From positions 436,572 to 500,571 of the forward strand of contig JBBIOT010000001.1 of assembly GCA_037443245.1 (NCBI GenBank): a DNA stretch of 64,000 nt, given 5' to 3'. The notes beneath the pieces are model-generated. The model did not search any database. It was not told the DNA's origin and saw nothing but the letters and a program-made list of their open reading frames with translations. This document shows positions 1 through 64,000 of this stretch, one piece after another (the first letter of the stretch is position 1; every line of letters starts with the position of its first letter). The position numbers were made by a program, and so were the translations under genes. This DNA comes from Caldimicrobium sp. (lineage in GTDB: Bacteria; Desulfobacterota; Thermodesulfobacteria; Thermodesulfobacteriales; Thermodesulfobacteriaceae).

Positions 1-9
1 TAAGGAAAA

Positions 10-774
10 ATGGGAAAAGGAGGTTTATTGATGCTTGAAGGAAAGGTGGCCTTAATTACGGGAGCTTCAAGGGGGATTGGGCGAGCTATTGCCCTTGAGA
101 TGGCTAAAGCTGGGGCTGAGGTAATTGTTAACTACCTTAGCTCGGAGGAAAAGGCCAAAGAACTCAAGGATCTCATAGAAGGGTTAGGAGGGAAGGCTCA
201 TCTGGCAAGGTTTGACGTAGCTAACCCTGAAGAGGTTAAAAAGGCTATCAAAGAAATTGAAGAAATGGGTCTTGCCATTGATATTTTAGTGAACAATGCC
301 GGCATCACCCGAGATACTCTTTTTCTGCGGATGAAGCCCGAGGATTGGGATGCAGTGCTCCGCACAAACCTTTATTCCGCCTTTTATGTTACCCAGGCGA
401 TTCTTCCTTTTATGCTAAAGAAAAGATGGGGGCGAATTATCAACATTTCTTCGGTGGTGGCCTTTTCTGGGAATGTGGGGCAAGTTAACTATGCTTCGGC
501 CAAGGCGGGGTTGATCGGGTTTACCAAAGCCCTTGCCCTTGAAGTAGCAGGGCGAAATATCACCGTGAATGCCATTGCCCCAGGGTATATTCATACAGAT
601 ATGACGGAAAAGCTTCCTGAGAAGGTTAAGGAAGCCTTTTTAAAGGAAATACCTCTTGGTCGGCCGGGTCTTCCGGAGGAAGTAGCCTATGTGGCAACGT
701 TTTTGGCCAGCGAAAGGGCAAGTTACATCACAGGTTCAGTTATCCATGTGAATGGCGGGCTCTTAAGGTGGTAA
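10..774 (+). CDS. fabG: 3-oxoacyl-[acyl-carrier-protein] reductase (SDR family)
   Basis: 254-aa ORF. SDR signatures: TGASRGIG cofactor site, NNAG, catalytic Y-x3-K in NYASAKAG. Length typical of FabG. Confidence 0.9.
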   Translation: MGKGGLLMLEGKVALITGASRGIGRAIALEMAKAGAEVIVNYLSSEEKAKELKDLIEGLGGKAHLARFDVANPEEVKKAIKEIEEMGLAIDILVNNAGITRDTLFLRMKPEDWDAVLRTNLYSAFYVTQAILPFMLKKRWGRIINISSVVAFSGNVGQVNYASAKAGLIGFTKALALEVAGRNITVNAIAPGYIHTDMTEKLPEKVKEAFLKEIPLGRPGLPEEVAYVATFLASERASYITGSVIHVNGGLLRW

Positions 775-783
775 AGAGAAAAA

Positions 784-1845
784 ATGATAACCATTGATGG
801 CTCCTATGGGGAAGGGGGAGGACAAATTTTGAGATCCTCCCTTACCCTTTCTCTTCTTACGGGCAAGGCCTTTATAATTTATAATCTGCGGGCAAAAAGG
901 AAAAAGCCTGGTCTTAGACCCCAGCATCTTGCTTGCGTTTGGGCCTGTCGAGAATTAACCCAGGCTAACACCGAAGGAGAAGCTTTAGGCTCAACAAGGC
1001 TCCTTTTTATACCCAGAAGAAAGCCTGAACCTGGCCATTATTTCTTTACTATAGGGACTGCTGGCTCAACTTCTCTTCTTTTTCAAACCCTTTTTTTACC
1101 CTTGGCTATGACTGGCGATAGTACCCTTATCCTTGAGGGAGGAACCCACGTACCCCAAAGCCCCCCTTTTCATTATCTTAAGTTAGTCTATCTTCCCCTA
1201 CTTTACCTTATGGGCTTTAAAGCTGAGCTTACTCTCGTGCAGGCTGGATTTTATCCCCAAGGAAAGGGAAAAATAAAGGCTATAATTAAAAGGTCAACTA
1301 AATTAGAGCTACCCAATTTTCCCTCTTCCTTGACTTTGGAAGAAATAGAGATTATTAGCCTTATTAGCAAATTGCTACCCAAGCATATTCTTGAAAGGCA
1401 AGCTTATTCAGCCTTTAATTATCTTAAAGAAAATTGGTCCGTCCCAAATATCTCGGTAAGAACTACCTTAGAGGAGGTAGAAAGTGCTTCTCCAGGGACC
1501 ATGTGTTTTATTGGACTTAAAGGAAGGCTGTTGCGAGCAGGTTTTTCAGCCCTCGGTGAAAAGGGACTTCCAGCAGAGGAGGTGGGTAAAGCCTGCGCCA
1601 AGGAAGCCTTGGAATTTCTAAAAACTGGTGCTCAAATGGACCCATACCTAGCGGATCAGATCATGCTTCCTTTAGCCTATGCCCTTTATCTTGGTTACGG
1701 TGAAAGATTTAGCTACACAACGTCCCGGATTACCAATCATCTGGTAAGCCAGGCATGGCTTATTCCTCATTTTTTTGAAGGAATAAAAATATCTTTAAAT
1801 GAAGATAAAGAAGGGAAAGGGGTAGTAAGCCTTGAAAGAAGCTAA
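784..1845 (+). CDS. rtcA: RNA 3'-terminal phosphate cyclase
   Basis: 353-aa ORF. The N-terminal block DGSYGEGGGQILRSSLTLSLLTGK...NLRAKRKKPGLRPQHL is typical of RtcA cyclases. Starts 10 nt after the fabG stop. Confidence 0.85.
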   Translation: MITIDGSYGEGGGQILRSSLTLSLLTGKAFIIYNLRAKRKKPGLRPQHLACVWACRELTQANTEGEALGSTRLLFIPRRKPEPGHYFFTIGTAGSTSLLFQTLFLPLAMTGDSTLILEGGTHVPQSPPFHYLKLVYLPLLYLMGFKAELTLVQAGFYPQGKGKIKAIIKRSTKLELPNFPSSLTLEEIEIISLISKLLPKHILERQAYSAFNYLKENWSVPNISVRTTLEEVESASPGTMCFIGLKGRLLRAGFSALGEKGLPAEEVGKACAKEALEFLKTGAQMDPYLADQIMLPLAYALYLGYGERFSYTTSRITNHLVSQAWLIPHFFEGIKISLNEDKEGKGVVSLERS

Positions 1846-2974
1846 CGAATTTTTGGAAGAGTGTTACCGATCTAATCCTTATTTAAAATCCTATTCTCTT
1901 GAAGATTGGCTTTCGGCCTTAGCCAAAGAAAAACTTGTTCTTAGTAATTTTAAAGGAAAAAGCTTTTTTCGGCTGAATAAGGAATTTAGAAACCTACCTT
2001 TGGGCACGGTTTTTGGAAAAAGCTTTTTTCTACCGGGGTATCCCTCAATCCCTCGGATCTTTGTCCTGAAAACTGGTCTGCTTCGCTATTTAGAATATCC
2101 CTTTTATGCGGAAGAAAAGATTGAGGGCTACAATCTTAGGCTTGCTTTGGTGGAGGATGATATTTTGACCTTCACTCGTCGAGGGTATGTGTGTCCCTTT
2201 GCTTACGATCGTTATCGGGATTTTCTGCCAAAGATTGATGATTTTTTTTACAGATTTCCTCAGGTAATTGTGTGTGCTGAACTTGCCGGCCCTGAAAATC
2301 CTTTTGTTTCCGAATGGCCACCCCAGGTTAAAGAAGATATAAATTTCTTCGTCTTTGATTTCTACGACCTGAAAAAGGGTGGATTTCTTCGTGTTTCAGA
2401 GAAGATAAAACTTTTAAAAAAGTATGACTTTCCTCATCCTGAAATTTTCGGTCCCCTTCATCCAGAGAGGGATTATTATAGAATAAGGGGAATCATCCTG
2501 CGTTACCATAAAGAAGGTCGGGAGGGACTTATTTTTAAACCAGAAGAAAAAGGTAGACGAGTCAAGTATGTAACCCCCTACTCTAACCTTGCGGATTTAA
2601 GGGTAGTGTTTCCCTATTTAGGAGAGGTGGAGCCTAATTTTGTCTCTCTTAGATTGATAAGGTTAATCCTTAATCTTTACGAATTCCCAGAGCTTAAGGA
2701 TGAAGTTTTTTCTGAGGTAGGGAAGGCCATGTTTGCCGACGCTTTAGCTCAGCTTCCCCTTGCGCAACCATCTTCGGAGATCTTTCAGGTGCGTTTTCGT
2801 TCGGAAACCAACTTCTATGCCCTTCTTTCTCATTTCAAGCAGGCAAGGGTTAACATAGAAATCTTGGAAAAGACCTGGCAAGAGGGATATTTTAAGGTAA
2901 AGTTTAAAAAGATTTATCCTCGGGCTACTCAATTTTGGAGGACAAAGCTTGAAGGCTGGGGAGAGGTGGATTAA
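1832..2974 (+). CDS. ATP-dependent RNA ligase, Pab1020/Rnl3-like
   Basis: 380-aa ORF overlapping rtcA by 14 nt. Nucleotidyltransferase motif I is EEKIEGYN. FTRRGYVCPF, CAELAGPENP, VKEDINFFVFD, REGLIFKP and KYVTPYSN are colinear with the archaeal Pab1020 ligase as I recall that sequence. Confidence 0.8.
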   Translation: MKEANEFLEECYRSNPYLKSYSLEDWLSALAKEKLVLSNFKGKSFFRLNKEFRNLPLGTVFGKSFFLPGYPSIPRIFVLKTGLLRYLEYPFYAEEKIEGYNLRLALVEDDILTFTRRGYVCPFAYDRYRDFLPKIDDFFYRFPQVIVCAELAGPENPFVSEWPPQVKEDINFFVFDFYDLKKGGFLRVSEKIKLLKKYDFPHPEIFGPLHPERDYYRIRGIILRYHKEGREGLIFKPEEKGRRVKYVTPYSNLADLRVVFPYLGEVEPNFVSLRLIRLILNLYEFPELKDEVFSEVGKAMFADALAQLPLAQPSSEIFQVRFRSETNFYALLSHFKQARVNIEILEKTWQEGYFKVKFKKIYPRATQFWRTKLEGWGEVD

Positions 2975-3665
2975 TTATTATCCAGCCTATCTTAACCTTG
3001 AAGGAAGGCTTTGTTTGGTAGTAGGAGGAGGAAAGGTAGCAGAAAGAAAGGTGCAAACCCTTCTTTCCTGTGGAGCAAAGGTGGTTTTGGTCTCCCCGGA
3101 AGCAACACCTAAACTAAGAGATTTAGCGAAAAAGGGGCAAATCATCTGGTTTCCAGAACCCTTCAAGCCTGAACATCTGGAAGGGGGATGGTTAGTCTTT
3201 GCTTGCACCAACGATAAGGGAGCCCAACGGGAGGTCTTTCGCTTGGCTGAAGAAAGGAAGATCTTTTGCAATGTAGTGGATCAGCCAGAACTATGCTCCT
3301 TTATTGTGCCTTCTGTGGTCAAAAGAGGAAGGCTTCAGCTTGCCATTTCTACCTCGGGGGCAAGTCCAGCCTTGGCTCGCAGGCTGAGAGAAAGATTAGA
3401 AAAAATTTTTGGAGAAGAATACGAGGCTTATTTAGAGCTCATTCATTTAGCAAGGCAAACCATTCTGGCTCAGGACCTTCCTGAAAAGGAAAAGGAGGTA
3501 AAATTGCAAAGACTTGCCCTAATTCCCTGGGAAAGATACCTCAAAAATAAAGATTATCCTATAATAGAGGCCATCCTTAAAAAGGAAGGCCTTGAGGAAG
3601 TATTTAGAACTTGGGTAGAACTTTTTGGCGATAAAGCTTCCAAAGATAGAGAAAAGCTGGGCTAA
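2949..3665 (+). CDS. precorrin-2 dehydrogenase / sirohydrochlorin ferrochelatase (siroheme synthase N-terminal type)
   Basis: 238-aa ORF with a TTG start and GGAGGA about 8 nt upstream. Rossmann motif LVVGGGKVAERKV and CysG-N/SirC/Met8-like layout. No methyltransferase domain. Confidence 0.75.
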   Translation: MKAGERWINYYPAYLNLEGRLCLVVGGGKVAERKVQTLLSCGAKVVLVSPEATPKLRDLAKKGQIIWFPEPFKPEHLEGGWLVFACTNDKGAQREVFRLAEERKIFCNVVDQPELCSFIVPSVVKRGRLQLAISTSGASPALARRLRERLEKIFGEEYEAYLELIHLARQTILAQDLPEKEKEVKLQRLALIPWERYLKNKDYPIIEAILKKEGLEEVFRTWVELFGDKASKDREKLG

Positions 3666-4155
3666 AATCTTTAGGGCTCTTTTCCATCCATTCTTCCAGC
3701 TCGGGAATAGGGATGAACCTACCTTCAATTATTTCACGAGGATTTGGTTTAGGAAATTTTTTAGTTTTTCCCACAAAGAGAACTACGCATTCAAAATTGG
3801 TTTCCGGACAAGCCTTAACATGTAAAACTTCGGTAAGCTTAACATTAAGACCTAGCTCTTCTTTCAATTCTCTTTTAGCCGCAACGAGAGGACTTTCTCC
3901 TAAACCAATGTGGCCCGAGGCCGAAGAGTTCCAGAGGCCAGGATTTTCTTCCCGATCAAAGGTTCGTTGATGAATGTAAAGCTCGCCCTCTTCATTAAAT
4001 AAGAAAATATGGACTGAACGGTGAGGCAATTTTTTGAGATGAATTTCTTCCCGGGGAAGAATTGTCACCGGATTGCAGGATTCATCTACAGCCTCTAGTT
4101 GTTCCTTCTTAATAGCTAATAAGCTTTCCTTGGGAAGTCTTCCCTTTCTTTTCAC
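3604..4155 (-). CDS. NUDIX hydrolase
   Basis: 183-aa ORF with Nudix box GHIGLGESPLVAAKRELKEELGL. Its 3' end overlaps the convergent upstream gene by about 60 nt. Confidence 0.8.
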   Translation of the reverse strand: MKRKGRLPKESLLAIKKEQLEAVDESCNPVTILPREEIHLKKLPHRSVHIFLFNEEGELYIHQRTFDREENPGLWNSSASGHIGLGESPLVAAKRELKEELGLNVKLTEVLHVKACPETNFECVVLFVGKTKKFPKPNPREIIEGRFIPIPELEEWMEKSPKDFSPAFLYLWKLYRQKVLPKF

Positions 4156-4199
4156 TGTTCCCCGCTGGTTTTAATTTTTTAATAAATTTTTAATAAAAA

Positions 4200-6578
4200 T
4201 TAGTTTTGGGTTTTTTCTTTAATTACTATTTCTCTAACCTCATCAAGATGTTTTACCAAGAGAAAGTTAATTTTTTCTCGTAGTTCTTCAGGAATCTCCA
4301 CTAGGTCCTTTTCGTTCTTCTGAGGGATAATCACGTTTTTTATCCCTTTGCGAAGAGCGGCTAAAGATTTTTCTTTAATCCCACCTACGGGCAATATCCG
4401 ACCGCTAAGGGTAATTTCTCCGGTCATAGCGTAATCCTTGCTAACTGGTTTTTGAGTTAAAGCCGAGATCAAGGCAATCGTCATGGTTAAGCCGGCACTG
4501 GGGCCATCTTTGGGGATTGCTCCTGCGGGAACATGGATGTGGAAGTCGTATTTATTAATAAATTTTGGATCAAGTCCAAGCTCTTTGTACCTTGAACGAA
4601 TATAAGAAAGGGCTGCCTGGGCGCTTTCTTTCATTACCTCACCTAAGGATCCGGTAAGGATTAATTGCCCCTTACCAGGCATAACCAAGGCCTCCACATA
4701 AAGCACCTCTCCCCCGTAGGGTGTCCAGGCAAGACCCGTTGCCACCCCCACTTCATCCTGCTCAAGCTTCATCTCTTCCAAATATTCTGGAGGTCCTAAA
4801 TAATCAGCAAGGGCTTCAGGCACAATTTTAAAAGGCCCTTTCTCTCCTTCCGCAATCTTTCGAGCAATCTTTCTTAAAATTTGCGCAAGCTTTCGTTCAA
4901 GTTCTCGCACTCCCGATTCAGAGGTATACTCTTCAATTATCTTGAGAATAACTTCATCGAGGATGTGAATCTTTTTCTTAGTTAGCCCATGTTCCTTAAG
5001 GAGCTTAGGGAGAAGATGCCTTTTGGCTATTTCTAATTTTTCCTTGAAGGTATAACCTGAAAGCTGGATAACCTCCATTCGGTCAAGAAGGACGGGAGGG
5101 ATGGGCTCAGTCATGTTGGCTGTACAAATGAAAAGGACTCTGGACAAGTCTAAGGGGACATCAAGATAATGGTCCACGAATTCTTTGTTCTGTTCCGGGT
5201 CTAAAACTTCAAGTAGAGCGCTGGCAGGGTCGCCATGGAAATCCCGGCAAAGTTTATCCACTTCATCCAGCATGATGATGGGGTTCATCACTCCAGCTTG
5301 CTTGATGGCTTGGACAATCCTGCCTGGCATAGAGCCCACATAGGTCCTCCGATGCCCGCGGATCTCAGCCTCGTCCCGTAAACCTCCCAAGGCTATCCTC
5401 ACAAACTTTCTCCCTAAAGCCCTGGCGATGGATCTTCCAAGGCTCGTCTTCCCGACTCCGGGTGGGCCAACAAAAAGAAGAATGGCTCCCTTAGCTTCGG
5501 GGTTTAGCTTTTTCACCGCTAAAAATTCAATTAGCCTTTCTTTAATCTTTTCCAGATCATAATGATCTTCGTCCAAAACCTTTTTGACGTGTTTGAGAAC
5601 TAAATTATCTTTTGTAGCCTTACTCCAAGGAATCTCTATTAACCACTCAAGATAGTTACGAATAACAGCGGCCTCTGAAGAATCAGGATGCATAAACTCT
5701 AATCGTCTAAGTTGTTTTAGAGCCTCCTTCTCTACAACTTTAGGCATCTTGGCTTGTTTAATCTTCCGTCTGAGTTCTTCAAGTTCACTTTCCACATCCT
5801 CATATTCGCCAAGTTCTTTTTTAATGGCCCTAAGTTGTTCCCTTAGAAAATATTCTCTTTGGGATTTCCCAATTTCTTCTTGGGCCTCAGTCTGAATCTT
5901 ATTTTGCAATTTGGTAATTTCTATCTCTTGGAGGAGAAGCTCGGTAACCTTCTTAAGCCTCTCTACTCCGTTTAGAATTTCCAACAATTCCTGAGCAACT
6001 TTAACCTTTAGCTTCACATACATAGCAATAAAATCTGCTAAGCGGCCTGGCTCCTCAATGGATTGCAGAAAATTAGCAAGCTCTGGATTAAGTATCCCCT
6101 TTAAAGAAAGAAGTTGTTCTAAATTCTGCTTGGCGTTCCTCATTAAAGCTTCTACTTCTGGGGTGATAACCTCCAGTTCTTCTTCCCGACAGGGAGAAAC
6201 TTTCACCCGAAAATAGGGATCAATCTGGAGGTATTCCTCAATCTTTAGGCGGGACAAAACTTGCACCACAATTTTCAAGCGATTTTCGGAAAGAGAAAAG
6301 GTCTTAAGAATTAAGGCCAAAACCCCTATTTCATAAAGATCTTTCGGTTTGGGATTTTCAAGACGAGAAATCTTCTGCGTCGCAAGGGCAATTAACTTAT
6401 CCTTGGCTAAGGCCTCTTCTACAGCTCTCAATGATTGAGGCCGGCCCACATAAAGGGGAATAACCATGGAAGGGAAAAGGACGATGTCTCTAATGGCCAT
6501 CAAAGGGAGCTCTTCCGGAACGTCAATAACTTCGCCTTCCGAAAGCTCTGGTAAAGTAAATTCCAAATCCTCTCTCAT
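4200..6578 (-). CDS. lon: ATP-dependent protease Lon
   Basis: 792-aa ORF. LON N-domain, Walker [10 protein letters not shown], Walker [10 protein letters not shown], protease serine in PKDGPSAG. Confidence 0.95.
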
Positions 6579-6847
6579 AAGCCTCCCTGTTTTAGTAGTT
6601 CTCGGATTAGATTTTTATATTCCTCTTTGACTTCAAAGAATTCTAAATTTGGGGACTTCTTCTCAATCAAACCCAAATTTTTTAACAATTTAATACCTTT
6701 TTCTACCTCTGACAAGGGAAGGTATAGCCTTCTGGCTATAAACTTGGGGAAATCTCCCGCTTGATAAAATATTTCTTTTAAAATTTGTTGCTCCCTTTTA
6801 TCAAGACAACCTATTAAGAACCTAACTTTCTTATCAGGTTGGAACAT
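6575..6847 (-). CDS. small hypothetical protein (possible winged-helix)
   Basis: 90-aa ORF bridging the ABC ATPase gene and lon with 14-nt and 4-nt overlaps. No nameable motif. Confidence 0.45.
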
Positions 6848-7511
6848 ACTCTTTCACAATCTGACCATCAAGTATCTCTATAACCCGATGGGCAAATCTG
6901 GTGAGAGACAGATCATGGGTTACTAAAAGGATCGTAGTGCCCTCTTTGTTAATCTCTGCTAAGAGCTCCATTACTTTGAGGGTATTTTTACTGTCTAAGT
7001 TGCCCGTTGGTTCATCGCAAAGGAGGATTTTAGGGTTATAGGATAAGGCTCGGGCGATGGATACCCTTTGCATCTCCCCACCCGAAAGCTCGTAAATCGG
7101 TCTGTTTTCCTTGCCAGAAAGCCCAAGGGTATGCAAAAGACTTTGGGCCTTGCTTTTGGCAGTAGAAAAATTTTCTCCCTTATGCAATAGCGGAAGCATA
7201 ACATTTTCTAAGACTGTCAACTCCGGGATAAGGTAATGAAATTGGAAAACAAACCCTATCTTATCCCGGCGCAATCTTGCCAAGGAAGTTTTATCCGCAA
7301 AGTTTATCCTTTCTCCCTCCAGCCATAGGGTTCCGCCTGAGGGTTCATCAAGCAATCCCAAAAGGTATAAAAGAGAACTCTTCCCTGAGCCTGAAGGCCC
7401 GATAAGGGCCACAAATTCGCCCTCTCTAATCTCTAAATGGATATTTTGCAAAATCCTTTCCCGAGCAATAAATTTGCTTAACCCTTCGGCCTTGATAATC
7501 CAATCCATCAA
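6834..7511 (-). CDS. ABC transporter ATP-binding protein (LolD/MacB-ATPase type)
   Basis: 225 aa. Walker A GPSGSGKSS, signature LSGGEMQRV, Walker B LLCDEPTGNLD, H-loop VTHD. Confidence 0.9.
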   Translation of the reverse strand: MMDWIIKAEGLSKFIARERILQNIHLEIREGEFVALIGPSGSGKSSLLYLLGLLDEPSGGTLWLEGERINFADKTSLARLRRDKIGFVFQFHYLIPELTVLENVMLPLLHKGENFSTAKSKAQSLLHTLGLSGKENRPIYELSGGEMQRVSIARALSYNPKILLCDEPTGNLDSKNTLKVMELLAEINKEGTTILLVTHDLSLTRFAHRVIEILDGQIVKEYVPT

Positions 7512-8752
7512 TAGCTTCGGAAGATTTCTACAGGATTTAAACGACTTGCTTTATAAGAGGGATAAAAACTTGCTCCTATGGTAAAAATTAAGGTAAAAAG
7601 TAGGCCTAAAAGATAATTTCTCACCGAACGATCAAGCATAAATCCTTTGCTTCGGATTAAGCCCTCAACGCCAATTTCTACCTGAGCTAAATAGCTTTCT
7701 AAGAGATAGGCTAAAATGATGCCCAAAATACTGCCAAGGATCCAAAGAACTATTCCACAGAACAAAAAAATCAACACAATTTCTCTTGGTTGGTAGCCCA
7801 TAGCCAGAAGAATGGCAATTTCTTTTCTCTTATCCACCACCATCATATAAATAATATTAAATATTCCAAAGGATGAAACTAAAATAATGGCAAAAACAAT
7901 CATATAGGTGATAATATTTTGGACTTTAAAAATTTTTAAGAAGTTGAGATAGGCCCTTTGCCAGGATTCTACCTCATATCGGATCTCTTTACCGATCTTC
8001 CTTGCCAGCTCCTCGGCCCGGTTCACATCTCTTATCCTAAGGGCAAGCAAATTTACTTCATTGGGACGATCAAGAAGAGACTGCAAGGTTTTAAGGGGAA
8101 GATAAATTCTAGTATTATCAATGTTGGTAATTCCGGAATTAAAGAAGTCTTCCACCTTCATAAGTTTAGTAGCTCCATTAGGGAAAGTTAAAAGGACCTT
8201 TTTGCCTATTTCTTTAATTCCTAAATCTCGGGCGATGATGGCTCCTAAAATCAGGGCTTCGGGATTGCGACTAAGGGTGTCAAGCCGCTTTAAGGTCAAA
8301 AATTTTTCAATAGAAGAGGCCTTAGCTTCCCTTGCCGGCTCAATACCAATGAGACTTACTGGTTTTTCTTTGGCCCCATATTTTATTACTCCCTTAGCCT
8401 GAAGTTGATAGGTTACCCCAATAACTTCAGGATAGCTTTCCAGTTTCTTAACCAGATCCCGCCATCCTAAGATCCTGTCCTTTTCTTTGGGTTTGGCCCC
8501 TAAAACCTTGACTAAAGCTTGGGGATCAATAACTTTGATTATTCTTTTTTCATCCAACTCCTCTTTAGGCTTGATCATCAAATGGGGTTCAAGATCTATG
8601 ACTTGCTGGATAAAATATTTTTGGAAGCCAAACATTAAAGAACTCATGACCACAAAAGCGGTAAAGCCAATGGCTACCCCAAAAAGGGCAACCAAGGTCT
8701 GTTTCTTCCTTTTACGAACCAGAGCAAGGGTCAAAAAAAAGATAGCTTGCAT
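7508..8752 (-). CDS. ABC transporter permease, LolC/E-FtsX family
   Basis: 414 aa. N-terminal TM, large extracytoplasmic loop, three C-terminal TMs. 4-nt overlap with the ATPase gene. Confidence 0.8.
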   Translation of the reverse strand: MQAIFFLTLALVRKRKKQTLVALFGVAIGFTAFVVMSSLMFGFQKYFIQQVIDLEPHLMIKPKEELDEKRIIKVIDPQALVKVLGAKPKEKDRILGWRDLVKKLESYPEVIGVTYQLQAKGVIKYGAKEKPVSLIGIEPAREAKASSIEKFLTLKRLDTLSRNPEALILGAIIARDLGIKEIGKKVLLTFPNGATKLMKVEDFFNSGITNIDNTRIYLPLKTLQSLLDRPNEVNLLALRIRDVNRAEELARKIGKEIRYEVESWQRAYLNFLKIFKVQNIITYMIVFAIILVSSFGIFNIIYMMVVDKRKEIAILLAMGYQPREIVLIFLFCGIVLWILGSILGIILAYLLESYLAQVEIGVEGLIRSKGFMLDRSVRNYLLGLLFTLIFTIGASFYPSYKASRLNPVEIFRSY

Positions 8753-8778
8753 GCACTAAAAATAACGTGAATAAAAGC

Positions 8779-9303
8779 TCATTTTTCTCCATTATGCTCC
8801 TTGGCTAAAAAGTAAAGGGCTAAAGAAATTAACGCTATCCCTACAGATAAATAGAGCAGGTTCATTATTTCTTCATACTTAATGGAGATAGCATGCTTGA
8901 AAAAGGTAACTACTAAAAGCATAATGATTACTTTTCCAAGCTTATCTTTTAATTGATCTAGGGAATGAACCACTAAAATCTTTGAAGATTTGGTGTCCTT
9001 TTCTAGGTGTTCAATCTTACTGATAAACAATTCATAAAGCCCCAAGCCAAAGATAAACAAAATTGTGGAAATTAAAAAAAAATCAAGGGCACTGATTACC
9101 CTAATAATTACTTCCTTGTGAAATTTTTCGCTATCTTCAGGATTTAAAAAGAACTGAAGAAATTTACCTAAGAGAGTCAAAATATCATAAGTTCCAAATA
9201 GTAACAAAATTACAGCAGCAAGGACTGAAGAGATTACCGCTAAAACAATTAGCAACCGTGCTTCCCATAAAATCCTTTCAAAAATCCGTTCAAGTAGCTT
9301 CAA
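8779..9303 (-). CDS. YqhA/UPF0114-like membrane protein
   Basis: 174 aa with about four hydrophobic segments. The family call rests on layout and N-terminal similarity only. Confidence 0.5.
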   Translation of the reverse strand: MKLLERIFERILWEARLLIVLAVISSVLAAVILLLFGTYDILTLLGKFLQFFLNPEDSEKFHKEVIIRVISALDFFLISTILFIFGLGLYELFISKIEHLEKDTKSSKILVVHSLDQLKDKLGKVIIMLLVVTFFKHAISIKYEEIMNLLYLSVGIALISLALYFLAKEHNGEK

Positions 9304-9327
9304 TTCATTCCTCCTTTTGGGTCCCTC

Positions 9328-10443
9328 TCATTTAGGGATAAAAACTTCTTCACCTTCCGCAAGGCCTGATAGGACCTCTACATATTCCCCAAAAGTTTCT
9401 CCAATTTTTACTTGTATTTTTCCTCTTTTCTTGCTTTCCACATAGGTTTGCTGAAGGGCCTTTTTAGGTAAGACCAAGGCCAGCCTTTCCTTAACTAAAA
9501 TATTGGCTTCACAGGTAGCCTGAGCTGGGAGCTCAGGAATGGCCTCCACAACCTTGGCCTTGGCTTTAAAGACAAGTTTATTTCGGTCAATTTCTGGGAT
9601 AGTTTGGTAGACCTCGCCAGTGATGACCCTATGGGGAAGGGCATCAAAGCTTAGATAAATCTTTTGTCCTGGCCTAACCAGAGAAGCATACTCTTCATCT
9701 ATCTCCAACCAGACCTCTACATCTTTACTTCCCACGGAAAAAAGCTCGCTTTTGCCAAAGGTAGGGGTGACAAAATCCCCAACCTCCACATATTTGTTAT
9801 ACACCCTGCCTTCTAAAGGGCTTCTAACTAAATATTGTCTGTACTCATTTCTAAGGGCTTTTATTTGTTGAAGAAGGGCCTTTTTTTCGGTTTGGAGGCT
9901 AAATATAGCATCTCTCAGAGTGCTATCGGCCTGTTCTACCGCTTTTTGCGCTAACTGATACCCCCTTTCTGCTTCCTCTAATTCTTCCTTAGCTATGAGG
10001 CCCGCCTGAAAAAGTTCTTTCCGACGAAGATATTTACTTTCTGCATGCCGAAAATCAGTCTGCGCCTTTTCTAAATTTTTACGAAGCACCTCTAAATAAG
10101 AGGAATGAGGGGCTAACCTTTCTTCTACAAGATTTAGCTTAGCCCTTAATTCTTCTATTCTTTCCACAAGTCCAATGGGTTCAATCACCGCAAGTAGTTC
10201 CCCAGTCCTCACTAAATCCCCTTCCTTGACGAAAACTTTCTGAACCCGTCCGGAGACCTCTGTTTTAAGAACAACAAAATCTTTAGGTCTAAGATAACAA
10301 GAAGCATAAACTAAAATTTTAATGGGTTTTTTTTGGACCTTGTAGATCTCTTTTGACCAAAATTTAGCTGAGGATCTAAAAATTAGAAAGAGGAGAAGGG
10401 CAAGGCCTAAAAGGATGGTTATCCCTAAGTAGAACCTTTTCAA
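9328..10443 (-). CDS. HlyD-family membrane-fusion (periplasmic adaptor) protein
   Basis: 371 aa. TM anchor, lipoyl-like hairpin [17 protein letters not shown], long coiled coil, beta-barrel C-terminus. Confidence 0.8.
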
Positions 10444-11354
10444 TATCCAATCTCCCTTAACCTCTGAAAGATTTCTCTAAGCTCGGGAGTTAACTTTTTA
10501 GGCATCTTAGGTGTTAGAAGGATGTATAAATCACCTCTTTTACCATCCGGGGAAAGAAAGCCTTGATTTCTAAGCCTTAATTTAGCTCCAGGCTTTGTTA
10601 GCTCTGGCACCTTAACTTTGACCTTTTTCCCTTCAGGAGTGGTAACAGCGATTTCGCCCCCTAAAAAAAGGGTTGATAAATCCACTTCTTCTTCAAGATA
10701 AAGGTTGTTATCCTCTATCCTAACCCCACTTTTACTAATTATTTTTACCTTAAAATTATACTCTTTGACCACCCTACCCTTTTTCCGTTTGATGCGAAGG
10801 ATCTGTCCATCCTTAATACCGGCGGGGATTTTGATTTTTATGGCTTCCAGGGTATCGGGCAAAATAACCTCCCTTTCTCCTCCCTTTAGGGCCTCCTCTA
10901 CCGACAAGGGGAGATCTACCTCAATTCGTTCGTAATATTCTCCAAATCCTGCCTCTTCTTCTCCTCCGAATATAGTTCCAAAAAGATTGCCGAAAAGATC
11001 TCCTAAGTCAAAGGTATAAACTCTTCCTCCTCTCCTTCCACGGCGGAAAAACCCTGATAAATCAATTCCTAAATCCCGAAAAATATTTTCAAAATCAAAA
11101 TCCTTGAAGATGTCTTCTTGGGTATAGCGTTTTTCAAATTCTGCCGAGCCATACATATCATAAAGCCTTCTCTTTTCGGGATCAGAGAGAACCGCATAAG
11201 CTTCGTTGATTTCTTTAAATTTTTCCTCTGCTTCCTTATTACCACGGTTCCGATCGGGGTGATATTTCATAGCCAAACGACGATAGGCCTTTTTAATCTC
11301 TTCCTGCGTGGCATTCCTTGGCACTCCTAAAATCTCATAGTAGTCCTTGGGCAT
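10440..11354 (-). CDS. class II DnaJ / CbpA-like J-domain co-chaperone
   Basis: 304 aa. J domain with HPD (KYHPDRN), G/F-rich linker, C-terminal substrate-binding domains, no CxxCxGxG zinc finger. Confidence 0.85.
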
Positions 11355-11456
11355 AACCTATACCCCAAATTTTACTATTACTTTCCTTTGTTTTTTAAAA
11401 ATAAAGCCAAAGCCACAAATTTCAATGAACTTTTATAAAAACTCCAAGGTTAAAAG

Positions 11457-11484
11457 TTGGCAAAAAATATTTAAAAGTTAAAAT
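11457..11484 (+). promoter_or_regulatory. putative sigma-70 promoter of the ttcA-like gene
   Basis: TTGGCA, 16 nt, TAAAAT about 40 nt upstream of the ATG. Sequence match only. Confidence 0.3.
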
Positions 11485-11522
11485 ATTAAGCACATAATTT
11501 TTTATTTTGTTCGCCAATTAGC

Positions 11523-12296
11523 ATGGGTGCGCAAGAGAAGATAAAAAGATTGGTGGGGAAGGCAATTTTTGGTTATGATTTAATGACTAACGGGGATAAA
11601 ATTTTACTGGCCCTTTCTGGGGGTGAGGATAGCTTAGTGTTAGTTCATTTTTTAGCCCTGTGGAGGAAGAAAGTAAGGATAGAGGCCAAGATTGTTGCTG
11701 TTCATTTAGATATGGGCTTCCCTAAAGATGAAGGGGAATACGAAGAAAAAGTAAATCTTCTAAGAAATTTCTGTGGAGAAAGGGAGGTAGAATTTTTTTG
11801 GGAAAAAACAGATTTTGGCCTGCAAGCTATTAAAGCCTTTGACGAGGGGAAAGCTAATCCCTGTTTTGTCTGTTCCTGGCACCGGAGGAAAAGGCTTTTT
11901 AAACTGGCCGAAGAATTAGGGGCCAATAAAATTGCCTTTGGACATCATAAGGATGATGTGATAACCACCTTTTTCTTGAATCTTTTCTTTCATGGAGAGC
12001 TTTCTGCTCTTGTCCCCGCACAGGAAATGTTTAAAGGAAAACTCTACCTCATTAGACCTCTTTACTTCACGGAAAAATATTTAATTTCCATTTTTGTTTC
12101 CCAAATGAAATGGCCTGTCCTCCAAAATCCTTGTCCCTTCTCAAAAGAAACACACCGCCAAACCATCCAAAAACTTCTGGAAAATCACATCTATCCTTTA
12201 AATCCTAAAATTAAAAAAAGCATCTTTACCGCCATTTTTAACCCTCGGATAGATTATCTTCCTAAACCACCCAAAAAACGCTTTGCCAAGGACTAA
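11523..12296 (+). CDS. ttcA: tRNA 2-thiocytidine biosynthesis TtcA-like PP-loop ATPase
   Basis: 257 aa. PP-loop SGGEDS, CxxC in CFVCSW, and a second cysteine motif PCPF. Confidence 0.75.
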   Translation: MGAQEKIKRLVGKAIFGYDLMTNGDKILLALSGGEDSLVLVHFLALWRKKVRIEAKIVAVHLDMGFPKDEGEYEEKVNLLRNFCGEREVEFFWEKTDFGLQAIKAFDEGKANPCFVCSWHRRKRLFKLAEELGANKIAFGHHKDDVITTFFLNLFFHGELSALVPAQEMFKGKLYLIRPLYFTEKYLISIFVSQMKWPVLQNPCPFSKETHRQTIQKLLENHIYPLNPKIKKSIFTAIFNPRIDYLPKPPKKRFAKD

Positions 12297-12445
12297 TTTA
12301 ACCTTATAGCTCTTATTCTTTCCTTCTTAAGCCTTGCGATAATAAGTATTTTTTATTCCTCTAAGAAGATGTCCAAAAAATGCCACTGAACTCTTAATCC
12401 AGCACTAAGTATGTTCTTCAGTTTCCAATTTTTTATGTTTTAGTC

Positions 12446-12474
12446 TTGACTTTAATTTAGCAAGCGTTATTATA
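12446..12474 (+). promoter_or_regulatory. putative sigma-70 promoter of the 52-codon zinc-ribbon ORF
   Basis: TTGACT, 17 nt, ATTATA (or 16 nt, TATTAT) about 30 nt upstream of the ATG at 12506. A purine-rich SD (GGGGGGT AAGG) precedes the ATG. Confidence 0.4.
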
Positions 12475-12505
12475 CAAAAAAATTTAAAGCGTAGGGGGGT
12501 AAGGC

Positions 12506-12664
12506 ATGGCTATTTGGAAATGCAGCCAGTGTGGAGCCACCAAAGAATCAAAATGCAAACCCAGGAAATGCTCTTCCTGTGGGGCCTCGGATACGATGAC
12601 TAAAGCAAAAGAAGGAGGCCAAACCACCTGCCAGAGCAAGGGGCGGAAATGTAAAAAATCTTAA
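12506..12664 (+). CDS. small zinc-ribbon protein (52 aa, below the ORF-track cut-off)
   Basis: Hand translation: MAIWKCSQCGATKESKCKPRKCSSCGASDTMTKAKEGGQTTCQSKGRKCKKS. Two CxxC knuckles and a lysine-rich tail. It has its own promoter-like and SD-like elements, and its composition resembles the core genome. Confidence 0.5.
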   Translation: MAIWKCSQCGATKESKCKPRKCSSCGASDTMTKAKEGGQTTCQSKGRKCKKS

Positions 12665-12679
12665 ATTCTGCCTTTTAGC

Positions 12680-12698
12680 AAGCTTCCCGAGGAAGCTT
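12680..12698 (+). terminator. perfect 8-bp hairpin downstream of the small ORF
   Basis: AAGCTTCC-cga-GGAAGCTT lies 16 nt after the stop. There is no U tract, so it is only a possible terminator or processing hairpin. Confidence 0.25.
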
Positions 12699-12929
12699 AG
12701 AGGTAACTCCTTCACATTCTTCAAAAATAAACCCTTCAGAAAGGAACTATTTCCTATAAACCATCAGGTCAATCTTTTGTTCGTAGTTAAGGCTTTTGGA
12801 TGAGTGAATCCATCCCTTTATAGCTTAAAAAAATGGATTTTGATAATAGGCAATCTTACTTGATTTGAGGCTCCATTTCAAAAGTTTATTTTGGACAGAG
12901 GTGAAGTTCTTCAAGATATTTCCGAATTT

Positions 12930-15900
12930 TTATTCATTACTGCCTCCTTCAATAATTTTTATTTCTTCCTTTGTCAAACCATAAAGCTTATAAACCAACT
13001 GGTCAATCTGGTGTTCGTATTCTTTGACCTTTTCCTGCTTTTGGGGATTTTCAAGGTAGTCTTCGGATTGGGTGAGGTAGAGGATTTCGTCAACGAGCTT
13101 TTCTATTTGTTTTGCTATGTGCTGGTTTTGGGAAGTGATGGGAGGGATGGGAAATCTTCCTATGAATTCACCCTTTATTTCTCCTTCAATCCCTCCACCC
13201 ATATAAAACTTGTAAAATGAGAATTCAAAGAGTTTTGAACTAAAAATACCAAGCAAGAATTTTAAATTAGCCCCAGTTATAAAATGTGTAGTAGCTTCGC
13301 AATAAAAACCAGGTTCAACTAATGCAAATTTTGGACTTTGTGTTACTCTTTGCCACACAATTTTTTCTTTTTCAAATTCGGGGTAGTAATCACAAGGTCT
13401 TAATTCCCACCAGTAATCGCCTTGGTCATCACGGTTAAATAGTCCTTTGCCTTTTCCTTTAACTTTGCCATATTGAATTAGATGATTGTAAATTGCTGGG
13501 TATGTCCGCTTAAAAAATTCCTCTGGATTTATTCTGCCTCTATTCTTATTTGTCCAGCCTGATTCTATTTTGATGAGCCACAACCCAGCCCATTTGTAGT
13601 AGTACCTTCCAATGTCCCTCCCTCTTAAAATAGGTTTTATTATCTCCTCTGTTCTTTTCCTTTCTTCTTCTGTCTTGCAATTGGCAAGAATTTTATTTCT
13701 CGTTTCAGTATCAATAATAAATGCCTCGTTGTATCCTGTTTTAATACCAAAATAAATCTTTACATTCCATTCTTTTAATGGTTTGCCCATGCGTTCAATT
13801 TTTTCTTTAAGGTTTAAAACTTTTTCATCGGCAAGAGTCCAGCATTTATCATCAAGTTTTTTTTGTGGGATGAAGTTATAGCTATTTTCAATGTATGAGA
13901 TTAAATCCTCCCTAGGTGGCAGTGAATTTACATTTACAAATTTGACTTTAGATGAAGGAATGCCTGAGCTACTTTTTTTCTTGAAAAGAATTATATTTGT
14001 GTCAACAGTCTGTTCAAATACAGGATAACCTCCAAAGTCAATAATTAGCAAAACTTCTGAATCCTCCTTAAGAAGCTTTCTTAATTTTTCCCCATACTTT
14101 GCCCTCATCCATTTGTTGCTTGATATGAAACAGATAAAGCCATTTTGCTTGGAAATTTGCCATGCTTTTTCATAGAAATATGTATAAAGATCCGATGTGC
14201 TGTTATATACTCTATATCCTGCTTTTTGAAGAACAGGCTTTATATACTTTATTCTTTCCTGCCTGACATACGGCGGATTTGCAATTACAATATCAAAGCC
14301 TCCTTTTTGATGAAACACTTCTGAAAAATAAACCTCAAAGTCAAATTCCTTGTGTCCCTTTGTTATTTCGTAAATCAATTTATCAATTTCATTTTTAAGT
14401 TGTTGTTTTTTGGTAGGGTTTGTTTCATTAAAGTATTGAGGCTTTAATTTTTCAAGTTTTGAAAAAGCGCTCTGATTGAATAAGTCCTTTTCAACTCCCA
14501 AAAGAGAATTCCCACAAACTACTTTATAATCAAGGTTTGGGAGTGGTTTTATGTTATAAAAATCTCCTTCATCTACAATCATTGAAAGCCAAAATCTCAA
14601 CTTACAAATTTCAACTGCTCCTGGGTCTATATCAACACCATAAAGAGAGTTTTCAATACAGTGCCGTTTTAGGTCGTATGGGTTTATCTTCTGTCCTGTA
14701 TAAACAGAAAGCAATTGTCTTAGTTTCACTATCTCGTGCATCATACCTATTGGAAATGCACCTGAACCCACTGCAGGGTCACAAACTTTTATATCAGCAA
14801 GAAGATTATCAATATGTGTGGCATTCTGTCTTATACTCTCGGGGAGTTGGTGCTTATAATCTCTTGTTTCTTTTCCTTTTTCTATAACTCTGGCTTCATT
14901 TTCTATTATAAGCTCTGCGTATTTTATGAATTTTTCTATATCTTCTCTGTTAGCATTACCTGATAGTTCATTTTCCAGATAATAAATTAAACTCTGCTGA
15001 CACATATAATGCACTATTTCTCTTGGTGTATAGTAAACACCATATTCTTTGTTGAACTTTGTCTCTTCTCCTTTTTTGCCAGATTTTAAAACCTGCACAT
15101 ATTCATCAAAGTTATCAGATCTAATTGCGTTTAGTTTTTCATAAATTTTTCCAAGAAGTTCTGGGTCAAGTGCAACTTCTTTTTCAAGTGGCTCTTCTTC
15201 GTTTACAGTAAAGTTATATCTATCAAATACATCCAGTATTCCATCACCAATATCACCTTCTTTTGTTCTATTTTTATTTGAAAAGAGTTCGTTTGGAAGA
15301 AGTATGTCAGTATTTACCCAATCATAATTATTTATTGGATCAAATAGTCCACCATTCAAAAATGGAATTTTGCAATTAAACCTGCTGTAATAATGGTCAT
15401 CTGCGCTTCTATCAGTCCTTAACGCTTCATAAAATAGTGGTTCAAGGATATCGTTAAAGAAATTTTTATAATCTCCAAATTCTTTATTAAACAACCTTCT
15501 AATAAAATCCTTTGGACCTGTTCCCCATGGTTTTCCCTTTTCAACCCCAAACCATCCCTTCTTCTGAAGGAAATATAAAAATACAATCTGACCTAAAAGT
15601 TTTTTTGCAAAGTCAACGGTATTTATGTTTTTGGATTCAAATTCTTTTTTCACCTTTGTATCTTTGTGAACAATCTTATCAAGTTCTAATTTCGTTCTTA
15701 TAAAAAGGTCTCTATATTTTTTGAAGAATTCTTCTGAAACAACCTCAATATCAAATGCCTTTTCTAAATCTTCAAGGGTAGGTCTAAAGTCATCATTTGC
15801 AAGTATTGGAAGGAACCTACTTTGTGCGGTATGGCTTTTTTCATTTTTCCCAACAAGAAAAGACCATCTTCTTGCTGGTGTAAACTCTTCTTTTACTTTA

Positions 15901-16322
15901 ATCTTGCCGGTGGGTGTTTCTTCAAAGCGATAATCCATCTTGACAAGAGAGAATCTCCAGTCCTCAGAAGTAGGCGAGACAAAGGCGACAAGCGCAGCAT
16001 CTTTTAATTTTCCGCCTCTACTTCCTTTTAAATACCATGCAGTGAAGTTTCTTTGCATTGTTCTTGCACGCTCAAGAGAAGTTTCTTTTTTAAGAGTCAC
16101 AATTAGCAAATCAATCTCTTTATCATCGTAAGTATACTTTCCAACCCTTTCTAACGAACCGATGTATTTTTCAAAAGCATCAGGGATGTAATTGCCTTGA
16201 TAAACGAATGTTTTCTCCTCAAAAGATTTTAAGAGATTTTTTAGAAAAGTTATAAATTGAGTCTTATCAAACGGATTTTCAAAAGTGTTAATTACGAGTC
16301 TTTTTGCCTGTTCTCTATCCAT
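12930..16322 (-). CDS. Eco57I-like gamma-class N6-adenine DNA methyltransferase with fused TaqI-like target-recognition domain
   Basis: 1130 aa. Motif order is YYTPREIV (X), CDPAVGSGAFP (I, SAM) and IANPPYV (IV). The C-terminal FGIKTGYNEAFII block is typical of the TaqI-like specificity domain. The function of the roughly 190-aa N-terminal domain is unclear. Confidence 0.85.
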   Translation of the reverse strand: MDREQAKRLVINTFENPFDKTQFITFLKNLLKSFEEKTFVYQGNYIPDAFEKYIGSLERVGKYTYDDKEIDLLIVTLKKETSLERARTMQRNFTAWYLKGSRGGKLKDAALVAFVSPTSEDWRFSLVKMDYRFEETPTGKIKVKEEFTPARRWSFLVGKNEKSHTAQSRFLPILANDDFRPTLEDLEKAFDIEVVSEEFFKKYRDLFIRTKLELDKIVHKDTKVKKEFESKNINTVDFAKKLLGQIVFLYFLQKKGWFGVEKGKPWGTGPKDFIRRLFNKEFGDYKNFFNDILEPLFYEALRTDRSADDHYYSRFNCKIPFLNGGLFDPINNYDWVNTDILLPNELFSNKNRTKEGDIGDGILDVFDRYNFTVNEEEPLEKEVALDPELLGKIYEKLNAIRSDNFDEYVQVLKSGKKGEETKFNKEYGVYYTPREIVHYMCQQSLIYYLENELSGNANREDIEKFIKYAELIIENEARVIEKGKETRDYKHQLPESIRQNATHIDNLLADIKVCDPAVGSGAFPIGMMHEIVKLRQLLSVYTGQKINPYDLKRHCIENSLYGVDIDPGAVEICKLRFWLSMIVDEGDFYNIKPLPNLDYKVVCGNSLLGVEKDLFNQSAFSKLEKLKPQYFNETNPTKKQQLKNEIDKLIYEITKGHKEFDFEVYFSEVFHQKGGFDIVIANPPYVRQERIKYIKPVLQKAGYRVYNSTSDLYTYFYEKAWQISKQNGFICFISSNKWMRAKYGEKLRKLLKEDSEVLLIIDFGGYPVFEQTVDTNIILFKKKSSSGIPSSKVKFVNVNSLPPREDLISYIENSYNFIPQKKLDDKCWTLADEKVLNLKEKIERMGKPLKEWNVKIYFGIKTGYNEAFIIDTETRNKILANCKTEEERKRTEEIIKPILRGRDIGRYYYKWAGLWLIKIESGWTNKNRGRINPEEFFKRTYPAIYNHLIQYGKVKGKGKGLFNRDDQGDYWWELRPCDYYPEFEKEKIVWQRVTQSPKFALVEPGFYCEATTHFITGANLKFLLGIFSSKLFEFSFYKFYMGGGIEGEIKGEFIGRFPIPPITSQNQHIAKQIEKLVDEILYLTQSEDYLENPQKQEKVKEYEHQIDQLVYKLYGLTKEEIKIIEGGSNE

Positions 16323-16416
16323 TCTTTTAACCTCAATTTATTTCTTACGAACTCTCTTACTTTTTCTGCAATTTCTATTGCTTCCTTTGTAATCTAATTT
16401 TTTACAGTCTCTTCAT
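16323..16416 (-). pseudogene. HEPN gene relic (internal deletion)
   Basis: An ATGA overlap with the MNT stop gives only MKRL-stop. Another frame reads ITKEAIEIAEKVREFVRNKL, which resembles the C-terminal tail of HEPN partners and the tail of the second relic at 22198-22350. No Rx4-6H motif is left. Confidence 0.35.
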
Positions 16417-16751
16417 TCATAGATTCTTATTCCTTCTTTAATAACATAATGTGTTAAGTAACCCACATCGTTTATTCTTTTTTCTACTACAGATTGTGAT
16501 TGAATAATTATATCATTTGGAAATCTCAACTCAGCTAATTTTTTTCTTATTTGAGCATTGAGTTTCCTTTTACGACTGAAGTCTACATCTTTATCAACAA
16601 CAACATAAAAGTCCCAGTCGCTATCCTTGGTATAATTTCCTTTTGCTCTACTGCCAAAAAGATATATCACCTTTACTTCCAGTCCGAACTTATTAGTTTC
16701 TTCAAGGATTATTTGTTTTGCTATCTCAATTTCTTTTTCCATTTTCACCAT
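16413..16751 (-). CDS. minimal nucleotidyltransferase (MNT, antitoxin-type)
   Basis: 112 aa with motif LFGSRAKGN...DSDWDF (GS...DxD). The ATG lies 2 nt after the helicase stop codon. Confidence 0.8.
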   Translation of the reverse strand: MVKMEKEIEIAKQIILEETNKFGLEVKVIYLFGSRAKGNYTKDSDWDFYVVVDKDVDFSRKRKLNAQIRKKLAELRFPNDIIIQSQSVVEKRINDVGYLTHYVIKEGIRIYE

Positions 16752-16753
16752 CT

Positions 16754-19700
16754 TTATTCGTTAATTTCCTTTGCTAAATAAAGTGATAATATAACTTCCC
16801 TTTTTCCTTCAGTGGAAGCAGAAGTTTCTGCATAGTGACTTTTTAGAAATGCAGGTGAGATTTCTCTTTGGAGAACGCCAAGAACTTTTAATGGATTGTC
16901 TATCTCTTTTTCAAGTTTGTTTAATGCCTTTAAAACTTTTTGAACTGTTTTTTTGGGAAATGCACCTTGTTCAAGTCGGTTTATAAGTTCTTTAAGATAT
17001 TCTTCCTGCTCTTCAGTAAATTGTTTGCTATTTTTTTGGGTTACCTTTAGGATTTTTAGAAGTTTAGAATAACTGTCAGAACCGCCACGCCTACGGGTGT
17101 CAATAATCTCTTCAATAGTTGCATTAAAAAACGCAGTTTTATTCTTATCAAGAAGTTCATAGTAATCTTCAAGAGGTAGTTTTGCTCTTTTTTCGTCTGG
17201 TGAACACTCAAGTATCCTTGCGGCGGTAAGGAAATCAAGCTCTATTGTTCGCTTACTTTTGCTATCCGTAAAGAAGAATTTCATTAACTTACCTTTCCTA
17301 AAGAAAGTAATTAAAGAATTAGGAGGAGCGATATCTTTTAGAGATTGGGAATACAACTTTGCAGAACGAGCCTTCTTTGGAAGTCGCTTTATCTTTTCAA
17401 AGAGTTCAGGATTGTTATCGCGAATATCTTCAATAATTCTTAAATACTTAAGTTCACTTTCTTCTTCTTCATCTTCTATAATGGTTTTCTTTGAAAGTAG
17501 TTTATCAAATAGCTCATGAGAGGTAACAGGTTCACCTTCAGTAAGTATTGCGCTATCACTGCCAAGCAATGTTAAAAATGCTTCTATTTTTGAACGAGCA
17601 ATTTTTGTAAGTTCAATTTCAGAATCTGCTTGTTTTGTCGGGAAAAAAGTGAAAGTGTAAATTTTGTCAAACGGGGTATCTATTCTGTTAATCCTTCCTA
17701 CCCTTTGTATTAATCTTGTTGGATTCCAGGGTATATCATAATTTATCACGATATTTGACCTGTGGAGATTAACGCCTTCAGAAAGAACTTCGGTTGAGAC
17801 AAGAATTCTATAATCATCTTTTTTATTTTTTGCCCTTGCATCAAAGTTTTCTATGACTCTGTCCCTCACTTCTTCAGGTGAACTACCATGAAATAGAAGG
17901 GCAATTTTACCAAATTTATTATTTATATTTTCAGTCAAATACTCTGCAGTTTCTTTTGACTCTGTAAAGATGATTATTTTCTTATTTTTTAGGATTGGGT
18001 TATTTCTTAATTCATTTAGCAAGGTCTCAAGTTTTGGGTCCCTTTCTACAGATTGCCACTTTAACTTTATTTGTTTTAAAATCTCTAAGTCATTCGTTAG
18101 GGCTTGTTCAAAGTCAGGTCTAAAATCTTGGCTGTTATATCTTTCTGCTTTTCCTTCTTCAATAACTTTCTGAACTGCTTCATCATCTCCTTGATCCAAA
18201 AGCTCAAAAATCTTGTTTATGTATCCTTTACTTATATAAACATTTCCCCTTTCATATTCTTTAATAAACATTTCATAGGAACGGATGAACCTGTCAATGC
18301 TTTTTCTGAATGCATAAAAACTACTTTCCAGCCTTTTTACAAGGAGAACCTTCATAAAACCGCCCATATTTCTTTGAGATTGTGCTTCCAGTGGGGAAAT
18401 TAGTTTCTTTAAATAAAGTAATGGCATATAACGAGCATATTTGAATTTCTGTGTTATTAACTCTACTGTCTCCATAAAAATTTTGTCTTCTTCATCGTTC
18501 AATTGGTAATAAAAAGGTTTTGGGTCTTCTACTTCTGGAAATTTGACATTGTTTTTCCTTAAGTCCTCTGCAAAATATTTTTCAATCTCATTTCTTGTTC
18601 TTCTAACCATTATGTATTTCAAAACTTTATCGCGAATCTTTTTTGCATTATTTCTTACTCTTTCAAGATACTGATCATAATTGTTAACACGGTCAACTTC
18701 TTTTAATTCACTCTCAAGTCTTTTAAAAAAATCTTCAAGATTAGGTAATCCAGGAATTGTGCTTTTTCTTACATTCTGAAAAAGTTTAATCTGTGCAAGA
18801 ATATCCATGGGTGAGTTATTATAAGGAGTTGCAGAGACCAAAATTACTCTTTTCCCACGACAAATTTCAGCAATTGCTTCATAACTAATAGTTGTCTCTG
18901 TTCTGAAACGATGGGATTCGTCTATGATGATATTTTTATATTCTCTTTGTTCAATAAGTCTTTTTGCCTCATCAAGTTTTCCTGTTGAAACAAATTCAGC
19001 AGGAATATGAAAATCTGAAAAAACATTTGGCCATGACCCAGGATTATTTTTATTAAGTAGCGATGGTGGTGCTATGACAAGGGTTCTACCATCAAGTTGT
19101 CCAGCAAGCATTGCACAAATATAGGTTTTTCCGAGTCCTACCACATCTGAGATAAAAACTCCGCCATATTCCTCTAATATCTTCTTTGCATTCAAAACTG
19201 CTTGCTCTTGATATTCAAATCTTTTGAAACCATAAGGCAAATATTTTATAAAAACTTCATCAGTTCTTGTGAGTTCATCCTTAAAATATTCGTATAAGAA
19301 TTTAAGATAAAGCTCATAAGGGGTGATATTTTGATTTAACCAGGTTCTTTCATTTATTGTTTGAACATACTTTTCACTAACATCAACTGCATCCTTCCAT
19401 AATTCTTCAAATTTATTCTTTGCAAACTCATAATCGGCCCTGTTCTTTAGTTCCACATTGAATTCAAGGTTGTCCTCTAATCCAGATTGGGTAAAATTGC
19501 TTGAACCTGTTATAACCCTTCCTACATCCCTATCACCTTCTTTAAAAGTTATAATATATAATTTTGCATGAATATTTTGAGACTGATAAGCCCTTATCTC
19601 CAGTTTCCCTTCTTTTATCCATTCAATAAACTTTTGCACGCCTTTTTCAACATCTGGACTATCCTCTGAATCCGCCATTTCATACTCTATGGCGTTTCCA

Positions 19701-20017
19701 ATTTTTTGTTTTACCTCTGCATGAGAGAATTGAGAAGAACTTAGGGACTGATTTTGTCCCATTTTCATCAATTCGTAAGTTTCCCTTGATGTCCCAATCC
19801 CAATAAGAATTCTTATTTTCTCAGTGTTTTGCAGGGCTTTGTACAAGGCATGAAATCCACTTACATAAAAAAAAGCAACAAGACAATCAAAGAACTTACA
19901 ATCTTTAATTAGTTGCTCAAATCTATTCTTGAGTGTCTGACCAGGTTCATTTACTATAAATGTTAAATCTAAAGGTGGCTTTTCATTTTTAGACAAATCT
20001 CCAACATCCCGTGCCAT
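16754..20017 (-). CDS. PLD(HKD)-nuclease / SF2 (SNF2-like) helicase fusion protein
   Basis: 1087 aa. A single N-terminal HKD motif, NIHAKLYII...VITGSSNFTQSGL. Helicase motifs I DVVGLGKT, II IIIDESHRF, III LVSATPYNN, V LSEGVNLH and VI QRVGRINR. I recognise no motif in the roughly 300-aa C-terminal region. Confidence 0.85.
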   Translation of the reverse strand: MARDVGDLSKNEKPPLDLTFIVNEPGQTLKNRFEQLIKDCKFFDCLVAFFYVSGFHALYKALQNTEKIRILIGIGTSRETYELMKMGQNQSLSSSQFSHAEVKQKIGNAIEYEMADSEDSPDVEKGVQKFIEWIKEGKLEIRAYQSQNIHAKLYIITFKEGDRDVGRVITGSSNFTQSGLEDNLEFNVELKNRADYEFAKNKFEELWKDAVDVSEKYVQTINERTWLNQNITPYELYLKFLYEYFKDELTRTDEVFIKYLPYGFKRFEYQEQAVLNAKKILEEYGGVFISDVVGLGKTYICAMLAGQLDGRTLVIAPPSLLNKNNPGSWPNVFSDFHIPAEFVSTGKLDEAKRLIEQREYKNIIIDESHRFRTETTISYEAIAEICRGKRVILVSATPYNNSPMDILAQIKLFQNVRKSTIPGLPNLEDFFKRLESELKEVDRVNNYDQYLERVRNNAKKIRDKVLKYIMVRRTRNEIEKYFAEDLRKNNVKFPEVEDPKPFYYQLNDEEDKIFMETVELITQKFKYARYMPLLYLKKLISPLEAQSQRNMGGFMKVLLVKRLESSFYAFRKSIDRFIRSYEMFIKEYERGNVYISKGYINKIFELLDQGDDEAVQKVIEEGKAERYNSQDFRPDFEQALTNDLEILKQIKLKWQSVERDPKLETLLNELRNNPILKNKKIIIFTESKETAEYLTENINNKFGKIALLFHGSSPEEVRDRVIENFDARAKNKKDDYRILVSTEVLSEGVNLHRSNIVINYDIPWNPTRLIQRVGRINRIDTPFDKIYTFTFFPTKQADSEIELTKIARSKIEAFLTLLGSDSAILTEGEPVTSHELFDKLLSKKTIIEDEEEESELKYLRIIEDIRDNNPELFEKIKRLPKKARSAKLYSQSLKDIAPPNSLITFFRKGKLMKFFFTDSKSKRTIELDFLTAARILECSPDEKRAKLPLEDYYELLDKNKTAFFNATIEEIIDTRRRGGSDSYSKLLKILKVTQKNSKQFTEEQEEYLKELINRLEQGAFPKKTVQKVLKALNKLEKEIDNPLKVLGVLQREISPAFLKSHYAETSASTEGKREVILSLYLAKEINE

Positions 20018-20059
20018 AATTAATTTCTCCTAGCTTCTTTACGGTATCCTCATCACTGC

Positions 20060-20302
20060 CTATAATATACTAAAAAGTGTAGATAGTTTTTCAAGAGCAA
20101 TTTGCCATAAGGCTGGGGCAAGGATTGAATTTTGACTTCCCTAATCCTTTTTGGAAATTTTTTGTCTTCTTGGATAAATCTTCTCTTTAAAACAACCTGT
20201 CTATATGATTCTCTTTCTTCATTTTCAGGGCTTAATTCTGAGCCATGATCTTCGGAAGCTTATGTATAAAACATCTGCGTCTTCATCATAGTCTATCCAC
20301 AT
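20060..20302 (-). pseudogene. frameshifted second DUF2283-like gene
   Basis: Hand translation MWIDYDEDADVLYISFRR parallels KVWYDEEMDILYVSFKEG of the intact neighbour. The frame then breaks, and the continuation is readable only in another frame. Confidence 0.3.
20061..20094 (-). promoter_or_regulatory. possible promoter of the helicase-MNT-methyltransferase operon
   Basis: On the minus strand, TTGAAA is followed 16-19 nt later by a TAGTATATT region. GGAGAA SD sits before the ATG at 20017. Weak match. Confidence 0.25.
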
Positions 20303-20388
20303 CTTTTTCTGAGGAAGCTTCATCATCTACCTCTATTTTACTGTGCCTGTAAATTTTTTCTCCATATGTAGTCTTAAAGGATTTGTTA

Positions 20389-20616
20389 TCATGCACCCTT
20401 TACCGCTTCTTTTAATTGAGATGCTAACGATTTGGCAACCATTTTTGTGACATTATGAATTTCAACTCCTAAGATTTCTCTCTCTTTCCCATACTCAACC
20501 CGCACATCTTCTTCTATTTCTTCCGAATCAAGCGCAGGTCCTTCTTTAAAGGAAACATAAAGTATATCCATTTCCTCATCGTACCATACTTTTATTTTAT
20601 TCTGAGCCACTTCCAT
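20389..20616 (-). CDS. DUF2283-family protein (antitoxin-type partner of DUF4258)
   Basis: 75 aa. KVWYDEEMDILYVSFKEGP...ILGVEIHNV matches the DUF2283 pattern as I recall it. Confidence 0.7.
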   Translation of the reverse strand: MEVAQNKIKVWYDEEMDILYVSFKEGPALDSEEIEEDVRVEYGKEREILGVEIHNVTKMVAKSLASQLKEAVKGA

Positions 20617-20879
20617 CCCTCCTTTCTTTTGATTTCTCTCTCTATATTCTTACAAGGATAAACAGTTATTATTATTTTTGTTGAATCATTTTTTCTTATG
20701 GATCACAATTAAACTTGTTGTTATTTTTCAGCCTCAATTTTTCCAATAGAAACGAAACTTTTTGAAACAATATCATAAAATATAAGCTCAGCATTTTTAA
20801 GAACTTTCTTTATATCTTCAAGATTAATTCTCCTTTCTTCTATTTTAAGCTTTGCATGTTTAGAAAATTTAATTTTCAT
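20592..20879 (-). pseudogene. DUF4258-type toxin gene with three in-frame stops
   Basis: MKIKFSKHAKLKIEERRINLEDIKKVLKNAELIFYD...GKIEAEK, then TAA-QQV-TAA-L-TGA, then SIRKNDSTKIIITVYPCKN in the same frame. The start overlaps the hsdS stop (ATGA) and the end overlaps the DUF2283 start. Confidence 0.55.
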
Positions 20880-21625
20880 ATCTCCCTAATCCTTATTTTG
20901 CCAAAAACAAGTTTTGGAAGTAATTCATCCCTTATCTTTCGTAAAAGCATAATTTGTTTTTGATTGAGGATGATTTTTTTGAAAAGCGGTTCAACGAGGG
21001 AGTGAAATTGGTGGAGGATGGAGGGAGGGGGAATAGGGATTAGATAATTTTCTCTGAAGTTTTTTATATCAAATCTCCAAACTCCAGTACCCGTATGATA
21101 TGTTTGGGCTAAGTCTTCTTGATAAATCCTAAATATCAAGTAAATTAATGTTTTGTAATCCTCATTTTCAGGACATATCTTCGTTATATGATGGGAATAA
21201 ACTCCTAAATCTTTGTTATAGCCATCTGGGAAAATCACAAACGCAGGAGAAGCTAATAACCTCCCCGATTTAGTCTGTTCTGTATTTGCAAATATTAAGT
21301 CTCTTTCCTTAACAAAATGTTTTTCCTTTAGCCGATTACTTTTTATCCAAGTAAATTCTGTCTTGAAACCTCCACCTTCTTTGATGTTATTTAGAGTGAT
21401 GAAAACATAAGAGTTATCCACTGAATCCCTAAATTTTTCACTTCCTTTATAGGATAAACCATTAATAAATTCTGCAACCTCCCCAATCGCTTTTACCTCC
21501 CACCCCTTTGGTATCTCCTTTCCCAGCTCCTCGTGATAGACAAACTCACCATCTTTAAATGGTTCAAAATCAACAAACCAGTTTTTAAAAATTGCCATTG
21601 CGGTTTTTTCCAAAATCTCATTCTG

Positions 21626-21632
21626 TTTTTTT
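21626..21632. repeat. T7/A7 homopolymer at the second hsdS frameshift
   Basis: The coding strand reads AAG AAAAAAA CAG. Loss of one A would join IENKKK to QNEILEKTAMAIF. Confidence 0.7.
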
Positions 21633-22033
21633 CTTGTTTTCTATCAATTCGTCAAACCAGGATAAAACTGTAGCAATGCGGGATTGTTCAGAAGGGAGAG
21701 GAACAACAAGTGGAAAATTAGAGACTACTTTTGCATTTGTATTTTTTCTTGTAGAGCCTTCTCCTATTGAATTAATGTATTCTTGCATCTGATGAGACGA
21801 CAAAAAATAAAAAGTCCATTTATTTTGTATATTATTTACTTTTTCAAACTTTAAAAGATAAGAACCAAAAACGAGCGGTTTATCTAATAATTGAAGGGTT
21901 TTATAATCAATGTATCCCACTGTTCCAACATTGGCAATTCTGCTTATAACCAGATCATCAGGTTGCAATAAAAATTTTTCTATTTGCTCATTCTCTATGT
22001 CTGCATAAGGAATATTTTCCATAAGAACATAAC

Positions 22034-22040
22034 TTTTTTT
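22034..22040. repeat. T7/A7 homopolymer at the first hsdS frameshift
   Basis: The coding strand reads CTT AAAAAAA GTT. Gain of one A would join RFLRQTDLKK to SYVLMENIPY. Confidence 0.7.
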
Positions 22041-22197
22041 AAGTCCGTTTGTCTCAGAAATCTGCAATTGCCATAATTAGAGGAGGCTACTGTTATTCCG
22101 TACTTAAGATTATAATATTTTCCTATCTCGCTCACTTCCCAATCCCTCGGTATCTCTCCGATTTCCGTCTCTTTAAATTCCGTTTCCCACCTAAGTT

Positions 22198-22350
22198 TCA
22201 TTTCAACTTCAATTTTTCCTCTTCTATATTAAGTTTCTTTAAAATGAAAATTTTTACCTTTGCTGCAGAATTAAAAGCTTCCTTTGCTCCATCAGTCTTA
22301 TAATCATTCAATGCTTTAATAAACCAATTTTTGGTCTCTTTATCTATCAT
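22198..22350 (-). pseudogene. HEPN gene remnant (50-codon mini-ORF)
   Basis: MIDKETKNWFIKALNDYKTDGAKEAFNSAAKVKIFILKKLNIEEEKLKLK. This is an N-terminal helix fused to a C-terminal tail, with no Rx4-6H motif. ATGA overlaps on both sides. Confidence 0.4.
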
Positions 22351-22664
22351 AAAATTATCCCTTCTTTTATAGCTGTTTTAATAACACTACCAATTACTTT
22401 TTCTCTCTCCTTTACTTCTTTCTCCGACTTTATTAAAACATCGCATGATATAAATTCATCTGCCAACCTTTTTCTGATAAGATACGAAAGTTTCGACTTT
22501 TCTTTCCTTGAAAGTTCATCCTTAACAACAACGAGGAAATCCCAATCGCTTCTTTTTCTATAATCACCTCTTGCCCTTGAACCAAAAAGAATTATTTTGA
22601 CAATATCTATATTTCGCTCTTTAAAAATTTTGTGTATTATCTCTTTGATTTAAGTTTCTTGCAT
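22347..22664 (-). pseudogene. MNT nucleotidyltransferase with a nonsense codon at codon 5
   Basis: MQET-TAA-IKEIIHKIFKERNIDIVKIILFGSRARGDYRKRSDWDFLVVV... There is no ATG/GTG/TTG between the stop and the GS motif. It is a paralogue of the intact MNT at 16413-16751. Confidence 0.6.
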
Positions 22665-22667
22665 TTT

Positions 22668-23292
22668 TTATACCTCCCATCCCAATGCCTTAAAAACTTC
22701 TTTCACCCGCTCTGTAAGTTCTTTTTCTTCCTTTAAAAGTCTTGCCATCTCTTCGGAATAGGCCTTCATCTTTTCCTCAAATTACCTTATATCTCCTTCG
22801 GCACCTCTTATGGCAAGATTCATTTTGCACATCTTCCAAACAAATTCCTTTGATTCCTGTCCATAGATTGAAAGACGAAATATATCAATCCCTTCTCTTT
22901 CCAGTTTTTCAATGGCAGAGACAAAAAATCCACCACTCCCGCACGCAGGGTCAAATATCCTTCCCTCTTTCACATCCAGAACTTCAACAATAAGCTTTGT
23001 TAAACATCTTGGCGTGTAAAATTCGCCTCCCTTTTTGCCTTCTGCTTCTGTGAATTTCCCAAGGAAATACTCATAAATCCTTCCAAAAATGTCTTTTCCT
23101 CTATGTCCATCTCCAAACTGGATTTCTGAAAAAAGATTTATCAGGTATGCAAGATCAAAATGGTCAAGGTTAATTTTAGTGTATATCTTTCTTATACTCA
23201 TGCACTTCAACTTTTTTTCTCAATTTATCCGCAGCTTTCCAGAGTTTATCTTCAAAAGTTATATCCTTTTCTTTCATAATGATGCGTCCCAT
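22668..23292 (-). pseudogene. hsdM: type I R-M methyltransferase remnant
   Basis: The N-terminal piece KLWKAADKLRKKVEVHEYK is followed by a frameshift or deletion. Next come IYEYFLGKF...GGEFYTP...FDPACGSGGF...NLAIRGAEGDIR-TAA. The in-frame C-terminal tail is FEEKMKAYSEEMARLLKEEKELTERVKEVFKALGWEV. The NPPF catalytic region is missing. Total about 0.6 kb, against an expected 1.5 kb. Confidence 0.7.
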
Positions 23293-23362
23293 AAGCAAGC
23301 CTTTTGAGTTATATAATATCAGAATCCTACAAAGTCAACAATTCTCTTGGGTTAAAACAATT

Positions 23363-24565
23363 TTACCCTCCCACCACACTACCAAGCTGGAAGATTGGGA
23401 GATAGAGGGCTACTAAGATTCCACCAATGATCACACCTAAGAAGATTAAAAGAATGGGTTCAATCAAAGTAGAAATAGTTTGCACCGTTCTATCTACTTC
23501 TTCTTCATAAAAATCCGCTACTTTAAAGAGCATTTCATCAACCCTTCCTGACATTTCCCCAACCCTTACCATTTCCACTACCATATAAGGAAAAACTCCA
23601 GTAAAAAACATAGGGTCTGACATAGGTTGACCAGCTATGACGCTTAAGCGAACATCTTCCAAGGCCTTTTCTATCACCTTATTACCCGAAGTTTCAGCCG
23701 CTATCAAAATGGCCTGAAGTAAAGGAACTCCAGCATTGATCAATGTACCTAAAGTCCGAGCCATCCTTGAAATAGCGGTCTTCAGAAAAAGTTCCCCGAA
23801 GAGGGGAATTTTTAATAAAAGGCGGTCTGTCTCCAGGATACCCTTTTCAGTTTTACGAATGGATTTTATGGAAAAAATTAAAACCAAAAGGATCCCCAAT
23901 AAGCCTAAAAAAACATATTTAAAATTATGACTTAGGCTGAGTAAAATTTGGGTGGGTAAAGGAAGAGCTTGTCCAGCTTCCGCAAAAAGTTGAGCAAATT
24001 TGGGGATGACAAAGATCATCAATATACTTATTACTAGGATAGTTACAAAAATGATCAGGGAAGGATAGATCATGGCGTGTTTAACTTTAGCCTTTAGGGC
24101 TACAATCTTTTCCAAATAAAGGGCTAACCGCTGTAAAACACTATCAAGATTGCCCGAGGCTTCGGCAGACCTTACCAGATAAATATAAAGCCGGTTGAAG
24201 ACCTTAGGATACTCGGCTAAGGCATCACTCAGGGAACTCCCCGCCTCTATTTTTAATTTGATTTCCTCCAGGACTTGCCGAAAATAAGGATTTTTAGTCT
24301 GTATGGTTAAAACTTCTAAACTTTTGACAATGGGCAAGCCAGCGGCAAGCACGGTGGCAAATTGCCGTGTAAAGAGCATAAGCTCTTTATCAGAAATTCT
24401 CTTTAAAGTAATTAAAGGAGGTCTTTCTTTTTGAAGTTTTATTTCAAGAGGTTGGATGTTGAGTCTACGAAGGTGAAACTCAACTATTTGGGGACTTGGG
24501 GCCTCCAAAACTCCACTTCTAAGCTCACCGGAAGAAGATTTACCTTTCCATTTATAAAAGGGCAT
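23363..24565 (-). CDS. pilC: type IV pilus assembly / type II secretion platform protein (PilC/GspF family)
   Basis: 400 aa with a duplicated GspF-type domain and three TM segments. Typical N-terminus YKWKGKSSSGE. Confidence 0.85.
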   Translation of the reverse strand: MPFYKWKGKSSSGELRSGVLEAPSPQIVEFHLRRLNIQPLEIKLQKERPPLITLKRISDKELMLFTRQFATVLAAGLPIVKSLEVLTIQTKNPYFRQVLEEIKLKIEAGSSLSDALAEYPKVFNRLYIYLVRSAEASGNLDSVLQRLALYLEKIVALKAKVKHAMIYPSLIIFVTILVISILMIFVIPKFAQLFAEAGQALPLPTQILLSLSHNFKYVFLGLLGILLVLIFSIKSIRKTEKGILETDRLLLKIPLFGELFLKTAISRMARTLGTLINAGVPLLQAILIAAETSGNKVIEKALEDVRLSVIAGQPMSDPMFFTGVFPYMVVEMVRVGEMSGRVDEMLFKVADFYEEEVDRTVQTISTLIEPILLIFLGVIIGGILVALYLPIFQLGSVVGG

Positions 24566-24569
24566 TACA

Positions 24570-26039
24570 TTATTTGCCTATCCAATAATTTGGAGCTTCG
24601 CGAAGGATGGTTACGTCATGCACATGGCTTTCCCGATATCCAGCGGGAGTTATCCGGATAAATTTAGCCTTTTTACGAAGTTCTTGAATGTTGGCACATC
24701 CACAATAGCCCATTCCAGATTTAAGACCGCCGATAAGCTGATAAATAATTTGGGCTACTGGTCCTCGGTATGGGACCCTTCCCTCTACCCCTTCGGGTAC
24801 AAATTTTGATATATCTTCAGCCTCTTGACCATAACGTTCCCTTGCCCCACTTTTAAACATAGCCGATAAAGAGCCCATTCCCCGATAAAGTTTATAGGTT
24901 CTACCTTCGTAAAGTATTACCTCTCCTGGGGCTTCTTCGGTACCAGCAAAAAGGTTACCAATCATTACAGCCCATGCTCCCGCAGCAATAGCCTTAGTTA
25001 TATCACCCGAAAATCTTATCCCTCCGTCAGCGATAATTGGGATACCATACTTATCAGCTACCTTAGCGGCATTATGGATGGCTGTGAGTTGGGGAACCCC
25101 TGCTCCTGCAACAATCCGGGTGGTACAAATAGATCCTGGACCAACTCCAACTTTTACCCCATCTGCTCCAGCCTTAAGTAGGGCCTCACAACCTTCAGAT
25201 GTGGCGATGTTGCCTGCTATTATTTGGCAATCCGGGAAATGATACTTTATTTCCCTAATGGTTTCAATAACGTTTTTACTATGTCCATGAGCAGAATCAA
25301 TAAAAAGTACGTCCGCTCCAGCCTTAAGTAAGGCCTCCGCCTGTTCAAGCCGGTTCTTACCAACTCCAATGGCTGCTCCAACCCTTAACCTTCCCAATTC
25401 ATCCTTACAAGCATTGGGATATTTTTTAATCTTTTCTATATCTTTAATGGTAATCAGTCCTTTTAAACAAAAATTCTCATCCACTATTAGAAGTTTTTCA
25501 ATCCTTCTTTCATGGAGAATTTTAATCGCTTCATCAAGAGTAATTCCTGGTTTAGCAGTTACTAAATTCTCTTTGGTCATTACCTCTTTGACTGGGCGAT
25601 CAAGCTGAGTTTCAAACCGAAGGTCGCGGTTAGTAACAATACCTACAAGTTTTTTCTCCGGACCTTCCACTACCGGAATACCGGAAATTTTATACTCATC
25701 CATGAGATTTAAGACTTTACGAATTGGTGTTTCCGGATCAACCGTTACAGGGTCATAAATCATCCCACTTTCCGATTTTTTGACCTTTTCTACTTCACGA
25801 ACCTGTTCTTCAAGGGATATATTCCGATGGATTACGCCAAGACCACCCTCCCGGGCTAAAGCAATAGCCATCCGGCTTTCCGTAACCGTATCCATAGCCG
25901 CTGAAATTAACGGTATGTTAAGCTTAATCTTCGGGGTGATGTAGGTGGAAACATCTACATCCTTCGGCAAAATCTCAGAATAGGAGGGAGCAAGCAAAAC
26001 GTCATCAAAGGTCAAACCTTCTTGAATAATCTCTAACAT
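24570..26039 (-). CDS. guaB: IMP dehydrogenase
   Basis: LTFDDVLL N-terminus, CBS pair, catalytic GPGSICTTR loop, GGIRFSGD. I prefer the ATG at 26039 ([15 protein letters not shown]) over the track start at 26084, which overlaps the upstream gene. Confidence 0.92.
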
Positions 26040-26071
26040 AGACCTCCGTCCTAATTTTTTTGCCCTATATT

Positions 26072-27262
26072 TTACAATCCCCAAAAGGAAAGTAAAGTGG
26101 CCTCAAGGATGCCAAATTCACTGATAATAACTTCAGATAAGGAAAAATAATTTAAAAGTTCAAGATATATGGCTAAAGCTGGAATTAAAAGGTCTTCCCG
26201 TCCTCTCTCCATGCCTTTTAGTTTAGCTAGTTGAGAATAGGTCAAACCTATCACTCTTTCGGAGAGCTTTATTAACCTATCCCAGGTTAAACGATGCCCA
26301 TGAAGAAGATCAAAATCAAAGTCCTTGAGCTTCAAATCTATGGCCCCTAAAAGGGAGGCTGAGCCACCAGTGACAATCATAAAGGGACTTGCCCTAAAAG
26401 ATAGCTCCTTAGTTCTTTCCCTCACATATTCTCTTAAGGACTGAAAGACCCGTGAAGTAATGGGATATTTTAGCTTAAATAAATCCCGCAGGAAAACTAC
26501 TCCCAAATCTAAGCTGAAAATTTCTGGAGTCCCATCTTTTTTATAATTTATGATCTCCGTTGATCCTCCACCTACATCCACCACCAAAAAATGATCCAAG
26601 TTCAAACCTAAGATCTTCAAACCAAACTCAACACCTTTGAGGGTAAGCTTAGCCTCTTCCTCAGGACTTAGTATCCGGATGGAAATCCCTAATTTTTCTT
26701 CTACTTCCCTTAGAAAGCTTTCTCCATTCTTGGCCTGTCTAAAAACAGCTGTTCCTACTGCGTTAATCCTTTTAACCTCATATTTGTTCAGGAAGGATTT
26801 GAATTTTCCCAGGGCTGTTAAGCCTCTTTTAATAGCTTCCTCTCCCAAAAAACCTCTATCCTTAAGATTTTCACCAAGCCTCACGTTCTCTCGGCCGCGC
26901 CAAAGAAACAACGGTTGACCGTTAAAAAATTTTCCTAAAATAAGCCTAAAGGTTTGCGTCCCAAGATCAAGCCCAGCCTCAAAGGGAGTATTTAACCTCT
27001 CTAAAAGCTCTTTACTATTCTTAAATAGGACCCTCCTTTTCTCCTTGATAAAGTATTTCTGTTGATTCTTGGGATTAAAAAACCAAGCCCCCTTTCCTAC
27101 TCTAGGCTCCAAAATCCCAAAACCGCGGAGCTCTATGGCCTGGCCATTTTGAAGAGCCTCAATTAAGACCTCAAAAAAAGCTTCAATCAACTCTAAGATA
27201 ATATCATCATCTACATCAGGAAAGGATTTTTTTAAGATCTTAGCTAAATCTTTTTTCGTCAT
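26072..27262 (-). CDS. HU/IHF-like DNA-binding domain fused to Ppx/GppA-family phosphatase
   Basis: 396 aa. Residues 1-90 look like HU/IHF ([10 protein letters not shown]...FNPKN...[11 protein letters not shown]). The remainder has ASKHA/Ppx motifs [19 protein letters not shown] and VDVGGGSTE. Confidence 0.75.
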
Positions 27263-27267
27263 CTCAG

Positions 27268-28143
27268 CTATTTCATGAGAAAAAAGGGTTGGTACGACAA
27301 GCTTTCTAACAGTTTTTCCAACCTAAGAGAACTTTTTTCTTCTAACAGCCTTTCCCAAAAACTTTTCTTTCGGGGTAAAGAAATCACTCCTATCTCTTTT
27401 AATCCTAACCTTTTCTTTAATTCCTCAAGAGCGGTATGGTAATTCCCTAACTCATCAATTAGTCCTAACTTTTTAGCTTCCTCTCCGGTATAGATTCTAC
27501 CATCCGCCAAGACCTCTACTTTTTCTATGGGAAGGGACCGTTCCATAGCCACAACCTTGATAAACTGTTGATGAAGCTGCTTAACCTTGTCTTCCAAATA
27601 TTGTCGTTCTTTAGGGGTTAAACTCCTAAAGATCGTACCCGTATCCTTGTATTCCCCACTTTTGATTACTTCTCCCTTGATCCCCAGTTTATCTAAAAGC
27701 TTTTCCAGATTTGGGATTTCAATTAATACTCCTATACTACCCGTGATGGTGCCAGGATTGGCAAAAATCTTTTCACCTGCCAAGGCTAAATAATATCCTC
27801 CCGATGCAGAAATACCACCCATAGAGACATAAACAGGCTTTAACTTTCTTAACTTTTTTAATTCTTCATATACCTCCTGGGTTGGACCAATAGCCCCGCC
27901 AGGGGAATCAATACGCACTAAAACTCCCTTTATATCACTACGACTCATAAATTCTTTCACAGCCGAAAGATATTCCTCCGCCTCCACAATCAATCCCTTA
28001 ACCTCTAAGATCCCTATCTTTGGCTTGCCGTAATCAAAAGATTTTATCAGGGGAAGTAAAGCTAAAAGAAGGAATAGAACAAGAATAAAGAAAACTATCC
28101 CACCTAAAAAGGTTAAAAACCTTGTAAACCATCCCCTTTTCAT
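27268..28143 (-). CDS. sppA: signal peptide peptidase SppA (36K type)
   Basis: 291 aa. N-terminal TM, ClpP/crotonase fold, SPGG and catalytic-Ser region ASGGYY. Confidence 0.85.
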   Translation of the reverse strand: MKRGWFTRFLTFLGGIVFFILVLFLLLALLPLIKSFDYGKPKIGILEVKGLIVEAEEYLSAVKEFMSRSDIKGVLVRIDSPGGAIGPTQEVYEELKKLRKLKPVYVSMGGISASGGYYLALAGEKIFANPGTITGSIGVLIEIPNLEKLLDKLGIKGEVIKSGEYKDTGTIFRSLTPKERQYLEDKVKQLHQQFIKVVAMERSLPIEKVEVLADGRIYTGEEAKKLGLIDELGNYHTALEELKKRLGLKEIGVISLPRKKSFWERLLEEKSSLRLEKLLESLSYQPFFLMK

Positions 28144-29780
28144 AGATCCTTTTCCGAAAGGACCTTTTTTAATCTTTCCGCAAGGATCAATCTTTTGGAG
28201 GGCCTCTGGGATTTTAAAAAGCTCTCCACCTCTTTCCTTTCTTCCTCTTCTTTAAGAGCTTTAACGGAAACCTTAATTCTTCTTTTTTCAGGCTCCAAGG
28301 AAATAATCTTTACCTCTAAGGCCTCCCCTTCCTTATATTTTTCCCCCTCCCTAACTTCTTCTAAAGGTAAAAAGGCCTGAATTTCTGAAGATAAAGAAAG
28401 TATATAGCCTCTACCTGGCAATATTTTTTTCACCACTCCTGAAACCCTTTCGCCAACTGGCCATTTTTCCTTCGCTAACTCCCAAGGATCGGGTTGAAGG
28501 GCCTTGAGGCTGAGTTTCAATTTACGAGCTAAAGGATCAAGTTCTAAAATCTTGGCCCTAACTTCCATCCCGAGGGAGAATTTTTCTTCCAAGTTGCTTT
28601 CCCTTTGCCAGCTTGTTTCGGCTTTAGGAACAAACCCCCTTACCCCAGGAAGGACTTCAATAAAGAGACCAAAATCTGTTATTCCCTCTATCCTACCCAC
28701 TACTTCATCGCCAACCCCATGCTTTTGAGAAAATCCTTCCCAAGGATCCTCTTCAAGCCTCTTAAGGCTAAGGATCATTCGCCTTTTGTCTTCATCTATT
28801 TCCGTAAGCAAAACCTCAACCCGATCACCCTCCTTAAGAACCTCCCAGGGTTTTAGACCTTTCCGCCAGGTCAACTCACTGGCAGGAATTAGCCCTTCTA
28901 CCCCAGGTTCTATTTCCACCAAGGCTCCAAAGGGCTTAACCTCAACTACCGTCCCTATTACTCGAGTATCCACATGATATCTTTTAGAAATTCCTTCCCA
29001 AGGGTCTTTTGCTAGAGCTTTAAGGCTTAATCTAAATCTTTGCTTTGAAAGGTCATGCTCTAAAACTAAAACTTTTACTTCATCACCTATTTTTAAATAC
29101 TCTTCCGGATTGGACAATCGGCGGTAGGTCAATTCTGAAAAGGGTAAATATCCAATTACTAAGCCCTCCAATTCCACTAAGAAACCTCCAGGTACGTGCG
29201 ATTTCACTTTGCCCAAAAGGGGTTGTTTTTGGTTAATTCTAGCTAAAAGTGCCCTCATCCGTTCTTCTTTTTCCTTTTCTAAATAAGCTTTTTGAGAAAC
29301 TACAAAGGTCTCGCCTTCTACCTTTTGGGCTAATACTGTGATAGCCTGTCCGATGAGATCTTGCCTTTTATCTGCCTGTGATCCAGGTAAAAAGCCCTCT
29401 AACAGGTCTTTATAATTTACTCGGTATCCTCCCTTTATTTGAGAAACTACCTTAACTTGAAAGGGACTTTTTTGAGCTAAAAACTCCGAAAGTTCCTCCT
29501 TAGCTTTCCTTTTCCAAAGCTTGAGGACGGAAAGCAAATAATTTCCCTGCGGAGTTTGGCCTATAACTTGGGCTTCCACTTCAGAGCCAGGTTGTAAGGT
29601 CAAAGAAAAGGAAGGCAATTCTGACTTGGGAAGGATGGCTTCAGCTTTTCCTCCTATATCAACATAAACATTTTCTTGATCCTCATGCACAACTATGCCC
29701 TTTACCAGCTCACCAGCCCGAAAAGAGCCTTGACCTTGCAAAAAATAGCTTTCTAAAAGTTCGGAAAAATTTTCTCTCAT
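28140..29780 (-). CDS. rpsA: 30S ribosomal protein S1
   Basis: 546 aa with six tandem S1 OB-fold repeats (G..V.G.V..I..FG.FV pattern). Confidence 0.9.
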   Translation of the reverse strand: MRENFSELLESYFLQGQGSFRAGELVKGIVVHEDQENVYVDIGGKAEAILPKSELPSFSLTLQPGSEVEAQVIGQTPQGNYLLSVLKLWKRKAKEELSEFLAQKSPFQVKVVSQIKGGYRVNYKDLLEGFLPGSQADKRQDLIGQAITVLAQKVEGETFVVSQKAYLEKEKEERMRALLARINQKQPLLGKVKSHVPGGFLVELEGLVIGYLPFSELTYRRLSNPEEYLKIGDEVKVLVLEHDLSKQRFRLSLKALAKDPWEGISKRYHVDTRVIGTVVEVKPFGALVEIEPGVEGLIPASELTWRKGLKPWEVLKEGDRVEVLLTEIDEDKRRMILSLKRLEEDPWEGFSQKHGVGDEVVGRIEGITDFGLFIEVLPGVRGFVPKAETSWQRESNLEEKFSLGMEVRAKILELDPLARKLKLSLKALQPDPWELAKEKWPVGERVSGVVKKILPGRGYILSLSSEIQAFLPLEEVREGEKYKEGEALEVKIISLEPEKRRIKVSVKALKEEEERKEVESFLKSQRPSKRLILAERLKKVLSEKDL

Positions 29781-29819
29781 AGAAATCCGCCTAAATATCC
29801 TTCATTATATTTTATCTTC

Positions 29820-31109
29820 TTAAAATAACAACTTTTGAGCCAGGAGAATCTCTTTTACTAACTCTATTTCCTCTTCCTTGGATTTGATAGAACCTTCCAA
29901 TCTTTTCTCCCTCAAAAACCTAAGGAGTTCTCCCAAGTTCTTCCCTTCAAGTAGGCCAAGTTGTTGCAAATCCTTCCCTGTCAATTCAGGCTTCACATAC
30001 CGATACCTTTGAAGAAAAATTTTTATCTCTTCCCAAAGATCTTCAAAATAAACAGCCACCGCAACTAAAAAGGACGGGGGAAATTTTTCTAAAAAAAAGA
30101 CCCGATCTCCTAAGGATAATTTTGGCAACTCCAGGGACTTTTCTTTAAAGATCTGCCATTTGTTTAAGAGCTTGCTAATTTGGGCATCCGTAAAAAATAA
30201 TCTCTTTAAATTTTCCCTCTTAAACCCCGAAAGAAGAAGCAAAAAGGCTTCTTCCTTTTCTTCTTCGGAGAGTTCTGCTTTTAGTTCAAGGAGAAATTTT
30301 ATACCCCTTTCAACTCTTGGCAGGTCTAATTCTAAACCCGAAAGGACAAAAAGGTTAAACCTCTTGCTAAGGTCAAGTAAACGAGGTAAAAGCATTAAAT
30401 CCTCTTTTCTTATGTACAGTTGAAGTTCATTACGAAGCCTTGAAGAAGAAAGCCTTTGGAAAGCCTTTTCTTTCTTTGCTTCTCTAAGGGCCTCTCTAAA
30501 ATCCGAACTTTCCTTGAAGTTTAAACGCGCCAGATAGCGAATCCCCCTAAAGGCCCTGGTAGGATCATCTACAAAACTTTTTTTATGAAGAGGTCTTAAC
30601 AAACCGGCCTTAAGGTCTGATAAACCACCAACCAAGTCCACCACCCTCTCGGCAAAAGGGGGAGTTAAACCATAAATTAAAGCGTTAATGGTAAAATCTC
30701 GCCGCCAAATATCTTCCCTAAAAGTAGCGGGGTAAACCTTGGGTAGAGCGGCTACCTCTTCGTAAACTTCTCCTCGGGAAGAGGCTAAATCAATCGTTAG
30801 GCCAGCTGAGGGTAAAGATAGTTTATAAGTTAAAAAAGGAGTAGAAAATATCACTAAAACACCGCACCTTTTTTTTAAAGACTCCACAAACTCACTGATC
30901 TCTCCTTCAATGACCAAGTCTAGGTCTAAGGAAGGCCGATTAAGAAAAAAATCCCTTATTTGTCCTCCCGCTAAGTATAAAAATTTTTTTTGCTCTTGCG
31001 CAATCTCTTTGGCTATTTCTAAAAATTCTCTAACCCTTTGAGTAAGGCCCAAACGAGCTACAAATTCTAAAAAGGGGAGGTCTATGGTTATTATTTGGTT
31101 ATCCTGCAT
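29820..31109 (-). CDS. cca: CCA-adding enzyme / poly(A) polymerase family nucleotidyltransferase
   Basis: 429 aa. LAGGQIRDFFLNRPSLDLDLV head-domain motif and RRDFTINAL. Consistent with all three tRNA genes lacking an encoded CCA. Confidence 0.8.
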   Translation of the reverse strand: MQDNQIITIDLPFLEFVARLGLTQRVREFLEIAKEIAQEQKKFLYLAGGQIRDFFLNRPSLDLDLVIEGEISEFVESLKKRCGVLVIFSTPFLTYKLSLPSAGLTIDLASSRGEVYEEVAALPKVYPATFREDIWRRDFTINALIYGLTPPFAERVVDLVGGLSDLKAGLLRPLHKKSFVDDPTRAFRGIRYLARLNFKESSDFREALREAKKEKAFQRLSSSRLRNELQLYIRKEDLMLLPRLLDLSKRFNLFVLSGLELDLPRVERGIKFLLELKAELSEEEKEEAFLLLLSGFKRENLKRLFFTDAQISKLLNKWQIFKEKSLELPKLSLGDRVFFLEKFPPSFLVAVAVYFEDLWEEIKIFLQRYRYVKPELTGKDLQQLGLLEGKNLGELLRFLREKRLEGSIKSKEEEIELVKEILLAQKLLF

Positions 31110-31127
31110 TTTAAGCCTTGAGGATAT

Positions 31128-32015
31128 TTAAGCCCGAGGATGGTGCTTGTCGTAAGTTTCTTTAAGGCTTTGCCAATCAAGATGGGTGTAAATTTGGGTA
31201 GTCCGCAAACTGCTATGGCCTAAAAGGAGTTGAATGCTACGCAGATCTGCTCCTCCTTCCAAGAGATGGGTAGCAAAGGAATGACGGATAACATGGGGGG
31301 TGACCTTTTCCTTAGGAAGATTGGCCTTTTCTGCATATTCCTTAAGGATTTGCCAAAACCTCTGTCTGGTAAGAGGACCACCTAAGCGGTTCAAAAAAAC
31401 ATATTCTTTGCTTCTTTTAGTAACCAGCCTTGGCCTGACCTCTTCTAAATATTGGGACAGGTATTTTAAAGCGGGCTCTCCTAAGGGTACGAGCCTAACT
31501 TTACTACCCTTCCCTAAAACCCTAACTAAACCAAGCTCCAAATTTAGCGCGCCTAACTTGAGATTTACCAACTCAAAAACTCTCATACCAGTAGCATAAA
31601 GAACTTCAAGCATGCACCGATCTCTAAGACCTAAAGGCGTATTTACTTCAGGGGCCTGAAGAAGCCTTTCAATTTCTTCCAGAGTGAGAACCTTGGGAAG
31701 CCTTTGGGGAAGCTTTGGCCCTTCTAAAAGAAGATAGGGCACCTCTATTTTTAATTCTTCCAAAAGATAAATAAAAAAACTTTTTAAGCTTGAAATTTTT
31801 CGAGCCTGCGTATAGGGATTGTAGCCCCGGGAAAATAAATATCCTAAATAACCCTTAATTACCTTAGGGTCTATCTCCGAAAGCTCTAACCCTAAGCCCC
31901 AAAAATATTCCAAAAAATCTTTAATATCCCGTGCATAAGCATAAAGAGTGTGCAAAGAATATTCTCTTTTCGTTGAAAGATAAGAAAGATAAGATCTAAG
32001 CAAATCCTCTTTCAT
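31128..32015 (-). CDS. tyrosine recombinase XerC/XerD family
   Basis: 295 aa. SAM-like N-domain, catalytic R...HxxR (HVIRHSFATH)...GHSSLRTTQIYTH. Confidence 0.9.
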   Translation of the reverse strand: MKEDLLRSYLSYLSTKREYSLHTLYAYARDIKDFLEYFWGLGLELSEIDPKVIKGYLGYLFSRGYNPYTQARKISSLKSFFIYLLEELKIEVPYLLLEGPKLPQRLPKVLTLEEIERLLQAPEVNTPLGLRDRCMLEVLYATGMRVFELVNLKLGALNLELGLVRVLGKGSKVRLVPLGEPALKYLSQYLEEVRPRLVTKRSKEYVFLNRLGGPLTRQRFWQILKEYAEKANLPKEKVTPHVIRHSFATHLLEGGADLRSIQLLLGHSSLRTTQIYTHLDWQSLKETYDKHHPRA

Positions 32016-32518
32016 GAGCCTATTTCCTTTAATAAATTTTCTATCTGAAAGAGAACCTTAGGATCCGTTAAAGTATAACGAAGGGACTTAAATCTATGCC
32101 CCAAGATTTGTAAATCCTCAGATGAAAATTGAGACAAGTTATTCTTCACAAACTCTAATACCCTCAAGATAAGTTCTTTATCTTTACTATCTAAAAAAAG
32201 AAGCAAGGCCAAAACATCAAGAGGTAAACCAAATTTTTCCAAAAACTCTAAAGCCATTTTTTTAAATTCCCTTTTACCGATGTGTTGAGAAAGCTTTTTT
32301 AAAGCCTCCTCTCGTTCATGATCCTTTTTGTTCTGAAAGAGCTTTTCTAACTCTTTCAAATATTCTTTTTTAGCAGATTCTTGAGCTCTATTGGCCTTAA
32401 ACCTTTCTTCTCTTTCCATTTTACTTCTTACCTTGGCAAAACCACTCCGATCCTTGAGCTTATCAATTTCTCGCCAGCTCAATTTCTTTTTTTCCTCAGC
32501 CATTTCTTCTCCCTCCAA
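32012..32518 (-). CDS. hypothetical protein, highly charged
   Basis: 168-aa K/E-rich ORF with a 4-nt overlap with the xer gene. No recognisable motif. Confidence 0.5.
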   Translation of the reverse strand: MEGEEMAEEKKKLSWREIDKLKDRSGFAKVRSKMEREERFKANRAQESAKKEYLKELEKLFQNKKDHEREEALKKLSQHIGKREFKKMALEFLEKFGLPLDVLALLLFLDSKDKELILRVLEFVKNNLSQFSSEDLQILGHRFKSLRYTLTDPKVLFQIENLLKEIGS

Positions 32519-32528
32519 AAAAGGCCTT

Positions 32529-33194
32529 TTAGACCTGGAAAATAACCCTATCTGGGAGCATAAGGGCTGTCAATTTTCCACCATAAACACACCCCGTATC
32601 TATACCGATCCTATCTTCAAGAAGTAAGATCTCAGGAAAGGGAGTGTGACCAAACACGATGGTCTTGGCAAATTTCCCTTCATAAAAATAAAAGCTTTGT
32701 CTTATCCAAAGTAAATCCATTTCCGTTTGTTCGGAAAGACTTTTCCGGGGATTGATCCCCGCATGGACAAAAAGATAATCTGGCATCTCAACAAAAAGGG
32801 GAAGGGATTTAAAAAAATTCATGTGCTCTTCGGGGATAGTTAGTTGGCCTTCCTTAGTATAGCTTCGCAAGGTCTTATCTCCTCCGTTAAAGAGGAATAC
32901 TTCGGGCTCTATCCCCTTTAAAAACCGCAAAAACATCCATTCATGATTCCCCATAAGCGGTATCACCTTGCCCGGATAGGAGTTTACAAGCTCAAGAATT
33001 ATCTCTACAACCCTTTTCGGATCTTCCCCGCGGTCTATATAATCACCGAGAAAGATTAAATAATCTTCCTTCCAACGGATGGGTAATTTAGATAGAAGGG
33101 CCTCTAATTTTGAGGCACAGCCATGAATATCTCCCACCGCAAAAAGCTTAGTCCCAGAAGCGAGCCCTTCTATCGTCAAGCCTTTTAAGGCCAT
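32529..33194 (-). CDS. metallophosphoesterase (PP1/ApaH-like Ser/Thr phosphatase family)
   Basis: 221 aa with GDIHG, GDYIDRG, GNHE and GHT motifs. Confidence 0.85.
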   Translation of the reverse strand: MALKGLTIEGLASGTKLFAVGDIHGCASKLEALLSKLPIRWKEDYLIFLGDYIDRGEDPKRVVEIILELVNSYPGKVIPLMGNHEWMFLRFLKGIEPEVFLFNGGDKTLRSYTKEGQLTIPEEHMNFFKSLPLFVEMPDYLFVHAGINPRKSLSEQTEMDLLWIRQSFYFYEGKFAKTIVFGHTPFPEILLLEDRIGIDTGCVYGGKLTALMLPDRVIFQV

Positions 33195-34074
33195 ATTTTT
33201 TTGCCCAGCCTAAGGCTCTATTCCATTCTTCTCTGGTAATCTTACGATCCAAGGGAGGATACTCAAAGGCCTCTCCACAAGGGCGATACTGGTCCATCAG
33301 GTTAAAGTAAGTATCCTTAGAAATTTCTTCCGCCACAAACTTTATTACTTCTTCCGTTTGGGAAAGATCTCCGGGTAAAACTAAATGTCTAACGATTAAC
33401 CCGCGCTTAGCAAGGCCATTTTCCACAATAAGGTCCCCTACTTGACGGTGCATCTCCTTGACTGCGAATTTCACCACCTGGGGATAATTTTTTATCTTGG
33501 AAAGTTTAAAGGCTATCTTCTCATCCAAATATTTTATGTCGGGCATGTAAATATCTATAATACCATCAAGAAGTTTAAGAGTTTCTACCGATTCATAGCC
33601 CCCGCAGTTGTAAACTATGGGAAGGTCTAAACCTCCTTCCGCTGCCATCTTTATCGCCTTAACAATAAAAGGAATTTGATGGGTAGGAGTAACAAGGTTA
33701 ATATTATGACAGCCCCACATCTTTAATATTAGCATAATTTTGCCTAAGGTCTCTTCATCAATCTCTTCCCCTTCCCCTTCATGGCTAATTTCCCAATTCT
33801 GACAATAGACGCAGGACATATTGCAATAGGTAAAAAAAATAGTGCCTGAGCCTCCCTGGCCCACCAGAGGTCTTTCTTCACCAAAATGGGGACCATAGCT
33901 TGCTATCATTGGTTTTATCCCTACCCGACAAAAGCCCTTCTCATTGGAGAGCCGATCAACTTTGCATTCGTGAGGACATATTCGGCAGGGACTTAACCTT
34001 TCATAAAGGGCTTCAATCCGTCGATCTAGTTCCCCACTTTCCAAAAGTCTTAAATAAGATGGATAATCAGCCAT
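33148..34074 (-). CDS. radical SAM protein, PflX (COG1313)-like
   Basis: 308 aa. CNMSCVYCQNW CxxxCxxC cluster, plus an N-terminal CRICPHEC...C cysteine motif. Confidence 0.8.
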   Translation of the reverse strand: MADYPSYLRLLESGELDRRIEALYERLSPCRICPHECKVDRLSNEKGFCRVGIKPMIASYGPHFGEERPLVGQGGSGTIFFTYCNMSCVYCQNWEISHEGEGEEIDEETLGKIMLILKMWGCHNINLVTPTHQIPFIVKAIKMAAEGGLDLPIVYNCGGYESVETLKLLDGIIDIYMPDIKYLDEKIAFKLSKIKNYPQVVKFAVKEMHRQVGDLIVENGLAKRGLIVRHLVLPGDLSQTEEVIKFVAEEISKDTYFNLMDQYRPCGEAFEYPPLDRKITREEWNRALGWAKKYGLKRLDDRRARFWD

Positions 34075-34085
34075 CCTAAATTCTT

Positions 34086-35078
34086 TTATTTAAAAGTAAT
34101 AAATTCCATCCAGTGTCTAACGATGGGAGGTTTCTTTAATAAACGGGAAAAATTAAAATAACAACCCGTACAGGCGGTAGCTAAAAAATCTTTTCCTTGC
34201 AATAGACCATACCATTTTAAACGATAGGCCTTTGGAAAACCCTTTAACCAAAGATCAAGCCTTCCTGACCCGCAACAAAAATCCTTTAATACATTAATAA
34301 AACCTCTTTCTTGTAAAGTCAAGTCTAAGTTAAGGTGACAGGGGCGATGATAGAGAATTTTTTCCTCAGACTCCCAGGTAAAATTCTTTTGGAAAAATCT
34401 TCTTACAAAATCAAGGACAAAGTAGGTCCTCCTGGATAAAGACCCAAATTCTTCACCTAACAAAGGATAAACCTCCTTAAACATCCAAAGGCAGGTCGCA
34501 CAAAAGGTAATAACTGGCTTATCTTGACTAAAAAGAGCCAGATTTCTCAAAGCAAATTCTTTAAGCTTGGAAAAATTTTTCCAACCTAAAGCCAAAATGC
34601 CACAACAATTAGCTTGGGGGACATGAATTTTGACCCCCAGAGCTTGGGAAAGATCCACAAAGGATCTCAAAGCCTGCGGATAGAGATGAAAAAGACCGCA
34701 CGAAAGATAAAGATAAACATCTCCCCAGTTTTTACTTAAGACTGTAGAAAATTCTAAGTTAATTTGGGTAGTAAAAAAATCCTTCCAAAAAAAGGAATCC
34801 CTTGGGATAGGCCAAAAATTTGAACCACCCTTTAAAAGGCTTTGGAGATAAGCTCTAGGGAAGCTTACTCGGAGAGGACAAACCCTTTCGCACCTTCCGC
34901 AAAGTAAACAGTAATTGAAAGACTCGGTAAGGCTTTTCTCCTGAGGCAACCCTTGGATAAGGAGAAAGTTCCTTCCTCGTGGAGAAAAGTCCTCTCTTTT
35001 GAAGATTTGATAACTCGGACAGTGAGGATTACATTTTCCACAGCGAACACAAATTTCAGGAGGACTCGGAGGTATCAA
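34086..35078 (-). CDS. (Fe-S)-binding protein with CCG domains (GlcF/HdrD/LutA-like)
   Basis: 330 aa. Two ferredoxin-type motifs, CVRCGKCNPHCP and CLLCGRCERVCP, followed by CCG-type cysteine motifs (NCCG, FCCGSG). Confidence 0.75.
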   Translation of the reverse strand: MIPPSPPEICVRCGKCNPHCPSYQIFKREDFSPRGRNFLLIQGLPQEKSLTESFNYCLLCGRCERVCPLRVSFPRAYLQSLLKGGSNFWPIPRDSFFWKDFFTTQINLEFSTVLSKNWGDVYLYLSCGLFHLYPQALRSFVDLSQALGVKIHVPQANCCGILALGWKNFSKLKEFALRNLALFSQDKPVITFCATCLWMFKEVYPLLGEEFGSLSRRTYFVLDFVRRFFQKNFTWESEEKILYHRPCHLNLDLTLQERGFINVLKDFCCGSGRLDLWLKGFPKAYRLKWYGLLQGKDFLATACTGCYFNFSRLLKKPPIVRHWMEFITFK

Positions 35079-35640
35079 CCTTGATCAACCTCTCCAGCCA
35101 CCAGGAGCACCATTCTGTCTCCAGGATGGCTTCCGCCAATCTTTTACTCTCTTCTAAGATTAGCCTTCTTTTGGCATATCTCAACCATCTCTCCGCATAG
35201 GGGTTATTAAGATCTCTTTGCTCTTTCAATTGAAGCATAAGATCCAGTGTGTCAGCATCATGCACAATCTTAGCTTCTAAACTCTTCAGAGCACGGTACT
35301 CTTGGAAGAGCTTCAAAATCTCTTCCTGAAAAGAAAATCCAGAAAGAGCCTCCTCTAAAGCCCACTCTTCCTTAGCGCTATTATAAAGTTTATTGACCGC
35401 ATTAAAATCACCTACCCGAGCCTCAGGAAAATCGTGAAAAAGGGCCATTAAAAGAGCCTTTTTAAGGTCTACTTGCTGAGGAAATAATTGACAGAGAATG
35501 TAGGTGCAAAATAAAGTTCCAAAGGAATGGCAAGCCACCGTTTCCTTTCCGGTCCCAAGGTAGGTATAACCAGTCCTTTCAATCCTTTTTAAATGATTGG
35601 CTTCAAAAAGAAGCTTAGCCAGTTTATGATAATAACTCAT
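35056..35640 (-). CDS. HD-domain phosphohydrolase (YfbR-like)
   Basis: 194 aa. H...HD (LFHDFPEARVGD)...D metal ligands. Confidence 0.75.
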   Translation of the reverse strand: MSYYHKLAKLLFEANHLKRIERTGYTYLGTGKETVACHSFGTLFCTYILCQLFPQQVDLKKALLMALFHDFPEARVGDFNAVNKLYNSAKEEWALEEALSGFSFQEEILKLFQEYRALKSLEAKIVHDADTLDLMLQLKEQRDLNNPYAERWLRYAKRRLILEESKRLAEAILETEWCSWWLERLIKVDTSESS

Positions 35641-36494
35641 TTTAGGTTCTTAGATAAATAGGCTGATACCTTTAGGATAATTTTAGCGGCCAAATATTCG
35701 GTCATGGGTGGATCTAAAAAAGGCCTCACTTCCACAATATCCATCGCCACAGGTTTTGCGGACATAAAATTTGCCAAAATTTTAAGTAGGTCCTGCCAGG
35801 TAAGGCCTCCTGGTTCAGGTGTACCAACTCCTGGGGCCAAGGATGGATCAAGCACATCCATATCAAGGCTTAAATAGGCTGGCCCCTCGCTTAAGAATTG
35901 ACTAACCCTTTCTAAAACCCCTTCTTTATCTTTAAAAAATTCTTCGGCCAAAACAATCCTTTCCCTTTCCTTGATGAAGGTGTCCTTTTCTTCTAGAGAG
36001 ATCGCCCTTAGGCCAAGACTAAAAATAGGAACCCCAAGCTCGCTAATTCTTTTCATCACCGTGGCATGGTTTAGTTTGCTATTAAGATAACTATCCCTTT
36101 GATCTAAATGGGCATCAAGATGAAGGATCCTGAGATTGGGATAAATTTCCCGATAAGCTAAAATAATCGGATAAGTAATGGTATGTTCCCCACCCAAATA
36201 GATTGCGAAACAACCCTTTCGGGCATGATGTTTAGCTAAGGCTTCCACCTGAGAAAGGGCTTCGTTAAAAGCTAAGGAAGGTTCCCACAGAGGTTCGGTA
36301 TAAAATCCTACGATTTCGTGAGGTGCAAGTAAGAGCTCTTCATCAAAAAATTCTAAATTAGGACTGACTTTTAGGATTTCTTGGGGAGCAAATTTTGTAC
36401 CTTTCAGCCAGGTAGTCGTAAATTCAAAGGGGATAGGGATGATGGCTACCCGAGGATTTTCCCCATCGGGTAGCCCAAGAAAGGGAATTTTCAT
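35637..36494 (-). CDS. speB: agmatinase / ureohydrolase family
   Basis: 285 aa. Arginase-fold motifs [14 protein letters not shown] and SLDMDVLDP. Confidence 0.85.
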
Positions 36495-36515
36495 TCTTTA
36501 AAATTTGTTACCTTC

Positions 36516-36962
36516 TCAAAGGGTTAAACTTTTTCTTTCTAAACGAATGAAATTTTCTACCGCCCTAATAGATCTTGGGAATTCTAATCCCCGATCTAAA
36601 AGTCTAACTTCACTTTTCTTGATCTCAAACATTTCGGTAATGTCCGCAATGGCCCTATCTACATCAAAGGGTTTACAGGAGAAAATATCCACGCTAAGGT
36701 ATAATTTTTCCGGGAAGGTATGAATGCTTATATGGCTCTCCGCAATGATCACAAAACCAGAAATCCCCCAATCCATGGGATCAGGAGCATAATATTTAAA
36801 CACATAAGGGGGCATGATCTTTGTCATCTCTATAACTTCGGGGTATTTGTTCAAAAAATCAAAAATAAAATCAAGATCCCTAAGTTTTTCCTGATTTGCC
36901 CCATAACCATCAATGATTAAATGTTGTCCAAAGCCATACTCCATCTTTTCGTGATTTATCAT
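36516..36962 (-). CDS. speH: S-adenosylmethionine decarboxylase proenzyme (pyruvoyl, short type)
   Basis: 148 aa with the self-cleavage motif AESHISIHTFPE. Confidence 0.85.
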   Translation of the reverse strand: MINHEKMEYGFGQHLIIDGYGANQEKLRDLDFIFDFLNKYPEVIEMTKIMPPYVFKYYAPDPMDWGISGFVIIAESHISIHTFPEKLYLSVDIFSCKPFDVDRAIADITEMFEIKKSEVRLLDRGLEFPRSIRAVENFIRLERKSLTL

Positions 36963-37058
36963 GTCCTCCCCCCCACTTATGTTCCTTACAAACGATCGGG
37001 CATAAAAATAAACCTGTTTTATTAATTGTCAAGATCCTTTAAAAAATTTTATATCTAT

Positions 37059-37144
37059 GAGGGAGAAAGAGATTTTTAAAAATGAAAGAATATGTTTCTG
37101 AACAAAAAGGATTTTTCTTGATTAATCGGAGATTTTTCTCCCTC
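37059..37144. repeat. 10-bp inverted repeat spanning the kup stop
   Basis: GAGGGAGAAA (37059-37068) and TTTCTCCCTC (37135-37144) are separated by 66 nt. On the minus-strand RNA the distal arm is followed by an A/T-rich run. Confidence 0.3.
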
Positions 37145-38954
37145 AAAGGATTATACGCGTAATAACCCCATGAAGTTTATGAGGAGGAAGGTCTAAAAAT
37201 TTGACAAAATGAGGGCTAACCTGTTTAAGAAAGGCATAAAGTTTCCATAAAGGGTGACGGCTCTCCAGATCCTCTAAACCATAAAAAATGACCCTTTCAT
37301 CAATCTTAAATTCCCGTATGATATCCTCAACTTTGACAATTTCCATATAACCAAAGGCTATCTCTAAGCCTTTGGCACCCGGACAAATCTCTTCCAAAAA
37401 TCCGGTCGTAATTCCATAGGGTTCATTCTTTCTAATCAGGGAAATAAAAATATTTTCCTCATAAAGGATCCCGTGAAAGAAAATATTTTCCACCACATAG
37501 GGAGGAAAGCTATCCAAATCCCGAATAAAGTAAAGGGCCTGACCAGGAATCTTAGGATTCCGTTCATAAAAGCTTTTAAATTTTCTGACGAATTCCTCCC
37601 GGGACAAGAATTTAATACTGTGATAAAGCCTCTTTTGCCCTGAGGTATAAAGAAGGATGATAGTAAAGGGAATGCTGGCTAAGATCAAAGCATAGTAGCC
37701 TCCATGGGGGAATTTAAAAAGAGTAGAACAAAAATAAAGAAGCACAGTTATAGTAGGAATGACAGACAGAAAGGCATAAAATAATTGCCTTTTTAAAGTA
37801 AAAATTAGGATTAAGAAGAGACCAGTAAAAAACATGTCCGCGGTAACCGCTAAACCATAAGCGGAAGCTAAATTAGCCGAGCTTTGAAACTTCAGCATAA
37901 TAAATAAAACAGCTAAAAAAAGCACCCAATTGATAAAGCCAATGTAAATCTGCGCATGAAGCTCCGGTGAGGTGTACTTTACCTTAAAAAGAGGGAGATA
38001 GCGGGCAAACATGGCTTGATAAACCACGCTAAAGAGCCCGCTTATGACCGCTTGAGAGGCAATAATTGTAGCCAAAAGGGCTAAAAGCAAAAAAGGTACG
38101 TAAAACCAAGTAAAGGTACTTAAACACATCTCAAAGAGAATGCTCTTGGCTTGAGGATGGGTCAGTAAAAAAGCCCCTTGCCCAAAATAGTTCGTTAGAA
38201 GCGCTAATAAAACTATTTTCCAGGCCTGTTTGATAGGCTTAACCCCTAAATGGCCAACGTCCGCAAACATGGCTTCCGCACCGGTAGAGCAGAGGATGAC
38301 TTCTCCTAAGACTAAGAAGGCCTTCCAGCCGTTTTGTTGAAAAAATTCTAAGGCATAGGTGGGGTTGAGGGCTAAGACAACCTCAGGGGCCTTGACAAGA
38401 TTAACTAAGCCTAAACCAAAAAGGCTCACAAACCATAGCCCCATAAGGGGCCCAAAGTAGCCAGAAACTTTATCGGTTCCTCTTTTTTGCAAAGAAAAAA
38501 GCCCAAAAGCTATGAGAATAGCAATCAAGACTATTTCCCAGGTAGTTAGAGGCCTTAGAAAGGGAATGAAGGATATGCCTTCTACCGCACTTATGATACT
38601 TATCGCTGGGGTAATAACACAATCTCCCATAAAAAGGGAGATCCCAGCGAAAGCTAAAATATTAACTAATCCAAGAAGCCTTTTCTTCGTTCGGAGAAGA
38701 TTTTTTAAATTTTCATAAAGAATTAAAGTCCCACCCTCCCCTCTTAAACTTAGCCTCATGGCTAAGTAGCTGTACTGCAGGGTTGGGATGATGATTAAAG
38801 TCCAAAAGATTAAAGAAAGAACACCAAGGATGTTCTCCTTGGTTGGTTTGAGGAGCAAGAAGACTACCGTAATGGTATAGATAGGGCTTGTGCCAATATC
38901 ACCAAAAACTAAACCAAAGGCATTAATAATCCTCTTGGGATCACTTGAGACCAT
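37143..38954 (-). CDS. kup: potassium uptake protein Kup/HAK/KT family
   Basis: 603 aa. FGDIGTSPIYT N-terminal motif, about 12 TMs and a cytosolic C-domain. Confidence 0.9.
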   Translation of the reverse strand: MVSSDPKRIINAFGLVFGDIGTSPIYTITVVFLLLKPTKENILGVLSLIFWTLIIIPTLQYSYLAMRLSLRGEGGTLILYENLKNLLRTKKRLLGLVNILAFAGISLFMGDCVITPAISIISAVEGISFIPFLRPLTTWEIVLIAILIAFGLFSLQKRGTDKVSGYFGPLMGLWFVSLFGLGLVNLVKAPEVVLALNPTYALEFFQQNGWKAFLVLGEVILCSTGAEAMFADVGHLGVKPIKQAWKIVLLALLTNYFGQGAFLLTHPQAKSILFEMCLSTFTWFYVPFLLLALLATIIASQAVISGLFSVVYQAMFARYLPLFKVKYTSPELHAQIYIGFINWVLFLAVLFIMLKFQSSANLASAYGLAVTADMFFTGLFLILIFTLKRQLFYAFLSVIPTITVLLYFCSTLFKFPHGGYYALILASIPFTIILLYTSGQKRLYHSIKFLSREEFVRKFKSFYERNPKIPGQALYFIRDLDSFPPYVVENIFFHGILYEENIFISLIRKNEPYGITTGFLEEICPGAKGLEIAFGYMEIVKVEDIIREFKIDERVIFYGLEDLESRHPLWKLYAFLKQVSPHFVKFLDLPPHKLHGVITRIIL

Positions 38955-39022
38955 TGCCTAACAAATATATCACCGACAAGAAAAGAGGAAAGATGAAAAG
39001 ATTGATTTAGGAGGACAAACTT

Positions 39023-39427
39023 CTAACTTTTACACTTCGGGCAAAGGCCAACAAAGACCACTTGAAAATTATTTACCTCAAAATCTTTAAGCTCATCAGG
39101 AACAAAGATCTCAAAGGAACTATTAACATCATGAATGTAACCACAATTTTTACAAATAAAATGATGATGAGGATGAGTGAAGGGATCAAATCTTTTTTTT
39201 GTGTTATCAATGTTTAACTCTAAAAGCATGCCCTTTTCTACTAAAACCTTTAAAGTATTATACACTGTAGCAAAGGACATGCTAGGGAATCTATCCTTTA
39301 AGGCGTTGTAGACATCTTCAGCTGAGGGATGGGTGGTATTGTTTTCCAAATAATCAAGAATAGCTATACGTTGGGGAGTTAGCTTAAGTCCAGCTTCCTT
39401 TAAACACCTCAATTTTTCTTTATCCAT
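39023..39427 (-). CDS. Fur-family metalloregulator (Fur/Zur/PerR)
   Basis: 134 aa. wHTH domain, HPHHHFICKNCG and CPKC zinc sites. Confidence 0.85.
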   Translation of the reverse strand: MDKEKLRCLKEAGLKLTPQRIAILDYLENNTTHPSAEDVYNALKDRFPSMSFATVYNTLKVLVEKGMLLELNIDNTKKRFDPFTHPHHHFICKNCGYIHDVNSSFEIFVPDELKDFEVNNFQVVFVGLCPKCKS

Positions 39428-39481
39428 TTGTCCTTTCTCCTTTTTGATTTTGGTTTTTTATTGTTAAAATAAAACCATTTT

Positions 39482-39856
39482 CTATTTTGTCAAGTTTCTT
39501 AAATTTAAAACATCTTCAAAACTAAAATTTTTTAAAGCCGGGCAGCTCTCTTTAATGATCAGGAAATTTGTTTCATCCTGAAAGACGATAGGAGGGAAAG
39601 GCCATTCTCGGCAAGGTTTTGGTTTCACCGGATGGATCAAACAAATCTTTTCCTCTTTTTGATAAAAGATGCAATGTCCCTCAAGGACCTTCATTTCTAT
39701 TCTTTTTTCCCCCTTTTTCAAGGTGTAGGTTTGGAGAAAATCAGGCACCGAAATTTTAAGAAAGTTAGCGATATTTTCTATTTCTTGAGGAGTTAGGGAG
39801 ACCGTGCTTTCACCCTGACAGCAGGCCCCACATCTCTGGCAGATGAAGACTTTCAT
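39482..39856 (-). CDS. YkgJ-family cysteine-cluster protein (UPF0153)
   Basis: 124 aa. CQRCGACCQG N-terminal cluster and a second cluster CLIHP...PCREWP. Confidence 0.7.
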   Translation of the reverse strand: MKVFICQRCGACCQGESTVSLTPQEIENIANFLKISVPDFLQTYTLKKGEKRIEMKVLEGHCIFYQKEEKICLIHPVKPKPCREWPFPPIVFQDETNFLIIKESCPALKNFSFEDVLNLRNLTK

Positions 39857-40527
39857 TTTTGGTAAGGAATAGGATCTTCTATTCCAGCTTCTTTAAAGGC
39901 CTTAAGTCTTAATCTACAGGAAGGACATTGCCCACAGGCCTTCTCAGTTTCCCGGTAGCAAGACCAGGTAAGATGAAAAGGGACTTGGAGTTTAAGGCCA
40001 AGCTTGACTATCTCTTTCTTACTAAGATTTAAAAGAGGAGTAAAAATTTCTATGTCTGTTTCGGGTTTGGTGCCAAGATTGATAGCCCTTTGCATAGCCT
40101 TGATAAATTCTTCTCTACAATCAGGATAGCCCGAAAAGTCAACTTGATTGACGCCAATAAAGATTTTCCGTGCCTCCAAAACTTCAGCATAGGAAGCGGC
40201 AATACTCAAAAAAACTCCGTTTCTAAAGGGGACATAAGTAGAAGGAAGCCCTAAAGAGTTAGTTTCTTCTATGGCTAAAGAGGGATCCAATAAGCTTGAA
40301 CCTCCTATTTCTTTGAAGAAAGGGAGGTTGACCACAAAAAATTGGGATGGCTTAAAATAATTAGCCAGCTTGAGGAAATGCTCTAATTCTTTTTGGTGAG
40401 CCCTTTGTCCGTATTGGAAATGAAGAAAAATGGTCTCGTATTGAGAAAGAGCTAAGCCCGCGCAAACCGCGCTATCCATTCCTGAACTTAAAAGGACAAG
40501 TGCCTTTTCTTTCTTCTTGGAAGACAT
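39853..40527 (-). CDS. queC: 7-cyano-7-deazaguanine synthase
   Basis: 224 aa. PP-loop LLSSGMDS and C-terminal zinc motif CYR...CGQCPSCRLR. Confidence 0.9.
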   Translation of the reverse strand: MSSKKKEKALVLLSSGMDSAVCAGLALSQYETIFLHFQYGQRAHQKELEHFLKLANYFKPSQFFVVNLPFFKEIGGSSLLDPSLAIEETNSLGLPSTYVPFRNGVFLSIAASYAEVLEARKIFIGVNQVDFSGYPDCREEFIKAMQRAINLGTKPETDIEIFTPLLNLSKKEIVKLGLKLQVPFHLTWSCYRETEKACGQCPSCRLRLKAFKEAGIEDPIPYQK

Positions 40528-40556
40528 TTTAAGAAGAAAGACGAATTAAATAAAAG

Positions 40557-40631
40557 CGCCCCCAAGGGGATTCGAACCCCTGTCGCCGGCGTGAAAGGCC
40601 GGTGTCCTGGACCTGGCTAGACGATGGGGGC
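40557..40631 (-). tRNA. tRNA-Glu (UUC)
   Basis: Hand-folded. Acceptor GCCCCCA/TGGGGGC, anticodon arm CCGGC-CTTTCAC-GCCGG, T loop GGTTCGAATCC. No encoded CCA. Confidence 0.85.
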
Positions 40632-40645
40632 TTTCTCCTCTTCTC

Positions 40646-40718
40646 TGGGCCGGGCAGGACTCGAACCTGCGACTCCCAGCTTAAAAGGCTGGTACTCTGC
40701 CGACTGAGTTACCGGCCC
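40646..40718 (-). tRNA. tRNA-Lys (UUU)
   Basis: Hand-folded. Acceptor GGGCCGG/CCGGCCC, anticodon arm CCAGC-CTTTTAA-GCTGG, T loop GGTTCGAGTCC. No encoded CCA. Confidence 0.85.
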
Positions 40719-40777
40719 TTAAATTTGGCTAAAATATACCATACAAACTTTGCCTGTCAAGGAAGGCTATGAAAATT

Positions 40778-41995
40778 TCACCCCCTTTTCAGGAGAATGG
40801 CTGGTTCAATCCGCATAGCCATTAAAGCGGGATAAACTCCAGCCATAAGGCCAGAAAGTACGGTAAAAAAAGATGAGATAAGAATTGGCTTAAAAGGCAA
40901 GATCAAAGGATAGCCAAAGTGGGGTAACAACACAAAAATAAGGCCTAATCCTAAAAAAAGTCCAATCAAACCTCCCAGAAGGGTAATAAGCAAACTTTCC
41001 GCTAAAAACTGGAAAAAAATCTCTCTTTTTCTGGCACCAATAGCAAGCCGTAACCCTATCTCCCGTTTCCTTTCGTTAACTGCCAGGATCATGATGCCAG
41101 AAACACCAAGCGACCCTACTACTAAACAAAGGAGAGAGACGCTTTTAACCAGGGTGGAAAAGGTTTGGGTGGTCTCTTCCTTAGCCTTAATGATATCCTC
41201 GGCCTTTAAAATAGCAAAATCCTTTCGCTTTGGGTCTATTTTATGTCTTCTCAATAAGGTTTCTTCAACTTGAGAAATCACATAAGGTAAAACTTCAAGA
41301 AATGATCCCTTTATAAAAATAGCGGTTAAGTAATCCACATTAAAAAGGGCTGACATAGCGGTAGTATAGGGTATTAAAATTTGATCATCCTGATCCTGAT
41401 TACTGGCATCTACCCCAATAGGATTAAGGACCCCAATCACCTGAAAGGGCAATTTACTGATGAAAATCCTTTCTCCCACTGCTGAGGAAGAACCAAAAAT
41501 CTGTTGCTTGACCTTATAACCCAGGATGGCTACCTTGCTTAGGGTATGGACCTCCTCGCGAGAAAAATTCCTTCCCTCGGCCAGACTAAATTTCCGCAAA
41601 TTAAGGTACTCTTCATTTACTCCATTGATCATTGTGAAAAGATTAGTCCCCTTACCTCTTGCCACTGCTTGCCCTGTAAACATGGGAGAGAGCCCCTTTA
41701 CCCCAGGGATGTTACGCAAACTGTAGGCATCTTCAACCTTTAAGGTGGTAGTTTGCTCGGTCTGAATAGCTCTCCCACCTCTTACCCGGGCCGAACCAGA
41801 GATCACCATAAAAACATCAGGGCCAAAGGTTTCAATTTGTTCTAGAGTTTTGACCTTAGCTGATTCTCCAAAGGAATTCATGATAAAAAGAGAAGAAACT
41901 CCAATAATGATCCCTAAAAGGGATAAAAAAAGTCTAAACTTTTTATAAAAAAGTCCCCCTATAAGAAGTCTATACTTTAAAGAGATAAATTTCAT
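40778..41995 (-). CDS. ABC transporter permease, MacB/FtsX family
   Basis: 405 aa. TM1, large periplasmic domain and three C-terminal TMs. Confidence 0.85.
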   Translation of the reverse strand: MKFISLKYRLLIGGLFYKKFRLFLSLLGIIIGVSSLFIMNSFGESAKVKTLEQIETFGPDVFMVISGSARVRGGRAIQTEQTTTLKVEDAYSLRNIPGVKGLSPMFTGQAVARGKGTNLFTMINGVNEEYLNLRKFSLAEGRNFSREEVHTLSKVAILGYKVKQQIFGSSSAVGERIFISKLPFQVIGVLNPIGVDASNQDQDDQILIPYTTAMSALFNVDYLTAIFIKGSFLEVLPYVISQVEETLLRRHKIDPKRKDFAILKAEDIIKAKEETTQTFSTLVKSVSLLCLVVGSLGVSGIMILAVNERKREIGLRLAIGARKREIFFQFLAESLLITLLGGLIGLFLGLGLIFVLLPHFGYPLILPFKPILISSFFTVLSGLMAGVYPALMAMRIEPAILLKRG

Positions 41996-43206
41996 AAACT
42001 TTTAAGGAGAATGGCTGGGTCTACCCGGGTTGCCCTATAAGCAGGTCCTATACTAAAAATTATGGCGGTAAGGGTAGAAAAGAAAAAGCTCAAGAGAAAG
42101 GTTAACCAAGAAAAGAGGGGTTTTAAAGGAGTAAAAACAGAGATTAAATACATCAACCCCAGGCTTAAGAGCCAACCTGCAAGCCCGCTTAACAAGGCAA
42201 TGTTGAGGCTCATTAAAAGATAATGAAAAAAAATGGTCTTGCAACTTGCTCCAAGGGCCCTGCGCAGGGCAATTATACCTGCCTTTTCTTCAATAGCAGC
42301 CGACATCAGATTAAGAATAACTACTCCGCTAATCACTAAACTAACCAGGGAAATGGCCAACAAAAAGTTCTGCAAAATTTTAGCGGTTGCTAAGTAACGG
42401 GCAACGATCATCTCGGGAGTAATTATTCGAAAATCATCCGGAGCAAGGAAGTTTATTTTGTGCCTTTGCCTTAAAAGGCTTCTTATTCTCTCTCTCATAG
42501 ACTTTAAATCCTCCCCCGAAAAGAGAAGAACTTTGATACCGGTAAGATAATCCCGATTAAATAACCTCCTCTGAGCAGTGGTAAAAGGGACGTAAATTCT
42601 CTCATTTAAAGGAAAATGGCTAAAGGAAGGTTTATTTTCTAAAACCCCGATGATTATAAAATATTCCCCAGAAATCATTATCTTTTCGCCCAAAGGCTGC
42701 TTTAGGTTAAATTTTTTCGGAATGTCTCCTCCAACGACTGCCACTTTTCGCAATCCTTGGAGGTCTTCTTCGGTGATGAAACGCCCCAGGACTACTTGCC
42801 AGTTATTGGCCAGGGTAAAAATTGGAAATACTCCTTCTACCCTAATTTTTTCCGCCTGGTCACGATATCTTACCTCTAAGACCCCGCCTGAGACAGGAGA
42901 GGTAAGCTTTACGCCCGTCAATCTTTCTATGGATTGGACATCCTCAAGCTTGAGAGTATCAGTCCTCGTAGGGGTAAGCCCCATAAATCTTTGCCCACCC
43001 GCTAAGATAAGAAGGGCATCCTTGCCAAAATTTAAATTGGAAAGCACCTCAAGGACCTGCTTTTCCGCCGATTTCCCAAGGGCATAAATGGTGTTAATAG
43101 CGGTAAGGCTTAAAACTAAAGCTAAAATCATGAATAATAAAGAAATTTTATTAGCAAGGAGCTCTCGCCAAACCTCTTTATACTGCCCTCTAAAGGAAGA
43201 TATCAT
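41992..43206 (-). CDS. ABC transporter permease, MacB/FtsX family (paralogue)
   Basis: 404 aa with the same topology. 4-nt overlap with the downstream permease gene. Confidence 0.85.
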   Translation of the reverse strand: MISSFRGQYKEVWRELLANKISLLFMILALVLSLTAINTIYALGKSAEKQVLEVLSNLNFGKDALLILAGGQRFMGLTPTRTDTLKLEDVQSIERLTGVKLTSPVSGGVLEVRYRDQAEKIRVEGVFPIFTLANNWQVVLGRFITEEDLQGLRKVAVVGGDIPKKFNLKQPLGEKIMISGEYFIIIGVLENKPSFSHFPLNERIYVPFTTAQRRLFNRDYLTGIKVLLFSGEDLKSMRERIRSLLRQRHKINFLAPDDFRIITPEMIVARYLATAKILQNFLLAISLVSLVISGVVILNLMSAAIEEKAGIIALRRALGASCKTIFFHYLLMSLNIALLSGLAGWLLSLGLMYLISVFTPLKPLFSWLTFLLSFFFSTLTAIIFSIGPAYRATRVDPAILLKSL

Positions 43207-43887
43207 TTAGCTCTCCACAAACACTCCATCCCTTAAATATTTGATCTCCTTTGCGGTTTTGGCCACCTCAGGATCATGGGTTACCATAATAATGGTTAAA
43301 CCCTCCTCGTTCAACTCTTTAAGAAGGCCTAAAACTTCCCTACTATTTTTAGAATCTAAATTCCCAGTGGGTTCATCAGCAAGTAGGAGTATCGGACGAT
43401 TGATAAGGGCCCGCACAATAGCTACCCTTTGCTGTTCTCCACCCGAAAGTTCAGCTGGTTTAAGATGTTTTTTCCCTCCCAGTCCTACTCTAGCTAAAAG
43501 CTCTTCAGCCCTTCTTATATCTTCCTTTTTAATTCCATCGCCTCGGTACAGCACGGGCAATATCACGTTCTCCAAAGCAGAAGCCCAGGGTACTAGATGA
43601 AAGGCCTGAAAGACAAACCCTATTCTTTGATTTCTAATTCTTGCCATTTCCTTTTCTTTAAGCGTAGATACTTCTATTCCCCCAAAGAGATAGCTTCCAG
43701 AAGTAGGTTTATCTAAAAGCCCAAGGATGTTAAGGAGGGTGGATTTACCACCTCCGGAAGGGCCCATGATGGCTAAAAAATCCTGGGGATAAACTTCCAG
43801 ATTTATCCCTCTTAAAACCTCATAGGAAACCTTCCCGATTACGTAGGTCTTCCTAATCTCTTGAAGCCTGATTATAGGATTGGTCAC
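43207..43887 (-). CDS. ABC transporter ATP-binding protein (MacB-ATPase type)
   Basis: 226 aa. GPSGGGKST, LSGGEQQRV, LLLADEPTGNLD, VTHD. Confidence 0.9.
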   Translation of the reverse strand: MTNPIIRLQEIRKTYVIGKVSYEVLRGINLEVYPQDFLAIMGPSGGGKSTLLNILGLLDKPTSGSYLFGGIEVSTLKEKEMARIRNQRIGFVFQAFHLVPWASALENVILPVLYRGDGIKKEDIRRAEELLARVGLGGKKHLKPAELSGGEQQRVAIVRALINRPILLLADEPTGNLDSKNSREVLGLLKELNEEGLTIIMVTHDPEVAKTAKEIKYLRDGVFVES

Positions 43888-43890
43888 TTT

Positions 43891-45084
43891 TTACCAGACG
43901 CCAACTAGATCTGAAGCCTTTAGACCGGAGAGGACCTCTACCTTCCCTCTCCATTCCCAACCTGTGGTAAAATAGACCTTTTCTATCTTTTCGCCCCGCT
44001 TTACGTAAACATACCTTCCACCTTTTTCATCAACCTTTATAGCCCGAGCTGGCACAAGCATAGCCTTTTCTTTACGATCGGCGATAATGCTCACCTGGGC
44101 CGTCATTTCCGGACGAAGAAGCCCCTGATAGGGGGATAAAATATCTAACACCGTATCATAAAAAACCACATTATTCCTGATGATGGCCCCAGGGTAGACG
44201 GTTCGAACCCGAGCTTTAAAAATCTTATCGGGATAGCTATCTACTTTAAAAGTAGCCTCAAGGCCTGGTCTTATTTTCCCAATATCCGTCTCATCCACAT
44301 AACAATGTACTTCCAGCTTGCTAAGATCTATAACGGTAATGAAAGTAGGGGCGTTAAGACCAGCTACTACGGTTTCGCCTTGCTGGGTAGTTACTTCAGA
44401 GACGTAGCCATTGATGGGACTATAGACAAAGGCATAGTTTAAACGTATCTTGGCGGCCTCATGCTGGTTTCTTGCCGCCTCAAGCAAAGCTTTTGTTCGC
44501 CGAAGCTCTTCTTGAAATTCCGCCTCTAAGGAGGAAAGTTTAGCCTTTTCAGCAAGAAGAGTGTTTTCTCTAACCTCAAGATCTCTTTCTACCCGTTCTA
44601 TCTCCATTTTAGAAATCAAACCCTCCTCATAAAGGGCCTGCAAGCGTTTCTTTTCTCTTTTAAGTTGTGTTAAATCAGCCTCTTGAGCGGATATATTCCT
44701 TTTTTGAGCTAAGATGAGCTGAGGATAAGTTTTTTTTACCCTCTCATACTGAGCCAGGGCTTGGGTATACTCCTGATAGGTTCTTTCAACTTCACGCTGA
44801 AGGTCCGCATGCTCTATCACTGCGATAAGCTGCCCTGCTTTCACAAAATCTCCTTGCTTGACAAAGAGCTTTTCTACTTTACCCGAAATCCTTGCTCCTA
44901 CTTTGACCTGTGCCCCTACCTGAGGTTTTACAGCCCCGGTTGCCGAAATTTCCAGAAATATTTCTCCAAATTCAACTGGCACAAACTTGGTCGGTAATGG
45001 TTCCTTTTTCTTTGGTTCCCCTCTTTCGCAAGAAAAAAGAAAAAAAAGAATTAGGGTGTAAAGAAAAAGGGACTTTATCTTCAT
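43891..45084 (-). CDS. HlyD/MacA-family periplasmic adaptor (lipoprotein-like signal)
   Basis: 397 aa. The signal peptide ends in FSC. Lipoyl hairpin VKQGDFVKAGQLIAVIE, coiled coil and beta-barrel. Confidence 0.85.
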   Translation of the reverse strand: MKIKSLFLYTLILFFLFSCERGEPKKKEPLPTKFVPVEFGEIFLEISATGAVKPQVGAQVKVGARISGKVEKLFVKQGDFVKAGQLIAVIEHADLQREVERTYQEYTQALAQYERVKKTYPQLILAQKRNISAQEADLTQLKREKKRLQALYEEGLISKMEIERVERDLEVRENTLLAEKAKLSSLEAEFQEELRRTKALLEAARNQHEAAKIRLNYAFVYSPINGYVSEVTTQQGETVVAGLNAPTFITVIDLSKLEVHCYVDETDIGKIRPGLEATFKVDSYPDKIFKARVRTVYPGAIIRNNVVFYDTVLDILSPYQGLLRPEMTAQVSIIADRKEKAMLVPARAIKVDEKGGRYVYVKRGEKIEKVYFTTGWEWRGKVEVLSGLKASDLVGVW

Positions 45085-46376
45085 TCCAGACCTGGAATAA
45101 GGCCCGATGCTTTTTTCAAGTTAAAATAGCTCTGATACCAATCGTAGAGTGAAGTAGCCATCTGAGTTCTAGCTTGAGAAAGCCTAGCCATAACCGTGGT
45201 AAGCTCTACAATGCTGGCTAAACCATTCTCATACTTGCTTTTCATGATTCGGTAATTTTCTTCCATCTTTTTTAAAGTGGCCTTGGAAGCCTCAAAAAGT
45301 TCACGTTTGGTAAGATACTGTTGATAAGCAGAAAAAACTTCCTGCTCCACCCTTAATTCTAAAGACCTTTTTTCATAATTTTTCTTTTCCAAAATGGCTC
45401 TTTCCGAAGAAAGCTTCGCTGGGGTAGAAAGGCCCGTAAAGATAGGGAAATTAAATTGAAAACCTAAAAGAAATTCCCGATCCCGATCGGGAAAGAAGGC
45501 CCTGTCTTTGTAATTATAGCTGGAAAAAAGGTCTATGGTGGGGAAATATTCACCTCTTATGCTCTTTAGCCTCTCCCTTTGGGCTTCAATTTCTTTATCC
45601 TTAGCTAAAAGTTCTGGCCTTTTGCCTTTGGCTAATGAAAGAAGATGCCCCAAGTCCAGCTCTTTAAGGTCTTCTCCTTGGTAATCTAAAATTTCTACAG
45701 CCTTGGCTTCAGTAACCGAAAGGTTAAGAAGGATTAGAAGATTAGCCTTGGCAATTTCTGCCAGGTATTTGTAATTAATAGAATTGGCTTCCGCTTCCTT
45801 TAGCCTTGCCTCAGCATCAAGCACGTCCGCATAGGGAGCTAACCCCACTTCATAACGTTTAGTGGCAAGTTTTAGGCCAAGCTTGGCATCCTCAATATCG
45901 GCAAGCGTAGCTTCCCAAAGAGCTTTAAATCTAAGATAATCCAAATAGGCATTAACTACCCTAAGGGCTATCTCTTGAACTTTAGCTTTGACTAAAAAAT
46001 CCTCCGTGGCTATAAGATGTTTAATTTCTTGATAGGCGTAGTAGGTGGAAAAGCCTGAAAAAAGGTTCCAGTTTAGAGTTGGACCTAAAGAATGAGTTTC
46101 CGTTATAGGTAAGTTCTTCCCTAAGTCTTGTCTCTGCCAAGTATACCTAAGATATAATTTGGGAAAAAATTCGGCTCTTATGATATTTTTTTTATACTCT
46201 ACGGATTCCTTTTCTTTAAAAATAGCAGTTATTTCGGGATTATTTTTGATAGCAATTTCTACCGCATCTTTAAGGGATAACACCTTTTTACTCCAAACTT
46301 CTTCCACCAAAAAAAGAACCAAAATAGATTGGAGAAAAAGGCTCAATAATATTCTTTTAAACATAATCCCTTTCAT
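45081..46376 (-). CDS. TolC-family outer-membrane efflux protein
   Basis: Two OEP repeats. I prefer the internal start MKGIMFKRILLSLFL (signal peptide) over the track start at 46496, which overlaps glnA. Confidence 0.8.
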   Translation of the reverse strand: MKGIMFKRILLSLFLQSILVLFLVEEVWSKKVLSLKDAVEIAIKNNPEITAIFKEKESVEYKKNIIRAEFFPKLYLRYTWQRQDLGKNLPITETHSLGPTLNWNLFSGFSTYYAYQEIKHLIATEDFLVKAKVQEIALRVVNAYLDYLRFKALWEATLADIEDAKLGLKLATKRYEVGLAPYADVLDAEARLKEAEANSINYKYLAEIAKANLLILLNLSVTEAKAVEILDYQGEDLKELDLGHLLSLAKGKRPELLAKDKEIEAQRERLKSIRGEYFPTIDLFSSYNYKDRAFFPDRDREFLLGFQFNFPIFTGLSTPAKLSSERAILEKKNYEKRSLELRVEQEVFSAYQQYLTKRELFEASKATLKKMEENYRIMKSKYENGLASIVELTTVMARLSQARTQMATSLYDWYQSYFNLKKASGLIPGLE

Positions 46377-46470
46377 TCTAATATTCTTAGAATCCCTGTC
46401 AAGGAAAAAGAAGACCAAAAAGGAAGCCCCATAAGGGGCCTCCAAAAGTATTAGCAGGATAATTTGGTGA

Positions 46471-47802
46471 TTAAAGAATCGGAAGGTATTTCTCAATTTC
46501 GTATTCGGTAACTCTTATGCGGTAATCATCCCATTCTGCTTCCTTTTCTAAGATTAGCTGTTGATAAATATGATCTCCCAGGGCTTCCCGTAGGAGTTCA
46601 CTCTTTTTGGCATATTCAATGGCTTCTTTCAGGCTGCCTGGCAATTCTTCAATACCAAGGTTCGCTCTATCACTGGGACACATATGGTATACATCCAGTT
46701 CAACGGGGTCGGGGAGAGGGTATTTATTCTCTAATCCTTTAAGGCCAGCGTGAAGCATGCAGGCAAAGGCCAAATAGGGATTGCAGGCTGGATCTGGGCT
46801 ACGAAGCTCAATTCTTGTAGCCTTCTCTTTACCTGGTTTATACATAGGGACCCTGATTAAAGCGGAACGGTTTTTTCTAGCCCAGCAAATGTAGACAGGG
46901 GCCTCATAGCCTGGCACAAGCCTTTTGTAAGAATTGACTGTTTGGTTGAGCACCAAAGTAATTTCTTTTATATGTTTAAGAAGCCCTGCGATATAATGTT
47001 TAGCCACATCGGAAAGATGATAGGGGTCCTTTGCGTCAAAAAAGGCGTTTCTATCGTTGATAAAAAGACTCTGGTGGGTGTGCATACCACTTCCATTGAC
47101 GCCAAAAATGGGCTTGGGCATAAAAGTAGCATAAACTCCATATTTCCTTGCTATTTCTTTAACTGTTACCCGATAGGTGATTACTGTATCGGCCATGGCC
47201 AAAGCCTCATCATACCTTAAATCAATTTCATGCTGTGAAGGTGCAACCTCATGATGGGAGTATTCCACTCGGATGCCCATACTTTCTAAGGCTAAAATGG
47301 TCTCTCTCCTCAGATCTTCAGCAGCATCTAAGGGTAAATCAAAGTAACCTGCCCGATCAAGGATTTCAGGAGCCTTATCAGATTTAAAATAGAAAAATTC
47401 AAGCTCCGGCCCAAGATAAAAATGGGTAAACCCCATTTTTTTCATCTTTTCTAAAGCCCTTTTTAAGGCGTATCTGGGACAACCAATGTAGGGGGAACCA
47501 TCGGGAGTGTAAATATCACAAAACATCCGGGCAACTGCCTTTTCCTTGGGACGCCAAGGAAGAAGGGCAAAGGTAGTAGGATCAGGGATGGCAAGCATAT
47601 CGGATTCATCAATCCTCTGAAATCCCCTAATAGAAGAGCCATCAAACCCCATGCCCTCTTCAAAGGCTGCTTCAAGTTCATCCACATGTACTGCAAAGCT
47701 TTTTACCTGCCCCAAAATATCCACAAACCAAAACCTTATGAAACGCACATCATACTTTTTGCAAAGCTCAAGCACATCCTTTTTATCCCTCGGCTTTTCC
47801 AT
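46471..47802 (-). CDS. glnA: glutamine synthetase type I
   Basis: 443 aa. FVDILG beta-grasp, GSGMHTHQS and NPYLAFA motifs. Confidence 0.93.
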   Translation of the reverse strand: MEKPRDKKDVLELCKKYDVRFIRFWFVDILGQVKSFAVHVDELEAAFEEGMGFDGSSIRGFQRIDESDMLAIPDPTTFALLPWRPKEKAVARMFCDIYTPDGSPYIGCPRYALKRALEKMKKMGFTHFYLGPELEFFYFKSDKAPEILDRAGYFDLPLDAAEDLRRETILALESMGIRVEYSHHEVAPSQHEIDLRYDEALAMADTVITYRVTVKEIARKYGVYATFMPKPIFGVNGSGMHTHQSLFINDRNAFFDAKDPYHLSDVAKHYIAGLLKHIKEITLVLNQTVNSYKRLVPGYEAPVYICWARKNRSALIRVPMYKPGKEKATRIELRSPDPACNPYLAFACMLHAGLKGLENKYPLPDPVELDVYHMCPSDRANLGIEELPGSLKEAIEYAKKSELLREALGDHIYQQLILEKEAEWDDYRIRVTEYEIEKYLPIL

Positions 47803-47839
47803 AAAATTTACCTCCCTTTAAAAATTTGTTTTTTATTTT

Positions 47840-47855
47840 AGCAAGATGTATGCCA
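47840..47855 (-). promoter_or_regulatory. sigma-54 promoter upstream of glnA
   Basis: The minus strand reads TGGCATACATCTTGCT, which has exact TGGCAC-N5-TTGCW spacing. It lies about 38 nt upstream of the ATG, with a GGGAGG SD in between. Confidence 0.6.
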
Positions 47856-47927
47856 CTCGAGAATACCCCATATTTTACCAAAACTAATAGGTAAAATTTG
47901 AACCTAAATGTAAAAATTGAACAAAGC

Positions 47928-47955
47928 TTGCACACTTTTGTCAAAGAAGTATAAT
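47928..47955 (+). promoter_or_regulatory. possible sigma-70 promoter of the activator gene
   Basis: TTGCAC, 16 nt, TATAAT. The -10 element ends 6 nt before the ATG at 47962, which would imply a leaderless or near-leaderless transcript. Confidence 0.3.
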
Positions 47956-47961
47956 GAACCA

Positions 47962-49500
47962 ATGTCAAATTTTACCAGAAAACAGGCCGAGTTAATTGCC
48001 CTTTTAGAGATCAGTAAGGTTCTCAATTCTTCTTTCAATTTAATAGAAAATTTGCATCAAGCCTTAAATCTACTTTCTTATCATTTGGATATGAGAAGAG
48101 GAACGGTAACCCTCTTTGACAAAGCGGCGGGAGAGTTAAGGATTGTGGCTGCTTCGGGATTAACCCAGGAGCAAATGGCCCGAGGTCGTTATAAAATAGG
48201 GGAAGGGATTGTGGGCCGAGTCTTTGAGATGGGAGAACCCATTATCATCCCTAATATTGGAAAGGAACCCCTATTTTTAAATCGAACAGGGGCAAGAATA
48301 GACAAAAATAATATCTCTTTTCTTTGTGTCCCCATTAAATTAAACGAAGAGATCCTGGGAGTTCTCTCCGTTGACCGGATCTTTGATGAAAGCATTTCCT
48401 TTGAGGAAGATTTAAGAGTCCTTGAAGTGGTCTCAATTCTCATTGCTCAAGCTATAAAGCTTTACGAAGCTTATGAAAAGGAACGTTCCCGCCGGGAGGA
48501 GCTGGAACTGGAGATCCGTGATCGCTACCGATTCCATAACCTTATCTATCGTAGTAAAACTATGCGAGAAATTGTCAAAACCTGCATTAAAATTGCCAAC
48601 ACTAAAGCTACCGTTTTAATCAGAGGGGAGAGTGGTACGGGAAAGGAGCTTTTAGCTAAGGCTATGCATTTGAATAGCGATCGAGCTGATAAACCCTTTA
48701 TCGCCATAAACTGTGCCGCCATCCCGGAAAGCCTCCTTGAAGCTGAGCTTTTTGGGTTTGAAAAAGGGGCCTACACTGGAGCTGTCCACACCAAACGGGG
48801 GAAAATTGAGCTTGCCAACGGAGGTACTCTTTTCTTGGATGAAATCGGGGATATGCCCGTCTCCCTTCAAGTAAAACTTCTTCGCTTCTTGCAGGATCAA
48901 ACTATTGAAAGACTAGGGGGGACCAAATCTATAAAGGTTGACGTAAGGGTTATTTGTGCCACCCATAGGCCCTTAGAAAAACTCATTCAGGAAGGAAAAT
49001 TTCGAGAAGACCTCTACTTCCGACTTAATGTGGTCCCTATTTTTTTACCTCCCCTTAGGGAAAGAAAAGAAGATATTCCTCTGCTGGTAGAACACTTCCT
49101 TCAAAAATTTAACTCCCTCTATCATAAAAGAGTAAAATTAAGCGCCAAGGTTTTAGATAAAATTCTTAACTACCCCTTCCCCGGAAATGTTCGGGAATTA
49201 GAAAATCTTATGGAACGCTTGGTTCTCTTAGCAGAAGAGGAAGTAATAGACCTTCACCACCTCCCTTCCGAGATAGTTAACCCAAGAATTAAAAGCTTTC
49301 CTATGCAGCAGAATATTTATGAAGATTTCAAAAATCTGGAAAAAGAAAGCATTCTTAAAGCTTTGCTGGAATGTAATTTTAATCAAACTAAGGCCGCAAA
49401 GCTCCTTGGATTAACTAGAAGACAATTAGCTTACCGAATATTGAAATACAATCTCAAGTCAGAACTTTGGCAAAAATTAAGCTTAAAGGAATCATCTTAG
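47962..49500 (+). CDS. sigma-54-dependent transcriptional activator (GAF-AAA+-Fis HTH; NifA/NtrC-like)
   Basis: GAF domain. AAA+ motifs GESGTGKE, EKGAYTGA (GAFTGA variant) and LFLDEIG. C-terminal HTH QTKAAKLLGLTRRQLAYR. The track start is a TTG at 47917; I prefer the ATG at 47962. Confidence 0.88.
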   Translation: MSNFTRKQAELIALLEISKVLNSSFNLIENLHQALNLLSYHLDMRRGTVTLFDKAAGELRIVAASGLTQEQMARGRYKIGEGIVGRVFEMGEPIIIPNIGKEPLFLNRTGARIDKNNISFLCVPIKLNEEILGVLSVDRIFDESISFEEDLRVLEVVSILIAQAIKLYEAYEKERSRREELELEIRDRYRFHNLIYRSKTMREIVKTCIKIANTKATVLIRGESGTGKELLAKAMHLNSDRADKPFIAINCAAIPESLLEAELFGFEKGAYTGAVHTKRGKIELANGGTLFLDEIGDMPVSLQVKLLRFLQDQTIERLGGTKSIKVDVRVICATHRPLEKLIQEGKFREDLYFRLNVVPIFLPPLRERKEDIPLLVEHFLQKFNSLYHKRVKLSAKVLDKILNYPFPGNVRELENLMERLVLLAEEEVIDLHHLPSEIVNPRIKSFPMQQNIYEDFKNLEKESILKALLECNFNQTKAAKLLGLTRRQLAYRILKYNLKSELWQKLSLKESS

Positions 49501-50436
49501 GTGAAAACAATCCCCAGAATAAACCTTAATCCTCTGGTCTTGACTTTGCAAGATTAAAGCACCATCATCATCAAGGTCAAGGGCTAATCCTTCATAACTA
49601 CCGTGTAAGGTCTGTACCCTTACTTTTTTCCCCAGAGTGGAAGAGAGTTCCTTCCACCGGGAGAGAATTTTTGGCCAATTTGCCTCCTCGTAGGATTTCG
49701 CAAAAGCATGGAGGAGGTTTTTCAAAAAAAGAAACCTATCCACTTTACCTCCCAAAAGTTCCGAAACCGATATGGCCTCTTGGGGAAAGGTAAGATGACT
49801 TACAGGATTATTAAGATTCACACCAATTCCGATTAGGACAAATTTAAGATAATCCGCCTCGCCATTTAGCTCAAGGAGAATACCAGCCACCTTTTTTCCT
49901 TGAAGAAGCACATCGTTAGGCCATTTCAACTCAGGGGTTACTCGGTAGCTCTTTTCCAAAGCTTCGGCAACTGCAAGGGCTGATAAATAGGGTAAGACAA
50001 AGGCCTCGCGCAAAGGCATGGGCTCAAGTAGAATAAGGGTTAACCACAACCCTCCAGACGGAGAAAGCCATTCCCGTCCAAGCCTCCCCCTCCCTTGAGT
50101 TTGCCTTTCCGCAATCACTACCGCCCGTATTTGATCCTCGGCCAAACTGCGAGCTACATCCATCGTAGAGGGCACCTCAAACTCATACACCACCCTTTCC
50201 CAAAGGGGTAACTCTTCAATAACCTTGGGGAGTTCCCAGAAGGGTAGAAGGTCTTTATCCTGAAGAAGGTATCCCTTACTAGTGACCGCAATAGATAATC
50301 CTTTATTTTTTAATCTTTTGATAGCCTTCCAGATAGCGGTCCTACTTTTCTGCAGGCTTTTCGCTAAGAAGGACCCTGAAATTTCCTTTTCCGCCTGCTG
50401 AAGAATTTTTAGGATTTCTTCTTCCAATCTGGACAT
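49492..50436 (-). CDS. birA: bifunctional biotin-[acetyl-CoA-carboxylase] ligase / repressor
   Basis: 314 aa. N-terminal wHTH, GRGRLGREW and KWPNDV motifs, SH3-like C-domain. Confidence 0.9.
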   Translation of the reverse strand: MSRLEEEILKILQQAEKEISGSFLAKSLQKSRTAIWKAIKRLKNKGLSIAVTSKGYLLQDKDLLPFWELPKVIEELPLWERVVYEFEVPSTMDVARSLAEDQIRAVVIAERQTQGRGRLGREWLSPSGGLWLTLILLEPMPLREAFVLPYLSALAVAEALEKSYRVTPELKWPNDVLLQGKKVAGILLELNGEADYLKFVLIGIGVNLNNPVSHLTFPQEAISVSELLGGKVDRFLFLKNLLHAFAKSYEEANWPKILSRWKELSSTLGKKVRVQTLHGSYEGLALDLDDDGALILQSQDQRIKVYSGDCFHLR

Positions 50437-50446
50437 ATTGAAAAAA

Positions 50447-50537
50447 CGGAGGAGGAGGGATTCGAACCCCCGGTGCGGGCTTTAACCCGCACAGCCGATT
50501 TCGAGTCGGCCCCCTTCGTCCACTCGGGCACTCCTCC
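50447..50537 (-). tRNA. tRNA-Ser (CGA)
   Basis: Hand-folded. Acceptor GGAGGAG/CTCCTCC, anticodon arm GCCGA-CTCGAAA-TCGGC, long variable arm TGTGCGGGTTAAAGCCCGCAC. No encoded CCA. Confidence 0.85.
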
Positions 50538-50553
50538 CCAAAATAACTTCTTC

Positions 50554-51327
50554 TTAACAGCCCTCTATTTTCTTTTTGGGTTTCTCCATCTTTGGTGGAA
50601 CAGCCGGAACCGCTGGAACTACAGGTTTAGTGGGAGTAGAAGGAGTTAGCGCTGGCGTTTGAGGAGCTGGTTGAGAAGGAATAGGTTTGGCAGGAGCTTG
50701 CGAAGGAGGGGCTTGCGTTGCCGGTTTTGCTTGGACTGGGATTGGTTGCATTGGGGCTTTTGTGGAGTTAGAAGGGGTAGACAGAGTGGTGTTAGTTGAC
50801 ATAGCTGGTACGACTGGGGTTTGAGACTTGGCGGACCCTCCTTGAGAGGAGGGAAGAGCTTGTGGGACTTGCTTGTCCAGTTTGTCCGGAGAAGATCCCT
50901 TTAATAGATTTTTAGATCCCATCACTTGAAGCCTTGTTTTTTTAGCCTTTTCTTTAGGTTTGGCAATTTTTTTCTTGGAGACCTTCTTTGCTTGAGCCTG
51001 GTTTAGCTTGTCCTTTTTTCCTGTCTTTTTTAGCGCAGATTTTTCTTTGCTCTCTTTTTTTCCTTGTTTTTTGGCAAAAAGATTATAGGCCCTTTTAATT
51101 TCTTGGTCTGACAACTGGGCATGAATAGTTTTTTTGGCTGATTTTTCTCGGAGAAATTTTAAAAATTCTTCAGCCTTTTGGGCCTTTGTTTTTTGAATCA
51201 TCGCTTGCAAATTCTTCTTGTTTTTATGGCAATTTAAACAAGATTTAGGATAGGCCTCTCCCACACCTAAAAAAAGAAAAAAAGAAATAACAGCCACTAA
51301 AGAACTTAAATAAAGGCTTTTTTTCAT
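50554..51327 (-). CDS. secreted protein with a single CxxCH haem-c motif and K-rich / P,A,Q,T-rich low-complexity regions
   Basis: 257 aa. Signal peptide, CLNCH, a lysine-rich middle, a proline/alanine/glutamine/threonine-rich tail, and a C-terminus of KKKIEGC. Confidence 0.6.
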   Translation of the reverse strand: MKKSLYLSSLVAVISFFLFLGVGEAYPKSCLNCHKNKKNLQAMIQKTKAQKAEEFLKFLREKSAKKTIHAQLSDQEIKRAYNLFAKKQGKKESKEKSALKKTGKKDKLNQAQAKKVSKKKIAKPKEKAKKTRLQVMGSKNLLKGSSPDKLDKQVPQALPSSQGGSAKSQTPVVPAMSTNTTLSTPSNSTKAPMQPIPVQAKPATQAPPSQAPAKPIPSQPAPQTPALTPSTPTKPVVPAVPAVPPKMEKPKKKIEGC

Positions 51328-51407
51328 TTTTTTCCTCCGGGTAGATTATTTTAGTGTTTATTTTAACCCTTTTGAGAAAATTAAACAACAAAGTTAGGGG
51401 ATTTTAT

Positions 51408-51896
51408 CTAAAGAAAGGCTGTTTTTCGTTTCGGCCTGAAAAAATTCTTGAGCAGCTCTTCGGCCTCCCTTTGGTAAGGTCCATACCTAACGTTTAGGCG
51501 ATGGTTTAAGTGGGGATCATTGGCCAGTTGGTATAAACTTATACAGGCTCCGGTTTTGGGGTCTGGAGTGGCAAAGATGAGTTCGGCAATCCTTGCCAAA
51601 ACCATGGCATACACACACATTGGGCAGGGCTCCAAAGTGACATAAAGTTTACACCCTAAAAGACGATAATTGCCAAGTTTTTTGGCCCCTTCTCTTAAGA
51701 CCAAAATTTCGGCATGAGCGGTGGGATCAGTAAGGGTGAGAATCCGGTTGTGATCCTTGGCCAAAATTTCTCCTCCCGGAGAAACAAGAACAGCCCCAAC
51801 AGGCACCTCATTTTCCGCAAAAGCCTTCCTTGCTTCTTCCAGGGCTAAGGCCATAAATTTAAAATCTTCCTCGTTAAAGGTGCCTTTCATTGGCAA
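51408..51896 (-). CDS. tadA: tRNA-specific adenosine deaminase
   Basis: 162 aa with HAE and PCPMC zinc motifs. Confidence 0.9.
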   Translation of the reverse strand: MPMKGTFNEEDFKFMALALEEARKAFAENEVPVGAVLVSPGGEILAKDHNRILTLTDPTAHAEILVLREGAKKLGNYRLLGCKLYVTLEPCPMCVYAMVLARIAELIFATPDPKTGACISLYQLANDPHLNHRLNVRYGPYQREAEELLKNFFRPKRKTAFL

Positions 51897-53527
51897 AGCC
51901 TAAATAGTAAAGAGCTTAAAAAGAACATAAGAAAAGGAAGAAGGGAAAGGAGCTCAAGATAAACCACCTGACCAAGAACTCTTCTTCCCAAGGTCTGATA
52001 TAAAATAAGACCTCCGATAGGAACAAGTAAATAGAAAAAAAATAGAGGTGTCAAAATGGCTTCAATCATGGGTAAAACTCCAAGACCCAATAGAAGAATT
52101 TTAAATAATTTTTTCACCCTTTTTTCTTCAAAATCAAAAAGGCTTATCCAAAAAGTTTTCGGTAAAAAACCATCTGTCTGTAGATAAAGATTTTCTAAAT
52201 AAATTTCAGCTAAAAATAAGGTTAAAAGGCCAAGCATGGACAAAAAGATAAACTGGTTGTCCCAGTAAAAATACCAATAAAAGATCAGGCTTAGATATAT
52301 AAGAAGGTTTAACAAAGCTTGGAAAGGACTGGTGCGTAAAATAAAAATAAGGATCAGAAAGACAAAAATTAAACTCAGTATTCGGGGAAGGTAAAGAATA
52401 CCAAACAGGATGCTCAAAGAAGCAAAAAAAAGAATAAGAAAGATAATTAGCCCCTTTTTTTGATAAAACTCTCCCCGTTCAGGATAAAAAAAGGAAAAGC
52501 TTTCTCGGGAAGAAAAATTGCTTAGAATGAGAGAGAAAAGATTTAATCCTAAAGAAAAGATAAGGAAATAAAGGTCCTTTAAGGTAAAAATGTGCCCTTT
52601 AGCTAAAAGTAGAGAAAGAAGAAGAAGGGGGATGAAAAGGGCCTTGTAAAACTGAGGAATAGCTATCCCGCGAAGGACCACATAAAGGGGAGAGCTTTTT
52701 CTTTTGAGAAGGTCTACCACCGAATTGATGAGCCAATTTGGGGTTGAGGCACCTGCGGTTACACCTACTTTAGCTATCTTCTTTATTTCTGCCAAGGGTA
52801 ATTCTTCGGGCTTTTCTACCAAAAAGACCCTTTTTCCTTCAGATTCTGCAATCTGAGCCAGGCGCTTCGTATTGGCTGAAAATTTCCCCCCTACCACCAC
52901 AATAGCCTCGCAGGTTTCACAAAGCCTTCTCACCTCTGTCTGTCTTACTTCGGTAGCATTACAAATGGTGTTGACCACTTCCACCTCTTTAAATCTTTCG
53001 GTTATGGCCTGAGAAAGAAAGGAAAAAACCTCTTCATCCTGGGTAGTTTGTGATAAAACCATGTATTTTCCCGTTGAGTCAAGGGTTTCCAAATCGTTAA
53101 GAGAATTAACCACATAGCCTTTCCCTTGACAAAATCCAAGAATACCCTTAACCTCCGCATGATCTGGATCACCAATAATGATCACCGATTTTCCTTCCTT
53201 GACTGCCCTTTCAGCTAGGGCTTGGACCTTTAAAACTCGGGGACAGGTGCCATCAAGGAGTTGAAATCTTTGGGCAAGAATTTGCCTCTCCTGAGGGGGA
53301 ATACCATGGGCTCGGATGACACAAATGGCCCCTTCCTTTCCCTCTTCAGGGTCCTTAATAACCTTAACTCCTAATTTACTCAATAGTTCCAGGGTTTGAG
53401 GATTGTGAATAAGTGGACCATAGGTGTAGATCGGAGGGGTAGATAGGGTTAGGGCCTTTAAAACTAAGTGCACTGCCCTTCTTACCCCCATGCAAAAGCC
53501 AGCCTTTTTGGCAATCTCTACCTTCAT
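51887..53527 (-). CDS. ispH: 4-hydroxy-3-methylbut-2-enyl diphosphate reductase fused to a C-terminal polytopic membrane domain
   Basis: Residues 1-280 are a colinear IspH (GFCMGV, GTCP, TICNAT cluster cysteines, GVTAGASTP). Residues 285-546 have about 8 hydrophobic segments and no Asp-rich prenyltransferase motif that I can see. Confidence 0.8.
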   Translation of the reverse strand: MKVEIAKKAGFCMGVRRAVHLVLKALTLSTPPIYTYGPLIHNPQTLELLSKLGVKVIKDPEEGKEGAICVIRAHGIPPQERQILAQRFQLLDGTCPRVLKVQALAERAVKEGKSVIIIGDPDHAEVKGILGFCQGKGYVVNSLNDLETLDSTGKYMVLSQTTQDEEVFSFLSQAITERFKEVEVVNTICNATEVRQTEVRRLCETCEAIVVVGGKFSANTKRLAQIAESEGKRVFLVEKPEELPLAEIKKIAKVGVTAGASTPNWLINSVVDLLKRKSSPLYVVLRGIAIPQFYKALFIPLLLLSLLLAKGHIFTLKDLYFLIFSLGLNLFSLILSNFSSRESFSFFYPERGEFYQKKGLIIFLILFFASLSILFGILYLPRILSLIFVFLILIFILRTSPFQALLNLLIYLSLIFYWYFYWDNQFIFLSMLGLLTLFLAEIYLENLYLQTDGFLPKTFWISLFDFEEKRVKKLFKILLLGLGVLPMIEAILTPLFFFYLLVPIGGLILYQTLGRRVLGQVVYLELLSLLPFLMFFLSSLLFRLCQ

Positions 53528-54288
53528 AGCTTTTGTTTAACTCTCCGAGCTATTTCTTCCATTAAACCTTCTTCCGCAAAACTAAAGTATCCATTTTCTC
53601 CGATGATCAAATGATCTATCAATCTGACATGTAAGAGCCTTCCCGCTAAATATAACCATTCAGTTAGCTTGATATCTTTTTCTGATGGCTTTAGCTGACC
53701 TGAAGGATGGTTGTGGGCCACGATAATAGAACTTGCCGAAAGTTTAATAGCCTGGGAAAAAACCTCCCGGGGATAAACGGTTGCTTCCGTAATGGTGCCC
53801 GCAAAGAGTTCCCTAACCTCCAACACTTCCGAAATAGCCGAAAGATAAACCACCCAAAAGACCTCCCGGTCCCGCCTTTTCAGTTCAAATTGCAAATACT
53901 CATAGACCTCCTTAGGCGAACGCAGAAAGATTGCCTTTTTGGTCCGGGCCCGAAGATAGCGACGGGCCATCTCTCGGGTAATCTTAAGAAGTAAAACACT
54001 TTTCTCTCCAAGTCCGCTTTGTCTTTTCAATTCCTCCACTTCCGCATCAAGCACCTTGCTAAGGTCCTTATCAAACCTCTCAAGTAAACTTCTTGCTAAA
54101 CCCCGAGTGTCCTTCCGAGGAATACTAAAAAAAAGGAGAAATTCCAAAAGATCCTCATCGGTAAAAACATCGGGACCTTCCTGCCAAAAGCGGTCGCGAA
54201 CCCGGACTCTATGTCCTTGAGCCTTCTTAAGCATGCTTTCAAGTTTTCTAAGTTGACCTTGGGGAAGGGAATCCAGTTTCTTGGCCAT
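53524..54288 (-). CDS. radC: RadC-family JAB-domain protein
   Basis: JAMM motif HNHPSG...S..D. The track ORF starts at a GTG at 54330. The ATG at 54288 avoids the overlap with lptC. Confidence 0.85.
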   Translation of the reverse strand: MAKKLDSLPQGQLRKLESMLKKAQGHRVRVRDRFWQEGPDVFTDEDLLEFLLFFSIPRKDTRGLARSLLERFDKDLSKVLDAEVEELKRQSGLGEKSVLLLKITREMARRYLRARTKKAIFLRSPKEVYEYLQFELKRRDREVFWVVYLSAISEVLEVRELFAGTITEATVYPREVFSQAIKLSASSIIVAHNHPSGQLKPSEKDIKLTEWLYLAGRLLHVRLIDHLIIGENGYFSFAEEGLMEEIARRVKQKL

Positions 54289-54304
54289 GAAGGAATACTT
54301 TCTC

Positions 54305-54784
54305 CTAAAGAGAAAACTTAGCCTTGACACTCCTTTTAAATCTTAGCTCCCCAGTGGTTAAATGATAATAAAGCTCCATTCCCTCAATGGTTACTCCAGA
54401 TTTCCTAATTAAAGCCTTCCCCGGAATGTGGAGAAGTTCTTCCTTAACTCGGTAGATTAGTTCTTGTGCATAGACTTCTTCACCCTTTTCGGTTTTTAAC
54501 TCTACATCCCCTTGAAACCGATAGGAATTGGTTGCTTTATCATAATTCCCAAATTTTGCTTTGATGCTGATTCCCTTCTTAGGATTTTCTACCTCTAAAT
54601 CTTTAGCCATAAAACTTCCTTCTTCCTTTTGGGAAAAAAAGGAGGCTTTAAGTTTTAAGATTAGAGATTTTCCTTCAAAGCGGTAGAGGGAAAAATTTTT
54701 AATCGTTAACGAATTAACCTGGGCCAAAGCCTGATTAAGGGTGAGAAGGATTAGCGTAAGTAATAAGAAAAAAGCTCTGTCCAT
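54305..54784 (-). CDS. lptC: LPS export periplasmic protein LptC-like
   Basis: 159 aa. N-terminal anchor, beta-jellyroll-like repeat pattern, and a position downstream of kdsA-kdsC. Confidence 0.6.
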   Translation of the reverse strand: MDRAFFLLLTLILLTLNQALAQVNSLTIKNFSLYRFEGKSLILKLKASFFSQKEEGSFMAKDLEVENPKKGISIKAKFGNYDKATNSYRFQGDVELKTEKGEEVYAQELIYRVKEELLHIPGKALIRKSGVTIEGMELYYHLTTGELRFKRSVKAKFSL

Positions 54785-55284
54785 AGCCCCTTGGCTTTAA
54801 GAATAATTTCGGCAACCTCCCTTACCGCGCCCTTCCCTCCTTCCAGGGTGGTTACATAGTGAACATGCTCTTTGACCTCAGCCCTGGCATTGGCTACGGC
54901 CACCGCAAAACCAACTCTTCTAAGAACGGGCAAATCAACCCAATCATCCCCCACAAAACCAACCCTTTCTAAGGGTACCCCTTTGTCCCTCAGGATTTTT
55001 TCCACCACGCTTAACTTATCAAGGTTACCTTGGATAACAAGTTCTATCCCCAGTTCTTTAGCTCTGATCTCAACGGGTTTTGAATAACGGGAGGAAAGGA
55101 TCCCTACCTCCACTCCAGCCTTCTGAAGAAGTTTTATTCCCATGCCATCAAGGACCGAAAATACCTTAATCTCCTCCCCCTGGGAATTGAAGATAATACC
55201 ACCGTCGGTTAAGACTCCATCCACATCAAGGAGAAGAAGCTCAACCTTCTTAGCCCTTTCAGCCACTTCAGGGAGCAAAACCAT
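54751..55284 (-). CDS. kdsC: 3-deoxy-D-manno-octulosonate 8-phosphate phosphatase (HAD)
   Basis: 177 aa. LLLDVDGVLTDG HAD motif I and GDDWVD motif. Confidence 0.88.
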   Translation of the reverse strand: MVLLPEVAERAKKVELLLLDVDGVLTDGGIIFNSQGEEIKVFSVLDGMGIKLLQKAGVEVGILSSRYSKPVEIRAKELGIELVIQGNLDKLSVVEKILRDKGVPLERVGFVGDDWVDLPVLRRVGFAVAVANARAEVKEHVHYVTTLEGGKGAVREVAEIILKAKGLWTELFSYYLR

Positions 55285-56065
55285 GCTTTCTTCCTACGAA
55301 AAGAAGGTCAGCCATCTGATCTAAAAGGAGGGGCAGTTGAGACAAAGGAAGGGAGTTGGGCCCATCACAAAGGGCCTTTTCTGGCTCAGGGTGAACTTCC
55401 AAAAAAAGCCCACCCACTCCAACAGCTATCGCAGCCCTGGCTAAGGGGATAACGAATTCCCTTTCTCCTCCGGATTTACCCTCTCCAGCACCCGGAAGTT
55501 GGACACTGTGGGTAGCATCAAAGATTACTCGCTCTGCAAGACTTTTCATGATGATTAAGGAACGAAAATCTACCACTAAATTACGATAACCAAATGAGCT
55601 CCCTCTTTCGGTAAGCCACACCTCCTTGGCCCCTCCAGCTTTAGCCTTTTCCACTGCATATTTCATATCCCAAGGGGCCATAAATTGCCCTTTTTTAATA
55701 TTCACGATCCTTCTGCTACTACCCGCAGCAACAAGTAAATCCGTTTGCCGACAAAGAAAGGCCGGAATTTGAATCACATCCACAATTTGGGCAACCGGTT
55801 TGACTTGCCAAACCTCATGAACATCCGTTAAAACAGGTACCTGAACCTTTTTTTTCACTTCTTCCAGCATCATCAGCCCCTTTTCTAACCCTGGGCCCCG
55901 AAAGGAATATAAATTAGTCCGGTTAGCCTTATCAAAGGAGGATTTAAATATATATTGAAATCCATGCTTAAGGCAAAGATCTTTCACATAAGAAGCAATC
56001 TGCAAAGAAAGATCCAAATCTTCTAAAACACAAGGCCCAGCGATCACTACAAAGGACTTCATCAC
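55268..56065 (-). CDS. kdsA: 3-deoxy-8-phosphooctulonate synthase
   Basis: 265 aa. IAGPCVLE, KSSFDKANR, IPAFLCRQTDL, DATHSVQ. Confidence 0.93.
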   Translation of the reverse strand: MMKSFVVIAGPCVLEDLDLSLQIASYVKDLCLKHGFQYIFKSSFDKANRTNLYSFRGPGLEKGLMMLEEVKKKVQVPVLTDVHEVWQVKPVAQIVDVIQIPAFLCRQTDLLVAAGSSRRIVNIKKGQFMAPWDMKYAVEKAKAGGAKEVWLTERGSSFGYRNLVVDFRSLIIMKSLAERVIFDATHSVQLPGAGEGKSGGEREFVIPLARAAIAVGVGGLFLEVHPEPEKALCDGPNSLPLSQLPLLLDQMADLLFVGRKHGFAP

Positions 56066-56311
56066 TAGACCATTCTACCGAGAAAATATTTTTTTTACAA
56101 GATCACCTTTCCGCTGGATGGTATCAAAATTGAAATACTCCTTTAAGGCTAATTAAGCCTAGGCATCACCCTTAAAAACATATTGCTTACCTTGCCTAAA
56201 ATTAGATTATCCTTCTACTCAAGGGCATAGTTCCTCTTTACCTATCAAAAAAATCTCTTGGCAAAAAGAAGAAGAAATGGTAAAATCGACGAAAATCATC
56301 ACTGGTGTTTA

Positions 56312-58102
56312 ATGTTTGAGTTTTTAAGAAAGGGCGCATCTTCAGTTTTTGCCAAAATCTTCTTAGCCATTATTGTTATTGTCTTCATCTTTTGGGGGAT
56401 AGGAAATTTTACCTTTGATCGTTCTCAAACCGTTGCGGAAGCAGAAGGAATAAAGATTACACAAAAGGAATTTCGGGAATATCTTAACTATCAGACTTTT
56501 CAGGCCAAGCTTGCCTTCGGCGAAAAGGCCCAAGAGCTCCTTAAAGATCCAAAATTTAAGGAATCTACCCTTCAGGATCTTATCAGGAAAAAACTCTTTC
56601 TCAAAAAGGTGGAAGAGTTAGGGCTTACTGTAGGCAACAAGGAAGTGGAAATTTATTTGTCCCAAATTCCTGCCTTTCAAGAGCAGGGTGTTTTTAGTCA
56701 AGCCAAATATCAAGCTTTTTTGAGGGAGATTGGGATTACCCCTAAGTTTTTTGAAAACCTCCTCCGCTATGATCTTGCGGAACAAAAATTTGCCTATCTT
56801 ACCTCATCCCTTCTTTTGGTCACCAAAAATGAAGTGGAAGACTTTGCTAATTTTTATTTTCAAAAACTTAGATTCCAAGTAGCGACCCTTCCATTAAAAA
56901 CCTGCATTGCTGAGCTTAAACCCTCGGATAAAGATCTTGAAAATTATTATCTGACCAAAAGCAATCTTTACGTGGAGGAAGAAAAGGTAAAGCTTCTTTA
57001 TTATTTTCTTCCTTATACTCAGGAAGTTGAAGTTAACGAAAAAGAATTGAAGGACTATTACCAAGCCAACCTCAGCAAGTTTAAAGAAGCCTTTAAGGTT
57101 AAGGCCTGGAAAATTTTTATTCCTGGAAAGGGAAAAGATTCCTTTCTTAAATCCCAATCTATCCGGTCTGAATTAAAAGACCTCTCTGATTTTAAAAAAT
57201 TTGGCGGTAATTCGGGCTGGCTTAAAGGAGAGGAACTACCTACGAATTTGCTTAACCTATTGAGGGTGGCCAAAAAAGGAACTATCCTTGGTCCTCTTGA
57301 GGTTGAGGGCGGTTATTTAATCCTTGGTGTAGAAGAGGTTAATCCGGAACGGCTTCTTAAATTTGAGGAGGCTAAACCTCGGATCTTAGCAGAAGTTAAG
57401 ATGGAAAAGGCCAAATCCCTGACCCTGGCCCGAGCCAATGAATTGTATACCAAAGTCGTTAGGGAAGATGGCTTAGCTAATCTTTCCGCTAAGGAGAAAA
57501 TAGAGCTTAAAGAAACCCCCTACTTGACAAAGCCGGAAATTTACAATCTTCTCCAAGATAGCCAAACTGTGGATAGGATTTTTAAAGAAAGAAAAGGGAC
57601 CTACTTTCCTCCAGTGGCTACTTCCCAGGGGGTATCTCTCATAGAAATCAAGGATAAACAAGAAAAGAGACAACTTAGCTTTTCCGAAGCTAAAGAAAGA
57701 GTTTACCGGGATTATCTTCAAGATAAAGGAAAAGACCTTTGTGAAGATAAGGCTAAGGTCTTAATCTCTGAGGTTAGGAAAGGAAAAAACTTCTTAGCTC
57801 TTGCCCAACAAAAAGGATTTATCCTGAAGGAAAGCCTTCTAACCCGTAAGGATTTGCCCCCTAATTTAGGCTTGGGTTCAACCCTACGTCCAGGGATAAT
57901 TGAACAACCTTGGTGGGAAGGAGAAAATTTGGTAGTTTTCTACTTGCTAAAAATTGAGCCAGCTTCCAACTTAACCTCCGAAGACCTAAATTTAGCTAAG
58001 GATGCCTTATTATCTCTGAAAAAGGATTTGTGGCAAAGGGAAATTTTGGGGAAGATTGCCGAAGGTAAAATAAAAATTTATCCAGCTTTTAATCAACTTT
58101 AG
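56312..58102 (+). CDS. periplasmic chaperone PpiD / SurA-N-domain protein
   Basis: MFEFLRKGASSVFAKIFLAIIVIVF anchor, SurA-like N-domain and a parvulin-like region. The track start at 56258 adds 18 unlikely residues. Confidence 0.8.
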   Translation: MFEFLRKGASSVFAKIFLAIIVIVFIFWGIGNFTFDRSQTVAEAEGIKITQKEFREYLNYQTFQAKLAFGEKAQELLKDPKFKESTLQDLIRKKLFLKKVEELGLTVGNKEVEIYLSQIPAFQEQGVFSQAKYQAFLREIGITPKFFENLLRYDLAEQKFAYLTSSLLLVTKNEVEDFANFYFQKLRFQVATLPLKTCIAELKPSDKDLENYYLTKSNLYVEEEKVKLLYYFLPYTQEVEVNEKELKDYYQANLSKFKEAFKVKAWKIFIPGKGKDSFLKSQSIRSELKDLSDFKKFGGNSGWLKGEELPTNLLNLLRVAKKGTILGPLEVEGGYLILGVEEVNPERLLKFEEAKPRILAEVKMEKAKSLTLARANELYTKVVREDGLANLSAKEKIELKETPYLTKPEIYNLLQDSQTVDRIFKERKGTYFPPVATSQGVSLIEIKDKQEKRQLSFSEAKERVYRDYLQDKGKDLCEDKAKVLISEVRKGKNFLALAQQKGFILKESLLTRKDLPPNLGLGSTLRPGIIEQPWWEGENLVVFYLLKIEPASNLTSEDLNLAKDALLSLKKDLWQREILGKIAEGKIKIYPAFNQL

Positions 58103-58149
58103 TACCTTACTTATTGGCTAAGGAGATTAACGGATAAAAGGGAGGAAGT

Positions 58150-61100
58150 ATGCCCAAAAGAACAGACATAAAGAAGATTTTAATCATTGGCTCAGGTCCT
58201 ATCGTTATCGGACAGGCCTGTGAGTTTGATTATTCTGGAAGTCAGGCTTGTAAAGCCTTACGGGAAGAAGGCTATGAAATTGTCTTGGTTAATTCTAATC
58301 CTGCTACCATTATGACCGACCCAGAAATGGCGGATGTTACCTATATTGAGCCACTTCTTCCTGAGGTTTTAGAGCATATTATTAAAGAGGAACGCCCTGA
58401 TGCCCTTCTGCCTACCCTTGGGGGTCAGACTGGCTTGAATTTGGCTTTCGCTTTAGCAAGGCAAGGGATTTTAGAAAAGTATAAAGTGGAACTTATCGGG
58501 GCTAAAGCCGAAGCCATTCAAAAGTCGGAAAGCCGAGAACACTTTAAGAAGGCTATGGAAAGGATTGGCCTTAAGGTCCCCAAAAGTGCCATTGTGAAGA
58601 GCTTGGCCGAAGCGGAAAGAGCGGTAAAGGAAGTTGGATTCCCCGTGATTGTGAGGCCAAGCTTTACTCTTGGTGGCACAGGGGGTGGAGTAGCCTATAA
58701 CATTGAAGAACTGAGGGAAATTGTCTCCGCCGGGCTTGAGGCTTCTTTAATTCATGAGGTCATGCTGGAAGAATCGGTCCTTGGCTGGAAGGAATATGAA
58801 CTTGAGGTAATGAGGGATTTTAAGGACAACGTGGTGATCATTTGTTCCATTGAGAATTTTGATCCCATGGGGGTTCACACGGGTGATTCTATCACGGTAG
58901 CACCATCGCAAACTTTAAGCGACCGGGAATACCAACGGATGAGAGCAGCAGCTCAGGCAGTCATCCGAGAGATCGGAGTAGAAACAGGAGGCTCAAACAT
59001 TCAATTTGCCATCAATCCTAAGAATGGGGATATGGTAGTAATAGAAATGAACCCACGGGTGTCCAGGTCTTCCGCTCTGGCTAGTAAAGCTACGGGCTAT
59101 CCTATTGCCAAGATTGCCGCCAAGCTTGCGGTAGGCTATACCCTTGATGAGTTAGCCAACGACATTACCAAAGAGACTAAAGCAGCCTTTGAGCCCACGA
59201 TTGACTATGTGGTGGTAAAAATTCCCCGCTTCACCTTTGAAAAGTTCCCTGAAGCCCGGGATGAGCTTACCACTTCCATGAGGTCGGTAGGTGAAACGAT
59301 GGCCATCGGCCGAACCTTTAAAGAGGCCCTGCAAAAAGCGATCGCTGGATTAGAAATCGGAAGGTATGGGTTTGGAGCTGATGGCAAGTCCCCTTCCGAT
59401 AGAGGGGAAACCATACCCTTAGAAGTGATTAAGGAAAAACTGGTCAGACCAAACAGCCAACGCCTTTTTTATATCTGGGAGGCCTTTAAGCATGGCTTGA
59501 CCATAGAAGAGATTAATAAACTTACACACATTGATCCTTGGTTTCTGTATAACCTGTGGGAAATTTTTCTAGTTAGTGAATCCTATCAAGGGAAAAGCCT
59601 TTCTGATTTAAATGGAGAAGATTTTTTAGAGTTAAAAAAACTTGGGTTTACGGATTATCAAATTGCCTTCTTAACAGGAAGCAAAGAAAAGGAAGTTCGG
59701 GAAAGGAGACTATCCTTAGGGGTTAAACCAACTTACAAGCTCATAGACACATGCGCCGCTGAATTTGAAGCCTATACACCTTATTTTTATTCAACTTATG
59801 AAGTGGAAAACGAAGGCCGGGCCCGATCTTCAAAGAATCGGAAGGTCATTATCCTTGGAGGTGGTCCAAACCGAATTGGCCAAGGAATTGAATTTGATTA
59901 CTGCTGCGTCCATGCTATAAAAGCCTTACGAGAAAGGGGCATAGATGCCATCATGGTGAATTCTAATCCTGAAACTGTTTCTACAGACTACGACGTCTCA
60001 ACACGCCTTTATTTTGAACCTTTAACCTTTGAACATGTGCTTAACATCTATGAAGAAGAGAATCCTGAGGGTGTAATTGTTCAGTTTGGCGGGCAAACAC
60101 CTTTGAATTTAGCCATGCCTCTTTACCAAGCTGGCGTCAAAATCCTTGGGACCAGCCCCATCCAGATTGATCGAGCGGAGGACCGAGAAAAATTTGACGC
60201 CCTATTGGAAAAATTAGGGCTTAAGAGACCCCAAGCGGGGATTGCTCGCACCGTAGAAGAGGCCCTTAAGGTAGCTAACTCTATTGGATATCCGGTGTTA
60301 GTGCGCCCTTCCTATGTGCTTGGTGGTCGGGCCATGCGCATTGTTTATTCCGAGGCCGAACTTCTCTCCTACATTGAAAGTGCGGTTAAGGTGCAACCAG
60401 AACATCCTCTTCTCATTGATCGTTTTCTTGAAGATGCTATTGAAGTTGATGTTGATGCCATCTCAGATGGAGAAAGGACCGTAATAGCAGGAATTATGCA
60501 ACACATTGAAGAGGCTGGAGTTCATTCAGGTGATTCTGCTTGCATCTTGCCACCCGTTAACATCCCTTCAAAACTCATTGATGAGATCCGGAGGGCTACT
60601 CATCTTTTAGCCAAAGAATTAGACGTGAAGGGCTTGCTAAATATTCAACTGGCCATAAAGGATGAGGAGCTCTTTGTGTTAGAAGTTAACCCCAGGGCCT
60701 CAAGGACCATTCCCTTTGTCTCCAAAGCCATCGGCGTGCCTTTAGCCAAACTTGCTACCTGGATCATGCTTGGCGAAACCCTCCAAGACTTAGGATTTAC
60801 TCGGGAGATCTGGCCTAAATATTATTCCGTAAAGGAAGTTGTTTTTCCCTTCAAAAGGTTCCCTGGGGTTGATGTCACCCTTGGTCCGGAGATGAAGTCT
60901 ACAGGAGAGGTCATGGGCATAGATTGGGAACCTTCCTTAGCCTATGCTAAGGCCCAGTTTGCTGCTGGAATGAAACTCCCCCTTCAGGGGAAGGTTTTCA
61001 TTTCCGTCAAGGATGAAGATAAACCACAGATTGTAGAAATTACTAAGATTTTAGAAAGCCTTGATTTTGAATTAATCGCCACCGAAGGTACAGCCAAGTT

Positions 61101-61410
61101 TTTAGCCGATTTTGGCCTTAACGTTAAGATCGTCCCTAAGATTTCGGAGGGTAGAAGACCTAATATTTTAGATCTTATTAAAAATAAAGAAATTGATCTG
61201 GTGATCAACACCGCCAAAGGAAAGGTTAGTAGGGAGGATGCCTATCTTATAAGACGCTTTGCCATGGAACTTGATATTCCTTATGCTACCACTGTTGCGG
61301 GCGCAAGGGCCATGGTTTGTAGCATTAGAAGACTTAGAGAAAAGAGTTTTTCCTATTCCTACTTACAAAAATATTATCAAACTTTGCCCTTTAATTATTA
61401 TCAAAGGTAA
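58150..61410 (+). CDS. carB: carbamoyl-phosphate synthase large subunit
   Basis: 1086 aa. Duplicated ATP-grasp halves, oligomerisation domain and MGS-like C-domain. Typical N-terminus [22 protein letters not shown]. Confidence 0.95.
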
Positions 61411-62165
61411 ATGATTTCTCCAGCGTTGAATTCTAAAAGGCCCTCTGGGGTTTCCAAAAGAAGGCTCCCCGTTTCGGTTACCCCAACTACCTTCCCGATG
61501 ATTGGCTCATCTTGGTCAAGATTATAAGCAAAGGCCACGCATTGGCCTAAGCTGTCGCTAAACCTGTAAAAGTCGTTTAGAATAGCGCATTCTCGCTCTT
61601 CTTCAGCAAGAAAAGCCTTTTCATAAACTAAAAGATCTTCATAGTAGAAGTTCATCCAAAAAATTAACTCCTCTAATACTTTAACCAGAGAAACCTCTTT
61701 ACCTAAAAGTTCTTTCAAGTTAATCGCAGGAATACTTGGTGGAGGAGGATTATTCACGTTCATTCCTAAACCGATGATGAACCAATCTTGGTAGCGCTCT
61801 AAAAGGATACCTCCTAATTTTTTTCCCTGATAATGGGGATCGCTTATCCATTTTAGTCTTACCATTTTTGCACCAAGCTGATGGGTAGTTCTAACCATGG
61901 CTATACCAAAAAGAAGAGTAAGCAGGGAAGAATGCTGAGGGAGGAGTTCGTCGTAGAGACTTAAGGCTAGCCAGAGCCCTCCTTTTTCGGCATACCATTT
62001 CCGAGAAAAACGTCCTTTAGCTTGGGTTAATTCCTGGGAGACGATGATCCTTCCGTGAGCTGTGCGAGGATATTTTAGGACAAGCTCCTTAGCAAGTTCC
62101 ATGGCCCGGGGGAGGTGAGGATAAAACCAAATTTCCCTTCCGATAATCCCCCTTAAACTGGCCAC
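61401..62165 (-). CDS. biotin/lipoate protein ligase-family paralogue without HTH (divergent BPL)
   Basis: 254 aa. It has KGRFSRKW in place of GRGRxGRxW and KWISDP in place of KWPND, and an SH3-like C-terminus. 13-nt overlap with the upstream gene. Confidence 0.65.
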
Positions 62166-62812
62166 TCCTCTTTGATCCTTTCAACGATCCTTTCTAGGAT
62201 AGGTAAATCTTCCTTGGGACAAAGGGCCACCAAAGGGGATCCCTTTGACACCAACTCAAAGGGTTTAAAATAGACTTGATAGATAATGAACCGCCCTTCC
62301 TGATGAAGTTTAAGAAAATGTTCCCTTTTCATAAAGGTCATGATCAAAAGATCTTCTCCACCCCAAACTTCAGCTTTTCTTAAACCATATTTTTCAAGAC
62401 GCTGAGCTATTTCGGGTGTAAAAATGAACCGGGCGGTCTCCTCCGCATAAATAACGTATAAAGCGGAAAGCAAAATTTCTCCTATAATTTCTTCTTGGGA
62501 AAGGGGATGTTTAATCTCCAAGATAAGCTCGTTAGCTTCTACGAATTTTTGTAAAAGGTCAACTTTTAGGTTTTGCACAATCCCTGAGGTTTGAGCTCGG
62601 ATGAGTTTAAGATTCCTTTCCCTTTCTAAAACAAAAAGTGGTGTGCCTGGCTTTTCCAACCATTTTCCAGAAGGACCAAGCACTTCATCTCCTTCTTTGA
62701 CCTTAAATTCCCTAAGATATCCTGTGTGGGGGGTCAAGACCGGAAAAATTTTGTAGGGATTAGCTCGAAACTTTTGTAAAAGTAAATTTATTTCTTGAAA
62801 ATTGATCTTCAT
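62153..62812 (-). CDS. biotinyl/lipoyl-like hybrid-motif protein lacking the canonical (A/E)MKM lysine motif
   Basis: I prefer the start MKINFQE at 62812, which has an AGGTAGGA SD and lies 4 nt after the accD-like stop. FKVKEGDEV...GTPLFVLERERNLKLIRAQTSGIV resembles a BCCP hairpin but has ERERN where EAMKM is expected. Confidence 0.55.
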   Translation of the reverse strand: MKINFQEINLLLQKFRANPYKIFPVLTPHTGYLREFKVKEGDEVLGPSGKWLEKPGTPLFVLERERNLKLIRAQTSGIVQNLKVDLLQKFVEANELILEIKHPLSQEEIIGEILLSALYVIYAEETARFIFTPEIAQRLEKYGLRKAEVWGGEDLLIMTFMKREHFLKLHQEGRFIIYQVYFKPFELVSKGSPLVALCPKEDLPILERIVERIKEEWPV

Positions 62813-62816
62813 TTTC

Positions 62817-63986
62817 CTACCTATAGTAGAGATTTTTTCCGCCCATAGTAAGGAGGGCATGAAAAAGTTTTTTCCGCAATTCCCGACGATCCCATATCCC
62901 TTGAATATGTCCTCTACGGAGGGCATTTTCTGCAGAATGATAGTCAGGGGGAGGAGGTTGTCCAGTAGTTTCATGAATGACCCTTGGTCCGGCAAAACCA
63001 AGTCTGGTAGATTTCAGGGCAAATTGATAAGGAGCTGAGCCAAGAAAACTTGCCACGGGACCGGCGTAGGAATTATTGTCATAAATCACCAAATATAGGC
63101 CTCCCGCATCCACATAATCTCTAACCGCCATGGTACAGCGGGGCATTTGGACCACCCCCACCGTCCCTTCCTGTATCCTTATCCCACCAGTACTATGGAT
63201 GATCATGATAAAAGGACGCCGAGAAATTTTTGCTAACTGAATAGCTCGGATAATTTTTTCTCCTTCGGCAGCTCCAACTGTCCCTTGCCTAAAATCGGCC
63301 ACCAGCATCCCACAGACCACAGATATTCCTCCAATCTTAGCCGTAAAAGATAGGAAGGCCGAATTCAAGCCTGTCCTTATCCGATCTTGCTTCAATTTTT
63401 CAGAATGTCCTTCAAAGTTCAAGGGATTAGTGGAGACTATTTCTTCATCAAAAAATTTTAAAGTCCCTGGATCAAAGAGGTTTTGTAAATACCATTGATA
63501 ATCAAGAAAAAAATGGTAACCACAATAAGGACAAACCCCACAGAACTCTCCGTATAGGTCTGGGATCCAAAGATCTGGACAACCGAACTTCTCAGCCTGA
63601 GGACAAGTAACAGTTCGATCCTCTAAGCCCAAGGGAGAAGGAAAGAATACTGTCTCTTCTTCGGCCATGCCCGGCAATTTGGGCCGCACCTTTTTCCCAA
63701 CAATTAAGTTATAGACAGACTTAACAGGATCCGAAACAGGCTTCAAAAGGAGGCTTGATTCACTTAAAATGTTATCTATCAACCGCTTGACCGTTTTTTG
63801 CCCACTTTTTAAGACCCGATATTTAATTTCATTTCCTACGATGCGTAGCAAATTTTCCCCTTTTTCCTTAAGAGTATAACTTAAGCCCCTGGGCATTATC
63901 ACCGCCCATTGAGTCATTTTCCGATATTTTTCATAACGCAGTTCAATAAGGATTTCTCTTTCGTCCTCCGAAAGCTCCCAATCCAC
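62817..63986 (-). CDS. acetyl-CoA carboxylase carboxyltransferase beta (AccD)-like protein with N-terminal extension
   Basis: 389 aa. The carboxyltransferase core (GGISVVCGMLVADFRQGTVGAAEGEKI, STGGIRIQEG, GFAGPRVI) follows an atypical Cys cluster, CPQAEKFGCP...CGVCPYCGYH. About 130 extra N-terminal residues. Confidence 0.7.
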   Translation of the reverse strand: MDWELSEDEREILIELRYEKYRKMTQWAVIMPRGLSYTLKEKGENLLRIVGNEIKYRVLKSGQKTVKRLIDNILSESSLLLKPVSDPVKSVYNLIVGKKVRPKLPGMAEEETVFFPSPLGLEDRTVTCPQAEKFGCPDLWIPDLYGEFCGVCPYCGYHFFLDYQWYLQNLFDPGTLKFFDEEIVSTNPLNFEGHSEKLKQDRIRTGLNSAFLSFTAKIGGISVVCGMLVADFRQGTVGAAEGEKIIRAIQLAKISRRPFIMIIHSTGGIRIQEGTVGVVQMPRCTMAVRDYVDAGGLYLVIYDNNSYAGPVASFLGSAPYQFALKSTRLGFAGPRVIHETTGQPPPPDYHSAENALRRGHIQGIWDRRELRKKLFHALLTMGGKNLYYR

Positions 63987-64000
63987 ATAATAACTAAAAT

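Follow-up and report, generated by a model that had tools for sequence, protein, structure and literature searches.

A single gene of Caldimicrobium sp. encodes an IHF-β domain and an intact Ppx/GppA phosphatase in one polypeptide, and this join is genuine. It represents an ancient, fixed merger of adjacent ihfB and short, two-domain ppx/gppA genes, a combination for which we found no description in the searchable literature, which omits most subscription journals. Judged from sequence and its conservation, the best reading of the product is a DNA-bound IHF subunit that would carry an alarmone phosphatase, to which we assign a probability of roughly 0.6.

Architecture of the fusion gene

The fusion is a single open reading frame on the minus strand, at positions 26072..27262 of the window (the whole 64,000-nucleotide stretch of DNA that was analysed), which starts with ATG, encodes 396 residues and contains no internal stop. 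A sequence-only reading of the window had proposed that an HU/IHF-like domain continues here in one frame into a Ppx/GppA domain. This proved correct both for this gene and for its relatives: the domain-architecture search placed Pfam Bac_DNA_binding at residues 1–91 and Ppx-GppA at residues 119–392 of the one frame, and all of the motifs quoted earlier were found (RGFG at 46–49, NP at 63–64, DLGTQTFRL at 99–107 and DVGGGSTE at 229–236). The features of the gene and of its neighbours are collected in Table 1.

Table 1. Features of the fusion gene and the flanking genes, in window coordinates.
Feature	Position	Strand	Evidence
rpsA (ribosomal protein S1), head of conserved string	28140..29780	-	Pfam S1 domains, E 6e-67
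sppA (Peptidase_S49), upstream	27268..28143	-	Pfam PF01343, E 1.5e-53
N-terminal HU/IHF domain, residues 1-91	26990..27262	-	Pfam PF00216 match 1-91, E 8e-17
Four-residue junction T-P-F-E, residues 92-95	26978..26989	-	Family alignments, column profile
Two-domain (ASKHA) Ppx/GppA phosphohydrolase, residues 96-396	26075..26977	-	Pfam PF02541, E 5e-50
guaB (IMP dehydrogenase with CBS domains), downstream	24570..26039	-	Pfam IMPDH, E 4e-167

The AlphaFold2 model of the 396-residue chain has a pLDDT of 92.6 and a pTM of 0.85, and in it the first Ppx strand comes directly after the C-terminal helix of the HU domain. The linker between the two domains is only four residues long and was modelled at a pLDDT of at least 86 throughout. 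The residues R89-L90-N91, which close the HU helix, are nearly invariant, and P93 is kept in 82% of clusters. A separate Ppx protein translated from an internal start is ruled out, as a scan of codons 81–112 found no ATG, GTG or TTG.

The N-terminal half is an IHF-β domain

Pfam PF00216 aligns with residues 1–91 over profile positions 1–90 of 90 (E = 8.1e-17; 61.7 bits vs. a cut-off of 22.4). A profile built from the HU parts of 22 family members matched solved IHF-β chains in the PDB at E-values of 1e-20 to 2e-19, and hhalign paired the HU part of the family with a bona fide outgroup IHF-β at a probability of 99.6%, so that the HU fold earlier proposed for residues 1–90 is upheld by all three comparisons. 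In the AlphaFold2 model this part has the HU topology, in which a pair of helices is followed by a three-stranded sheet that bears an arm, and a further helix closes the domain at its C-terminus (DSSP elements H3–13, H19–38, E43–45, E49–56, E59–63, E68–72, E75–82 and H84–91; pLDDT 86–94).

The best NCBIfam model for the HU part is IHF-β (NF001222), ahead of IHF-α, with a score of 48.8 bits that lies below the equivalog cut-off of 115; the score on the equivalog TIGR00988 is likewise below its cut-off (38.6 vs. 119.95). The fused HU domains are nearest to the positional ihfB proteins of outgroups, with up to 49% identity, while HU and the IHF-α-like paralogue are more distant. Since the outgroup gene string rpsA-sppA-ihfB-ppx-guaB has ihfB at the same place, the HU domain is the positional orthologue of IHF-β and not a generic HU. 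Membership of the HU-HIG or CCDC81 HU clades was rejected, their Pfam models matching only at E ~0.1.

Residues R46, F48, G49, N63, P64 and F80 are invariant in the fusion family (82 clusters), which means that the arm tip N63-P64, including the DNA-intercalating proline, is retained throughout. The arm is strongly basic (net charge +9). Of the three canonical HU arm arginines R55/R58/R61, two are nevertheless lost, the positions of R58 and R61 being variable, and the canonical Gly60 is replaced by an invariant phenylalanine (Phe61 of the fusion); given these changes, DNA binding may be altered. Phe61 is absent from both unfused outgroup ihfB proteins that were compared, and arose together with the fusion.

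The C-terminal half is an intact two-domain Ppx/GppA enzyme

PF02541 matches residues 119–392 (E = 5.4e-50; 170.9 bits vs. a cut-off of 27). Sequence comparison with the PDB retrieved the Aquifex enzyme (2j4r/1t6c, E = 3e-34) with the catalytic columns aligned, and Foldseek, whose match list was dominated by the Ppx domain, likewise placed the Ppx part close to Aquifex PPX/GPPA (E = 3e-28; target-normalised TM up to 0.88). The catalytic set is complete (D99, G101, R175, E203, D229, G231–G233, S234 and E236) and is conserved in 80 of the 82 clusters. E203, D229, S234 and E236 align with Aquifex E119, D141, S146 and E148, and R175 and a glutamate correspond to the Arg and Glu residues singled out in M. 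tuberculosis PPX1 (PMC3411833); each of these is invariant or altered in no more than 2 of the 82 clusters.

On the more specific models the enzyme scores below cut-off, for TIGR03706 (exo_poly_only; 204.8 vs. 307 bits), the exopolyphosphatase model NF008108 (108 vs. 864) and the GppA equivalog NF008260 (92.4 vs. 624 bits). Only domains I and II are present, the match covering the first ~300 of 513 model positions. The earlier statement that Ppx/GppA enzymes normally stand alone holds for such short, two-domain forms, but not for the E. coli type, which carries two extra C-terminal domains.

Origin of the fusion from neighbouring genes

The gene string at this locus reads rpsA-sppA-[ihfB::ppx]-guaB, whereas outgroup Desulfobacterota have rpsA-sppA-ihfB-ppx-guaB unfused. 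The sppA stop codon lies 5 bp ahead of the fusion ATG, and the probable ATG of guaB, at 26039, is preceded by a GGAGG site and stands 32 bp past the fusion stop codon; scans of the surrounding DNA for promoters and terminators found no signal beyond that of shuffled sequence. The same order, rpsA-sppA-fusion-guaB, was found in 12 of the 13 relatives examined, the locus of the 13th being too short to reach rpsA. Two outgroup loci, L026 and L023, preserve the unfused arrangement rpsA-sppA-ihfB(95 aa)-ppx(310–320 aa), followed in L026 by guaB, and ppx-guaB adjacency recurs in five further loci. The L023 ihfB product passes the IHF-β equivalog cut-off (120.5 vs. 115 bits) and that of L026 scores 95.9 bits on the same model. 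The L026 Ppx is also the stand-alone Ppx nearest to the fused clade. A single origin of the fusion is argued for mainly by taxonomic distribution and synteny, as the branch that separates the fused Ppx domains from the others in the tree is weak, with an SH-aLRT of only 19.

Such a history invites the explanation that the fusion is a neutral accident of operon structure, in which each half keeps its independent old job, as IHF-β and as Ppx/GppA, and the tether adds nothing. The outgroup genes are already adjacent and in the same orientation, so that one deletion, of the ihfB stop and the spacer, suffices to join them; moreover, both halves keep their ancestral signatures and no new interface motif was identified. 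Against this, the join has persisted, with no reversal, in 10 of the 11 genera, and in three families, of the old class Thermodesulfobacteria, and the short junction is nearly invariant at R89-L90-N91 and P93. The whole-chain pTM of 0.85 suggests a defined inter-domain arrangement, and the Phe61 substitution came with the fusion. Finally, a 300-residue domain placed four residues past the last HU helix would be unlikely to spare IHF geometry. We therefore regard a neutral fusion as unlikely.

Genome inventory and the likely substrate

The fusion is the genome's only Ppx/GppA and its only IHF-β-like gene. Three HU-family genes are present in all: HU, a pheT-linked IHF-α-like gene and the fusion. 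The IHF-α-like product, a candidate partner of the fusion protein, is 101 residues long and is encoded downstream of pheT; its best model is IHF-α, at 55.8 bits, below cut-off. Neither PPK1 nor PPK2 above cut-off was found in any of 42 genomes across the class, and this genome has no PPK3-like pair, only a single tmk-family gene. It does have one long RelA/SpoT gene, with a frame of 732 residues. Because these polyphosphate kinases are absent, PPK1 and PPK2 from the class and the PPK3-like pair from this genome, and one RelA/SpoT is present, pppGpp is probably favoured over polyphosphate as the substrate, and polyphosphate is disfavoured.

This preference has to be held with some caution. Membership by sequence is no guide to activity in this family: neither of the two short PPX-GppA homologues of M. 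tuberculosis hydrolyses pppGpp (PMC3411833), and the H. pylori PPX/GppA prefers polyphosphate ~27-fold (PMC7552824). Likewise, a PPX was known from Sulfolobus for which no kinase had been recognised before the discovery of PPK3 (bioRxiv 10.1101/2024.08.28.610084), a precedent by which the absence of known PPKs can mislead. Every genome of the class retains a Ppx/GppA, whereas PPK1 and PPK2 are recognisable in none; either the enzyme is devoted to a GppA or nucleotidase role, or polyphosphate is made by a synthase not yet recognised.

A second alternative is that the HU/IHF domain works off DNA and serves the enzyme instead, by bringing about its dimerisation and by clamping, with its basic surface, a polyanionic substrate such as polyphosphate or RNA; it would so replace domains III and IV. 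In PPX/GppA, domain III is the probable dimerisation domain and domain IV resembles a cold-shock RNA-binding protein (PMC7552824), which together supply E. coli-type enzymes with dimerisation and a nucleic-acid-binding-type fold. The short Ppx forms are without both, and an HU fold, being a dimer with a basic clamp whose arm here carries a charge of +9 and departs from the canonical R55/R58/R61 pattern, could take their place. However, no PPK1, PPK2 or PPK3-like gene was found that would make polyphosphate, and the invariance of the intercalating proline and of RGFG is hard to explain without insertion into the DNA minor groove. In the three-paralogue genera, which have no other IHF-β, IHF function would moreover be lost. 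Taken together, this makes an off-DNA clamp quite improbable, and we return to the DNA-bound IHF subunit as the preferred reading.

Distribution of the fusion and integrity of the reading frame

Of the 63 genomes of class Thermodesulfobacteria, 59 carry the uninterrupted, full-length fusion, as do 38 of the 39 of high quality. About 88 protein clusters with 39–60% identity, all containing both Pfam domains, were collected from NCBI, JGI, ENA and Logan. Outside the class the fusion was not found: in 401 genomes of the phylum, the matches from other classes all begin at about query residue 96 and have at most 39% identity, and in a search of 1.84 billion protein representatives the best 150 of 18,254 matches included only three full-length fusions and none from outside the class. 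Pairwise identity averages 0.498 over the HU part and 0.501 over the Ppx part; the two domains evolve equally fast, under equal purifying selection.

In 59 of the 63 genomes the frame is open, with no frameshift or stop that separates two genes, the circumstance in which the earlier reading would have failed; the uninterrupted frame makes a missed stop codon untenable. That the fusion is an artefact, in which a missed stop, a frameshift or a chimeric assembly joined two separate genes, is vanishingly unlikely, as nothing was found to speak for it, one genome of the 63 (G053) being the only one with the gene split by a stop, and against it stand the same open frame in 59 genomes and the ~88 independent protein clusters, together with the position of the gene on a 608 kb contig of a genome with 99.9% completeness and 0.03% contamination.

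A possible mechanism

The HU fold is an obligate dimer. The fused domain would therefore dimerise, its likeliest partner being the pheT-linked, 101-residue IHF-α-like protein or, failing that, a second copy of itself; the heterodimer is conjecture at this stage. The dimer would bind and bend DNA through its arms. In IHF-DNA structures the C-terminus of the C-terminal helix is directed away from the DNA, and in the fusion the phosphatase would hang off this helix. The enzyme would then take off a terminal phosphate, likely the 5'-gamma-phosphate of pppGpp to yield ppGpp, from pppGpp supplied by the single long RelA/SpoT enzyme. The outcome would be either alarmone processing on the nucleoid or DNA bending coupled to alarmone binding.

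Both outcomes correspond to what the sequence-only reading had proposed, a nucleoid-tethered polyphosphate/(p)ppGpp hydrolase or a DNA-bending protein that responds to alarmones, and our findings are consistent with such a function given the equal selection on both domains, the invariant intercalating proline and catalytic residues, and the basic arm. More tentatively, the IHF heterodimer of Thermodesulfobacteria, with the cell's only Ppx/GppA on its β subunit, might itself be an enzyme, which converts pppGpp to ppGpp or senses alarmones on IHF-bent DNA and feeds back on bending; we offer this as a possibility that is more doubtful than the general reading. If true, the stringent response would be linked physically and directly to nucleoid architecture. 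Elsewhere this link is known only in indirect form, as exemplified by the ppGpp-dependent expression of ihf in E. coli.

Comparison with known systems

Among characterised proteins, IhfB/HimD (NF001222, PF00216; 1IHF chain B, 8FLJ chain F) is the closest counterpart of the N-terminal half, which shares with it the full-length HU/IHF fold, gapless through the β-arm, the RGFG motif, the NP tip with its intercalating proline and the C-terminal helix. The fusion also sits downstream of rpsA-sppA, where outgroups have ihfB, and pheT precedes the gene for the IHF-α-like partner, as it does in E. coli. Unlike IhfB, the fusion bears a 300-residue C-terminal enzyme, has left the genome without a stand-alone IHF-β, falls short of the equivalog score (48.8 vs. 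115 bits), and carries an arm in which the arginines are partly replaced and Phe61 is invariant.

For the enzyme half, the nearest known structure is that of Aquifex aeolicus PPX/GPPA (1T6C, 1T6D, and 2J4R with ppGpp), which likewise has only the two ASKHA domains, domains III and IV being absent, and also comes from a thermophile. Identity is only 26–30%, however, the first phosphate motif of the fusion reads DLGTQT instead of DIGSNS/DIGSYS, and the Aquifex enzyme stands alone whereas the fusion has an obligately dimeric DNA-binding domain in front. The Aquifex PPX/GPPA has been reported to be monomeric. The four-domain, dimeric PPX and GppA of E. coli (1U6Z, 6PBZ) have the same catalytic core and residues and, like the fusion, an extra module of a dimerising, nucleic-acid-binding-type fold; theirs is C-terminal and made of an HD-like domain III and a cold-shock-like domain IV, while that of the fusion is N-terminal, of unrelated fold and derived from a nucleoid protein.

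HU folds have been found combined with other domains in one polypeptide before, in HU-HIG and HU-CCDC81 (Burroughs et al. 2017, PMC5499826). These differ from the fusion in that divergent HU clades are joined to wHTH, Ig or Gly-rich modules, and the words Ppx, GppA, phosphatase and enzymatic are absent from that paper (PMC5499826).

The present fusion ties a core nucleoid-architecture protein to an enzyme family that processes pppGpp and polyphosphate, and a whole class of thermophiles that reduce sulfate or disproportionate sulfur keeps it as the only copy of both. Gene fusions of this "Rosetta stone" kind rank with the more reliable genomic signs that two proteins act together. If the tether matters, the class would be a naturally occurring system in which to test how the metabolism of alarmones or polyphosphate is linked to the bending of DNA and the structure of the chromosome. 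The public names of the fusion protein are inconsistent ("HU family DNA-binding protein", "Ppx/GppA phosphatase family protein" or "hypothetical protein"), and each of them conceals one half of it.

Architecture of the fusion protein

A single polypeptide combines an IHF-beta-type domain with a catalytically intact Ppx/GppA core. In the Pfam search, residues 1–91 corresponded to a full-length Bac_DNA_binding domain (profile positions 1–90 of 90, E 8.1e-17) and residues 119–392 to a Ppx-GppA domain (E 5.4e-50), so that the sequence-only reading of an HU/IHF domain running in one frame into Ppx/GppA was correct. The top-ranked NCBIfam model was IHF-beta for the N-terminal part, and the remainder was best matched by exopolyphosphatase/GppA models; none of these models reached its equivalog cut-off. 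A PDB search with a profile built solely from the HU parts placed IHF-beta chains (E 1e-20 to 2e-19) above HU (7e-18) and IHF-alpha (2e-16), and this profile was aligned with an outgroup IHF-beta at 99.6% hhalign probability, which upholds the HU fold earlier assigned to the N-terminal part. The nearest solved structure was the short, two-domain PPX/GPPA of Aquifex aeolicus (E 3e-34), whose E119, D141, S146 and E148 align on E203, D229, S234 and E236 of the fusion. The AlphaFold2 model, computed from 82 family members, was confident over the whole length (pLDDT 92.6, pTM 0.85) and placed the first Ppx strand immediately after the HU topology; the Ppx part was matched by Foldseek to PPX structures from Aquifex, E. 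coli, Deinococcus and others. The junction spans about four residues, bordered by R89-L90-N91, which is nearly invariant, and by P93. Two database proteins among the distant matches displayed unusual Ppx/GppA architectures: P0126 (762 aa) has two matched stretches, and in P0201 (560 aa) an N-terminal region precedes the Ppx core, which begins at residue 248.

Coordinates of the fusion gene, its neighbors and the IHF-alpha-like paralogue
Feature	Position	Strand	Remarks
Fusion ORF	26072..27262	minus	ATG start, 396 codons, 0 internal stops
rpsA	28140-29780	minus	same string as fusion
sppA	27268-28143	minus	between rpsA and fusion
guaB	24570-26039	minus	beyond fusion in string
PolyA_pol/CCA-adding-type nucleotidyltransferase	29820-31109	minus	flanks string
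XerC/XerD-type tyrosine recombinase	31128-32015	minus	flanks string
PilC/T2SS-F protein	23363-24565	minus	flanks string
1087-aa ORF	16754-20017	minus	downstream of fusion, same strand
IHF-alpha-like paralogue, 101 aa	G000:C2:114935-115204 (source genome; locus L002 1477..1782)	minus	outside window, pheT-linked

Selection on both halves

Across 82 clusters, the HU and Ppx parts had mean pairwise identities of 0.498 and 0.501, respectively, correlated at 0.81, and both parts of the fusion are under purifying selection. That the operon genes fused neutrally and the two halves function independently of each other appears rather unlikely. Invariant positions in the HU part include R46, F48, G49, F61, N63, P64 and F80, while K/R57, K/R65, R77 and K84 are nearly invariant, and the sheet-and-arm segment 46–84 carries a net charge of +9. 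The arm-tip proline, which in IHF and HU inserts into the DNA minor groove, is invariant in the fusion; unlike in the canonical HU arm, however, residues vary at the R58 and R61 positions, and the Gly60 site is occupied by an invariant Phe. The catalytic set D99, G101, R175, E203, D229, G231–233, S234 and E236 is intact in 80 of the 82 clusters. Substitutions at otherwise invariant catalytic positions were seen in the fusion clusters P0007 (G233S, E236K) and P0008 (D99T, T102P, Q103R, R106G); these two may represent inactive variants, or their sequences may contain errors.

Candidate partners, likely substrate and proposed mechanism

The own assembly (1.56 Mb, 7 contigs, 99.9% complete) encodes three HU-family proteins, namely a canonical HU (92 aa), a 101-aa protein and the fusion, which is the only IHF-beta-type gene and the sole real Ppx-GppA of the genome. 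The same three genes are present in most genomes of g1, g2 and g4, and five or six HU-family genes in the deeper g5–g11 (genera of the class Thermodesulfobacteria). The 101-aa gene, for which IHF-alpha was the best model, lies directly downstream of pheT and is followed by a gene that is possibly of MerR type, which is the classical ihfA site. The arm tip of this paralogue reads G-R-D-F-K-S-G as opposed to G-R-N-P-K-T-G in IHF/HU and hence lacks the intercalating proline, whereas the fused IHF-beta domain retains it. A heterodimer of the two proteins, if it forms, would introduce a kink on just one side of the DNA.

PPK1 was detected neither in the own genome nor in any of the 42 class genomes at least 90% complete, and no PPK2 scored above the cut-off in the same set or the own genome. 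The latter contains one long RelA/SpoT homologue. Its thymidylate-kinase family has a single gene, and it therefore lacks a PPK3-like pair such as was lately described from Sulfolobus, where the puzzle of a PPX lacking a kinase proved false (bioRxiv 10.1101/2024.08.28.610084). Nearly all of the 42 genomes retain a catalytically intact Ppx/GppA although PPK1 and PPK2 are not recognizable; either the Ppx/GppA of the class does not act on polyphosphate, or these thermophiles have an unrecognized polyphosphate synthase. Like the Sulfolobus case, two published reports call for caution with the reading proposed below: polyP is preferred by H. pylori PPX/GppA (PMC7552824), and short PPX-GppA homologues of M. 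tuberculosis did not hydrolyze pppGpp, the authors warning that activity in this family is not predictable from homology (PMC3411833).

We propose, with a probability of about 0.6, that the fusion is a dimeric, IHF-type DNA binder and bender holding a pppGpp phosphatase on the nucleoid. Because proteins of the HU fold are obligate dimers, the fusion protein must pair, either with the IHF-alpha-like protein, which would yield an asymmetric IHF bearing one enzyme, or with a second copy of itself, which would juxtapose two enzyme domains. The HU arms would bind and bend DNA and thereby keep the enzyme on the nucleoid, in a placement relative to the DNA path that is assumed from IHF structures in general. 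Since no known polyphosphate route exists, the likely substrate would be pppGpp made by the single Rel enzyme, and the conserved adjacency of guaB, whose product catalyzes the first committed step to GTP, would fit a function in guanine-nucleotide metabolism. Alternatively, the HU domain may have been redeployed as the dimerization module and polyanion clamp of the enzyme, as a counterpart of domains III (the probable dimerization domain) and IV (a cold-shock-like fold) of E. coli PPX/GppA (PMC7552824), but this strikes us as improbable.

Distribution and origin of the fusion

In the six-frame search, 59 of the 63 species genomes of the class proved to carry the fusion at full length and in a single open frame; they include 38 of the 39 genomes of high quality and represent 10 of 11 genera and 3 of 3 families. 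The missed stop codon between two genes, named as grounds for refuting the sequence-only reading, is thus not borne out. Four public sources also yielded approximately 88 protein clusters in which both domains occur together (39–60% identity, 388–418 aa), those with names belonging to Thermodesulfobacterium, Caldimicrobium, Thermosulfurimonas, Thermosulfuriphilus and Thermodesulfatator. Against such recurrence, an assembly artefact has a negligible chance of accounting for the fusion. In the genome of one relative (G053:C136:6549-7711), the gene is broken into two frames by a TGA after residue ~219 and represents a pseudogene or else an error in the assembly. Among 401 genomes of the phylum Desulfobacterota, all matches outside the class started at query residue ~96 with identity of at most 39%, and the best 150 of 18,254 matches to 1.84 billion representatives comprised three full-length fusions, the others being stand-alone proteins of ~300–330 aa. 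Public database names of the fusion proteins each cover only half of the protein. No description of the HU/IHF-Ppx/GppA architecture was found by full-text literature searches or by targeted searches within individual papers, among them a survey of HU/IHF fusions (PMC5499826) and a review from 2025 that deals with polyphosphate and bacterial chromatin (PMC11894788). The fusion is thus a clade-fixed combination, undescribed in the searched literature, of two well-known families.

Because some outgroup alignments crossed stop codons upstream, eight outgroup loci were fetched. The gene order was rpsA, sppA, a 95-aa IHF-beta-like gene, ppx (320 aa) and guaB in L026, and rpsA, sppA, ihfB (95 aa) and ppx (310 aa) in L023; ppx was followed by guaB in five further loci. 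With 120.5 bits, the L023 ihfB protein exceeded the NCBIfam IHF-beta equivalog cut-off of 115, as against 95.9 bits for its L026 counterpart. The order rpsA-sppA-fusion-guaB was complete in 12 of 13 relatives' loci, the 13th being too short to reach rpsA. The fused HU domains were up to 49% identical to positional ihfB, and more distant from HU and the IHF-alpha-like paralogue of the own genome. In the Ppx-domain tree, all fused domains fell on one side of a branch, albeit a weak one (SH-aLRT 19), and the L026 Ppx was the nearest stand-alone protein by tree path. In the simplest history, one deletion in the class ancestor took out the ihfB stop codon together with a spacer of 0.3–0.7 kb. Far more confidence attaches to the existence, origin and distribution of the fusion than to the mechanism proposed above, and we regard these points as nearly certain.

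Conservation along the rpsA-guaB string forms an unusually steep gradient, GuaB being 85–92% identical to the orthologues of relatives in which the adjoining fusion reaches 48–60% and SppA 53–73%. The nucleotidyltransferase, recombinase and PilC/T2SS-F genes are closely packed against this string on the same strand.

Follow-up and report, generated by a model that had tools for sequence, protein, structure and literature searches.

The heteromeric acetyl-CoA carboxylase (ACC) of Escherichia coli is composed of AccC, AccB, AccA, and AccD. In this type of enzyme, AccA and AccD have glycine-rich motifs, a zinc ribbon precedes the AccD core, and the lysine of the carrier lies at the tip of a beta-hairpin. 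Among biotin protein ligases (BPLs), the enzyme from Pyrococcus horikoshii has a catalytic domain and a BPL_C domain but no HTH. Some bacteria, such as Francisella novicida (BirA and BplA), Lactococcus lactis, and Clostridium acetobutylicum, have both a group II BirA and a second ligase that lacks the HTH (PMC4462617, PMC4861984, PMC3199775). Our literature searches turned up no two-BPL genome in which the second ligase was reported to have lost the S-T or Q residues that are discussed below, or to be linked in an operon to a special biotin carboxyl carrier protein (BCCP). In plants, the BADC proteins have a module with the biotinyl fold that lacks a conserved modifiable lysine, and they are associated with the heteromeric ACCase (10.1101/634550).

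We analyzed a 64 kb stretch of DNA (the window), the end of which cuts through an operon with the same four functional modules as the E. coli enzyme. The glycine-rich motifs, a predicted ribbon, and the lysine at the predicted hairpin tip are all present. The operon differs from E. coli-type ACC in several ways. AccA and AccD form one polypeptide, alpha before beta, joined by a linker of ~175 residues. The first knuckle of the predicted ribbon is Cx7C instead of CxxC. The carrier has a second biotinyl-fold domain, with a variable lysine, which replaces the usual N-terminal region, and the lysine motif is MKR(E/D)T instead of (A/V)MKM. The subunits' scores are about half of the equivalog cutoffs. 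Finally, the operon includes a gene for a BPL, which we will call BPL2. In contrast to BADC, a single polypeptide here contains both a lysine-less module and a domain that bears the lysine.

We propose that this operon of Thermodesulfobacteria encodes a heteromeric, biotin-dependent acetyl-CoA (acyl-CoA) carboxylase that is complete, though divergent, along with a carrier-dedicated ligase (we put the probability at roughly 0.7). Most likely, the ACC is of the housekeeping type and has a biotin ligase of its own.

The operon and its carboxylase subunits

These features are all on the minus strand of the window:

62817–64000, minus strand: fused accAD gene, 3' part (open reading frame 62817–63986+; the frame has no stop before 64000)
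63522–63605, minus strand: predicted zinc ribbon, of variant spacing, in the AccD half (C475-x7-C483-x15-C499-x2-C502, full-length numbering)
62153–62812, minus strand: carrier gene, encoding a two-domain biotin carboxyl carrier protein of 219 amino acids, a non-canonical AccB (from AF2, Foldseek, and gene position)
62498–62761, minus strand: N-terminal pseudo-biotinyl domain of the carrier, amino acids 18–105 (from AF2 and Foldseek)
62213–62470, minus strand: C-terminal biotinyl domain of the carrier, amino acids 115–200, with a helix insertion (from a PDB profile search, AF2, conservation, and Pfam in an orthologue)
61401–62165, minus strand: bpl2, encoding a group-I-type BPL paralogue of 254 amino acids (from TIGR00121 and Pfam)
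49492–50436, minus strand: canonical group II BirA, 314 amino acids, with an N-terminal repressor-type HTH (from TIGR00121 and TIGR00122)

An earlier note on this DNA had described three minus-strand genes separated by a 4-nt gap and a 13-nt overlap, and the coordinates bear this out. The stop codon of accAD (TAG, 62817–62819) is followed by 4 nt (62813–62816) and then by the ATG of the carrier gene at 62812. The bpl2 gene, which is translationally coupled to the carrier gene, starts with GTG at 62165 and overlaps the stop end of the carrier gene by 13 nt (62153–62165); the overlap is identical in two related loci (L002 and L005). The note also suspected that the operon continues past the end of the window, and it does. 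We checked upstream on contig L001, which matches the window over 10,001 nt with 0 mismatches, and found accC and the rest of the AccA-AccD fusion there. The gene string is purA-accC-accAD-accB*-bpl2, with gaps of 12, 4, and 4 nt and then the overlap, and the window holds its 3' end. The carrier gene directly follows accC-accAD in L001 and in four related loci (L002–L005). Among the 43 genome loci in which accC, accAD, and the carrier were all detected, 37 have this arrangement. Just downstream of one related locus are a bioC-like gene and bioD. A six-frame motif scan of the 64 kb window found no other biotinyl protein.

The accAD gene (7786–9996 of L001) encodes a protein of 736 amino acids, with AccA at the N terminus and AccD at the C terminus. 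Its start is 1027 nt past the end of the window, behind the biotin carboxylase gene accC. The part inside the window covers 34 residues at the end of the AccA-homologous region, the linker between the two domains, and the entire AccD-like half. The ~130 extra N-terminal residues that the note attributed to the AccD-like protein are an artefact of the window's edge: they belong to the linker. Similarly, the statement that no AccA-like gene is in view was mistaken because AccA is the N-terminal half of the fusion and lies mostly past the end of the window.

The NCBIfam model for AccA matches residues 36–321 of the fusion (1.7e-59, 201.7 bits, equivalog cutoff 357) and the accD model matches residues 497–725 (1.8e-44, 152–153 bits, equivalog cutoff 317). 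The source annotations for the fusion are [quoted passage not shown]. The AccC-like protein (466 amino acids), encoded 4 nt upstream of accAD in L001, matches NF006367 (2.1e-98) with a score of 309, below the equivalog cutoff of 626, and has the Pfam domains Biotin_carb_N, CPSase_L_D2, and Biotin_carb_C. Since all four proteins score at about half of their NCBIfam equivalog cutoffs, the substrate may be something other than acetyl-CoA. By direct reading, the AccA half contains TPGAYP and EGGSGGA, the AccD half contains STGGIRIQEG, and AccC contains EVNTRIQVE as well as the biotin carboxylase lysine and arginine. The carboxyltransferase cores are 0.8–0.95 conserved.

The atypical cysteine cluster of the AccD half, which had been noticed from the window alone, is real. 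Its four cysteines (C475, C483, C499, and C502) are invariant in all 66 homologues, and a fifth (C496) is found in 61 of the 66. The spacing is Cx7C-x15-CxxC instead of CxxC-x15-CxxC, that is, a predicted zinc ribbon with a widened first knuckle. The x15 and CxxC spacings are those of E. coli AccD.

A carrier with two biotinyl-fold domains

AF2 predicts that the carrier has two beta domains (pLDDT 91.5 for the whole protein), and the top Foldseek matches of the carrier are BCCP domains. In the C-terminal domain, the hairpin comprises residues 154–160 and 163–168, and M161-K162 is at its tip in the AF2 model. K162 (codon 62327–62329) lies within the motif IMTFMKRE. In a PDB profile search, residues 147–201 aligned to the biotinyl domain of human MCC-alpha (2EJM, E = 1.8e-4), and K162 fell on the lysine of its AMKM motif. 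K162 never varies among the relatives, even at 19% identity, and one of the distant ones reads AMKME. The family motif [ILT]M[STY][FL]MKR[ED]T is found in at least 440 species genomes. PF00364 hits the C-terminal domain of the orthologue from Desulfopila at 30.1 bits, above the cutoff of 22.1; in the window's carrier, its match is to the N-terminal domain, at 16.7 bits versus the same cutoff. The carrier does, then, have a conserved lysine where biotin is canonically attached, in its second domain, and K162 is the predicted site of biotinylation.

The earlier note had described a BCCP-like protein without MKM. The (A/V)MKM consensus is indeed absent (the carrier reads F-M-K-R-E around K162), but M161-K162, at the predicted hairpin tip of the second, C-terminal domain, does not vary. 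So the idea of a carrier whose lysine is missing or shifted did not hold up, given the alignment of K162 with the AMKM lysine of MCC-alpha and the PF00364 match in the orthologue.

The N-terminal domain, modeled on its own by AF2, has a pLDDT of 87.7, and it matches BCCP domains in Foldseek with TMt of 0.85–0.93. Profile matches to solved BCCPs cover only residues 23–49 of this domain. Its hairpin (residues 58–64 and 67–72) is the ERERNLK segment that caught the note's attention. The tip residue, R66 (62615–62617), would be at the position expected for the biotinyl lysine; we place it there because of the AF2 hairpin, the Foldseek fold match, and the spacing from the match to 1.3S, for which we take the number of intervening 1.3S residues to be 12. 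Across 80 loci, this residue is R in 47, K in 26, N in 5, and G in 2. The nearby R64, E65, N67, and K69 (62606–62608) are invariant in the same 80 loci. K69 is off the hairpin tip in the AF2 model and is lost in more distant relatives.

We also considered that the carrier arose by a recent internal duplication. This was not supported: hhalign of the N-terminal domain against the C-terminal domain gave a weak match (E = 0.0068) with the hairpins out of register. When we compared the carrier's columns between loci with and without an adjacent BPL2, only position 125 (E or Q) differed, which gives no hint of a second modification site.

BPL2 and its linkage to the carrier

BPL2 has 254 amino acids and no N-terminal HTH. 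It passes the TIGR00121 cutoff (109.2 bits versus 83.1) and matches BPL_LplA_LipB (PF03099, 34.5 bits) and BPL_C (PF02237, 31.3 bits). Its best sequence matches in PDB are the BPLs of P. horikoshii (1WNL/2EJF) and Aquifex aeolicus (2EAY), with E values from 8e-21 to 1e-18. Like the P. horikoshii enzyme, it has the catalytic lysine (K111, which is K116 in BPL2, 61818–61820), the two arginines (R48/R51, which are R52/R55), the tryptophan (W53, which is W57), and GxGxN.

In contrast, the ligand-contact positions differ. The S21-T22-N23 of P. horikoshii BPL becomes R/S-A/G-M/F, Q42 becomes L/I/V/M, G45 becomes A/S, and KWPND becomes KW(I/V)ND in members of the BPL2 family. In the window's BPL2, mapped to P. 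horikoshii BPL, R20-A21-M22 (62100–62108) are in place of S-T-N, L46 (62028–62030) is in place of the glutamine, another segment (61995–62021) replaces GRGRxGRxW, and KWISD (61839–61853) is in place of KWPND. The motifs that the note quoted, KWISDP and 15 further residues, are all present.

We compared 19 BPL2 proteins to 55 canonical BPLs, column by column. The canonical BPLs have S, T, Q, and the first G of GRGR in 55/55 and the P of KWPND in 53/55. In BPL2, S is found in 7/19, and the other four are found in 0/19. The replacements are R/S for S, A/G/L for T, L/I/V/M for Q, and A/S for the first G. Conversely, K116, G51, R52, R55, W57, G132, G134, and N136 are invariant in 19/19, and the catalytic lysine, GR..R.W, D109, and GxGxN are kept in every BPL2 that we examined in which these columns were covered. 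The same pattern of replacement is seen in 47 operon-linked BPLs. In all, the operon-linked BPLs that we examined came from ~47 genome loci and from 80 metagenome loci that were selected on the BPL2 motif with a degenerate DNA pattern. So the divergence of the window's ligase generalizes to every operon-linked BPL that we examined.

In E. coli BirA, Q112 contacts biotin. Ser89 and Thr90 of that protein are described as pre-positioned hydrogen-bond partners of biotin (PMC2384007). Since BPL2 has lost the S-T, Q, G, and P positions, we cannot assume that it binds biotin. The earlier note had allowed that this might prove to be a standard group I BPL; by sequence, BPL2 is not one at the ligand-contact positions. 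Within the operon, BPL2 also evolves fastest, with 50% identity versus 65–74% for its neighbors. We rejected the idea that it is a decaying, redundant paralogue because its catalytic motifs and its substituted positions are both conserved at every locus examined.

The dedicated pairing of ligase and carrier, which the note had proposed from a single locus, was supported by co-occurrence. Of the 80 genome loci whose sequence extends far enough past this type of carrier, 48 have BPL2 as the very next gene. Conversely, 69 of 71 informative metagenome loci have the carrier immediately before BPL2. Unlike the group I BPLs of P. horikoshii and A. aeolicus, BPL2 is nearly always beside one type of carrier. 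Linked pairs are found in both Thermodesulfobacteria and Desulfobulbia, and Desulfobulbaceae have the two genes as a stand-alone pair. Thermodesulfatator indicus and T. autotrophicus have no BPL2 at the carrier locus, so biotinylation may not depend on it. In a distant relative (L007), a canonical BPL occupies the position of bpl2. We found nothing relevant in the literature on the ACC and BPL of Thermodesulfobacterium or Desulfobacterota, and papers on two-BPL genomes do not mention the BPL2 subfamily.

The BirA encoded elsewhere in the window is canonical, as the note had stated. It matches TIGR00121 with 188 bits and the birA_repr_reg model TIGR00122 with an E value of 4e-12, and its signature is STM / Q / GRGR / KWPND. 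It is a possible alternative ligase for the carrier.

Proposed roles of BPL2 and the carrier

Under our proposal, AccC would carboxylate biotin that is borne on K162, in the C-terminal domain of the two-domain carrier, and the 736-residue fusion, with its alpha-then-beta order and variant four-cysteine ribbon, would pass the carboxyl group to a substrate that is probably acetyl-CoA. The N-terminal domain of the carrier, which has the biotinyl fold with R or K at the tip, would be a non-modified, highly conserved interaction module in place of AccB's usual N-terminal region. BPL2 would adenylate biotin and attach it to K162, as a carrier-dedicated enzyme that works beside the regulatory BirA; it would belong to a subfamily of group I BPLs that is co-inherited with this type of carrier across Thermodesulfobacteria and Desulfobulbia. 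That the substrate of BPL2 is biotin is the part of the proposal that we favor only slightly.

A more tentative view, which we doubt but take seriously, is that BPL2 forms an undescribed, ancient subfamily, nearly always encoded behind the two-domain, MKR-type carrier, whose rebuilt pocket no longer binds biotin in the canonical way. Such a protein might attach a different acyl group, or it might act as an ATP-dependent, carrier-specific partner.

We also considered that BPL2 is an active adenylate-forming ligase for an acid other than biotin (a biotin precursor or analogue, octanoate, or lipoate), or that it modifies another lysine, such as K69, while BirA biotinylates K162. The polar contacts to the biotin ring are systematically replaced while the residues for adenylation and transfer are invariant. 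The replacements are themselves maintained in two classes, as one would expect if selection had favored another pocket and not if the gene were decaying. K69, R64, E65, and N67 do not vary across the 80 loci, and a canonical BirA is on hand for ordinary biotinylation. However, AccC and the carboxyltransferase both depend on a biotin-bearing carrier, and the operon has no second cofactor-dependent enzyme. K69 is an awkward target, being away from the modeled tip and absent from distant relatives; no carrier column besides the E/Q at 125 tracks an adjacent BPL2; and BPL2 still scores above the cutoff of the birA_ligase model. Overall, this seems unlikely to us.

Another explanation, which we consider quite improbable, is that BPL2 is a non-catalytic, regulatory pseudo-ligase that binds the carrier (for instance, by docking the N-terminal pseudo-biotinyl hairpin) and controls the assembly or activity of the carboxylase, with BirA performing the biotinylation. 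This would fit with the loss of the biotin-contacting residues, with the rapid evolution of BPL2, and with the fact that some lineages retain the carrier but have no BPL2 at this locus. It would also give a role to the invariant, charged R-E-x-N-x-K hairpin, which has no obvious catalytic one, and the BADC proteins of plants offer a precedent, as BCCP homologues without the lysine that are known to act as regulators (10.1101/634550). But every BPL2 that we examined, across deep divergence, has the catalytic lysine, GR..R.W, D109, and GxGxN, which would be hard to account for without adenylate chemistry.

Finally, the earlier note's idea of a specialised, AccA-less carboxyltransferase, with a carrier that lacks a canonical modifiable lysine and perhaps a biotin-independent assembly, is very improbable. 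In its favor are the absence of MKM, the ERERNLK hairpin, and a weak match of the AccD-like half to the beta subunit of malonate decarboxylase, of the biotin-independent kind (1.4e-09, 37.7 bits versus a cutoff of 278). It conflicts with the presence of accC and the AccA half immediately upstream within the operon, with K162 in the canonical position, and with the accD model's much higher score on the AccD-like half (153 versus 38 bits). Most of what the note saw was an ordinary ACC operon cut by the edge of the window, so we do not think that a lysine-less or biotin-independent system is worth pursuing.

What is distinctive is the architecture of the carrier, with a lysine-variable pseudo-biotinyl domain and a true biotinyl domain that has MKR instead of MKM, in at least 440 species genomes. 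It is accompanied by a co-inherited subfamily of BPLs that keeps the residues for adenylation and transfer, and that replaces the S-T and Q found in all 55 of the canonical BPLs sampled. If BPL2 uses biotin, then the S-T and Q contacts are dispensable, and BPL2 would be a natural example of a BPL dedicated to one substrate, with a regulatory BirA alongside. If BPL2 uses something other than biotin, or nothing, then it would represent a new protein-modification or regulatory activity that acts on a central enzyme of lipid synthesis.

A putative acetyl-CoA carboxylase operon at the window's edge

Three minus-strand reading frames lie at the 3' end of the window (ORF listing and direct reading):

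61401-62165, minus strand: the ligase gene bpl2, with a GTG start, encoding 254 aa
62153-62812, minus strand: the carrier gene (accB*), with its ATG at 62812, encoding 219 aa
62817-63986, minus strand: the 3' part of accAD (the carboxyltransferase gene), which runs on to the window edge

The stop codon of accAD (TAG, 62817-62819) is followed after 4 nt by the ATG of the carrier gene, whose stop in turn is overlapped for 13 nt by the start of bpl2 (GTG at 62165). These are the three coupled genes that the earlier note described, and the peptide motifs it quoted are found as given. At its other end, bpl2 converges with carB (plus strand, ending at 61410), and the two 3' ends overlap by 10 nt (61401-61410). 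carB is also next to bpl2 in a second locus (L002), and in L125, a metagenome locus, although the acc genes are absent there.

The carrier protein, looked up by exact sequence, led to contig L001, which matches the window over 10,001 nt without a mismatch. In L001, accAD starts 1027 nt past window position 64000, and the genes run as follows:

purA: adenylosuccinate synthase; 12-nt gap to accC
accC: 466-aa biotin carboxylase (NF006367, 2.1e-98); 4-nt gap to accAD
accAD: 736-aa AccA-AccD fusion; 4-nt gap to accB*
accB*: 219-aa carrier; 13-nt overlap with bpl2
bpl2: 254-aa ligase; the last of these genes

So the "AccD-like" reading frame covers the C-terminal half of a protein of 736 aa. AccA models match residues 36-321 (1.7e-59) and the accD model matches residues 497-725 (1.8e-44); source annotations already name the fusion acetyl-CoA carboxylase carboxyl transferase subunit alpha/beta. 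AccA had seemed to be missing because the window cuts the gene and the AccA half lies beyond its end. Similarly, the roughly 130 extra N-terminal residues of the AccD-like protein turn out to be the interdomain linker. The atypical cysteine cluster is confirmed: C475-x7-C483-x15-C499-x2-C502 is found unchanged in 66 of 66 homologues, and by its spacing it appears to be a zinc ribbon with the first knuckle widened. Glycine-rich motifs and other catalytic motifs, which we take from E. coli ACC to be those of carboxyltransferase and biotin carboxylase, are present by direct reading. Every subunit reaches only about half of its NCBIfam equivalog cutoff, so the system is divergent.

Elsewhere in the window, 12930-21613 (minus strand) is a low-GC island (GC 0.33-0.36, versus ~0.40-0.44 elsewhere) with defence-type genes: a 1130-aa Eco57I/MmeI-like fused restriction-modification methylase, a 1087-aa PLD-nuclease/SNF2-type helicase, and a 245-aa ORF resembling a type I specificity (S) subunit. 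It probably came in by horizontal transfer as a restriction or defence island. A 396-aa ORF (26072-27262, minus strand) encodes an HU-type Bac_DNA_binding domain (aa 1-91) followed by a Ppx/GppA phosphatase domain (aa 119-392); either this is a genuine fusion, or two genes were merged in the ORF call. Another ORF (51887-53527, minus strand; 546 aa) has an IspH/LytB domain at aa 3-274 only; in its C-terminal half, Pfam matched nothing at E<=1e-5.

Two biotinyl-fold domains in the carrier

AlphaFold2, given a 64-sequence alignment, modelled the carrier (pLDDT 91.5) as two beta-rich domains with two tight hairpins (58-64/67-72 and 154-160/163-168). Modelled by itself (pLDDT 87.7), the N-terminal domain matched solved BCCP domains with target-normalised TM-scores of 0.85-0.93. 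Its hairpin contains ERERNLK, which the earlier note had placed where MKM was expected. At the tip, residue 66 occupies the place expected for the biotinyl lysine, but it varies among the 80 genome loci (R in 47, K in 26, N in 5, and G in 2), so there is no conserved modification site there. The same loci all have R64, E65, N67, and K69; K69 is absent from more distant relatives.

When a profile of the family was compared to PDB sequences, the best match for the C-terminal domain (residues 147-201) was the biotinyl domain of human MCC-alpha (E = 1.8e-4). The alignment sets "llimsfMKRetpi" opposite "LMVMIAMKMEHTI", with K162 on the biotinylated lysine. In an exhaustive HMMER search of 1.84 billion representatives, K162 was invariant in every relative found, down to 19% identity, and one distant relative has AMKME around this position. 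Furthermore, the orthologue from Desulfopila aestuarii passes the gathering threshold of Pfam PF00364 in this very domain. K162 is therefore conserved at the canonical position, which contradicts the idea of a carrier without a canonical lysine. The carrier is still non-canonical: MKR(E/D)T replaces MKM, and a pseudo-biotinyl domain precedes the C-terminal one.

We propose, with a probability of about 0.7, that the system is a complete biotin-dependent acetyl-CoA carboxylase with a coupled ligase that loads its carrier. AccC would carboxylate biotin on K162, and the fused AccA-AccD would pass the carboxyl group to acetyl-CoA. In the carrier, the pseudo-biotinyl domain would be an interaction module, and the translationally coupled BPL2 (the product of bpl2) would load the carrier. 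The genes present, their domains, the conserved lysine, and the linkage are observed; the carboxylase's substrate and the modification of the carrier are inferred. The system would work like an E. coli-type heteromeric ACC with a group I BPL, although it falls below that family's equivalog thresholds and departs from it in the MKM and CxxC details.

Pocket residues of the coupled ligase

By all profile tests, BPL2 is predicted to be a BPL: it scores 109 bits against TIGR00121 (cutoff 83), both the BPL_LplA_LipB and BPL_C domains match, and its best PDB matches are group I enzymes from Pyrococcus horikoshii, Methanocaldococcus, and Aquifex. The canonical ligase of the same genome (49492-50436, minus strand) is a bona fide group II BirA, with 188 bits against TIGR00121 and a repressor-type N-terminus. 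Three tRNA genes lie at 50447-50537 and 40557-40718, one of them immediately upstream of this birA.

We compared 19 orthologues of BPL2 to 55 canonical BPLs, and also examined 47 operon-linked BPLs from the genome loci.

Table. Substituted positions of BPL2 (Ph, P. horikoshii BPL numbering; Ec, E. coli BirA numbering)
R20 (Ph S21 / Ec S89): canonical S 55/55; orthologues R 11, S 7 (n = 19)
A21 (Ph T22 / Ec T90): canonical T 55/55; orthologues G 11, A 7, T 0/19
L46 (Ph Q42 / Ec Q112): canonical Q 55/55; orthologues L 8, I 8, V 3, Q 0/19
A49 (first G of GRGR): canonical G 55/55; orthologues A 19/19
I107 (P of KWPND): canonical P 53/55; orthologues I 17, V 2

Ec Q112 (L46 in BPL2) is a biotin-contacting residue, and the G115S mutant is defective in biotin binding. 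Ser89 and Thr90 of E. coli BirA have been described as pre-positioned hydrogen-bond partners of biotin (PMC2384007). Compared to canonical BPLs, the window's ligase lacks the expected biotin-contact residues. Its divergence from the BirA motifs, which the earlier note saw in one protein, extends to the 19 orthologues, and the substitutions are common to all 47 operon-linked BPLs (those from Desulfobulbia have M or L where Q is expected, and S, G, T, or P at the first-glycine position). All 47 retain G51, R52, R55, W57, D109, G132/G134, and N136, as well as the catalytic K116 (Ph K111, Ec K183). The Desulfobulbia ligase ORFs (L066, L067, L054-L056, L062, L077, and L085) are ~310-330 aa long and have a conserved N-terminal extension of ~50-60 residues (e.g. 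...RYGA.VGS.IE.H...) unlike the BirA HTH.

bpl2 evolves faster than the other genes of the operon: its product is 50% identical between the window and strain TA1, whereas the carrier reaches 65% and both AccC and AccAD reach 74%. We also considered that the ligase might be decaying. However, catalytic and replacement residues are both conserved across two classes, which favours a selected, functional pocket.

We put the chance that biotin is the acid substrate of BPL2 at slightly better than even. BPL2 might instead have an altered specificity or an altered target lysine, which we consider unlikely. That BPL2 is a non-catalytic or regulatory partner seems slightly less probable still. A biotin-independent or lysine-less system is essentially excluded.

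Distribution and carrier-ligase linkage

When a single genome was scanned for each species, 440 genomes carried the motif [ILT]M[STY][FL]MKR[ED]T. These are Thermodesulfobacteria and Desulfobulbia-type lineages, including Desulfopila, Desulfosediminicola, Desulfurivibrionaceae, and SEEP-SRB2. Among the fetched genome loci, accC-accAD-carrier is the usual arrangement. Of the 80 loci with enough downstream sequence, 48 have a BPL-like gene after the carrier and the other 32 have none nearby (5 further loci were too short to judge). Nearly all Thermodesulfobacteria have the ligase after the carrier; the exceptions are Thermodesulfatator indicus and T. autotrophicus. In T. indicus (L003, 7665-8537), a Y1_Tnp-like gene (a faint hit) on the opposite strand sits where relatives have the ligase, which was possibly lost through insertion or rearrangement. 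In Desulfobulbaceae, the carrier and the ligase are a stand-alone pair, separate from accC and accAD.

For the reciprocal test, we searched metagenome contigs with a degenerate DNA pattern for a motif specific to this ligase, [AS]KGRFxRxWxAxxGG[LV]W. The carrier gene is directly upstream in 69 of the 71 loci with enough upstream DNA, so carrier and ligase are a tightly co-inherited module. Of the other two, one has the carrier 1.7 kb away and one (L125) has none. L125 encodes the divergent ligase (5117-5896) with ABC-permease genes upstream in place of the acc genes and carB convergent downstream.

Locus L007 (1432-2765) encodes a 181-aa distant relative of the two-domain carrier, with AAAMVMKKRQD at the lysine, and then a group I BPL, whose called start seems too short (the STM motif is upstream of the annotated ATG). 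This ligase, in the same position, is fully canonical (STM, Q, GRGR), which suggests that the carrier-ligase linkage is old and that the pocket changed later. In a distant MAG without a linked ligase (L004, 8532-10069), a CobS-like gene and then genes for a BioC-like methyltransferase and BioD (AAA_26) come after accC-accAD-carrier, which ties the cluster to biotin synthesis.

Two BPLs in one genome have been reported from Francisella, Lactococcus, and Clostridium (PMC4462617, PMC4861984, PMC3199775), and plants have BCCP homologues without the lysine, the BADC proteins (10.1101/634550). In the literature searched, we found neither this carrier architecture nor this ligase subfamily described. 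Most of the original puzzle dissolves, and what is left is a well-defined and easily testable anomaly in the ligase.
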